DNA of 46,929 bases, the filler included, from Streblomastix strix (lineage: Eukaryota), in the NCBI GenBank assembly GCA_008636045.1. It is 2 parts of 2 records of this genome, joined end to end, with 100 filler letters (N's around TTAATTAATTAA, not from the genome) between each part and the next. Parts side by side here need not be neighbours in the genome. Positions count along the whole stretch, not along the records: positions 23,530 to 46,929 come from SNRW01000286.1; 1 more part is not named here. One strand, given 5' to 3'. Below, one piece after another: positions 1 through 46,929 of the stretch. Below the pieces are notes generated by a model that was not told the origin of the DNA, made no database searches, and saw only the letters and a program-made list of their open reading frames with translations. How positions within the stretch are numbered: the stretch's first letter is position 1; the number at the start of each line of letters is the position of its first letter. The position numbers were made by a program, and so were the translations under genes.

Positions 1-154
1 TCAAAATTATTTGAGAAACAAAATCACTAAAACTCGCTATTATAATCAATCAATCATCTAATTTTATCTTCATAAAATAGCTTAACTTTCTATTTTATTC
101 TTATTCTTATCATCAATTTTATATTATGAATTCCCTATTTTTATTTAATAGAAA

Positions 155-2390
155 ATGAAATTAATTTTTTTAGTACTATTTGTGTGCCTAAAGATCGTTT
201 TTTGTGATTATTATCGTTGGGACGTTAAATCTGAAAATCCAACTCCAGATGACAAGTTCGGTGAAGTGTCCGCATTTATAAAGAATGAATGGCTTGCAAT
301 TGGTGCTCGTTTGATTTTATTTATTCTGTTTTATTATTATTTTTAATATATTTATATTAATTACCTCTTTTTTTGCAAGCTGGAACTGATAATGGTCGTG
401 GTGCTGTTTACATTTACCATTATGATCAATATCCAGGAGATGAAAATCCAGATTGGTATCTCATAAAAGTCATTAAACCTCCAGAAGATATTGAAACTAA
501 ATCATTTGGATATTCACTGAGTTCAGTTTATTCAAGTTCATTAAAAGCTTTCATTCTTGCTATTGGATCTCCTTCTGCTATTCCATTAAATCATACAAAG
601 ATGAACTATTCAGATTTAGTTTAGATATGCAATGATAATAAAGATTCAACAGACAATGGATATGCATTTATATATGCAATGGTTGAAGAATAAAAAGGTT
701 TATTTAATTGTTTTATTATTTCTATTATAATTTTATAATTATTAAAAAGATTTTGTTTTGAGAAGAACATATTCGTACCCATCACCTCTATTTGGAACTA
801 GTGTAAATGTTATATATAGGTATTCTTATTAATATAAATATATATTTTACTTATTAGTTATTATTTATTCCTTATTAGAGGTATTTTAAGTGTTGGTTCT
901 CCAGCTGAGAAGGATAATGATGGATCTATTTGTGGTGCAGTTCATATATACAATCTTTAAGATGGTATACTATCATATTTATTACCTTTAAATATTTAAT
1001 AGTCTTTATTTAATCTAAATTAGATTCTAATGAGGGATTTCATGTCATTTTTGAAGGATTATCTTAGAAACCAGGTGTAGAATAAGTGAATCCAATGTTT
1101 GGAGTTGGATTAACTGCAAATTCAGATGGAATTGTGATTGGTGGAATTTAAAGTAGTTTTATTATTAATCTTGTTGGGAATATTGAATTGGGAGAAACTG
1201 TAGAACTATTCAAACTCAAATGTGAACCATTATTGATTGATATGAAGAAGTGTGAATCAGGATTAATTGAGGAATCAGAGCTTGTTAATGGATATATGGG
1301 AGCAACATTAGGATTAACATTGAGTTCTAATTCAATAATTGTTGGGTGTCCTAATTGTAGTGATATGAATGGAAATATCCATATTGTTGTTGGTGCTATG
1401 TAATGTCCATCAGTATATTCTGCGAGTAAAAAGAAGTCTGAAAGGATTCAACATGATGTTACTGCATTAAATTATCATCCTTTTAATTCAGACAATTATA
1501 TCCTTTCAAATCCACTTCGTAATTATATAATAGATGCACCAGAGACTGGATGTACTAATGGATTGTGTTAATTTGGAAGTTAAATATCAATGGATTCCAA
1601 TTCTGCTTCATTTGCTGTTACGGCTCCAAATGCAATCAGTTTAAGTACTTCTAATATTATTAAGTAAGAATTAAATAATAATAGATAGAATATATATTCT
1701 AATAAATAATTAATTAATCAACATATACCAAATGCAGATGATATAATCATTGATAAATAACTAGGAGTTCCAGGACTAAACTATAGATTTATATTTGTAC
1801 CTAATGAAAGTAGCAATTCAAATAATAATAAATATATTTAACTTTAATAATCCAAAGATGATATATACAATTATAATATTCCACAGTACAATGACCAAAT
1901 TCTTCCTTCTTTCAATTCTTCATCTTCATTTGAATAAATAACATCTCACTTCAAACATCATACAAATCACATTCATTCACATCAAGATTAATTAAATTCA
2001 TTTAATAGAAAGTCATACTCAGATAACAATAGTTAGATTGATTAAGGGTAATACCAACAGCAGATATATATATTTGGAGGAGGAGCAATGAGTGTTACTC
2101 TTCGATATGTCAATCCCTCAACAGGTTTGTTTCTACTTGTATCAGGACCTCCATTCTAATCTTAAATGAATGAAAGCTAAAGAGTTCGTATCTACCTGGC
2201 TCAATTTATCTCAGTAAAATACGACTTCCTTATTGTCATCCTTTTCATTCTTCTTATTGTTCTTGCAGTTTTTCTCTTAGTGATCATTTGTATCCAAATC
2301 TTTATTCTGATTCGGAGAAGGAGAAGAGGAATACAGGGCGAAGCTGAGGAGATACACGATGCACCAAACTAGGAAGAAGGATAAATATGA
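155..2390 (+). CDS. Type-I membrane protein with about 7 FG-GAP-like repeats (integrin-alpha-like beta-propeller); multi-exon
   Basis: Signal peptide MKLIFLVLFVCLKIVFC. Splicing intron 309-379 gives WLAIGAPGTDNGRGAVYIY. Further repeats: SFGYSL..LAIGSP, LFGTSV..LSVGSP..GAVHIY, MGATL..IIVGCP, QFGSQI..AVTAP, IFGGG..LVSGPP. C-terminal TM FLIVILFILLIVLAVFLLVIICIQIFILI followed by RRRRR. TGA at 2388-2390. Confidence 0.8.
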
Positions 2391-3237
2391 TGTTTTATAT
2401 ATAAATTTTTTGTGTGTAAAAATCAAATAAAGAGCATAAAACAACCTGTTGATAATTTTTCGCTGTACACTTTATAAAATAATATCCAATTAAATTCCCT
2501 TTTTAGTTATATCAACTACATATCGTATTGATACAATTAATTAAGTATAGTATGCCACCTGCCAATATATTCTAGCACGGCATTAATCGAGCTCTCCAGC
2601 CATAACTTTACAAATATAGCTATTATTCATTTTCTCATCATTTATATTTACATATCCTCTAACATTTCAATACTAAATTTCACATTTTTAGACATTATTA
2701 TCCCAAGATACAACTCTGAAATAATAATCTTTAATATTTGTATGTTATTCTCTCTAATGGACATGTTATAATTAAAATTAATTTAAAAATGTTGATTTTA
2801 AGTATATTTACAAACAATTTATATACCTAAATAACAATTTAACTCTTATCTATAAAATTATTAATTTTTTTTTAATTCAAGACAAAATAAATCAAAAATC
2901 AAAAATTTTAAATTTAATAAATTGAATGTTTATCACATCATAAATGATTTTACTTAGAATGATCCTTTGATACATCTGAACATTCAAAAGAATTATGTTT
3001 AACAATGATATGATTTCAAAAATATTCAATTCTTATTCAGTGTTCTAATGATTGTTTTGTGAAACAATTGAATTTTAATCTATTTTTAAAAAATTAATAA
3101 ATATTAACATTTTTTTCAATTAAAATTTAAAATTTTTTAGTTTATCTTTTCTTTTAAACCTTAATAAATATTATTTTACATTTTTTTTCTAATATTTATT
3201 ATTATATTATTAATCTTAAGAAAAATTTTTTAATAAT

Positions 3238-6200
3238 ATGATAAGTTCTAGTTTATTTGTTGAAGGCGATGAAATCATCAGAAGATTAGATGAGGTGCAT
3301 CCCTTCACTCAACTTGTAGCTGCTGAAAAGAATGGTCCACTTCGACTAGGAGAACATTTTGTAGGATTATCTGAACCTTATTCGTATGTTGTTACATCTT
3401 TGGAGAATTATCAGGATAAACCACACATTCTAGATTCGCATGCTGAAAGAATTTCAAGAAAAATTATTGAATTTCTTAGAACACTGTTTGATGCACTATA
3501 AGCAACAGAAAAAGATTAAGAATAAGAATAAGAATAAGAGCAAATTTAGAAAAAGGATATAATTTTAGAATAAATACGTTGTAATCTTCGAACACTTTAT
3601 GCATTGTGTAAAACTCGTGGTTAGAAGATTATTAGTATGTTTTTAGAATCACGTATTCTGTTTAATTTTATTTTATTGATTTTAATGCAATAATTAGTTC
3701 AGTTTTTCTCAACTGATGAACCAGATCTTGTTTAAGTCCTTCACTTTGCTGAAGTAACAAAAGATATATTCTCACCAATTCCTGAGTCATAACGTTTAGC
3801 AAATGAAATTTATTATGAAGAGTTTGCATATCAACATTTCATTCTTTTTATATTTCTTCATTTTCTATAATTAGAGAAAATATAGCAAGATGGCAATGCA
3901 GATACATAATTCTCTTATGGTTATCATTTGCTGTTATGTGTCCTCTTTCTGGAGTGTGTAGTTCAGATGATGAAGATTCTGAAGAAAACAAAGATTCTAT
4001 AAAACATACATTCAGCGAAATTCTATCCATAAATCAAACTTTACATTCATCAACTAAAATATCTAAATCAATTAGTCCATTAAATAGCACAATTGCTCGA
4101 ATTACTTATTTTGCTTGTGAATGTCTTTAGGTATTAATTAAATATCATAAAATTAAATTTAAGTATTTAATTAAATACTGTTTATTCTATTCTATTTCTT
4201 TGATATATCACATTTCATTAACAGGATACTTCATTAGCATCATAAGCAGCTTGTGAAGTTATTGCAAGACTTTATACATAACCAGACTTATCTGGTCTTC
4301 CGCTTCGTTCTTTAGTACAACACATTCTTAGTTGTATTGCTTTTATTCATCAAATTCCATATTAATAACACTTTTAATCTAATTCATATTAAATACTTCC
4401 TCCTTCCTATATAATTGAACATCGAACAGTTCTTTGTCTCAATCTTTTATCTCGTATACTCAAATATTCAATGCGTGTTGAACTACTTACTGTATCCATA
4501 GATGCATTACCAACACTTATATTATGGACTTAAGGAAAGGGAGGAAAAGAATCAGTTTGTTTTTCTAATTTTAAATCATCCACATAATCAGTTAATGATG
4601 GAATAGAAGCTCCTCTTCATCTTCCTCTTCCTCCAGACATCATTAATCTTGTTACTCCGCTAACTAGAGTTATCCAAAATCCTCCTTCATAACCATCTCT
4701 ATTCCTTCCAGATATTAACACATCAATACAAATCAATCCTTTATTAAATGTATAAGAATAATAAGATATTAATATATTTTAGATTCCTCGTATATTCATA
4801 TCTCCAACTTCATCTGTCAGAAAGTTACTTGTGAAATGCATTGGCCATTTGTGTCTAGTTCTTCTTCCTCCTTAACCTGCAGCTTGGAGATATAGACGCG
4901 GAGTTCGCTCATTGGAAATAAGTTTTGATTCAAATGAAGACGAAGATAAAGATGAAGATAACATTGAATAAGATTAATAAGAAATTGATGATCAGAAGGA
5001 TGAAAATGAATAATTAATTAATGATACTACAAATTCTAATTAATCTGCTCTACATTTCTTTGCTGAATAATCTTTAATGACTCACGCATCAGCAATTCTT
5101 CTTTAAATGCTAAGTGATAATGATACGGTTGTACGAATAGCAGCTGCTAAAGGAGTATGATAAATGATGATCTTTACTTAATGAAGTATTTATAATTTAT
5201 GATAATATTCTAGATTGGAAGAGTAGTATCTCGTATTGCATAGAAAGAATGTGCATCATTTATTGTAGATGTTTTATTGGATAGACTTGGTAGTACACTT
5301 GGAATTGAGACTGAAATAGAAAAAGAAAAAGAAAGAAGTTAAATTAGTAATTCTTCAAATGCTGAAATACACCATACTCGTTCATCAGTTCAACTTGTAC
5401 ATGGATGTTGTTAAGCACTCGCTCGAGCTGTGATGTAGGGTGCATTATTACCTCCAACTCTTCCACGTGCACTTCGAATATTGAATTCTGCATTGGGGTT
5501 TTTATTCAATTCAGTTTTTATTTATTTATCTAATTACTTATATTTAACTTTCAGATACGAATAAAGGCTCAATGAAAGCAGCAATTCCAGTAGTGGAGGT
5601 GCAACGGTTGTTGGTGCATCAGTCAGAGATTCTGCATGTCTTACTCTATGGGCATGTGCAAGAATGTTTGATCCATAGTAATTTGAATTATTTGCTGAAT
5701 AATTGGGAGCATCTTTATTAAGAGTCGCCTTATTTGATACTGATGTTAATTGTAGGAGTGGTGCATCTGCTACCCTTTAAGAATGTATTGGAAGATTAGG
5801 AATGAAAGAAATACAAATAAAAGAAAAGACTAATAATATTGATAATGAAGAGGTTAATGAACCAAGATGTGTAGAAGTTATTCCACATGGTCTTGCACTT
5901 CTTCGAATTGTAAATCTATATTCTGTTTGGGATCTAAATTCTTCATATCTTGTGCTATCATATAGGTTTGTAGAATTCTCTTGCTTATACACTTTTAAAC
6001 AATTATTAATTCATTATATTTTCTTAAATTTCCTTTTGTAGAGCATGCAGATTAGGTCCAATTTATAGAAAACCATTAATTGAACATCTTCTTTCTACTC
6101 GGTTTATTATTTATATTTATTATTGAATTATTAATTTAATTACTTTATCAATATTAAAATTACAATTTCTTAATTTTTTTTATTGTTTAGATTATCGCAT

Positions 6201-9200
6201 TGGGATTCATCAGTAAGATCTCTTGCTGCAAGATCTTTAGGGGCTATATCTTAACTTGATAGAAGATTATTTGAGGGAAATAATAATTTGAAATATGATA
6301 ATAATGATGAAAAAGGTATAATTGAGAGACTTGCTGAACTTTGTCTAACATCATTTTCTCCTTAAACCCGACATGGATCTATTCTTGCACTCGCAGAGAT
6401 AATTTAGTCTCTTTCATTGAGTGGCATGTCATCCTATGTAAGGTTTATTAATTAATTATTTTCTTATATAAATATAATAAATATTTACTTATATATATGT
6501 ATAGAGCTTGTGCAGCAGATCTTGAAAAATAAAGATAAGCAGCAAAAGGATCGAAAGAGAAATTAATTAATTAATCTTTTGATTAATGTTAATTTAAAGA
6601 TATTAATGAGGAAAAAGAAGAAATAATAGGAGATAATAAATAAGGATTAAAACAAAAGGAAAATAGTTATTTGAAGAAAAATAATGATTAAAATGCAAAT
6701 TTTGTTGGAATATATGAAAAATGTCTTAAAATTCGTCCAAATATTGGATCATCTTCATTCAGCTCACGACCTGGAAGAAAGAAAATAGATGCAACTGGAC
6801 TTGAAAGTATTCCATTGTTAATTATTGAGAGAAAAGATGAATATAATGAAAAAGAGAGAGAGATGAATAATAAATAGAATAATGAAATTGAAAGGAAATT
6901 GATTGAAAGAAATGAAGATTTATTCAAACTTGATTGGAGTGAAATTGTTAAAATATTAAATTCAGAGAAATTTGATGTTAATTGGAGAGAAAAAGGAAAA
7001 AGAAAAGAATAAATGCATTAATCGAATAAATAAACAAGTGTTCTTAATTTAGTTGCATGTATTCCCATAATCCTTTTTAAATTCTACAAACCAGACGCGG
7101 ATGAATTGAACACTTAATTGATATGCGCAATTCTGAGACTAATTACATCTCTTATTATTTCAATTGTTGATTACTCTTCATAAGATACATATTGTGATAA
7201 ATAATAAAGATTTCCTCATTAACTTACTATTCTATATTCATAATTAATATAAGATGTTTCTACTTGTTCATTTTCATTCAAATAAATCCCCGGAAGTTAT
7301 TAATATGAATAATTGAATAAAGATAGTGATGAAACATAAAAAATAGATTAATCATTTAATCTTCCTGTAATTGAACTCTCAGTAACTGAGAAAAGAAGAC
7401 TGAATATATTGGCTAAATCGTATATACTAACAAATGAATGCATGGAAGTTTAATTTGAAGCTGCTAAGACTCTTGGTTTACTTATTGGATATTGCGGAAA
7501 TAATCATATTTGTAATTAATTATCTAAACTAATAATAGATACCCAAACGAATTTTAAATAGAAATAAGTAGAAAATAATAAACAAATATAATAAGCAAAA
7601 TCAATAAAAAAAGAGCCTCATTAAAATATTGCATCACTTATCAAAAGCGGTGCTTAACAAAAAGCATCACCATCATCTCTTATCAATGAAGGTATTAAAT
7701 TATTTTCTTTTTAAGTATTTATTATATTTCAAATTGCAGAATAATCTCAAGTTAATTAAACCCTCTGTGCTATTCGTGGTGCTTGTATGGCACTTCCATT
7801 TCTTCCAATTAAAGCAATTTTTAATTAAGATGGTTTGATTTTATATTGGGTTATTATTATTGTTTCATCATTACTAATTATTAATCTTTTTAAAAGTTGA
7901 ATCTGATCATTCTGAGCAACTTTCACTGTAGCATCATCCTCTAATTATTGCACTTACTGGTTTAATTATTTTTCAAATTATTAGTATTCACGTATCTCAA
8001 ATGTTATTTTATTATTTTATTTAGGATTATCTCTAACTACATTTATTGATCCATTACTTGGTGGTGTGGCAGATAATGATGCAGTTGTTAGAGCAAGTGC
8101 AGCATAAGCATTAGCTTCCATTACATCTCATATTATTATTGCTCATAATTAAGAAGGTTTGGTCTTTTTTCTTTTTCTTATTTCTATAACCACTCATTAC
8201 ATCAGTTATTCCCAATATTTCAGATGTTAAATGGATATTTGGCATTCTTCTTCTGGCAGGAAATGATTATACGAAGATTAAAGGAGGAGATGTTGGTAGT
8301 CTTGTGAGATGTGCAGCACTGACAGGAGCAACAAAACTTGCTCTTACACTTCATTTTTGTATGAATAATCATTATTTATACTAATTTTAGAAATAATGAA
8401 AAACGTATATAATTTGACATTTATTTGTTATATTTTGTTTTGTTTTTGTTTAGATAAGCCTCGAATGTTTACTTTTGATATATTTTTAGGGTTAACCAGA
8501 CAGTTGATAAAATAATGTGGAGAAACAATTGATTTTGTTCGCATAACATCTGGATAACTCCTGGCTGAAATTATTATGAGAGCTCGTTTATTTCCTCCAG
8601 CACCAATATTGATCAATGATTAATAAGAAGATGCAAATATTTCTAATCAACCTCAATTGATTCCCTCTACATCACATTCTCCTATTCTTTAATGTGCATC
8701 AACTGCTCAGTCTGTTATTACAAACACAGATAAAAAACTCGATTTAATTTTTTAATTTTCTGGTGAAATTAATTAAAATGAATTGTTTCAGATTCTTGAA
8801 ATTGAATCTTTATTTGAAGAGAGACAAAGATATATAGAAGAATAATAAAGTAATAATATCGGAAAGAAAATATATAAAATTAATGAAAATGAATAGAATG
8901 TTGATAATAAAGAGAATGAAGTTGATGATGAAGATGATGAAGATGAAGAAGAAGTTGGATTAATGAAACTTCTTAATGATGATGAAGATGAAATACAAGT
9001 TGAAGATGGGGAAGAAATGGATTAATATATTCATGAATAGATTGAAAAAGAAAGAACAATGAATATTTGTATTAAACGAGGTTGGTAAAGTCAAGAAGAA
9101 GGATAATTATAACTTGCCATTGATGAAGGATACATTATTACATATCTTTGGGAAGATAGCATTTTAAGTATGAAATAACATTTAAGTGAAGATAAGAAGA

Positions 9201-10199
9201 ATAAATCAAATATTTTGGTATAACGCATTGTTGGTGAGAATTATTAACAGTTTCATATTGATTGGACAAGAAGCTGGAAGAGAAATTAGACTGCAGATAA
9301 TAATAGTAATAAATAATAATAATAATAATAATAGAATATTGATAATAAAGAAATAATCTCATTTGAAGGAGGTGGAGTTTATTGGATTTTAATGCAGTTT
9401 CTTGCTTTGAATTCGTATAGAGATGCAGTTATAAGTGGAATTACAATGAGTATTGGATGTTCACTTTCATTTAGCATGAATTCTCTCTCTCCAGCATAAT
9501 AAGAATTCTATAAATACTCTCTCCTATCATTAAATCTAAGCCAATAAATATAATAATAAGATAAAGAAAATAAATTAGATATATATCCAACAAGCATTTC
9601 TTAATCTTCTCCCCTTGGAATATGCAGACTTTCAATTCTATTTAATTCTCTTATTATTTTATATCATCGTTTTTATACAAATGATCGTATATTCATCCCC
9701 TTATGCACAACAATATAATTCATTCTAACAATAATTCTAGAATGGTAGAATAATAAAGAAACAGAATGGGAAAATGAATGTGATACAATTATTGAAAAAG
9801 ATGAAGAATACAAATAAAGAAAGTAAATAATGTTGAATAAACTCTATAAAGACGATATTAATAGTCAACTTATTGATTTTGTTCGCTTACTTCGCAATGT
9901 TCTAATAAAGCCAAGAAAATAGCAACAGTAACAATAAACACCAGAATTATTATAGTCTCAACAAATTGAGTGGAGGGACAATATCAAACGCGCTATGGCT
10001 ATAGTTCCAATCATTGCACTTCTAGCCCAAATTCCTCCTTCTTAGCAAAATGCACAAACATTCCTGACAGAATTGCGCTCGCATATATTTCCAACTGTAT
10101 GTAACTTTTTTTTTAAGATCCTTTGCATAACATCCCTTATTTTTATCTTAGGTAAATGAAGCAGCTTCAATTATCTGTAATTAACTTGAAATTAAGTGA
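3238..10199 (+). CDS. TBCD: Tubulin-specific chaperone D (cofactor D), multi-exon, with low-complexity insertions
   Basis: Conserved motifs in order: YQDKPHILDSH, KTRG, RYIILLWLS, LSDNDTVVRIAAAKG, HGCC, VRDSACLTLWACAR, ALFDTDVNCRSGASATLQECIGR, HWDSSVR, RHGSILALAE, DYTKIKGGDVGSLVR. Last intron 10097-10151, TGA at 10197-10199. Confidence 0.9.
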
Positions 10200-11645
10200 C
10201 ACACAGAAAATTAACACCCAAACTCTATGCCAGTCAAAAATCGGTCCAAAATTGCCAATTTTCGGACGGATTTTAAAAGTATATGCGGATTTGTTTTGAA
10301 TATAAAATATGAACATATAATATATATACACTTCATTTTTAGTGATTAGAAAAATCCGCATACTCAGCGATGGCGATTTACAGTTTTTTATTTTTTTTTC
10401 AAAATCTACCAGTCACAATAATTAAAAATTACATTTTGTTATGTTTTTACGCATTATATATTATTATAGGGCATATTCATACGATAATAACATGTTTGCA
10501 AGTTGTGCGGGTGGGAAAAGGAGAGTGATTTTTTTAAACAATGAACTTCTGTTTCCTTTACATTTTAAATTATATTTTATTTATTGTATATTAATAAATA
10601 TATTATTTATTATTATAAATTGATTTATTTCTTTTATACTTATTTTTAAAGTGTTTACTGGGAATTTTTTGAAATGTTAATTTTTCTAAAATGAAAACTT
10701 GCTCTAAAATAGTGTAAAGCTTTCTAATATATATTATCTTGATTTAAATCATTAGCAGACATACCATAGTTACCAATGCACCTTAATTTGTTAACTAATC
10801 ACTTGTATTTTGAAAGAAAAATGTTTTTTGCGTTCTTATCAGCCAGACATATTTATGACCTGTAACTATAATAAAAACTATATAATATATATTTATTGAA
10901 TTATTATCATAATTGTAAGGTTAAATTATTTATCTACAAAAATTAAAAAATTTTGAAACAAAATTTTTATTGATCTTTTCAAAATTTGGCTTGCGGAAAA
11001 ATCCGCACTCCTGATTGCTGTGCGGAAAAATCCGCACTTTCCGTCCGTCATTCTGACACCCCTATATAAAATTGAATAGAATACTTAATGAGTTTTCACC
11101 TTTTCCAAGTTGAAATTTCAGAACTTTTGGAGCTTGTTTCTCAAAATTGGCACAAGATTTTTTCTGTACACTAAAAATTTTATCCTTATTTTACAATTGA
11201 AATCAAATGATATTATCAAAAATATTCGCTATTGAGACAATTTACGAACTTATAATAAAAATTTATTATTATTCGTTTATTATGTAAATCACATATTTAA
11301 ATATTACTTTAATTAATTTATCTTTTAAATTACTCATTATATAATATAATTCAATATATTATATTCATGAATTTTTTTCGTAGAGATGTATATACCGATT
11401 TTTTTTTTATTTTTAAAACTAATTTTTCTAAAAATTGGCCAAAGATTTAGAGTTTTGTTCAAATTAACGTTTTAAATTTAGTCATGTTGCATCATAATTT
11501 ATATTCAAAATACGAGGTTCACGGAGAGTGGGAAACGCCAAAAGCCTATTCCATTATCTAAACTTTTTCAACTTTTTCAACTTTTTTATAATTATTGTAC
11601 TATTAAATTATACATATTTTGCATTTTTTATTATATACCAGACTG

Positions 11646-13055
11646 ATGCTGAAGGATATTTAGGATTCAGAGGATACATCTGACAGTTCTATTTCGAGCG
11701 TCATCACGAAGCTTCAGAGTGAGTGTGACGCTATGCATCTTTAAATTTCTGGTGGGAAAAAGCAGCTAGAAGAGACTTAGAAGGAACTTGCTATGTCTCT
11801 TTATCAAATTGATGCGGCCAAGCGTGTTGTTGCTCGTCTTCTAGCAGAAAGAGACACAGCCATTAAAACCCTATAAGAATTGAAATCATCTGACATCGGT
11901 AGAGAGATAGCAATTCCCAAATAAACTCTTCGCTCAAGTCTTAATGAAGAAGCTTCATCATTAATAACTGAAAAATACAGTGGTCTTTCGAAGAGTAGAA
12001 AGGAAAAAAAAATCCCAGAATGGGCAAAATAAAAAGATCGTAAATATGAATATTAATATATATCGAAATTCACTGGTGATCCAAGCTATGGTTATCGTAT
12101 TAGTGCCCTTGCTCTAAGTACAGATGGAGAAATCATTGGATCTGGACGAAAAAATGGAAATATATCATTATTTCAGAAAGATAAAAAAGAACCAATAATT
12201 AACTTAGAAGGTCACAGTATGAAGATAAATGATGTATCATTTGTTAAGAATATGAATAGTTTGATATCAGGAAGTGATGATTAGACAATAAGAATGTGGA
12301 AAAACCTTGAAGATGAAGAAGGTTCGTAATCAATACTATTTGAGAAGGTGCATGAATCAGCGATAGTATCTGCACAAACACACCCAGTTAGCACATTAGC
12401 AATATCTGCTTCTAAAGATGGAACATGGGTTGTTTATGACATTGATGCTGCAGGATAACCAAGAGCGATTAGTTCTGTATCAAGTACTGCATAATCATCA
12501 TCTTCATCATCATTAACATTTTCAGGTCGTATTCCGTTTGAACGTGCTAATATTCATCCAGATGGTATTTTATTAGGGACAGCTAATGCAAATGGTCATA
12601 TTTCTATTTGGGATTTAAAAGCAGGAACTCTCGTTGCTGATTTTGATGCAATTGGAGATAAATTGAATAAAAGCCCATGTACCACACTTATATTCTCTGA
12701 AAATGGATTCAACATAGCATCAGTTATTGGAGGATAGCTTCGTGTGTGGGATCTACGACATTCAAAATCAGGAGTATATACCCCACTCACATATGATACT
12801 CTTAATTTTACTCCTTCAGACATTTCTATCCTTCGTAGTGCTGCTTATGACAATAGTGGATACTATATCGCTGCTTGTTCAAGTACAGCCACATACACAA
12901 TTAGTACAAAGACTTGGGATATAAGAGCTACAATTCCATCACCAGATGATGTACCATAAGAGTTGGTTGTATAATATGAAGATGGATCTGGATTGCTTGT
13001 TGCAAAGAAGGATGGTTCAATTGACTTACATAAAAAAATAACCGATCTTGAGTGA
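11646..13055 (+). CDS. PRP19: Pre-mRNA-processing factor 19 (coiled coil + WD40), no recognisable U-box
   Basis: SISSVITKLQSECDAMHLQ..KELAMSLYQIDAAKRVVARL matches the Prp19 tetramerisation coil. WD40 repeats follow (GHSMKINDV..ISGSDDQTIRMW, HPDGILLGT..ISIWDLK, FSENGF). 470 codons with TAR=Gln. An in-frame upstream ATG exists at 11484. Confidence 0.88.
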
Positions 13056-13129
13056 AATTAAAATATCATTTCAGAGCAATAATAATAAAAATTGAATCTG
13101 GTAATTTTATTATTATTTTATTTTATTGG

Positions 13130-14200
13130 TCAGAAAACCCTTGAAATTGTACAACTGTACGAATAACTTGACAGATACGTAAGCCACACTCGAAACCATC
13201 TCATCTGTGAGCGGTGTTTCCACATGGCAGAAGCAGTCCAATATGCAGACTAAGCACAATACTATATTTAATTGCCTTCATCACCCATTTGTATATATTG
13301 ATTACTTTCATTTTTCTCATTATCATTAACTTTTGTTGTGTTATTAATATGAAAAATTTTACATCTTAATCCAGCAGCTATTGGTCCAAATGCTCTTTCA
13401 ATCATCTTCCTTGTCTTTAATTCATAAAAAACTAACTATGATTAATTATTATGTGGTTCAGAATTTTGAATAGTTTCATAAGAATCTTATGATTAATTAA
13501 AAGATTTTTATTATTCTAATCTCTTTTTATTTTCAAATTCAACATAAGCTCTTACTCCTTTTCCAGTTGCAACATGATTATTATGACCAGAAACTCCTTT
13601 AGAATCAAAAGAAATTATTGAATTTATCTCTACTGAATTAATTTGTTTTTCTTTCCTAATAACACTGTCTATTGCATTTTATATATCATTAATACTCCAA
13701 ATTTAATGTTTTCCATCTTTGAATGTTAGTTAAAACAAATTTTCTTATCTAATTGCATAATTTAATTGTGTTCCATATTTTCCAATATAAATTTAAACTT
13801 CTAAAATCTATTTATAAATAAAACAAATTAAAAATATTTAAAAAATAAATTAAAAATATTTAAAAAATAAAAAGTATTATGATTATATTTATACCCCAAG
13901 AACTTCACAACTTTATTTCAACTCTTATAAACGATGTTTCCCAAGATTTTCATCATATTTATCATATCCATATTCACCAGCACTTAAAGTTAATAAATAT
14001 ATTCGTTTATTTTAATTATATAAACTTCTAATAACATTTGAATAGAATGCAGCTTCATCATCTGGATGTGCTGTAACAATCAGTATATTCTATCCAATAA
14101 ATTAAGAGTTTGATGAACTCCAATGCATTATTCTCTTTTCATTTCCAAAGAATATTTTCAAACATTGTATAAAGGAAATTATAAAAAGTAGAATAATCAT
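13130..14200 (-). CDS. PIGL: N-acetylglucosaminyl-phosphatidylinositol de-N-acetylase (PIG-L/GPI12)
   Basis: N-terminal hydrophobic anchor, ILIVTAHPDDE motif, FDSKGVSGHNNH metal motif, C-terminal AMWKHRSQMRWFR. Intron at about 13808-13894. Confidence 0.9.
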
Positions 14201-15204
14201 CCAATGGCAATATGTTTAAATCTTATAATATCTTCACATATGAATAAAATTATAAATATAACGGCAAAAATTAATGTTCATTTTAATATTTCTTCTTTAT
14301 TTGTACTCATCATCTCCTGAATCAAATTTCTTATTATCAATACATTAATTATTTTCGTTAGGGTTTAGAGGATTTTGATAATCACTTATTTGAGTCATTT
14401 AAACGCTATAGAAAAAGCATATAAAGTGAAAAATAAAATAGTAAATCAACATAAAATTTCGATAAAATTATACCGATTAATGTATATTTATAATAATTTA
14501 CTGCATTTTAATAAATATAGAAGTAATTTGAAGAATAAAATGTTAAATCCTTTTATTATGCATGATATTGTCTTTATTTAGGAATAAAATTATCTCATTT
14601 TAGAACGAAATTGGGTATAAGATATGCAAAAGCTTTAAATTAATCAAATTTATTATTGATATGCACTCCAAAATTCACATTATAAGAATTTTGGAGTTAA
14701 TTATATTTGTGTCGTTTTCTAAAGTTACAAAATAATAATTGTTATTAAATATATTAAAATGGTTAGAAAATGAATATTATTATTATTTTTGACAATTAAT
14801 ATTTAATATATCTGTCTTAGTGAGCAAAAAAAGCAAAAACAAAAATAATTTTCATTAGTATTTGTCGATAAATAATATTTTATGTATTTAATTTATATAA
14901 TCTGGCTATATTTAAATTTCAAGGAAATTTTTCATATATTTCACTATAAAATACCTTTGGTCTGAATAAAATAAACAACAAGTTCAAACTCTGGGAAACA
15001 ATTAGGATATTGGGCTCTTCAGTTTTGAAGTAATGTGAAAATAATATGTTTATATTTGTGTTACTTCTCGTAAATCTTACTAAATATCTTCACGTCTCTT
15101 TATTTTCAGAGAATATCCAATTTTATTTTTTTTTATTAAAATCTCATTTTTCTGATGATTTAATTTGAGTTTTTGTATTTTTATGTTTATTCAGCTTTTA
15201 GGAA

Positions 15205-18159
15205 ATGGCATTAAAAAGCTCTGATTTAGTACCACACACTGGTACAACAACAAGTTTGATGGCTACTCCAACACTTATTTCTTCTGGATTCACTGGATTT
15301 GAGCAATTGATTCTCCCAAGATAAGGACTAGATATTGAAATGCAGGTTCGTATCTATGATAGAGAACATTAGGGCTTAATAAACAAAATTGTATATGATA
15401 TGCCAGATCCACATATTGGCACTGGATTGAGTAGTTCTGTTGAAACAGAAGGAACTGTAGGGAAAGTAGTTTATAAGCCTTATTATACATTAGAGAATTC
15501 AGAAGGTTTTTGCAATCTATATTCACCAACTATTCTTTAACTTATTGTTTATTAATTTGCTGTATAAAATATGTTCAGATATAACCTTACAATTTGAGTC
15601 TAGGTTTGAAGGAGGAAATTTGAAAAGGGCAACTTAAATATTCCCATATGAATATGATTTAGAGATGAGAGGAGATGTTGGAACATGATGTCATATGCAA
15701 TGGTTTTATTTTAGTATATTGAATATGCGTAAAGACACTAAATATAAATTTAATATCACAAACTTTCGTAAATCGGGATCACTATTTCTAGAAGGAATGA
15801 GACCATTAATGTATTCAGAGATTTTAGCTTAATAGAAAGGAATTGGATGGCACAGAGTTGGAGAAGATACTGCATACTATTAAACACCGTGTATTGGAAG
15901 GAGAGCTATGACTATGCGAACTAATAATGGAAAAGGTGATTAATCTAATTACACATTTACTTTCTCAATTCGCTTCCCATATTTAAATTCTGGAGATAAA
16001 TGCTACCTTGCATATCATTATCCATTCACTTATTCAGATTTAATGAATCATATACACTCTATTGAAAAGAATCCGTAGAGAGCTATACATATGAGAAGAT
16101 AAACTTTATGCTAAACAATAGCTGGCAATACAGTAGATTTGATTACAATAACATCATTCTCTGGAACAGGAGTAGGAAAAGGTAAAGAAAGTATATATAC
16201 AACTGAATAGATTAAAGCAAGGCGTGGAGTAGTTATTACAGGAAGAGTACATCCTGGTGAATCAGGTGCATCATTTATGATTCAGGGACTAATGGATTTC
16301 TTAACAGGTAATACAATGGATGCAAAGATATTGAGAGATAATTTTGTCTTTAAAATTGTTCCTATGTTGAATCCTGACGGTGTTATAAATGGGAATTAAC
16401 GTATAAACTTAGCTGGATTTGATCTTAATAGGTATGAATTTTTTGTTTATGATATTAAACAAATATAATTAATAAAATGTAATTATATTAATTATTTAAT
16501 TTGACTATTCTTTTAATCAGACAATGGATTTCTCCATAAAAACGTACTGCACCCACAATTTATGCAACTAAGTAAATGATTAAGAGATTTGTTGAGGATA
16601 GAGATGTTATTCTTTTCTGTGATTTTCATGCTCATTCAAGAAAACGTAATGTATTTATATTTGGATGTGAAAACAAAGGAACAGGGATACAATAATCTTC
16701 TGCACCATCATCCATTAATTAACTTTCATCTAATTCAAACTAATAATAATAGTAATAATAACCGTCTTAATTTAGTCTTCTATTGTAGGAAAGAGTATTT
16801 CCTCGTCTTCTTCATAAAAACTCATAAATATTTTCATATAATGATTGCGATTTCAAAATGAGTAAGCAAAAAGAAGGAACAGCAAGATAAGTCATATGGC
16901 GAGAATTTGGAATTATTAATTCATTCACCCTTGAATGCAGCAATTGTGGTGCATCATGCGGACGCTTCATTGGGATTCATTTTACACCTTCACTGGAAAT
17001 GGATATGGGGAAAAAGTTCGCAGACACCCTACTTGACTACTGTGACCCAGATTAAACAGTTGTTGCATAGTGTATGCGTGAATTAGCACTTAATTTACAT
17101 CGTAATGAAATTGAATGGACGATGACTTTATTATATAATATTGGTTTATAATAATAGAAAGAAAAAACAAATGGAATAAACAAACATAAACCACAAAGTA
17201 CTGCAGAAATCGCATAATCGAAGAAATCTATTCATTTCAGTTCATCTACTCTTCTTTCGTATGAATAAATGGTTTAAGAATTAGCATCAGTTACACCAAT
17301 AACTTCAAGAGGGATTATTTAGTAGAATTAAATTACATCTTCATCATCATATTCTTCATTCACTTCAGAATATTCTTAATACACAGTACCATAATCTTCT
17401 TAATCATCTTCTTCCTCATCATAATCTTCATCAGTATTTTCATAATAATCTTCAAATATTTCTCTTTCAAACTAGTTAACTCAATAGCATTAAGCTCATT
17501 TATAAAAATCTTAACTTAACTCTCCAAGATTAAATACATAATAATAAATTTCATCTACTTTTCCATTATCTATTCCTACATCTTCTATTCATTAAATATC
17601 TTCTTTCAATTCACAAAATTCTCTTTCATAATAATAACATCCACCAATACAATAAAAGAAAAGAAGTAATTCCTCTTCAAGTTTATTGCAAGGATCATAA
17701 TTATCTACTCGCTAAATTACTCCTTCTTTAACAAGTAATTCAAAATTATCAGGTATTTTATTTATCCCTTCTATTCCATAACAAACATCTTAGCAAATTT
17801 TTAATTAATAATAATAATAATAATCTATTATACCATATTCAATTCATTAATCATCAGAGTCTAACTTTAATTAATTTTTACATTAAAAACAATTTTTTAA
17901 TAATAAGATAAGAGAAATTCCCAAAGAAACCTCTAAAGAGAAAGAAAAAGATAAAGAGAAAGAGAAAACCTAAAGAGTATAAAATAAAGCAAAAACAAAA
18001 AATAAATTAATACATCCAGCTTCAGCTCATTCAAAGCTCATTGATAAAGAAAAACCTCATGATCATATTTCTGGGCATAAACAATCCCCGCCTGTTTCTT
18101 CTGCACCTCTCATATTTTATCCATCAATAGGAACTTATTTATCTTTACCAAGGGAGTGA
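15205..18159 (+). CDS. Cytosolic carboxypeptidase (M14D, CCP/Nna1-like tubulin deglutamylase) with long Ser/Gln-rich C-terminus; 5' end may extend upstream
   Basis: [63 protein letters not shown]. Introns near 15.50-15.58 kb and 16.43-16.52 kb. TGA at 18157-18159. Confidence 0.9.
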
Positions 18160-18607
18160 ATGCTATTAATTAATAATAATACGTTAAATAATTCATTTTA
18201 TTTATTTATTTGTACTAAAATATAAAAGATCTTAGATTACAATATATCGTTGTCCACTTTATAATATGATATCTGGTTAAATTTTGATGTATATTATACA
18301 AAATGTTTATCAAATTGATAATTGACATTATTTATCTATCAAAAGAATAGATAGTAAAGGTATCTTTTATAAATTAAATAAAAATAAGTTTGATAGTTTA
18401 TGCAAAATTTGATAATTTTTTATTATAATTTCAATATCTAGTCTTTATTTCATTTATTTAGTTTGCGAAGTGAGAACGCATCATCAACAAATTTGACAAC
18501 CTATATGGTACATATCAAAATATTATACACATTATTTTAAAGAAAGGAACAAAAAAAAACATACTCACAAATTATTTGAAAAATTATACAAAAAAATTAC
18601 AGCATTA

Positions 18608-19060
18608 ATGGATTAAATGATTAAAAAAAATCCTAAAACTGAATCAATTATTGAAGTTAAAGAAGAATATTTTAGTGAAAGTAATTTCAATGATTAAATT
18701 TGATGTTGTTCAATTTGCATTAATGACTAAATTATAACTTGAAAATGGAAAATATAACAGAATAAATTGTATAAAATTGAACAGTTGTTCCAAAAACAAC
18801 TATTCATGAAACGATAATTCAACCATTATTGATGAAGAATAATGAAATGAAAAAATAATAGAAATTAGTTAATACGGTAAAATAACTTGAAAAACATTAA
18901 ATTAACTTAAAGGATTCATTTTTATTAGCGGATATATCTAGAAAAACATTAAATGGTTAATATTAAAATAAATTAAAATCGGTTGCAGAAGATTTGCTAA
19001 AAAATATTAAAAGTTGTATGTTACTAAAATCGTTGATGCAATTTCTTTAAAGAATATGAT
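18608..19060 (+). pseudogene. Degenerate small intronless ORFs, possibly viral-element remnants
   Basis: Short ATG-led, Lys/Gln-rich reading frames packed head to tail (TGAAATG at ~18843) with frame disruptions; no recognisable motif. Confidence 0.25.
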
Positions 19061-19315
19061 TATTTGCACTATACTAACACAATTTGCAATAGGAACAAAA
19101 CAGTGGTTTATGATTAATTACATTCAATTAAAAAAAATTTCTTTAAATTTAATTTAAAAAATTTATTATTTAAATCTTTATTAAAAAAAAATTTTTTTTT
19201 GGAAGAATTTCAAATTAATTCATTATTTATTATTGTGATATTTTTTAATAAAAAACATAGATTTTTTTTAAATTTTTTAATTTGATAAATTCAATTCCAT
19301 AACTCATACAACCAC

Positions 19316-19951
19316 TCAACTCAAACAACAATTATACTTCTAAAATTATAAAGTATTGGGGAAAAATTATTTATTATCTTTTTATATTCAACTACATATA
19401 GTAATTTCTAAAATTCTCCTATCTTAAATTTTTGCATTTTTCTAATCATCAATTGTATCATTTTCTTACTATTTAATATTTTTTCTTTACAATTATACTT
19501 TCTACTAATGATACTCAATTTCTTAAGAGTTATCTGCAATATCGGTTATTGGAATATCATTTTCTTAATTCTCTTTCATTTATAATCTATTTATTTTCTT
19601 CTAACGAAATTTACTCTCTTATTTCTTGCATAAAATTCTATATTATCTTTCTGATAAGTTCTAATATCCATCAGATTATTATTTAAAATTTTCTAGATTT
19701 TAGGTTCGATCAGTAATGTTAACTACAGAATTATTTTCAACTCCTTAAACGTCAAGCGCTCTATTAGATTCCAATGGCCATCCATTTAATTCATATTCAA
19801 ACATTTATCCTTTTATACGAAGTTCTCCAATCATGATTTTAATCTTATCAATAATTGTGTACATTTTATCTTTAGTTTATACCTATAGCTAAAAATTTCC
19901 TTTTTAGAATGGAATAGATTGGTAGATCCATTCAGTAGGATCATCTTGCAT
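19316..19951 (-). CDS. Intronless 211-aa protein with N-terminal ubiquitin-like domain and Gln/Lys-rich tail
   Basis: MQDDPTEWIYQSIPFQKGNFQLQVQTKDKMYTIIDKIKIMIG..FEYELNGWPLESNRALDVQGVENNSVVNI follows the beta-grasp pattern; there is no di-Gly motif. Confidence 0.5.
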
Positions 19952-20135
19952 ATTTTAATTAAAAATATTAAAAATACTTTTTAAACAATATCTGAAGTTG
20001 CAAATTTAATAATTTGCCTCTGCAACAAAAAAATGTAAAAAAACGTAATTTGGTTTTTTTCAACGAAAAACAAATCATCAAATTTGCAACACCAGCTGTT
20101 GTTTAAAAAATATTTTAAATATTCACAATTAATAT
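19952..20135. repeat. Imperfect inverted repeat / hairpin (arms about 70 bp)
   Basis: aatattaaaaatactttttaaacaatatctgaagttgcaaatttaataatttg versus the reverse complement of caaatcatcaaatttgcaacaccagctgttgtttaaaaaatattttaaatatt. Confidence 0.75.
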
Positions 20136-20157
20136 AAAATTTATCTTGATGGGTCTA

Positions 20158-21819
20158 TTAAATATAAGGGCTGCATCACAGACAACAAATTTATTCACGC
20201 TATTTGTAACCATAATCTTCGCAGCTAATGACTACAACAGCAAAGGTTCAATTCATCAATATGATGGGTAAATGATATGTGCAATTTTGCATAAATGACT
20301 ATGACACAAATGTATGCATTAATCATCAAAAATAACAATTTGAATTAATAATCAAAAATTATTCAAAAATATTCAAAATTACTAATGTGAATAGTATATA
20401 GCACTATTTACATCACAAATATTTATATTTATTGACAAAATGTTGTGGGATTGCGTGTGAAAATAATATGAAATAAATTACTAAAATTTTTCAAATAATT
20501 TCAAGCGTATGTATTCATTATGTTTTAATAATTAAAAATATAATAGACAAAATTAATATACATTCATTCAAAATTTTCATTAATTCTTTCAGACTAATCG
20601 CTTAACTAATTGATATTTTAGAGTAGTAATTCAGGTTATTTACATCAACATTTACGGTTATTGCATGCATGAATATAACTTTGTCTTCGAAGGAATGCAA
20701 ATTATGGTATTCTCATGTATTTGTTTAAAGTGAATGTTGGTACATCAGATAATGATTCAAAATTCTTTTTAATAAATTAAATCATTTCTTTAGGAAATTT
20801 GATTGATTGTATATATATTAGTAATGACCTCAATTCTTAAGATATTTATTAAAAAATAAAAAATACAGAAAAACGACTAAGCATAAAATTGCCTTTTTTA
20901 ATGTATATAAATGGCAGATAATTATAAAATGAATAAAACGTTGAGTTAAAATATACTAGATTATTTATATGTAATATATCTACCCAATCATACAACAGTT
21001 TAAATAAGAAGTATGTTAACTACTGAATTGTAATGGTTAAATTAACAAAGTCATATAACTGTAACATCTGAAATAGACACATTTGTAAATCAAATTATTG
21101 CTGAAAGATTTAACTAACAGTAATAACATTAATTGATATAAATTGAATTATAGTAATAACTACAACAATAACCAATAACAAATATTAAATTTTAATTGTT
21201 GAAAATTAATGAACAACTTTAACAATTAACATAAACCTAACCATAATTAACCAAAAATGTTGATGAAATTTAAACTGAATTAAATTAATCTGATAATACT
21301 GATGAAAAAGGAATATTAGACCTTGTTAAACACAAAGTTAATTACAAATAAAAATTTTATGAAAGTGGAAGAAGATAACGTGTATAATAATTATTACAAA
21401 TTATACAATAAATTACAAATTAGATACGTTAGTTATAAATTTTGTTAAAAACAATAAATGACATATTAAGAGAAAAATTTGATTTGAATGACGATGATCA
21501 ATAACTAAAAGAAATTAAAATAAATTATGAATAACTATTAATTGAACAATAATTAAAATATTAATAGGAGTTAGATCAATAAGATCAGTTACATCAATAA
21601 GAGATGCAAGATTTGAAACAAAAATTAGAGAAATAGAATAAAGCGGCTATATAAATACGAAAGTTTTATCGAAGATGTATCGCATAGTAACAATTACGAT
21701 AATCAATTAATGCAACAAAAATAAATAAGAACAAATGGAAGAAATATAAACTAAGTCAATAATTATAATAGATAATCATCAATTCGAGATACAAGAGACA
21801 AGGTGAAAAATCATTTAAG
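20158..21819 (+). mobile_element. Truncated, diverged relative of the 7-kb pPolB-only element (one TIR + upstream region + 5' part of the ORF)
   Basis: 20160-20320 resembles the TIR (ctgcatcac..gctatttgta.cataatct..caattcatcaat..ctatgacacaaatg). 20400-20900 aligns by eye to the reverse complement of 36710-35460, and the ORF aligns to the N-terminus of 35458(-). Confidence 0.85.
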
Positions 21820-21843
21820 AAAACTGAATAACTTTATTAATGA
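20911..21843 (+). pseudogene. N-terminal fragment of the pPolB polyprotein (Gln-rich coiled coil, degenerate IQ-like motifs)
   Basis: MADNYKMNKTLSQNILDYL.. versus MTEKYRMNKQLIQNLLDQL..; similarity ends at KRQGEKSFK. Confidence 0.8.
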
Positions 21844-22361
21844 AAAGAAATGAATTATCTTTGATGAATAACTTTATTATTGTAAAAGAATTGGTAATTA
21901 TTGTTAATGAATAAATTTATTAATGCGAAAATAATTAGAGCAATAGTATTGAATATTGAAGTGGATTGCTTATTTGATTAATGAATGGGATTATGGTGTG
22001 CGATAATTTTTTCATATTTTCGGTTTTGGGGCAGGCTTCTTTTTTCATCACTACTGATAACCCAAATCAATGATTTGAACGATACGTATTAACTTATTTG
22101 GCTAGTTTATAATGACTATGGATTCGGTCGAATCAAATTTTATTGATGAAATTGAATAAGTTGTATCGACCAGTTAGTCGATTGTTGAAATACATTATTT
22201 GATGAAATTGATGATGATGAACAGTTGCAGCATTGATTATAACCATCATTTTTGAAGTATACGCATGTGATATGACCTTAGGTTAGTGCATCAGAGTTAT
22301 ATGAAAAATTGAGAAAATTGATGAGTTTTCAATAGTCTATTAAATTATTTTATTTTTATTA

Positions 22362-23182
22362 TATGGGAGTATCCGATCACAAACAACCACCCCAAATTTT
22401 TTTAAAAAAATTGTAACATGATTTAAAATTAAAAAAAGTTGGAGTTGTAAAATGTTTAAAAATCTATCATGACAGAGTTGCGCGAAAAATTTTTTTTGGT
22501 TCGCTAGCCAGCGACAGGTTGTATATGCTCTTGAATTTTATTTTATTTATTTTATAAAATTATTTATTAAATAAAATTAATATTTGCAAAATTTTTAGGC
22601 ACCAGCGATGGAGAAAAAAAAACTTTTTTTTATTTTCCATTTTTTGAAACATTCGTATAATTATTTTAATTAATTAATATTTAATTTGATGTTTTTATTT
22701 TTTAATTAAATTTTGTTTAATAAAATTCATATTTTTTAATCAACACGACGCAAATTCACGATTTTAATTTTTTCATTTTCGCACATTTGCACTTTTGTCG
22801 AAATAAATTTAATATTCGAATTTGGTAATTTGTATTATATGATTTATTTACATAAATTGTCATAAAAAGCTAAAATTAAACATTGGATGCAGTGAAAAGT
22901 AAAATATAAAGAAAATCTTCGTTTTCGCGTGCGCCAGTGCCTAAAAATATCACAAATATTAATAATGTTAATTACTAAATTTTAATAAAATAAATTAAAT
23001 TAAATTCATTAACATATGTAAACTACCGAAGGCTCACGATCCAAAAAATTTATTTTTTACTCAAATACGCTACGATGCATTTCTGAAGATTTTACGACTC
23101 CAACTTTTGATTGTATTAAATCATATTATATTTTTTTCAAAATAAAAACAGGGTGGTTGGTACTGATCGGAAACCCTCATAT
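22362..23182. mobile_element. MITE/foldback element with ~260-bp diverged TIRs
   Basis: Left tatgggagtatccgatcacaaacaaccaccc..aaaagttggagttgtaaaat..tttttaggcacc versus right ..gtgcctaaaaa..ttttacgactccaactttt..gggtggttggtactgatcggaaaccctcata; TA-rich ends, non-coding. Confidence 0.8.
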
Positions 23183-23429
23183 AGGCCAATAAAAACCTGA
23201 AATATATATTGAAAAATAAATATTTTCAAACTGACTTGAAAGTTGGTTTCTTAGTCAATGTTGGTACGCTGATCGCGAATATGATGTTAAAAATAAGTGA
23301 TTGGATTGATGATTCGGTCGAATTAAGCAGATTACTGAAAAGGATAAATAGAGTGGGTAAATGAAGTGATTTGTCCATGTGTCCATGGTAAAGAAATGTA
23401 ATTAGTATATATATGCTAGCGCTACGGAT

Positions 23430-23529
23430 NNNNNNNNNNNNNNNNNNNNNNNNNNNNNNNNNNNNNNNNNNNNTTAATTAATTAANNNNNNNNNNNNNNN
23501 NNNNNNNNNNNNNNNNNNNNNNNNNNNNN
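23430..23529. other. Artificial assembly gap/linker (N44-TTAATTAATTAA-N44)
   Basis: Exactly 100 nt, with an all-frame TAA spacer in the middle of the Ns. Confidence 0.95.
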
Positions 23530-23539
23530 TCTACGAATA

Positions 23540-23962
23540 TGTCTTAATTTTATCCTTGTAATCGTCGATTTGATTTTCTGTTAAGAATAATTAACAATTA
23601 TCTATCTATACTAATTCATAATCACCATCTGGAATATTACCTGTGAATGCCACCTCCACCAATTCTATGCACTATACATGATACTTTCTGGCTATTTGGA
23701 CCTGCTAACGGAGGTACATGTGTTTATGATGTTAATAACACATTTGATGAAGTGATAAGTTAAATTGAAGGATGAAGTAATTATTAATTATTTTTTATTT
23801 AATCTAAAAATGGATTATAAAATAGTACATACGAATGGTGAGGGTGAGGTGGCATTCACAGGTAATATTCCAGATGGTGATTATGAATTAGTATAGATAG
23901 ATAATTGTTAATTATTCTTAACAGAAAATCAAATCGACGATTACAAGGATAAAATTAAGACA
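23540..23962. repeat. Perfect 117-bp inverted duplication next to the gap (23540-23656 versus 23846-23962)
   Basis: Identical reverse-complement copies; the junction lies at a ccacctc(c)acc microhomology. Confidence 0.9.
23650..23775 (+). pseudogene. C-terminal fragment of putative major capsid protein (copy 1)
   Basis: PPPPILCTIHDTFWLFGPANGGTCVYD..*, homologous to 27986-28254. The capsid identity is inferred from gene context. Confidence 0.4.
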
Positions 23963-24097
23963 GTTAACGACAAAGTCAAATACATTAAATAAATGAAACA
24001 ACTTAGTAATGATTAATGTAAGATACATAATACAAAGGTAGCATAGGAGCTTGAAAAAGATAGATATCTATAATATGAAATTGAGAATGATTTATGA
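23810..24097 (+). CDS. Small element protein X (95 aa), unknown function
   Basis: MDYKIVHTNGEGEVAFTGNIPDGDYELVQID..; a paralogous fragment lies at 26991. Confidence 0.65.
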
Positions 24098-24148
24098 TTT
24101 ATACTCTTTGAGTCTAAGAATCTTTGATTATTATTTTTGCAATATAAA

Positions 24149-24520
24149 ATGATCTCATAACCTAACAGAAAACGAATGATATTAACTTAAAACCCAACTG
24201 TACAAATAGATGAAGGAATCAATCAATTTCAATTACCAGTAGAATTTGTCACATCAAAAAATAATAGAGAAATAATATTTGTATAGTGTAGAACAAATAA
24301 ACAGTTAATTGGTTAAGATCTTTATTTATACGCTTCATTTGTGTAAGAGGATTAGGATAATGATTAGTATGTAGCTAGATGTGATGAAAAATGCACAGAC
24401 AAACACTTTCTTCAATTAAATCATGATAAAAGCGTATAATTTTTGTTTAAGAATATTGATGGCGAGTTAGTTGATCAAAATAACATATCATTTATACTTG
24501 AAATCTATTTAATATTTTGA
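24149..24520 (+). CDS. Putative minor capsid (penton-like, beta-rich) protein, 123 aa
   Basis: Alternating hydrophobic strands and the C-terminal pattern VQFLFKNIDGELVDQNNISFILEIYLIF, reminiscent of Polinton minor capsid proteins; homolog at 28286. Confidence 0.5.
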
Positions 24521-24549
24521 TTAAACATTGTGATTTTGTTTCAAATAAA

Positions 24550-24942
24550 ATGAGTCGAGTAATATTTGACAGCAAATAGAGGATAGTTAATAAATTCAAT
24601 AATGAACATTAGTTCGCTGGCATCAATTCAAATAATCTACCGTAATTGAAGATATTAGAGAAGTATTCACCTGAGCTAGTGACATTTGATACAGTTGATG
24701 AGTTCAAATAGTATCTTGTATTGAATAAGGAATCAATGGACTAAATGACTACACAAAAATTAAATAAGACATTTAAAGTCAAAGGGTATTGTATAACTAA
24801 GCTATAAGGAATGATTTCTTTGAGAAAATGTCACTCAAGCAATGAAAAAATAGATTCACTTTAGACAAATAATGATTAACTGGATAAGTTAATTAGTGTA
24901 TTAATTGATAAGGAGATTATTTCAATTGATGAAATTTCATGA
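24550..24942 (+). CDS. Conserved element protein Y (130 aa)
   Basis: MSRVIFDSK..LPQLKI..TFDTVDEF..NKESMDQMTTQKLNKTFKVKGY; homolog at 29714. Confidence 0.75.
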
Positions 24943-25722
24943 ATCTAGTATCTTTATTTTTGTTCCATCATTGCTGTATTATACTATTAATGCCTATCTC
25001 TTCGTTAAATTTGTATACTACTCCCATACTTTATCCTTATCGAATGGTATAGAAGATTAATAATAAAATAAGTTAAATTTCTAACGATTGAATCCACCGA
25101 AGAAGTATATTATATCAACATTAGCTTTTATACTTGCATCAGGACCTATTATATCTTATAAGCATAGAAAATAAGTGATTCTTGGCTATCTGTTCTTGAA
25201 TAGCTTTTTGAATAATGGTAATTACTTATTCTTAAATACTGACATCGCGTCATCAAATAGAACTAGTGTATGAGGATATTTCATTTTAAAATTCTCTGCT
25301 CAAATAGTAGAAAGGATATCCTACTTAGAATCCGACGTAAGTTAATTTATTAGATGTTTCTCAACAACACTATCATATGCTGCTTTTGCTTCAATTAGAT
25401 CATTAAGTACACTATCAATTTCACCGTAGGTAACAATCTTTGTTGGAATAGTGATTAATGTGCTCATCTTCTTATATGTTTAATCATTATTGCTATCAGT
25501 AACATATATAAATAACGTATAACAATTCTTAACCTAACTCAATTTGATTAATTCCTTAAATACATTGTATGACTTATCACTTCCTCTCTATCCTATAAGT
25601 AAGTTAATAGAATTATATGTAAAGTTAATTTCCTTGTGAACTATGCTTTATACCTCATGTTTATTAGTGACTTAAGTATCTAGTAATTCATTTACATATT
25701 GCGTTAGTGAATGATTTGACAT
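24937..25722 (-). CDS. A32/FtsK-HerA-type genome packaging ATPase (copy 1)
   Basis: Walker A LLIGQRGSDKS (G to D variant), Walker B HTLVLFDD, then KNRQPRITYFLCLQ; open for 262 codons. Confidence 0.8.
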
Positions 25723-25785
25723 TTATTTACAGTTGAAACTAATGATTGATAAGTAGCTAATTATCTATTTTTTTGCTTAAACTAA

Positions 25786-26964
25786 ATGAGTGAACAAACT
25801 TAATAAAGTGGATCTTCATAACAAACAGTAACAGATAAATTAGGATATGTCTCCCGAACCAGACCAAGAGTTTAAGAAACAGATTACTATGAAAATAAGG
25901 GAATAGTGTTACCATATGAAACATATCAAAAGACAATTGGACGATAATTAACATTAAATTAAGAGCTTAAAGATAATAAAGATTACTAAAGGGTTAGAGA
26001 ATAATCATTAGCTAAGAGAAATGAACTTCTAGCAAAGTCAAGATAGTAATCATATGCTCCACTAATGGACTTGATTGGGAGGAATAAAGATATTCAATTC
26101 AAGAAAATATGGTCAAATTAGCCATCATTTGAAGAATGGAAGAAGAGTAGAACAAATCCCAGATAAAAGAAATGGGCCGGAACAGTAGAAGATATTAACG
26201 GTGATTAGATTCCTGAGTTTGTTGTTCGTGATGATAGAGGATTTATTCAATCAGCTGATGGACTTAGAATTACAGTTCCAATTAAGCGTTAAAGAGTAAC
26301 TAAATATTTCAGTCAAAATCCAACTAAAGAAGCCCGTTAAGAGAAGCATTATAAAGCATGGAAAGAAGAAGATAAACCAACTGATGGTTATAGACATTTC
26401 ATCAAACACTATCTATCCCCATTCCTTAAAGAGCGTGGCTATACTGTAGCTTAAGTATATTCAGTCATTGGAGGAAGAATATGGAAAGGAGTTATTGCTC
26501 CATGGGTATTGTAATATTATGATAAATCATATTAAGCATAATTATTTATTAGAGGTGATGCTACTTCACTAGCGATATATAAGAAATTGAGTAAAGCAAT
26601 AAAATAGGCATATAGTCAATATTTCATTACTGGTAAATCTTAATAAAGAGATAATTAAATGATGAGACTGATATAAATAGGTTATGCGGCATTTTGGAAT
26701 AGTCAATTAGGTGAAATTCCTGATGATACAAATGATGATGGAGATGACATATTTAATATTCCAACAGAATAAGCTATTAAAGAGGCAAAATAGAGAAGAG
26801 ATGAGAAGAGATAAAGAGAATAGAGATAATATGAAACGGATATGGCAAAAATAAAAGCAAGGATAAAGCCAACATTTAGTGAAGGGAAGACTGTAGAAAG
26901 TGCTAGATTGGCACCGTATGACTTTGAAAATGATTTAGATGATTATGTTATTGAAAGTCAGTGA
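25786..26964 (+). CDS. Element protein Z (392 aa), unknown function, contains a DxNGDxxPE loop
   Basis: Open frame ATG..TGA with TAR=Gln; EDINGDQIPEFVVRDDRG. Confidence 0.7.
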
Positions 26965-26990
26965 AAATTATTATTTTTGTTTTCATTAAA

Positions 26991-27133
26991 ATGAAATTAA
27001 TAAGCTGGAATCTTGTTCACATAGATAAATAAGGTAGGGTTGAATGTATTGGTAACATCTCTTCCGATAATTTCAATGAAATATAGATATCAAAGTACTG
27101 CTTACTTTTAAGATAAGATTAATTAGAAGAATA
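26991..27133 (+). pseudogene. 5' half of a protein X paralog, cut by the MITE
   Basis: WNLVHIDKQGRVECIGNISSDNFNEIQI versus YKIVHTNGEGEVAFTGNIPDGDYELVQI. Confidence 0.6.
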
Positions 27134-27983
27134 CAGGGTGGGGAATAATTCCATGGCCGAAGTTCAGAACAGCGCAGGTATATCTATGAATAATTTAATA
27201 TAAATATATATATGATACATTGTATTATAGACATTTTTAAACAAAACATAAATTTCATACTCATAGGGGTTTGTATGGATTTTTATGATCTTTAGTTTTA
27301 TACTCATGAAAAAAAATTTTAAAATTATATGCTGCTCCAAATTTTGAGAACTTTTATATCTGATATATATATATGTACTACATATACATATATGTACATA
27401 ATAAAAATATAATAAAATAAAATCAGACACTTCTCAAGAAAATAAATTTTTCAATTTTTCTTAAAATATTTTGATAGAAAATATTTAGTTTTTTTTGTTT
27501 AAATATTTTTTGCACTAGTCATATTTCAAAAATATATATTTTTTAATATTAATTATTTTCATTAAAATATAATACTCAAAAATTAATCAAAATTCATTTC
27601 AAATTAAAAAAATTAAAACTAAAAAATTATTAATTTTCTAACTAAATTATTTGAGAAAAATTGAAAAATTTATTTTCTTGAGAAGTGTCTGATTTTATTT
27701 TATTATATTTTTATTATGTACATATATGTATATGTAGTACATATATATAGATCAGATATAAAAGTTCTCAAAATTTGGAGCAGCATATAATTTTAAATTT
27801 TTTTTTCATGAGTATAAAACTAAAGATCATAAAAATCCATACCAATCCCTAAGAGTATGAAATTTATGTTTTGTTTAAAAATGTCTATAACACAATGTAT
27901 TATATATATAAATTTATATTAAATTATTCATAGATATACCTGTGCTGTTCAGAACTTCGGCCATGGAATTATTCCCCATCCTG
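27134..27983. mobile_element. Young Tc1/mariner-type MITE, 850 bp, ~330-bp near-perfect TIRs, flanked by TA
   Basis: TA|CAGGGTGGGGAATAATTCCATGGCCGAAGTTC ... GAACTTCGGCCATGGAATTATTCCCCATCCTG|TA; non-coding AT-rich core. Confidence 0.92.
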
Positions 27984-27985
27984 TA

Positions 27986-28254
27986 TAATGTGAACGCAAT
28001 AGCAATGGTACATTAACATTTGATGGATTAGATTCTAAGAACTAGAATACAGCAATTGAACTAAAAGGACTACCACTTTTCAGTAGAGAAGTAAGTACTT
28101 ATTATAATGTTGATACTATTGGAAAACATCCACCTCCTCCGATTCTGTGCGCAGTTCACGATACTTTCTGGCTCTTTAGCTCTAGAGATGGAGGATCTTG
28201 CTTATATGATACAATACATTCATTTGATTAGGTTATTAACTAGGTTACTGCTTA
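27986..28254 (+). pseudogene. C-terminal fragment of putative major capsid protein (copy 2)
   Basis: CERNSNGTLTFDGLD..IELKG.P..HPPPPILCAVHDTFWLF..GGSCLYD, lying upstream of the candidate minor capsid gene. Confidence 0.45.
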
Positions 28255-28285
28255 AATATCAATAGAACATTATTTATGTAATAAA

Positions 28286-28660
28286 ATGCTATTAGATATG
28301 ACTTCAGCTCCAAATATAAAGCGCTTCATAATAATATAGGATGATTGTACGTATGTAGAAGGAATGTTTAGGATATAGTTACCTTATGATTTTGTTAACT
28401 CAAATAATTAGCGAAAAAAAAATATTCTTATAATTTAAGATTCTTAATGTTACTGGTGAGCACTCTATTGATTCAACACTAGTATAAGAAGAATAATATT
28501 ATGATAATTTTGTAGATTTTTGTAATGAAACGAGAACAATTACTGAAGTTTAATAAATGAAGCATTAGCCAAGTATGTTGATTTGGTTCAAAAATAATAT
28601 GAATTAGAATTTATCATAAACGGATATAAAATTTGTTCTTGAATTAATGCATAAATATTA
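28286..28660 (+). pseudogene. Putative minor capsid protein copy 2, frameshifted
   Basis: SAPNIKRFIIIQ..IQLPYDFVNSNNQR..VQEEQYYDNFV.FCNE..IWFKN..KFVLEL aligns to the 24149 ORF; frameshift at the A-run near 28420. Confidence 0.55.
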
Positions 28661-28839
28661 ATTGTTATTATTTTTAAATAATCGAGGAGGGAATATTCTC
28701 CCTCAACTTTTGTGTAGATTTGTGTTTGAATTATCGTAACACTTCGATGGTTCAGATATGAGTCGACAATTATTTTTAACCAATAATTAATAATCGTTCG
28801 TCTCAATTTACTAATCCAACTTTTTTTAGTAATCAGAAA

Positions 28840-29687
28840 ATGACATCGGAAACCCCTTCAACCCATTAAATAGGCTCTAATAACGAAAATTACACAATTA
28901 GTTCTTACAATGGTTTCGAAATAATGATATGTGATAGTGACGGCTTTGTTAATGCAACTATGTTAGTTCAATAGATTAATGAAGGAGAATAAACTAGAAA
29001 ATAATTAACTAACATTACACGTTCACCTGTCTTTGTAGAATACAATTAATATCTAGAATAATCTATTCTCTTTAATTTGAAGGGACCTCTTTGTTACTTA
29101 CTTTCAACTACATTTATGAATGATATTAGAAGAACACACGTTCATAAGTAATTATTGAATATTATTTGCATAAAATCATCAGTTAAATACTTGCATCATG
29201 TTATAACAATAATGGACAAAATTAATAAAACAACAATTGCAGAACATGAAGCAGAAAAAATATAAGCAATAGCAGATAAATTTCACAGAATAATGAATAC
29301 AGTTACTGATACGCTATCTAATCGAATGACAGAATTGAATTCAGATGTAAAATCATTAATTCCAAGGGCTGTTTTAAAAAGTAAAAAAAAAGCTTTTGCT
29401 TGATAGTTGAAGAGGTTCATTAATATGATGATTAAACAAAGATATAAATAAGACGAAAAATGAAGAAAGCTATTAGTAAAGGATTAATGGAATGCTAAAA
29501 ACATGATACATTATTGTTCATCGACAATTTGCCAATAGCTATAACAATTAATGAAGTCATTAAAGAACAGCTATCAAATAGAGGTGGAAAGAAGATAAAA
29601 GCAACAAAATATACATTTCCATATGACTAATTAGATGATATAATCGAACGAATTAAATAGATAGTAATTGAAATCTAAGATGTATGA
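28840..29687 (+). pseudogene. KilA-N domain protein, frameshifted
   Basis: YNGFEIMICDSDGFVNATML..RRTHVHKQLL..SSVKY; frameshift at the A-run near 29390. Confidence 0.75.
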
Positions 29688-29713
29688 GTTTAATTTATAT
29701 TTATTTAATTGAA

Positions 29714-30046
29714 ATGTCTCGTATACTATTCGATAGTAAGCTAGTTAAGAACCATAAGTCTTAAGACAAAATATAACCATTACCTGAACTAAAAATAATC
29801 AATAAAACTGATGTTCAACCATTAACGTTTTATTCGACTGATGAATTCCATTAATATTATGCAGCTAATAAAGAATCCATTGATAAGATGCCAACTATAA
29901 ATTTAAATAATCAGTATAAAATAGAAGGACATATCCTCACAAAACAGAATGAATAAATAGCATTGAAATAAGCAAAACATAAGTAATCTGAACAAATTGA
30001 ACTGGCCAATCTATAAGAATAAATCAAATAAATTAATGCAAAATGA
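29714..30046 (+). CDS. Conserved element protein Y, copy 2
   Basis: MSRILFDSK..LPELKI..TFYSTDEF..NKESIDKMPTINLNNQYKIEGH. Confidence 0.7.
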
Positions 30047-30127
30047 ACATATTTAATTAGCTTTTTTGAATAAAAATAACAATCAACTTCATTTGAAGGT
30101 GATGAGTACGTTCAATAGAATCATATT

Positions 30128-30348
30128 AATAATATATATGGACTGCATCACAATGCACTAATTCTGCCGCGCTATTTGTACTCATAATCTCCGCGCCAAA
30201 TGACTTTTACAACTAAGGCTCAATTCACCAATGTGATGTACAAATGATATAGACAATTCTAAGCAAACACCTATGACTCAAATGACCACAATTCATCAAT
30301 GTGAAGTGTAAATGGTGTGGATAATTCTATTCAAATGTCTATGACACA
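30128..30348 (+). repeat. Left TIR (221 bp) with 68-bp internal tandem subrepeats
   Basis: aataatatatatggactgcatcacaatgcactaattctgccgcg...; subrepeats start at 30221 and 30289 (caattca.caatgtga.gt..aaatg). Confidence 0.92.
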
Positions 30349-30370
30349 TTCATCATCAAAAACAGTAACA

Positions 30371-33300
30371 TCATTAATCAATTAAGTAGTGGTCTGCATT
30401 AACACCATACATAAATGGTGCACAACATCCATTGGCTAATACAACCATCTTATTATGAATTCCTGTAAGTGCTGATTTTTCTGTACTAATCATTGACATA
30501 AATCCCATTTTCATTTATAAATTATTAGTTATCACATTGATGTTACATCCTTCATTCAAACATTTAATGTAGTCATTAGTTGTTAAATTAGCCTTCTTTT
30601 CACTTACTCCTTTCATCCGATTCACTAATGAAACTATGTCTTCATTTTGTTCGTTTCCATTGTATAGACTATAACATTTAGGTGCGAGACAAACGATATT
30701 TTCGCCCTATGATTCGGTAGTGATACCCATTAATTTCTTCTCTTCAGCGACAGTACAATTGTCCCATGGAAGCCACTCTTTATAATGCAGGTCATAGAAC
30801 CCCTAGTCTTTGATTACGTACTTCAATCCTTACTTATAACCTTCTATTTTTGATCCTGCAATAGCTAAATACATTGAGTCAGTATCCATATTACAGAAGT
30901 GAACTCTATCCATATCAATACATTTATAAAGGAAGTTCTATACAAAATTTAGATACCAAAACTTGCTATTGTCTAATGTAAATACCGCTTCTTGAAGAGG
31001 CTCATTACACTTAAATTTTCTAGGTGACTCACTAACCATATATTAAGCTTCTTCAATAACTTCACCATCAGAATCCAATCTATCATCACTCAATTTCCTT
31101 GTTGCCTTATGATCCAATTTCAATTATTTGAGTGATGTCTATCGAGCATTGTTAAATGATATCTTATCAAATTTAGCATTATTTTATCCTTCTCCTCCAA
31201 AAGCACTATTCAGAATTTGCTTGTAGTATAGCGATTTCGTGTCATTGTGTTGGCTAATTGCATCCTATCTCTTAGCCATCATTGTACAGGCAAAAGATTC
31301 AAAACCTAGGTGTTTATCGAATAGTGCAATTGAATCAATGTCATCAACAACAAAGTTGCAATAGTCAATCAAAAACCATAAAATGTAACTAGTAAAACAC
31401 ATGAATTGATTGTGTGTTGATAGCAATGCTGTTAGTTTTGTTGTAGGTTTGTCAACAGTTAATCGCTGTGATTTCATCTTATTGTACATAAATTCTCCTA
31501 TCTATTCAACCGAATTATTATACGTTAACTTCCTCCATATAGGTGCTAAATTTATGTGTGAGTTAATATGTTTTTCATCATTATGCCCCTTAATTGTAAC
31601 ACAGAATAGCTACCCTTTGTCATTAAATCTATCATCACTCATAATTATATTTCGAGCTTTCTATTTTGAATTATTAGATGCGCATTTGAAATAACTAGTT
31701 AATCCACCAGCTTGATAAATTCGATGATTTGTATAAGGGTTATTTTTGTTGAAGATACCACTAAACATACTTGAATAGAGTGAGTTGAAATCTAAATCAA
31801 GGATATGAGTAACAATATACTAATTATCATATGATGTTATTGTTTTAGCTACTTGATTGTATCTAAGTTTATTAATGTGTGTGACACCTTTCAAATTACA
31901 TTAGTGATACACATTAGATAACTCACCTTACATACACTCCTTTAACATATTATATACTGACTCATTATTAATTGTCATAGGAAGGTGTTCGTAGATAGCA
32001 TATTTCATTAACTGTATCTTTAATTTACTAATATCATTATCTTTATCAGCCTTAACTGTGTTACATATTTAACAAGCTAGTTAACAATTCTATTTTGTAT
32101 GGCTAATTGAATTATCAATTCTATCTAATGTAGGCTTGTTTTCTTTAGTGAATTTGTTATGACATAGATGACATGTTTCATTAACTACTTTATCTCTAAT
32201 CCATTCAAAATCATCTTCAGTAACATTATTAGTTGTATCCCTCTTAGCAAACACATCTTTATTAATATATCCTTTGACTTTGTTATTCCACCAGTATTAA
32301 GTGACTTCGAATTATTCAAATCCATTAACTATATTATAACTCGCATTGATATCGAATTTTCCATAACAATACTTGTATTTAATTTAACTAGCAATTTGAG
32401 CTAGTGATATACATCCTAACATATCGACTTTCTCCTCCTATGTAATTTGAATAAAATGATTGATTGGGTTGATCATACATGTAACGTCCCTGATATTATA
32501 GTGCTTTAAATACTCCCATCTACTTTCAAAATTGATTGAATCATTACAATATTGTTCATAATCTTCGTCACTAATATTCTTATTATTAAGTTTGTCATAG
32601 AAATCATCCTTAGTGAATGGAGTTGTTAGTCCTAGGACAAATTTATAGTTATCATAATTGAATGAACCATGTGGAAATATACCCTTTGTTAATATTATAC
32701 CTTTAGTTCCAAATTTCTCAACGAATTGTTTTAATGTGTTGTTTGGTGGAATGAATGATAATATATCAATAAATCTCAAGTCAAAATCATAATCCTAATG
32801 TGATACAATTGTCTATTTAGCTTAAGTTGTTGATCCCATGTATTAAATTTTAGTCTTATTTTTAATTAGATGTTTGAGTAACAAATTCATATCAAATTTC
32901 TTAGAATTGAATCCTATAACTGACACTTGAGGCTTATATGGAATATAGTTCTTGTCATTGATTTATACTTCTGGTATGTTCGATTAATTAGCTTCGTTAA
33001 CAGTAACGGCAACTTCAAACAATTAACTTATCCATTATTCAATAAAATCAGTTCCGTCTCGTAAATCAAAATATAACGTAGTAATAATACCATTTATTGT
33101 TGCTGCTGACGCTACAGATAACGGTTCTAATTAAGCAATTATATTATCTTCATTAATTATGTTCTCTACTGTCTCTAAATCAAATGTAATGTAATTAAGT
33201 GTAGGTGCTAACTAATCTTATTAGCCTGTTGCTACTAATTTCTAGAGTAACTTATTATTTGATATATGTGGATAATAAGGCTTCGGTTAGTGATCTAATT

Positions 33301-35458
33301 TAACTTATTTAACTGTCTCAGGACCCTAACAATATTTCAAATGCCTAGCTAAATCACGCTTATAATTTTATTTCTTAGTATTAAATATCATCTAACAATT
33401 GTTAGGACAGAGCTTTCCATTAATCACTTTATCAATATCACTAATATACATTGCATGAATTTCATCAACTAATGACAACGAAACTAATAATACATTAACA
33501 GTTTGATAGTCCTTATCGATAATATGTTCATCAAATTTGTTAAATTATTCGACATCACTACGATTGATTTTATGTTTCATCTCATCACATGAGTATGCAA
33601 TTACATTTAGCTTGAATAGTTATTGATATCGTTCAAGATCAGTTACATAATTGAAACCTTTATATGATTCGAGTAATTATTTATTAGACTTATTTAATCT
33701 CTAGCTTGGGTTAATGTCATGGTATTAGAGAAACAGTTTAATAGCATCACTAACTCTAGTTCTTGTTTAATCAATATCAGAATGTAAGGCAAATGATGCG
33801 GCTATAAACCAACAAATATTGTAGTCACATTCTACATCCCTAGTAATACCTTCTTTATTGAAGTGCTAACATATTTTATCCATTTTAGTACCTAATGGCA
33901 GTCTATAAACAACAATCAAAAACGTATATAGTGCTACCTTTAATGTTGCTGAATCTTCATGTGTTGTGTCTTAATAATCGGATAGCATATCAACAGCTTT
34001 CTATTTGAAATAGTCATTAGTTTGTTTATCTCGAACAACTGTGTTAGATAACGTCTTATAACTATCATCAGCACTTGGTCCTGTGTGAGAGTAATGATAT
34101 TCATCTAATGTTTGTTAGTGCTTATATACCTATTTCTTTTTCTACCAGATAGATCCAAAACTAATATATACTTTATATGGCTTAGCTTTCTCTAACTCAT
34201 ACACCTAATCAATTTTATCTTTCAGTTGCTATAAGTCATAGAAATGATTGTAATAGTATTAGATATATGGTTCTTTATTGAGTATATCTTTTGACTTCAT
34301 TAATTCATCAGATAGTCCTTCAATATTAACTTCATTCTTTTCTTAGAATTTCTATCGTGCCTGAGCTAATGCAGCATAATAAGATGATAAATTCTATGGT
34401 GTGAAGATAGCGAATGCTTTCTAATTAAGTTCTCTATTTTTATTTAATTATTGCGTTTATGTTATACTTGGTTCACTAAAATGATCCTTATATAATCCAT
34501 AATATGATTCATTAAGCTTTTTAACCCTTCTATTGAATTCTTTAGCTCCTAATTTTGCTTCTAAATAGCTAAGAATTTTAAATGGCTTTTCACCCTATCG
34601 CTTATATCGTTAATTAATGATTACCTATTCTAATTATTCGTATAGCTTATGCCTTCGCCATTTGCCTTAAATCACTTTAGCAGCATTTACTGACTATTTC
34701 ATTAGTTGCTCTGCTAAATGTCTTCGATAATGCTTTTGGATTAGTACAGCTGCTTTATTCTATTTCTCTATTCTATCCTTCAATTCTTGTATCTCTTTTT
34801 AATGTAATTGTTCTTATTAATCTAATTCTTATTAATGCTTCAATTATTGTTCAGCTAACAACTGTTTATAATTTTCATTAATCTCAATTGGCTATTGAAT
34901 CTAATCATCCAAATCAAATTCTTCTCTTAATATATCATTTATTGTTTATAGTGACTCTTGTAGCTAATGTATCTAATTAGTGATTTATTGCTATGTTTGT
35001 AACAATTATTTCATACGCTATCTTCGACCACTTTCATCAAATTTTTATTTGTAATTAACTCTGTATTTATCAGGATTGAATAGACCATCATCAGTATTAT
35101 CAGATTAGTCCAATTCATTTATGATTTCATCAATATTTTTGACTAATTGTGGTTATTGTTCATCATTATTCAACTATTATTACTATTCATCAACTATTTC
35201 TATTAATGGTTGCAATTAGGGTTATTCAACTTATTCCAGCTATTGTTATTATTATCCATTTCTTTCAGCAACAATTTAATTTACAAAAGCTACAATTTCA
35301 GTTGTAATAGTTATTTGACCTGTATAATTCAAATGAATCAATTCATTAGTTAACATATTTCTTAATTCAACTGATGTATAATTAGGTAAATATTGAACTT
35401 ATAATTAATCTAATAGGTTTTAAATCAATTATTTATTCATTCTGTATTTCTCTGTCAT
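30371..35458 (-). CDS. Protein-primed family B DNA polymerase polyprotein, ~1,695 aa, apparently intact
   Basis: ExoI YITFDLET, ExoII GFNSKKFD, KGIFPH, ExoIII HYNIRDV, PolA LDFNSLYSS, PolB KQILNSAFG, PolC MDTDS, LAPKCY, KGV. ATG-to-TGA span is 1696 codons, and ORF-track pieces 32438-32779 and 31265-31489 are in the same frame. Confidence 0.9.
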
Positions 35459-36901
35459 TTGTGTGCGGGAAAAAAAAAGTCAATTTATTACTTTACCATT
35501 TTTCTGTATTTTTTATTTTATAATAAATGACATAAGAATTGAAGTCGCTATTAGTATAAATTCTACAAATCAAAACACCTAAAGAAATGCGTTAATTTGT
35601 AAAAAAGAATCATGATTTGCTATCACATGCTACAACATTCACTTTAAATAGATATATGGCAATACCACATTTTAGATTTCTTCGAAGGCATGACTATATT
35701 CATGTATATTGTGACCGTAAATGTAGATCTAGTTAACCTGAATTATTGCCTAAAAATATCAATTAGTTCAGTGATTAGTCAGAAAGTATTAATGAAAATT
35801 CTGATAGCAACTCCATTAAAGTCCGAATTATATTTTCGTTAATTTGTTAATTTCATATGCATTTCAGTGAAAATCGAAAATTATTCAATAAATATAAATA
35901 TTATTTGTATATTAATAAATAAAAAACAAAAATAAACAACATGAATATAATATTTATAACAATGTATTCATTTAAATATTAATAACTGAACCAATAATCA
36001 ACAGATTATTTGTAAAAAATTTTAATAAAAAATTAAACGGGACAAAATTGCAATATTAACTAAATGTTTGAGTTCTATATAAAATAAAAATAAATTGTTG
36101 GATAAAAATTCAGAAAATTAGCTTTTATATCGGTGTATTTGGTAAAAAATTAAGAAAATAAAAATGTAAAAAAACTTTCCTTGAGTCCTGTTACATTCAA
36201 CCTGCAATTTGAATAAAATTGTGAATAAAATTTAAATAAAGCGCAAATAATTAATAAAATATATTATACTTCAAACGTTTTGCATTTACAGGCGAGTATG
36301 TACAAATCAATCTTGCACTTCGCTTCTTTCTCGACCAATACAATGATTTTCCTATCTTTTGGCAAAAAACCATAATAAATAAATGAAATTAAAAATATAA
36401 ATATGTAATATATAATATCGAAACTTATTTGCAAAGTTAATTTTTTATTAAAATAAACATATTAACAAATTAACGAAAATTCAATTCCGACTGTAGTGAT
36501 ATAAATGCTAATGCTTCACAATCTGACTCGCCTATCAGTTGATTATATATTATTTTTATCTATAATATTTTTAATTATTGATACATAAAGTATACCCATA
36601 TTTGAAATTATTTGAAAATTTTTAGTAATTTATTTCATACTATTTTAACACACAACCCTACAACACTATGATAATTACTATATATATTAGTGATGTAAGT
36701 AGTGATATAGACTAAATATATATAGTAATTGATATAATTAGTCTATTAGTTAGTTAAGAAATTAATAGTCAAAATTGTTAAATTTTTTCATAAATTTTGA
36801 AAATTAGACGTTTATTATTCAAATAATTTTGAACATTTTTGAACATTTTTCAAATATTAATCCATATCATTTGCACATCACATTGCTGAATTGTGCTCAT
36901 T

Positions 36902-37122
36902 TGTGTCATAGACATTTGAATAGAATTATCCACACCATTTACACTTCACATTGATGAATTGTGGTCATTTGAGTCATAGGTGTTTGCTTAGAATTGTCTG
37001 TATCATTTGTACATCACATTGGTGAATTGAGCCTTAGTTGTAAAAGTCATTTGGCGCGGAGATTATGAGTACAAATAGCGCGGCAGAATTAGTGCATTGT
37101 GGTGCAGTCCATATATATTATT
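36902..37122 (-). repeat. Right TIR (221 bp); an extra partial 68-bp subrepeat extends inward to ~36860
   Basis: Reverse complement of 30128-30348. Confidence 0.92.
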
Positions 37123-37895
37123 CATATTATTCGTACAATTGTTCCATCATTATTATACTGCACCAGTAATGCTTCTCGTTTGTCTAATTATTCATATTTA
37201 TTCCATAATGTTTCTATATCTAACGGAATGCTTGAATAGTAGAAGAATAAATTGAATTTTTATCTACTAAATCTACAAAAAAAAGTATATTATATCAACA
37301 TTAGATTTAATGCTAGCGTCTAAACCAATTATATCTTGCAAACATAAGATTTATATGATTCTTGGCTATCTATTTTTGAATAGTTTCTTATATATAATGG
37401 ATTGTTTTTATTCTTGGAGATACATATTGCATCATACGGCACTATTGTATGTGGAAACTTGATAGAAAAGTCCTTTGCTCCAATTTGAGATAATATGTCT
37501 TTTTTAGATTCTTCTTTCATTTATTTTTCTAATTTCTTTTCCATAACTTCATAATAAGCTTGTTTACATTTAATCAATTAATTTAATGCTTCATTCACTT
37601 CTGCATACGGAACTAATTTTGTAGAAATATTTATTAAATCTTTCATTTTCTTATAAGTTATATCATTAATGCTATCAGTAACATACACAAATAGTGTGTA
37701 ACATTTATTAGGCAATTAGCTTAATTTGATTAGCTCTTTGAATACATTATATGACTTACCGCTTCTACGTTAACTTATAAGTTGATTGATAGAATTATAT
37801 GAGAAATTAAGTTACTTATGAATCATTGATTCTATTTCATATTTATTAGTTTTCTATTTAATAAGCAATTGATCTACATATGCGTTAAGAGACAT
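37122..37895 (-). pseudogene. Packaging ATPase copy 2, frameshifted
   Basis: NSINQLISQRRSGKSYNV, FVYVTDS, FPHTIV; frameshifts near 37390 and 37280 relative to copy 1. Confidence 0.8.
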
Positions 37896-37946
37896 TTGTT
37901 TGTTATTAGCTATTTCATTCACTTATGAACGTTTTTTAATTAACAA

Positions 37947-39231
37947 ATGAGCGCAGAAGAGTTAAATTCTGAAATTGGAGATATCTGAATAATTGCACGA
38001 GATAATAATGAATTCACTAATGAGTTACGTAATGCGTAGGATTTTATACAAAATTATCATAAACACAAAGGTCGTAAAAGTAAAGCAGAAAAATTAGATA
38101 TATTGAATTAAACAAATATTGCATTTCGAAGAATATAATAAAAATACTAGAACTCAATATAATAGATTACTCATAATCTTTTGTAAACTTATATTGCTAG
38201 TTAACTTTAAACAATTACTTAAAATCCATTAGTATAATTATAATTGCATTAATAATCAACATAATAACCAACATAATAACCAAGAGAATAAGCGATTGAA
38301 TAAATACAAATACAAACTTTTGTCTAAAACCAAAACATGGCTTAGGTATAACAATTGAGTTTCTCAAAATGGCAAGAGAAAAAATAGGCACCATTAAGTG
38401 ATGAAGTTTAAACCAAAAAGAATACATAAAAATAGAGATTTGCAGCAGGTCGTGGATTTCTTGGTGAAATATTTGATGCATGATAATTAAATGCGCTAGT
38501 AGCAACATTAGCTACAAAGAAAATCCACCACAAAGATATAAAATACAATAAAGAATTGAAAACCATGCCATCAGGAGAACGATATATTGCTTCTCATAAA
38601 GTAATGAAAGGATATTCAATGAAAATGGTTGATCCAGATAGTGAAGATCCACTACCTGAGTTCTCTACCGTATTCAATAAAAATGTTAGAAATTTATGCT
38701 ATTGGTGGTTATATTCGAAAAGATGAAGGTAGATATGATGAATATTAAGAATAAAACATTAATGATATTCCAATAGACTAGCGTAAAAATATAAAATTCA
38801 TTGATTGCATGGAAGGAAAATAAGTACGAACAGGAAAATAACATAAAGATAGTACTTATAATCTGTAATAAAATTCACAATTAGTTCTCAGAAATCATTT
38901 CTTAGATAAATATGTTCCAATCATTGCAGAAGAATATAAAACAACTAATCAAATAGAAAAATGGGGTAAAGGAGAGTACATTTCTGCAGCGTCTACAGCT
39001 TGGAAAGAAGTATAGAGAGGATTAATGGAAGAAATAGACCCAGCATATGATTGGACTGGAGCTAATGATGAAGAATTAAAATAAGCTGCAAGTCAAATCA
39101 AGAAATAAATTAGAAATTTTTATTTCGCTAATATTGTAGAAGATGAAGATGGGTTCGTAAGATTAATGGATTAAGTGCATAAGTAAGTATCAACTAATGT
39201 AATTGCTTAAGCTATAAGAAAATAAGCGTGA
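37947..39231 (+). pseudogene. Degenerate gene in the position of protein Z
   Basis: Divergent from the ATPase like Z; Gln-rich N-terminus, DPDSEDPLPEF loop, in-frame TGA and frameshifts. Confidence 0.45.
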
Positions 39232-39294
39232 AGAGCTATAGAAGTTGATTGAGAATGAGTATGCATATGATAATTTTATTTTTGAATTAACAAA

Positions 39295-42200
39295 ATTACA
39301 CGAACAAAGATATCAATTGCAGACGTTAATCAGCTTCTCCAATTATACGATCCAAATGCAAAAATAAATGTGAATGATAAGTAAAAAGAGATCAAATTTA
39401 AATTCAACTCTAACAAAGATCGGATTCTATGGCTAACGCAATAACGTTAAAGCTGTGGAATAAGCGATAAATGCAGTAGTTTCACGTAATATCTATATGA
39501 AACAATCCAAAGCAGCAACTGTTATATAATAATGTGTTCGAAAGTGGTTCAATTAACGGGAATAATAACGGTTAACACGAGAATAATAGATATAAATGGA
39601 ATAAGAATAATTAGAAGAATAACGAGAATTAGATATAAAAGAATTAAGAGGAGTTAGATCCAAAATTATTAGATGAAGATGGTGTATTCGATCCAGAAAG
39701 ATATAGATAATAGTAGCATTAATTAAGAGCATAAGACATAGAAGAATGTAGGAGAAAATAACAGGAAGATAGATAAGCAAGATAAGCATAATTATTGGAT
39801 GAATTTCATAATGTAGAGTATATGAACATTGATGTACTATTCGAAACAGATTAATAAAAAATTAGCGAATACATTAGAACTCATGAAAAATATGTGTTTC
39901 ATCATCTAAATACAAATAGTGATGTGATTATGCTATGTGACGTATAGAATGAAGTGTAATTCAATAGGAATAAGAACATTGCATTAAATCAATATAATAA
40001 AGAAACTGGTGCTCTTTCATAAAAATCTTATAATTTATCTTCAATTAATTAAATGAAACCGACTAAATAATATTATATTAATATTGCTTCATAAGCAGAT
40101 TTAAATAAGCTCTTAGACTCCGTATACAATAAAGAAAAAGGTAATATGTTTAAATTAGCCGTTGATTTTGGAGTGCTAATTGAACGTGTTGATGGTAATG
40201 CAGAAGCATAGACAGTTAAATACAAATATATCCTTCCAGTAGATGCAAATTCAGAAAAATGACCACCATTAGAGATACGATTTAGAGATAACATTAATAT
40301 GTACTAGTAGTATCTTCGAACAGTTATTGAAAGCATATAAGAGAGAACTAATGCAGATTTTTATGAAAAAATAGTATCAATATTCTCAATAATGCTTTTT
40401 GTATTTCGATATCCACTAGCAGGTGCAGCTATTCCTTCATTAAAGTAGCATATTAAACGAAAAGAGATTTATTATGTTGATTATAATGTAAATTTATGTT
40501 TTTGGACAGCATATTCATTCATCACAATGCCTAATTCAAAGGATAAACGTTGGAAAAAGTGTTCAAGAATCGCTGAAACTAAGCGTATATTTTCAAGAGT
40601 AAATGGATTGGAGTTTCGAGATAATTATTAAGGATTCGATTTCGTATGAGATATTGATAACGGCATTAATAAAGAATACATCAATGTGCACATGTAAACA
40701 TTTGAAGATAATCCACCATATTATGAACTTACATAAAATTATCTAGTTAATGATTCGGACAAGTAGTTCAATATCCTATTCATTAATGATGGAATAAACG
40801 CTCATATTATATATATCTGATGTTGAAGCACTAACTGGATTCCGTTACTGTAATATATGTCATAAATAAGCATTCCAATTAGGTGATTCAAATCTATAAT
40901 AATTAATGAGAAATCATATGAAAAAATGTCAAAAGATTGGTGGAAAAATCGTGAAGAAAGTAATCTTGGAAAGATTCTCGAAACCGTTTGCTCCTCATAT
41001 TTTATCTAACAAGACTTATAAGTAACTATTAGCGAATAATTTAACTCATTTGTTCAAACCTACACGATATTACATAATATATGATATCGAAACATTAGAA
41101 AAGAAAGTTAATGAAACATTTTGTGTTAGTTCATAAGTTACTACAACTCTAATTCCATACGCTATTGCATCAACTGTCAAATTAGCTAGTGGTATCCATT
41201 CAATTTATTACGATTTTCGAACAGAAAATTTCATAAGAAAGTGGTAAGAGTAAATATTTGATGAAGCGAAATTAATTAGGTAAGATAATAAATTTATAGA
41301 TGAAACAATCCCATAATATTATGAAGTACCTGTAATTGGGTTCAACTCAGCAAAATTTGATGCATCTATTCTATTCAAGAATTTGAAATCAAAAGACTGG
41401 GCTATCTCAAAGTATTTAGGTTCAAGTACAATAGCAAAATAGATAGTTGTCAAGCATTAGTCTTCAAGAATTCAATTAGGATTCGTTGATTTAAGATATA
41501 TTCTATGCAATATAAGTTAAAGGATGCTTTGAGATATTTTGGGAATGGATAGTATAATAAAGGTCGTTTTCCTCATGAATTTATAAACATTAATAATTAT
41601 ATAAGGGAATTGAATAAATGTGAACCATTTCCGATCGAAGCATTCGATAACACAATACGAAATAAGAAGCTTAGTGAAGTAAAGTACAAAGACTACCTAG
41701 TCGAAGCAGCTAAACACAAATCACGATGCGATTATTTGAAGCATTATAATATATTAGATACTAGAGTTCTTATTGAACCAATAGATTATTTGATTAAATT
41801 AATGTTTAAATATAAAGTGGACTTGTTAGCCATTATATCTATGTCTTAATGCTCCAATGCAATCAAATATTCTATGGCACATAACGACATTGATATCAAT
41901 GATAATTATAATTATGAAAGCACAGATAAATTAATCGAAATTACATAGTGTTATTTGAGAGCAAAACTGGATAGTTATATTGAATAAGTTAATAAGACAG
42001 GTAGAGATTCATGCAATAATGTAACGATTGACGATTATGATTATTTTAAAGAATTATTCAAGAATTAACGATATAATATGTGTAATGCACGATTCATATG
42101 GAAGAATAGGCCCACATTAGATATAATTGATATTAGTAAAAGACACTCAAAAGATAATGTGATTCCATACTGTTTGTATTGTAATGTATGCAGAGCAAAT

Positions 42201-43795
42201 CGTGATAAAAAAAATGAAATTAATGGTATAGTTAAAGAAATATGCGTTATTTAAACAATTACTCATGACATTAATGAGTGATGCAGGATATCAATTATTG
42301 CGTAAAGGTATTACTGGAGGCATATCAAATGTGATGAATAGATATAATATTGCAGGAGAAACGAGAATTATTCTTTTCGAATTTAATTAAAAAAATAAAT
42401 GTCTGTATTCATTAGATTCAGATTATGTGATGACTCATGTAGTTTAGTTAGATTTTCATAGCTAATATCCAAGTGTTATAAGCGGTGAACCGAATGAGTT
42501 AAATCCATACACTACTCATATGATATATATGTTTGCTTAACTTATTGAAAAAATTAATGATTAAGATCGATGCAAAACACCAATATATGATAAAAATAGA
42601 TTCTCTGAAGATCCATTAGTAGTCGATAAAATGTTAATATTTGTAGCTGAGACTATGGGTCACATTGATGAGAAATATTTGAATGGAGATATTAATTGGG
42701 GCCCAATTCTGAGAAATATTGATATCATAACTAATATAGAAACAATAGGATAATTTATATATAATTATCTAGTTAATAGCTAACTTCTGCATGATAAAAC
42801 TGAATGTAAATTAAAAAACTTAGAGGACAACAATAATGACATAATGTCATTCAATAATTACTATTTATAGCTACTAATTGATATATGTCATCTTGTAATT
42901 GATGAGATTGTTAGTGTTACTACATTTACGAAACATACAAATTTCAATTTATTAGTGAAGGAATTTATGAATCTTTGAAAGCAGGCGAAAGATGCTAAAA
43001 ATGAAGGATTAGGATAATTCTGTAAATTAATATTGAATTCAGCATTTGGAGATGATTGTTTGAATAGTGAAAAATATTCAAATACAAGATTACTTTCTGC
43101 AAATAAGACATTCATATAGCATATGAAGGGCAGATTCATTCATTCGACTGAATTAAATGAAGATCTATACGCTGTGTAAGTGGGTAGGGAAAACTATCGT
43201 TGCAATACTTGTTTATAAGTAGCTTATTTTTGTATTAGATTCTGCAAAATTTTGGTACATTAATTATATATATAATTTTATGCACAAATCATATGATATG
43301 AATAGGATGCACTTTGTACAAGGAGATACTAATTCATTAACTTGGACAATTAGTGGAAATATAAATCGTGGTCCAGAACTATTATTTGAAGAAGTCATCA
43401 AAAACTAAGGGTTCTTTGACAGATACAAAGATTGTGCGTTTTCGGAGAGTGGAAAGAAATAAATATTTTATATTAGTGTGGAAAAATATGGTTATAATTG
43501 CGTAATTCTATCGCTTAAAAATTATATTATTAATAAAGAGACTGTTTTGAAAGGTGTTATTTTGGATTAGAATCCATAGATTAATGAATAAAGATTTATA
43601 GACTGCATTAACAAAGGAACTATTGCAACAGCTATTAATGCTACATTAGCGTAGATGAAAGATACTATGAGCAGGTTGAAAATGGAAAAAAATGCAATAA
43701 CTTGTTCCCACACAAAAATGATTGTACTACCTAATCAAAGTTGTCTTCCATTTATCAATAATATTAGTGCAGATAGATATGTTATTAAATAATGA
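39295..43795 (+). pseudogene. Decayed protein-primed PolB of Polinton segment B
   Basis: YDIET, GFNSAKFD, KGRFPH, HYNILDT, LDFHSQYPS, KLILNSAFG, GDTNS (motif C mutated), KNY, KGV; multiple in-frame TGA (e.g. ~40260, ~40647, ~42977) and frameshifts; the start codon is apparently lost. Confidence 0.88.
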
Positions 43796-43819
43796 TTATA
43801 GTATTTTTACTTTATCGAA

Positions 43820-44283
43820 ATGAGTAAACAAGAAAAGCAAGATGAAACCGTTAATTGTCTTAAATAATGCTTAAAAAAATGTAAGAAATACGAGCTTTAT
43901 GTAAGTTATCGATGGATTTATAAAAGATACTTGATGGTCTAAATAGATATGATGCAAAATTAAATATAAAAATTGCAAGTGGATTATCTTGTGGAACTAA
44001 TAAAAAGAACCCAGTTTGTTTCGATGAAACATTTTATAGAATACTTGCAGGTGAATTACCTTGTGGAATTAATAAAAAGAATCTAGTTTGTTTCGATGAA
44101 GCTCAGAACGATACTGCGTTTGATATGCGAATGTCGCTTAAAAATAGAATATAAGATGAGATTCGTTGGATGAGCTCTGAGCATAGTGTCGAAAATAAGA
44201 CTCGTAATGCTTGTGTTGAATATAGAGAAATACGAGTTAATTATATAAATTAGTTAGAAGAATTCGTTAAAACGTTAGAGTGA
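43820..44283 (+). pseudogene. Small element ORF with internal 72-bp tandem duplication, frameshifted
   Basis: ttgtggaa.taataaaaagaa.c.agtttgtttcgatgaa occurs twice (CG.NKKN.VCFDE x2). Confidence 0.5.
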
Positions 44284-44302
44284 ATGATTTATTTTTGAAC
44301 TA

Positions 44303-44461
44303 ATGAAAATGCCATTCGAATCATTATTTGAACCATTATCTGTTAACATTACTATTGCAATTGATGCTATTGAATCATTGAACATTGATTGGCACGCTAT
44401 CTTTAAAAGTATTTGGGAAGCAGCAATTAAATATGCTTGCAAGTTAAAGATCTGTCATTGA
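44303..44461 (+). CDS. Small ORF (~52 aa), unknown function
   Basis: ATG..TGA preceded by the same upstream motif as neighbouring genes. Confidence 0.35.
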   Translation: MKMPFESLFEPLSVNITIAIDAIESLNIDWHAIFKSIWEAAIKYACKLKICH

Positions 44462-44487
44462 TGTCTATAATTATTTTTGAATATAAA

Positions 44488-45820
44488 ATGAACACGGATC
44501 TATAAACTATTTAAGATTAAATTTACTAATTATTATTAGCAAGATTTGCATAAACAGATGAACAAATAGAATATGAATCACATAATATGTAGCAGTAACT
44601 AACACGAATAGCGAATACAAATAATGGAGTAATGAAATTTGCAGAGTTTATATCAAATATGCGAATCACACCAAGTAAAGAAGAATAAAATGTTTTAGTT
44701 AATCATGCAGATGAAATATAGATTGGTGGAAAGGCTCCACTTGAATGGTTCGAAATATATTAAACAGAAGCATAAAAATAAAATGCCCCATTGAAACGAG
44801 CTAAATCTATCAGAAGCCAAGAATCTAACAGATCATATGTTACTGAATAAATCTAGAGAATCAATTAACCTCAAAAACCTCTCACAATATTCCCATTCAA
44901 ATCTAAGATCAAATAATATGAAAAAATTAATAAAATGAAGATAACACAATAAACATAAATCAAAGAAATTAAAGTAAAGCCATAAAACAAACTTTAACGC
45001 CCATATTTTTCTCCAAAACTTGGATCTTGAGAGATTGATCTTGTATTCGGTGTTAAACCAGTTACTCGAAGAAAATAGCATTATTTATTTGCGATGAACA
45101 TTTATATAAAATATTTAGTAGTCATTTTTTTTAATTGTAGATGAGAAGAATGCTACGTTTATATTAGCTGCATTGAAGAAACTCATTAATTAAGTATCCG
45201 TTAATAATATTAAAGGTGATGGTGAAACTGGATTTAAAGCAAACAATATTAGATAATTTTGTGAAGATAATAAGATTTCATTATATTTTACAGGGTCTCG
45301 ATTTACATAACATAACAGAGTATTTGATAGCAAAATTCGCACAATCAGAAACGGATTTGGATTAGTTTTATAAGGATTTGCAATGCTCAGTTAGATGTAA
45401 TAAATAGTAGAGATTTACAATAAAACATCACATCTTGCATTTATGAATAGATTTACTCCAAAATAAGTGTAGTATAACAGAGAATTAGAAAGTAAATTCA
45501 TACGATAAAAATAAGCATAATTGGAACAGGTGATTATAAGACAATAACATTAGAATTTACTAAATTTTAAGAGTGGAAATATATTAATGATTCACGCGGA
45601 TTTCTCTAGATTACCTATAAGATTTTAGAAATAAAGACGTTAATTCAATGAGTTAACTACATTCATTACTTATATGAACGGTAATGTTGTGTGTAAATTA
45701 TTGAATTCATATGATAAAATTAATGTAATTGAGTTACTTATGTATTATTGTAAGTTTATTAGTGATGATATAAACTCATTACCTGTAAATTATAAAAGTT
45801 AATTTAATATAAGTAATTGA
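44488..45820 (+). pseudogene. Retroviral-type (rve/DDE) integrase, Polinton type, disrupted
   Basis: RPYFSPKLGS*EIDLVF, NIKGDGETGF, HNRVFDSKIRTIR, YNKTSHLAF..FTP; in-frame TGA and frameshifts. Confidence 0.8.
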
Positions 45821-45838
45821 GAATTTTTCTTAAAGGAA

Positions 45839-46258
45839 ATGCAAGCAGTTAGTGAAACAAAACAAATTCGTAAAATATATTCGAAGAAATCAGTTCCGTA
45901 ATTAGTTGAAACATAATCCAGTCCAACTGATGAAGTCCTTCTTGCACCGTTAATCAATCAGATTCCTATTAATACTACATTAATAGAAACATAAAAAGAA
46001 TAAGAGAAAATGAAATTTAGAGGTAGACCTAAAAAATATAGCTCACAAGAAGAAGACGAACGCATTGCCGCAGAGAAACGATCCCATACCCAATAAAAAT
46101 ATAGAATTCAACGATAGGAATTCCGTGCTTCTGCTAATGATTTGTAACTCCTTTGGATTCAACGTCTTTAGAAAACTATCATAACTAACGTACAGGATTT
46201 ACTTTAAATTAGTGATATAATCGATCGTTAAAATAAACCAAATAATCAATTAATTTGA
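45839..46258 (+). CDS. Small basic protein with AT-hook-like motif (139 aa)
   Basis: KFRGRPKKYSSQEE followed by a basic helical segment. Confidence 0.6.
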
Positions 46259-46279
46259 TTTATTTTTATTCGATAATAA

Positions 46280-46483
46280 ATGTAACACGACGGATAGACT
46301 ATGACTAAAGAATAAAGTGAGAAAGGATATAAAACTAGTGCTTTCATATAAACTGTAATGGATTTATGTGACGGTAAGATCTAATAAAATTATGCAAAAA
46401 AACAATAAAGATACTACTTTAATAAATCAAGACAGTTAGATAAATAAGGCAAATTGAAATAAATTAGTCAAATAAATCAATGA
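46280..46483 (+). CDS. Small ORF (67 aa), unknown function
   Basis: ATG..TGA preceded by the shared TATTTTT upstream motif. Confidence 0.4.
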
Positions 46484-46929
46484 AATTAATTTTGTCCATT
46501 AACTCTTCCCATTAATTAGTAATAATAATAATTATAAAACTTTATGGTAGGGGTCCAATTTTAAATTGTTCCATCTATTCCACATATTAGTGTGCATAGG
46601 CTAGAATCATAGATAATATTATGTAAATCTCTAGGTGGAACGTGGAACGGAACGGAACAGAAATTTTTGAGTTTGTGAAAAAGTGCTGCCATCTGCTATA
46701 ATTTGTAAATTCTTCATTTTGAATCTTAATTTGAACAGCTAATAATTATTTAGCCTAAATTGCACTGCCATAACAATTCATTTCTGGTAGCCATCCAAAT
46801 ATTCAGCTTTCAAAATTGTTCCACCTTCATTTTCACAAAAAACATTGAAGGAATTCCAATAATCATAGAATCATTCATTTCCAAAAATAATGATCACATC
46901 TCCAACACATCATATCAATAATTTCATTT

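Follow-up and report, generated by a model that had tools for sequence, protein, structure and literature searches.

What kind of mobile element keeps a DNA polymerase gene of its own between matched terminal inverted repeats (TIRs), lacks the integration and virion genes of Polintons, and yet lies integrated inside the remains of a Polinton? The question is raised by positions 30128-37122 of a stretch of DNA from Streblomastix strix, an oxymonad protist of the termite gut. The whole stretch analysed (46,929 nt, hereafter the window) consists of two contigs joined by an N-linker (23430-23529), and the element lies in the second. The explanation that we favour, and consider fairly probable, is a recent, likely inactivated copy of a likely multi-copy, Polinton-derived TIR element of ~6.3 kb, which carries a protein-primed family B polymerase (pPolB) and one small gene and which likely used the integrase of full-size Polintons in the same cell.

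Ends of the element and its insertion site

As an earlier note on this DNA had described, the element is bounded by nearly identical TIRs of 221 nt. They differ by 2 mismatches and are located at 30128-30348 (plus strand) and 36902-37122 (minus strand). The left TIR starts with 5'-AATAAT, and a 68-bp tandem unit makes up its inner part. The flanks carry the target-site duplication CATATT at 30122-30127 and 37123-37128 (both plus strand); the 8-bp alternative TCATATTA (30121-30128 on the left), which had been proposed together with it, also fits, and both ends were confirmed. Two random flanking 6-mers would match by chance with p~0.0009. The TIR length lies inside the Polinton range of 100-1500 bp, and the duplication, be it 6 or 8 bp, inside the range of 5-8 bp given in bioRxiv 10.1101/2023.08.22.554363. 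In L013, a related full Polinton, the ends read AGTAGT and the duplication is 6 bp long, so that we prefer the 6-bp reading here.

The TIRs and the CATATT at both ends bear out that the element is an insertion. On its left, host gene Y' (29684-30046, plus strand) terminates 75 nt short of the duplication, and on its right the duplication overlaps the stop codon of a packaging-ATPase remnant (37122-37890, minus strand), which is homologous to the Pox_A32-type ATPases of related loci. The locus at 24.9 kb, taken in the earlier note for an uninterrupted copy of the site, is a paralogue and not an empty allele: identity is 68% between the two ATPases in DNA and 36% between the two Y genes in amino acids. 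Further host genes are a putative capsid remnant (27992-28207, plus strand), which matches the C-terminus of a gene of ~540 aa in related full Polintons that is taken for a putative major capsid gene from its size and position; the host Polinton's own pPolB (39732-43795, plus strand); and a broken integrase-like remnant (44890-45826, plus strand), assigned to rve by its motifs and by its homologues, whose Pfam match is weak. The host polymerase is split over 5 frame segments, inside which 4 stops occur, compared to 0 breaks over 5.1 kb in the element, which agrees with the proposal that the element is younger than its decayed host. No helper Polinton with ends similar to those of the element came to light, and the ends of the host element did not emerge from the window. 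In a protein search with the packaging ATPase, the best 120 of 134 matches included none from S. strix.

The claim that no integrase, ATPase or capsid gene lies inside 30128-37122 held in tblastn searches with the ORFs of 59 metagenome loci and in a blastx search of 35800-36900, neither of which found such a homologue. Integrase-like queries find the host remnant without any match inside the element, while ATPase and capsid-like queries match its flanks only. There is also no RNA polymerase gene in the element, nor room for one.

Could the arrangement be chimeric, with high-copy repeats of amplified single-cell DNA wrongly joined in assembly? A fold-back at the start of the contig (23540-23675 against 23822-23962) and the fact that none of the listed run contigs spans the outer junctions would fit this idea. 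However, matched TIRs together with a target duplication and an unbroken ORF of 5.1 kb are unlikely to arise from misassembly, and other haplotypes and runs show the internal junctions again, so that we regard a chimera as the least credible of the explanations considered. At the right end, one different flank was seen among the run contigs.

The polymerase and the small gene

The largest gene is a 1,695-codon ORF at 30371-35458 (minus strand), open when read with translation table 6; stop-free stretches of at least 250 codons number 32 in the window with this table and 0 with table 1. Its N-terminus consists of a coiled/IQ-like extension followed by a putative terminal-protein (TP) region. 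The vOTU-like residues Cys549 and His668, conserved in 18 and 17 of 19 aligned polymerases, respectively, stand at the expected position; the names TP and vOTU follow motif position and PMC11161782. They are followed by the exonuclease (residues 759-991, with motifs Exo I-III), an HNH-like zinc insert (residues 1096-1133) and the palm motifs A/B/C (residues 1223-1528). The catalytic motifs of a protein-primed family B polymerase are thus present, and there is no helicase region.

Pfam reports an IQ match only and no polymerase family for this ORF, and a PDB sequence search returned nothing useful; the identification is based on fold, motifs and named homologues. An AlphaFold model covering residues 680-1695 (pLDDT 92.9; residues 1-679 lie outside it) has phi29 polymerase as its top match in the PDB with an E-value of 6e-16, versus 3e-7 for RNA-primed PolBs, and in BFVD it matches pPolBs of the adintovirus/bidnavirus type. 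By its predicted fold, the ORF is a protein-primed polymerase. The earlier note had called the gene apparently intact. The frame is indeed open, but the protein carries five private changes (F761L, Q1067K, G1179E, P1229S and Y1507Q) at 246 deeply conserved columns. Because G1179E and P1229S affect conserved polymerase residues, the copy in the window is itself probably inactive.

Of the 19 aligned polymerases, 18-19 share the HNH-like residues, which might suggest that this nuclease cuts the target and that host repair makes the duplication, so that the element integrates by itself. We consider this very improbable: full Polintons that have kept an integrase-like gene carry the same domain in their polymerases, and a clean 6-bp duplication is the signature of a Polinton integrase (5-8 bp in bioRxiv 10.1101/2023.08.22.554363).

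The description of the element as polymerase-only has to be given up. A second gene of ~93 codons (35527-35805, plus strand; ATG at 35527), distantly paralogous to gene Y of Polintons, stands head-to-head with the polymerase, and its 3' end runs into a nested insertion. Fold searches with the small protein gave no match (best E 0.17 in BFVD, best Z 4.1 in VIA); an Atlas query with its L009 homologue pointed to clusters of helix-turn-helix type at values of at most 0.85, which we take as a lead only. A 469-aa ORF at 35206-36615 (plus strand) was rejected as a gene, as it spans polymerase antisense, the small gene and the nested insertion, has no Pfam match and is conserved in its Y-like part only.

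The nested insertion (~35806-36539, ends approximate) is non-coding, MITE-like and ~0.73 kb long, with an inner inverted repeat at 35814-35851 and 36461-36498. It is missing from a diverged relative near 20 kb of the window and is skipped by run contigs, which join 35804/5 directly to 36545/7 and thereby display a compact right side. Its absence from other copies indicates a unit of ~6.3 kb. As found, the element measures 6,995 nt, of which 1.4 kb is non-polymerase DNA, half of it the secondary insertion. The sub-terminal spacer (36540-36901) is 81% conserved in the 20-kb relative. An Rfam search gave no match.

Relatives, other copies and origin

Among 221 proteins aligning to the element polymerase, 27 are at least 60% identical, and all of them are named S. 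strix; they reside on 27 contigs, all differing in length, one being the window's own. Members of this clade differ by 9-13% in protein. In a FastTree phylogeny of 49 cores and three separate host-polymerase fragments (L009_3942 was left out as a non-match), which contained neither plasmid nor adenovirus sequences, the S. strix element polymerases group in a clade with short branches and a long stem, separate from the host polymerase. As the host fragments fall in two places, we take from the tree only that they are not in the element's clade. Distant relatives (27-42% identical) belong to full Polintons of ~14 kb.

These data also bear on the possibility that a full-size S. strix Polinton, with the same ends and polymerase, gave rise to the element by an internal deletion and that this derivative, defective-interfering-like or simply non-autonomous, was amplified, in which case it would not be a long-lived independent lineage. 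All close relatives whose context is known are full Polintons: further Polinton genes follow the polymerase in 31 of 36 informative related loci, and none of these loci is a polymerase-only TIR element. In L009 and L013 the polymerase lies at one end, so that a single deletion from the polymerase stop to the far TIR would yield the layout of the element, and a related family includes a 6.4-kb TIR-bounded derivative, L054, with a broken polymerase. On the other hand, the deletions in L054 cut the polymerase, whereas that of the element is complete to a stop codon 22 nt from the TIR, an arrangement shared by at least two other haplotypes. Moreover, the host Polinton's polymerase is only 32-36% identical, and the divergence within the clade argues in the same direction. 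We judge a deletion derivative to be possible, but on the unlikely side.

On the other contig, the diverged relative (20156-21843, plus strand), which is truncated, reads TIR, spacer, Y-like gene and polymerase N-terminus, which is the order of the element at 72-81% DNA identity. Its dN/dS is 0.28 for the polymerase N-terminus and 0.39 for the small gene, compared to 0.53-0.70 in three other frames tested. Given the N-linker, it is unlinked to the element. Since the polymerase start likewise adjoins a TIR in the full Polintons L009 and L013, this relative may be one end of a full-size element.

Other copies have compact ends as well. A base differing from that of the window at 30363 is found in 18 contigs of run X1, one of X2 (from another study) and one of X3; these contigs run up to 40 (X1) or 58 (X2) letters to their ends, enough to join TIR and polymerase stop. 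In another haplotype, 30305-30343 is skipped and the sequence continues for 39 letters. The run contigs are too short for any of them to span the element, which means that no second complete copy was read end to end, and X1 may be the sample behind the window assembly. Summed depth is 386 at 30363 versus ~10,000 at the polymerase 3' end, and many polymerase copies might therefore continue into other DNA; this argument is weakened by depth falling to 541 inside the polymerase itself. Scans for the exact TIR pattern in collections of viral, metagenome and prokaryote-genome sequences gave 0 matches each, and a polymerase-alignment scan of viral contigs gave 0 relatives among 599 pattern matches; as these collections probably lack S. 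strix, the blanks say little.

One might also think of a bipartite Polinton, in which a same-ended partner without polymerase carries integrase and virion genes and each half needs the other. In X1 the depth in the TIR bin is as high as that of the polymerase, which leaves room for extra TIR-bearing elements. However, the neighbouring Polinton has its own polymerase, and neither the window nor the three exact-pattern collection scans (probably without host DNA) contained a partner with the same TIRs, which makes this arrangement improbable.

For the favoured Polinton-derived element, the following course can be envisaged. The divergent polymerase and Y-like genes would be transcribed by host RNA polymerase, as suggested by the host genetic code and the lack of an RNA polymerase gene in the element. 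The polyprotein may serve as its own source of the terminal-protein primer, freed by the vOTU domain, and the polymerase would copy an excised linear molecule from its AATAAT ends; both steps are modelled on PMC11161782 together with the conserved Cys/His pair and the catalytic motifs. A Polinton rve integrase would then recognise the ends and insert the molecule by a 6-bp staggered cut. While the duplication is observed at the locus, the enzyme is deduced, and the earlier suggestion of dependence on a Polinton integrase is reasonable on the basis of the 6-bp duplication. Inserted copies would decay and gather MITE-like insertions, as the copy in the window has done.

Two other suggestions fared less well. 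An origin from linear plasmids finds no support in the closest relatives of known context, which are Polinton polymerases, and the picture of a hyperparasite targeting Polintons comes from a single case (n=1), while the DNA next to the visible end of the 20-kb relative has no Polinton gene match. Most simply, landing inside a Polinton was chance in a Polinton-rich genome. A mitochondrial plasmid origin was rejected, as oxymonads are not known to have mitochondria.

Comparison with known systems

With Polintons/Mavericks of the metamonad pPolB group the element shares TIR and duplication lengths, trinucleotide-repeat ends, a Y-family gene and the TP-vOTU-Exo-Palm layout (TP and vOTU being putative here), and its nearest polymerases come from the full ~14-kb elements L009 and L013. 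It differs in size (6.3-7 kb versus 13-25 kb) and in having no integrase, ATPase, protease or capsid gene, and alone it can neither integrate nor be packaged.

Cytoplasmic linear plasmids of the pGKL type use their own or a helper's RNA polymerase for transcription in the cytoplasm. The element lacks RNA polymerase and toxin genes, although a helper plasmid is conceivable, and in contrast to these plasmids it is chromosomal, flanked by a target duplication and written in the host nuclear code. Plasmid sequences were absent from the retrieved polymerase relatives. Transpovirons, ~7 kb in size, parasitise mimivirids and encode a truncated, exonuclease-less pPolB fused to an SF1 helicase, as in the Transpoviron/Tlr1 definition, whereas the element has a full Exo-Palm polymerase and no helicase. 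Like the element, they are capsid-less, and they are linear and reliant on larger viruses (PMC11161782), as the element, known as an integrated copy, would be. TIRs and a pPolB with fused terminal protein (putative in the element) are common to the element, the pGKL-type plasmids and a capsid-less fungal pPolB lineage (PMC13215967), and fungal cytoplasmic linear plasmids are described as Polinton-derived through loss of the virion module (PMC11161782). Ca_PLV1 is likewise integrated without a detectable integrase, and trans-acting integration was proposed for it, but it is described as a capsid-encoding virus, compared to two genes here (PMC11296320). An HNH-like zinc domain between exonuclease and palm also occurs in pPolB2 of oomycete and nematode Polintons, to which 10.1101/2023.08.22.554363 calls the insert unique.

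EVEs with capsid genes have been reported in S. strix (PMC10120064). Among what the literature searches listed, no two-gene, pPolB-retaining, duplication-flanked element is described; S. strix elements may be found in the supplement to PMC10120064. A survey that asks for capsid genes or for at least five Polinton genes (PMC10120064; 10.1101/2023.08.22.554363) would by design miss such elements.

A bolder interpretation would see an old, independent nuclear lineage of "Polinton satellites", free protein-capped two-gene replicons that borrow the integrase, and perhaps the capsids, of Polintons in trans and are intermediate between Polinton and linear plasmid; we put it forward tentatively and doubt it more than we believe it. 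Usual non-autonomous transposons have lost their enzymes and kept their ends, while here the replication enzyme is whole and the integration and virion genes are lost. If the family is stable, the Polinton life cycle would split into self-supplied copying and borrowed integration, which would be indirect evidence for the presumed free linear Polinton intermediate, and one polyprotein with two ends would offer a minimal replicon in which to test protein-primed replication of Polintons.

Element ends, polymerase and small gene

The insertion at 30128..37122 is bounded by terminal inverted repeats (TIRs) of 221 nt with 2 mismatches, as claimed in the earlier note, and the claimed flanking duplication, CATATT, stands at both ends; an 8-bp reading fits too. 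We prefer the 6-bp duplication because the element end then reads AATAAT, resembling the AGTAGT end of L013, a related full element with a 6-bp duplication, and because the other flank (one among the matches listed) likewise comes after ATTATT. The target duplication is overlapped by the stop codon of the host ATPase. The uninterrupted copy at 24.9 kb supports the gene order as had been proposed, but, being a paralogue (68% DNA identity), it does not serve as an empty site. The element as observed, with its ends, duplication and polymerase, is real.

The reading frame of the ~1,695-aa pPolB (30371-35458) is indeed open across 1,695 codons and its stop lies 22 nt from the left TIR. The gene had been called apparently intact, yet among 246 deeply conserved columns this copy has 5 private changes, two of which are G1179E and the motif A change P1229S. 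Changes of this kind number 4-15 in each of 12 family members examined. The copy is young yet probably inactive. The polymerase was recognised neither by Pfam nor by PDB sequence search. A fold model of residues 680-1695, built from an 84-sequence alignment (pLDDT 92.9), has phi29 polymerase as its best PDB structure match (E 6e-16), with RNA-primed PolBs at 3e-7 or worse; adintovirus, bidnavirus and adenovirus pPolBs are among its best viral structure matches. Of 19 aligned sequences, 17-19 keep the motifs of exonuclease and palm, the HNH-like zinc insert and, at the position of the vOTU protease, Cys549/His668. These features fit the TP-vOTU-Exo-Palm layout of Polinton polymerases described in PMC11161782, and the element therefore likely encodes its own primer, a predicted terminal protein.

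The HNH-like insert (window 32060-32173, minus strand) is present in 19/19 aligned polymerases of the clade, including those of other hosts' full Polintons; such an insert is called unique to oomycete and nematode pPolB2 in 10.1101/2023.08.22.554363. The N-terminal extension holds IQ-like motifs at residues ~235-270 (window 34650-34760, minus strand), with Pfam IQ barely above cut-off; near 39500, upstream of the host polymerase, there is another motif of this type. Motif B (residue 1420) reads NSAFG throughout the S. strix family vs NGSYG in other members; the host polymerase has NSAFG as well.

The polymerase-only description did not survive, as a second gene of ~93 codons runs on the plus strand from 35527, 68 nt from the polymerase start. 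It matches the Y homologue of the metagenome locus L005 (E 8e-5), and profile-profile comparison with Y gave 92.5% (E 5e-7). A Y profile built without the small gene detects the copy in the 20-kb relative, a truncated, diverged copy at 20156..21843 (plus strand), with E 0.0026 among 1,011 segments, and does not report the window's own gene at E<=1. In the relative the frame is kept, the ATG is lost and there is one internal stop; dN/dS between the two is 0.39, vs 0.53-0.70 for three other frames. A further S. strix contig carries a third homologue. Fold searches with the small gene gave no match, and weak Atlas leads prompt the guess that its product binds DNA. Because ~35806-36539 is missing from the 20-kb relative and skipped by run contigs, the basic unit is about 6.26 kb.

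A probable family of copies in S. strix

The window, whose two contigs are separated by the N-linker at 23430-23529, is readable in genetic code 6 only (stop-free stretches of at least 250 codons: 0 in table 1, 32 in table 6); S. strix endogenous viral elements with this code are reported in PMC10120064. One S. strix protein is 100% identical to the element's polymerase across 1,517 residues, and we therefore take S. strix as the host. The second contig begins with an almost perfect fold-back (23540-23675 / 23822-23962) of a kind typical of amplification chimeras. Two fold-back elements are MITE-like (27131-27986 and ~22358-23180), the first with CAGGG ends and TA flanks, directly upstream of a capsid-like remnant.

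Among 221 stored proteins aligning to the polymerase, 27 do so at 60% identity or more; all are named S. strix and sit on separate contigs, one being the element's own. Their clade in the tree has short branches and a long stem; its sister is a second S. strix polymerase type (48%), and the host element's polymerase (32-36%) falls outside it. Derivation by deletion from the surrounding Polinton is thereby ruled out.

Four sequencing runs from three studies were used, X1 possibly being the source sample. All 30 bins are covered in each run at 85% likeness, with no contig spanning the whole stretch among the matches listed. Other haplotypes cover the junction of polymerase stop and TIR in at least 18 contigs of X1 and at least one each of X2 and X3; both X1 and X3 show a second haplotype there. 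Other contigs link the small gene directly to the right spacer. Depth at the junction of stop and TIR is low relative to the polymerase 3' end, which counts against a compact family.

Related loci and the host Polinton

We examined 67 related loci (polymerase identity 21-42%). Of 36 with at least 1.5 kb past the polymerase end, 31 carry further Polinton-family genes (integrase-, ATPase- or capsid-like in 20) and 5 carry none. The ATPases match Pox_A32; the putative integrase is so labelled from its motifs together with a weak match to rve (E 0.064), and the putative capsid is named from size and position. Because related polymerases are mostly accompanied by Polinton genes, the element's polymerase is of Polinton stock.

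Could the element be a deletion derivative of a full-size element? No polymerase-only TIR element was found among the related loci checked for inverted repeats. L009 and L013 are elements of ~14.2 kb bounded by TIRs. Their genes correspond to the host remnants in the window, and their polymerase start adjoins a TIR, so the 20-kb relative could be a full-size element's end and the element may be such a derivative.

In another, standard-code host, three polymerases (L027:4600-4674, L036:2920-3023, L050:1363-1466) are 94-95% identical; their sequences part 5 nt after the polymerase stop, two of them ~35 nt after. There are no Polinton genes downstream and no TIR was found; they are possibly another dispersal of a polymerase alone. 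In the P0076 cluster, 7/10 members are a 1,143-aa relative on contigs of 3.7-5.6 kb, which is a candidate for a compact or free replicon of a different host. Polinton-type contigs of the clade within bacterial genome bins (L060-L067) are most likely eukaryotic contamination.

Tandem paralogous Polinton blocks (23530-26964 and 27990-46258) repeat X-Y-ATPase at 68% DNA identity, and the second also holds KilA-N (28840-29403) and polymerase and integrase remnants; no outer TIRs were found for either block. Both the element copy and the host element show decay. For the proposed targeting of Polintons there is one site; at its visible end the 20-kb relative adjoins a palindromic tract and an ORF not of Polinton type. 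In the runs, Y and ATPase of the host are themselves present at very high abundance.

Known systems and proposed mechanism

The element differs from autonomous Polintons, among which it cannot be placed, as it holds no integrase or virion genes, in line with the earlier note. From transpovirons it differs by its full exonuclease and the absence of a helicase. In the parts available of each source, fungal linear plasmids are known capsid-less pPolB elements (PMC11161782), a capsid-less fungal pPolB lineage is called likely plasmids (PMC13215967), an integrated PLV without integrase is already known (PMC11296320), and PMC6431247, PMC5718144 and bioRxiv 10.64898/2026.10.13.758929 hold nothing closer. 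Literature searches found no description of a two-gene, duplication-flanked element that retains pPolB.

The ends, duplication, gene content, other copies of the polymerase and of internal junctions, and decay are direct observations, with which we also list the modelled polymerase fold. Beyond these, we propose that the genes would be transcribed by the host, that the excised linear form would be copied by protein-primed synthesis, and that a Polinton integrase would insert it in trans; taken jointly, we consider these steps moderately probable.

Follow-up and report, generated by a model that had tools for sequence, protein, structure and literature searches.

An IQ-like motif pair in the N-terminal arm of a protein-primed DNA polymerase from a Streblomastix strix mobile element, with a plausible calmodulin-family ligand

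Introduction

Why would the DNA polymerase of a mobile element carry motifs of the calmodulin-binding type? This question is raised by a family-B DNA polymerase of the protein-primed type (pPolB) from the termite-gut oxymonad Streblomastix strix, encoded in the 46,929-nucleotide stretch of DNA analysed here (the window), whose N-terminus shows two IQ-like motifs. To our knowledge, no published account explains by what means the free DNA copy of a Polinton or related linear element travels inside the cell and is carried through division. What would travel on the DNA ends is the N-terminal arm, to which the terminal protein is fused; in two lineages this arm shows a recognisable motif of the host-binding type, which names a putative host partner. 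The carrier is a polymerase-only element with a target duplication, which is unusual for a Polinton derivative. The literature searched yielded no paper linking IQ motifs or calmodulin to a Polinton polymerase, and the sole prior trace of an IQ motif on a pPolB is the automatic UniRef IQ name of one fragment, P0010. As far as its accessible text goes, PMC10120064, which treats Streblomastix together with Polinton, mentions capsid genes and the genetic code only.

Results

The polymerase gene

The pPolB ORF (P0001; 30371..35458, minus strand) is a continuous frame of 1695 codons (35458-30371) under genetic code 6 and encodes a protein of 1695 aa; under table 11, one single ORF of at least 100 aa is found in the entire window. 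A genetic-code artefact was rejected, since the frame is open over 1695 codons and matches public S. strix proteins. These proteins make up seven of the seven matches in one search and 23 of 24 in another, and the relatives bear the name DNA-directed DNA polymerase. Over aa 179-1695, P0001 and the S. strix record P0042 have the same sequence, so that the latter does not count as independent. Most records start at Met253, which is read as a gene-model choice because the frame is continuous in P0001, P0037, P0038 and P0009, and a separate small gene starting at Met253 was rejected on the same ground. P0001 differs from four relatives at conserved polymerase sites within positions 31933-30900 (MQGELS vs MQGGLS and SLYSS vs SLYPS), and given these altered sites this copy may be inactive despite its open frame.

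The element that carries it

The gene is located in a mobile element of 6,995 bp (30128..37122, minus strand), without recognisable integrase or capsid gene, of which the pPolB ORF takes 5,088 bp as the sole recognisable gene; five other ORFs in the 5' part show no Pfam match at E<=0.01. The element is bounded by terminal inverted repeats of 221 bp: the left one (30128..30348) starts with AATAATATATATGG and contains internal subrepeats of about 34 bp, the right one lies at 36902..37122, and the two ends show two mismatches in the first 221 bp. They are flanked by a 6-bp target-site duplication, CATATT, at 30122..30127 and 37123..37128 (plus strand), and contigs from public runs join both flanks without the element. 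The insertion point is the stop codon of an ORF at 38060-37122 (minus strand), which shows no Pfam match and which we take to be an ATPase from its Walker-A-like motif. In the 5' non-coding part, a secondary insertion of about 680 bp with 38-bp inverted ends (35814..36498) is skipped by contig joints and absent from a second copy of the element, and is later than the rest.

Both the repeats and the duplication lie within the ranges given for Polintons (100-1500 bp and 5-8 bp, respectively) in the available part of 10.1101/2023.08.22.554363. The same part describes Polintons as elements of 13-25 kb with retroviral-type integrase, packaging ATPase, protease and capsid genes; by Pfam on the five other ORFs, the 6,995-bp element has neither this complete gene set nor this size. 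With Polinton repeats and duplication and without the other genes and the size, it is therefore called a polymerase-only Polinton derivative, which would probably borrow its integrase. Full-length relatives on contigs of 5.6-6.5 kb, together with the collinear second copy, suggest that the polymerase-only state is family-wide. Three distant pPolB relatives (P0185, P0189 and P0064), full-length or long and in the standard code, lie on contigs of 5.9-6.0 kb, about the size of this element minus its inner insertion; NCBI assigns one of them to an alphaproteobacterial bin, which may be a binning error. Polymerase-only linear elements of about 6 kb may form a wider class.

The element sits inside a Polinton-like element, among genes that include a decayed pPolB at 39.3-43.8 kb; an rve match at 45 kb is weak (E 0.14, below the Pfam cut-off). 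To the left of the element are found a KilA-N gene (28762-29403; 25.9 bits, cut-off 23.8) and an ORF piece (27812-28459) without Pfam match, which we assume to be capsid-protein-like. Two paralogous ATPase-like genes (24960-25706 and 37139-37887) are 68% identical, and the window therefore contains at least two Polinton-like elements. It also shows short MITE-like elements at 27131-27986, 22309-23229 and 23540-23962, with inverted-repeat arms of 312, about 340 and about 140 bp, and two N runs at 23430-23529. In the metagenome and viral collections, no locus of the P0001 family was found, and the family copies used for comparison were drawn from protein records. A 12.6-kb contig that is catalogued as a giant-virus genome carries a complete calmodulin gene (L001, 644-1093).

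Two IQ-like motifs 23 residues apart

The first motif, IQ1 (AAVLIQKHYRRHLAEQLM; 34700..34753, minus strand), has its Ile at residue 240 (nt 34741) and the second, IQ2 (AAKVIQGKWRRHKLYEQL; 34631..34684, minus strand), at residue 263 (nt 34672). The peptide quoted in a preliminary description of this DNA is thus present in the code-6 ORF, with the 23-residue spacing that was reported and with a second Gln (Q264) that is indeed encoded by TAA, Q241 being CAA. The likening of this spacing to myosin necks holds for the number and not for its specificity, as 23 residues is also the value that occurs most often (21 intervals) among the unrelated IQ-repeat proteins found by search.

The Pfam IQ family PF00612, whose match the preliminary description had proposed as a check, scores P0001 above its cut-off (21.5 vs 20.3 bits, E 1.8e-4). 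The match is carried by IQ1, which reaches 23 bits when cut out separately, and is also above the cut-off in P0037, P0038, P0010 and P0042 and just below it in P0009. P0164 and P0121 show no Pfam IQ match at E<=0.05, and IQ2 alone and the motif of the neighbouring Polinton-type pPolB alone show no match to an IQ family at E<=10. Five IQ-repeat proteins from outside Streblomastix supplied 95 IQ motifs for a profile, which was run over the 58,580 stop-free 24-mers in the six frames of the window. Only four outliers were found, all in pPolB N-termini: IQ1 (41.8), a motif at nt 39524 (35.7), a motif in the second copy (30.0) and IQ2 (24.8), followed by a next score of 1.4; the training proteins had been found because they resemble P0001, a bias in favour of IQ1 and IQ2 that does not extend to the Polinton-type motif. 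Two motifs of the form [FILV]Qxx[FWY][RK] 20-27 residues apart appear in 5 of 20,000 shuffles of aa 150-400 and in 19 of 20,000 shuffles of the whole protein, and the score of either P0001 motif on the profile was reached in none of 1,000 shuffles. The motif pair is real and non-random.

IQ motifs are described in the accessible part of PMC4914028 as helical and proline-free, with a net charge of +2 to +5 and a tandem spacing of 20-27. Those of P0001 have a hydrophobic residue at position 1, Gln at 2 and Arg or Lys at 6, are helical and proline-free, and carry net charges of +2 and +4. IQ1, IQ2 and the Polinton-type motif all lack G7 and R11 of the consensus IQxxxRGxxxR, having R, R and K at position 7 and E, Y and Q at position 11, respectively; by their sequence they are therefore IQ-like and non-canonical. 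An origin of IQ2 by tandem duplication of IQ1 was rejected: their similarity score is within the range of unrelated IQ motifs, and 33 of 69 nt are identical in AT-rich DNA.

Conservation among copies of the family

Among the 41 records piled on aa 226-300, 31 cover IQ2 and four cover IQ1. The IQ1 core I-Q-K-H-Y-R-R-H is unchanged in all four independent records covering it, and the IQ2 rows, window included, show I in 32 of 32, Q in 31 of 32 and W in 29, position 6 being R/K in 31. Both motifs are therefore kept in close copies; an HMM match and conservation, whose joint absence was to count against the IQ assignment, are both present. The flanks in this family are about as conserved as the motif, so that these counts speak for retention and not for special constraint.

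A diverged, 3'-truncated second copy of the element family (20162..21818, plus strand) is 57% identical over aa 1-294. Its first motif reads IRKFYRR, with Q changed to R (I at 21655; profile score 30.0), and its second motif is lost (INKNKWKK, about 21712-21750; score -1.6). Between P0001 and this copy, dN/dS is 0.28 overall and 0.11 in the helix preceding the IQ block, and of six blocks it is the IQ block itself (43 codons) in which dN is highest (0.338; dN/dS 0.34). The change and the loss, with this high dN, are the chief result against the IQ reading; as the copy is 3'-truncated, they may reflect decay as well as the divergence of a subfamily.

Predicted anatomy of the protein

Two AlphaFold models were made: one of aa 191-780 from 85 sequences (mean pLDDT 78.6; pTM 0.52, so that inter-domain contacts are unreliable) and one of aa 1-300 (mean pLDDT 57, of low confidence outside a long helix). 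A Gln/Glu-rich predicted helix (aa 192-232; 34763..34885, minus strand), which corresponds to the Gln-rich coiled coil noticed earlier, runs straight into the IQ pair, and both motifs are carried by a single predicted helix that spans aa 192-267 in the first model and 191-288 in the second. The motifs had been placed in the terminal-protein region itself; they lie 135-160 residues upstream of the predicted terminal-protein domain (aa 398-520; 33899..34267, minus strand). This domain is modelled as beta-alpha-beta-beta-alpha-beta, the topology given in the available part of PMC11071308, and its candidate priming residue, Ser503 (nt 33950-33952, minus strand), is predicted in the loop that links helix 2 to strand 4, the final strand, with S or T in 59 of 61 rows. 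Y-family little-finger chains appear among the fold matches in weak rows only.

Downstream follow a vOTU-like cysteine protease domain (33437..33886, minus strand) with Cys549 (C in 69 of 71 rows) and His668 (H in 70 of 74), which matches OTUD1 (Z 8.6, rmsd 4.9, 122 aligned; Foldseek prob 0.98, E 0.017), and a Cys/His zinc-finger-like motif (aa 684-710; 33329..33409, minus strand) with conserved C684, H706 and C710. The remainder (30671..33184, minus strand) contains what we take to be exonuclease motifs (aa 759-991) and polymerase motifs A, B and C (aa 1223-1528), separated by an HNH-like insert (aa 1096-1133) that is below the Pfam cut-off (E 3.9); P0001 shows no Pfam DNA_pol_B_2 match. Fold matches of the model include adintovirus and MELD virus pPolB regions (E 8.4e-13 and 9.1e-9). 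An HNH-like insert between exonuclease and polymerase is found in both pPolB families of the window (32060-32173 and 42100-42200, Pfam below cut-off); the part of 10.1101/2023.08.22.554363 at hand calls such an insert unique to oomycete and nematode pPolB2. In several S. strix pPolB families, the first 65 or so residues (35260-35458 and 39295-39480) follow a common helix-loop-helix-loop-helix pattern with L..L.Y.G at its end; this is possibly a small DNA-binding domain, modelled with low confidence.

The layout of terminal protein plus vOTU is described in PMC11071308, where, in the part available, it is a hypothesis that the vOTU cleaves off the terminal protein. The IQ pair is predicted to lie on the terminal-protein side of that cut.

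An IQ-type motif in a second pPolB lineage

The Polinton-type pPolB at 39-44 kb, in which the preliminary description had seen no such motifs, does contain one. A frameshifted 5' piece (39383-39649, plus strand) holds KQSKAATVIQQCVRKWF, and within it the single IQ-type motif KAATVIQQCVRKWF (39509..39565, plus strand; I at 39524) gives the second-best profile score in the window. In this family, 19 of 24 relatives score above 10 on the IQ profile. As far as its rows go, the motif is kept where IQ motifs are and varies where they are free, with I in 22 of 24, Q in 22 of 24 and R in 21 of 23 against 13 of 23 and 14 of 23 at two free positions.

The Polinton-type motif is before the DGxF..YR landmark shared by the two families and the IQ pair of P0001 is after it. 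Counts at motif positions 1, 2 and 6 from this comparison are circular, since the search pattern had selected for those residues, and were set aside. A quick tree (54 of 85 rows, SH-aLRT only) places the two families in separate, well-supported groups with other lineages between them, and they do not appear to be sisters. Their motifs are no more alike than unrelated IQ motifs (score 37 vs a mean of 37.0), and a common origin of the motifs was rejected for this reason. The different place, the non-sister lineages and this lack of special likeness point to two gains, and two gains in one host would be the simplest reading, the alternative being one acquisition followed by shuffling and losses. 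No IQ motif is seen in nine homologues that belong to neither family and have 150 aa or more upstream of their terminal-protein domain; they include P0219, of an S. strix family with an apparently whole N-terminus. The motif is hence dispensable for pPolB function in general.

Discussion

A host-binding arm on the DNA ends

Somewhat better than an even case can be made that the IQ helix binds host calmodulin, or a related EF-hand light chain, and stays on the linear DNA ends of the element. A calmodulin-family ligand is plausible from the HMM match and the conservation among close copies, and the recurrence of an IQ-type motif in a second pPolB lineage strengthens this reading. The polymerase would prime replication on Ser503, and the OTU domain would then sever the N-terminal 520 or so residues from the catalytic part; by this cut the helix, the IQ pair and the terminal protein would stay covalently on each 5' end. 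One or two calmodulins would next grip the IQ helix, probably independently of Ca2+ and by the C-lobe only, since position 7 is Arg or Lys instead of Gly; we hold this binding step to be fairly probable. The extended light-chain mode leaves the N-lobe free. A bulky residue at position 7 favours that mode, according to the part of PMC4914028 consulted. Bound calmodulin would stiffen the arm and leave its N-lobes free as a tether. By way of nuclear entry, the spindle or another part of the cytoskeleton, this tether would position or partition the free copy of the DNA until the integrase of a helper Polinton inserts it. If binding is granted, the chances for this tether role are about balanced.

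The incidental look of a basic amphipathic helix of the terminal-protein precursor, be it a nuclear-localisation signal, an arm that binds DNA or the end of a coiled coil, is an unlikely but serious explanation of the same residues. It would account for the basic patch that extends beyond IQ2 (11 K/R in aa 284-316), for the generic coiled coils returned by the fold search for the IQ helix, for the absence of G7 and R11, and for the diverged second copy, which keeps basic residues where it loses the motif. Composition-matched shuffles, however, never attain the scores of the pair, the pair matches a genuine IQ tandem without gaps, and an IQ-type motif recurs at another position in a second lineage.

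That match is among the 144 that aa 187-769 gave when searched against 1.84 billion representatives; four of them are unrelated IQ-repeat proteins, two with an ASH domain, which we take to be 'ASPM-like'. The IQ pair of P0001 and that of an ASH-domain IQ-repeat protein are identical at 23 of 46 residues. A captured piece of a host IQ-repeat gene of this kind, kept as a spacer in a variable N-terminus and perhaps binding calmodulin without benefit to the element, would fit this best match, the wide differences between the N-termini of pPolB families and the weak constraint in the one DNA comparison. We regard it as improbable: the match is the top of 1.84 billion proteins, so that its selection inflates the likeness, the Polinton-type motif has the IQ pattern of kept and free positions, and selection is likelier than a neutral capture that happened twice in one host. 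ASPM capture as a demonstrated event was rejected.

A host-sensing or Ca2+ switch, by which calmodulin would turn the polymerase or protease on or off, has a precedent in Legionella SidJ, a non-host enzyme activated through an IQ helix (PMC6858067, in the part seen), and until cleavage the motifs and the enzymes share one polypeptide. Against this, some 280 residues separate the motifs from the protease and some 500 from the exonuclease, they sit on an extended helix (pTM 0.52, inter-domain contacts unreliable), and relatives work without them, which makes a switch very improbable. The same part of PMC6858067 reports Ca2+-free calmodulin as a common ligand of IQ motifs and, for a non-host protein whose IQxxxR motif is reduced, calmodulin binding in the absence of Ca2+. 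The coupling of replication or localisation to Ca2+ that had been suggested is doubtful, given such Ca2+-free binding and the predicted cut of the motifs from the catalytic domains.

Least credible is centrin as the ligand, by which the DNA ends would be tied to centrin structures such as basal bodies: VI-xxx-V-xx-W in the Polinton-type motif fits the LLX3F/LX2W spacing of the Sfi1 centrin-binding pattern AX7LLX3F/LX2W (PMC2063913, as far as its available part goes) but has V for L/F and no Ala, IQ1 and IQ2 lack the pattern, with His where Trp is needed, so that centrin fits them poorly, and centrin covers 25-33 residues per repeat in that source against about 20 for IQ light chains, the spacing here being 23. 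Nothing in this analysis points to a link with basal bodies. A host calmodulin-family tether is thus the best reading and is favoured over a calcium switch on catalysis. A wider picture is speculative and, on balance, doubtful: two lineages would have gained IQ motifs independently and would load host calmodulin on their genome ends, riding the spindle or nuclear-entry machinery, one of them being a polymerase-only Polinton satellite of about 6 kb from a class that is maybe widespread in gut protists.

Comparison with known systems

Cytoplasmic and mitochondrial linear plasmids share with this element linear DNA, inverted repeats and a terminal protein fused to the pPolB; unlike them, the element is integrated with a target duplication, and no RNA polymerase gene was seen in it. 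The IQ motif of the sodium channels Nav1.4-1.6 shows the same IQxxYRRHL core, and the Nav1.4 IQ peptide 6mue_B is the best, though weak, PDB sequence match (E 0.3), the match to PF24609 being below cut-off; the channel motif is single and in the channel tail, and there is no other similarity. SidJ is likewise a non-host protein that uses a reduced IQxxxR motif and host calmodulin without Ca2+, binding here being putative; its motif is C-terminal and packs calmodulin on the enzyme (PMC6858067, in the same part), whereas those of P0001 are predicted to be cut from theirs. The tandem IQ motifs (PF00612) of myosin necks and of presumed ASPM-like proteins are also helical and basic, with an I-Q-x-x-aromatic-R core, and a spacing of 23 is inside the 20-27 range of PMC4914028, as far as its text is available. 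In contrast to them, the P0001 motifs lack both G7 and R11, are only two and belong to a mobile-element polymerase, with putative binding.

The closest resemblance is to the pPolB of Polintons/Mavericks: the order of terminal protein, vOTU, exonuclease and polymerase and the candidate priming Ser and catalytic Cys/His (both in the part of PMC11071308 available), the HNH-like insert of pPolB2 (10.1101/2023.08.22.554363, likewise in part), the inverted repeats and 6-bp duplication, and the fold matches to adintovirus and MELD virus pPolB. The element differs from these in its 7 kb without integrase, ATPase, protease and capsid genes, which Polintons of 13-25 kb contain in the described part of that source, and P0001 differs in about 400 extra N-terminal residues with the IQ pair. 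The architecture of the polymerase is therefore known, and what appears novel, judged from the sequences, is a probable host-binding motif in two lineages.
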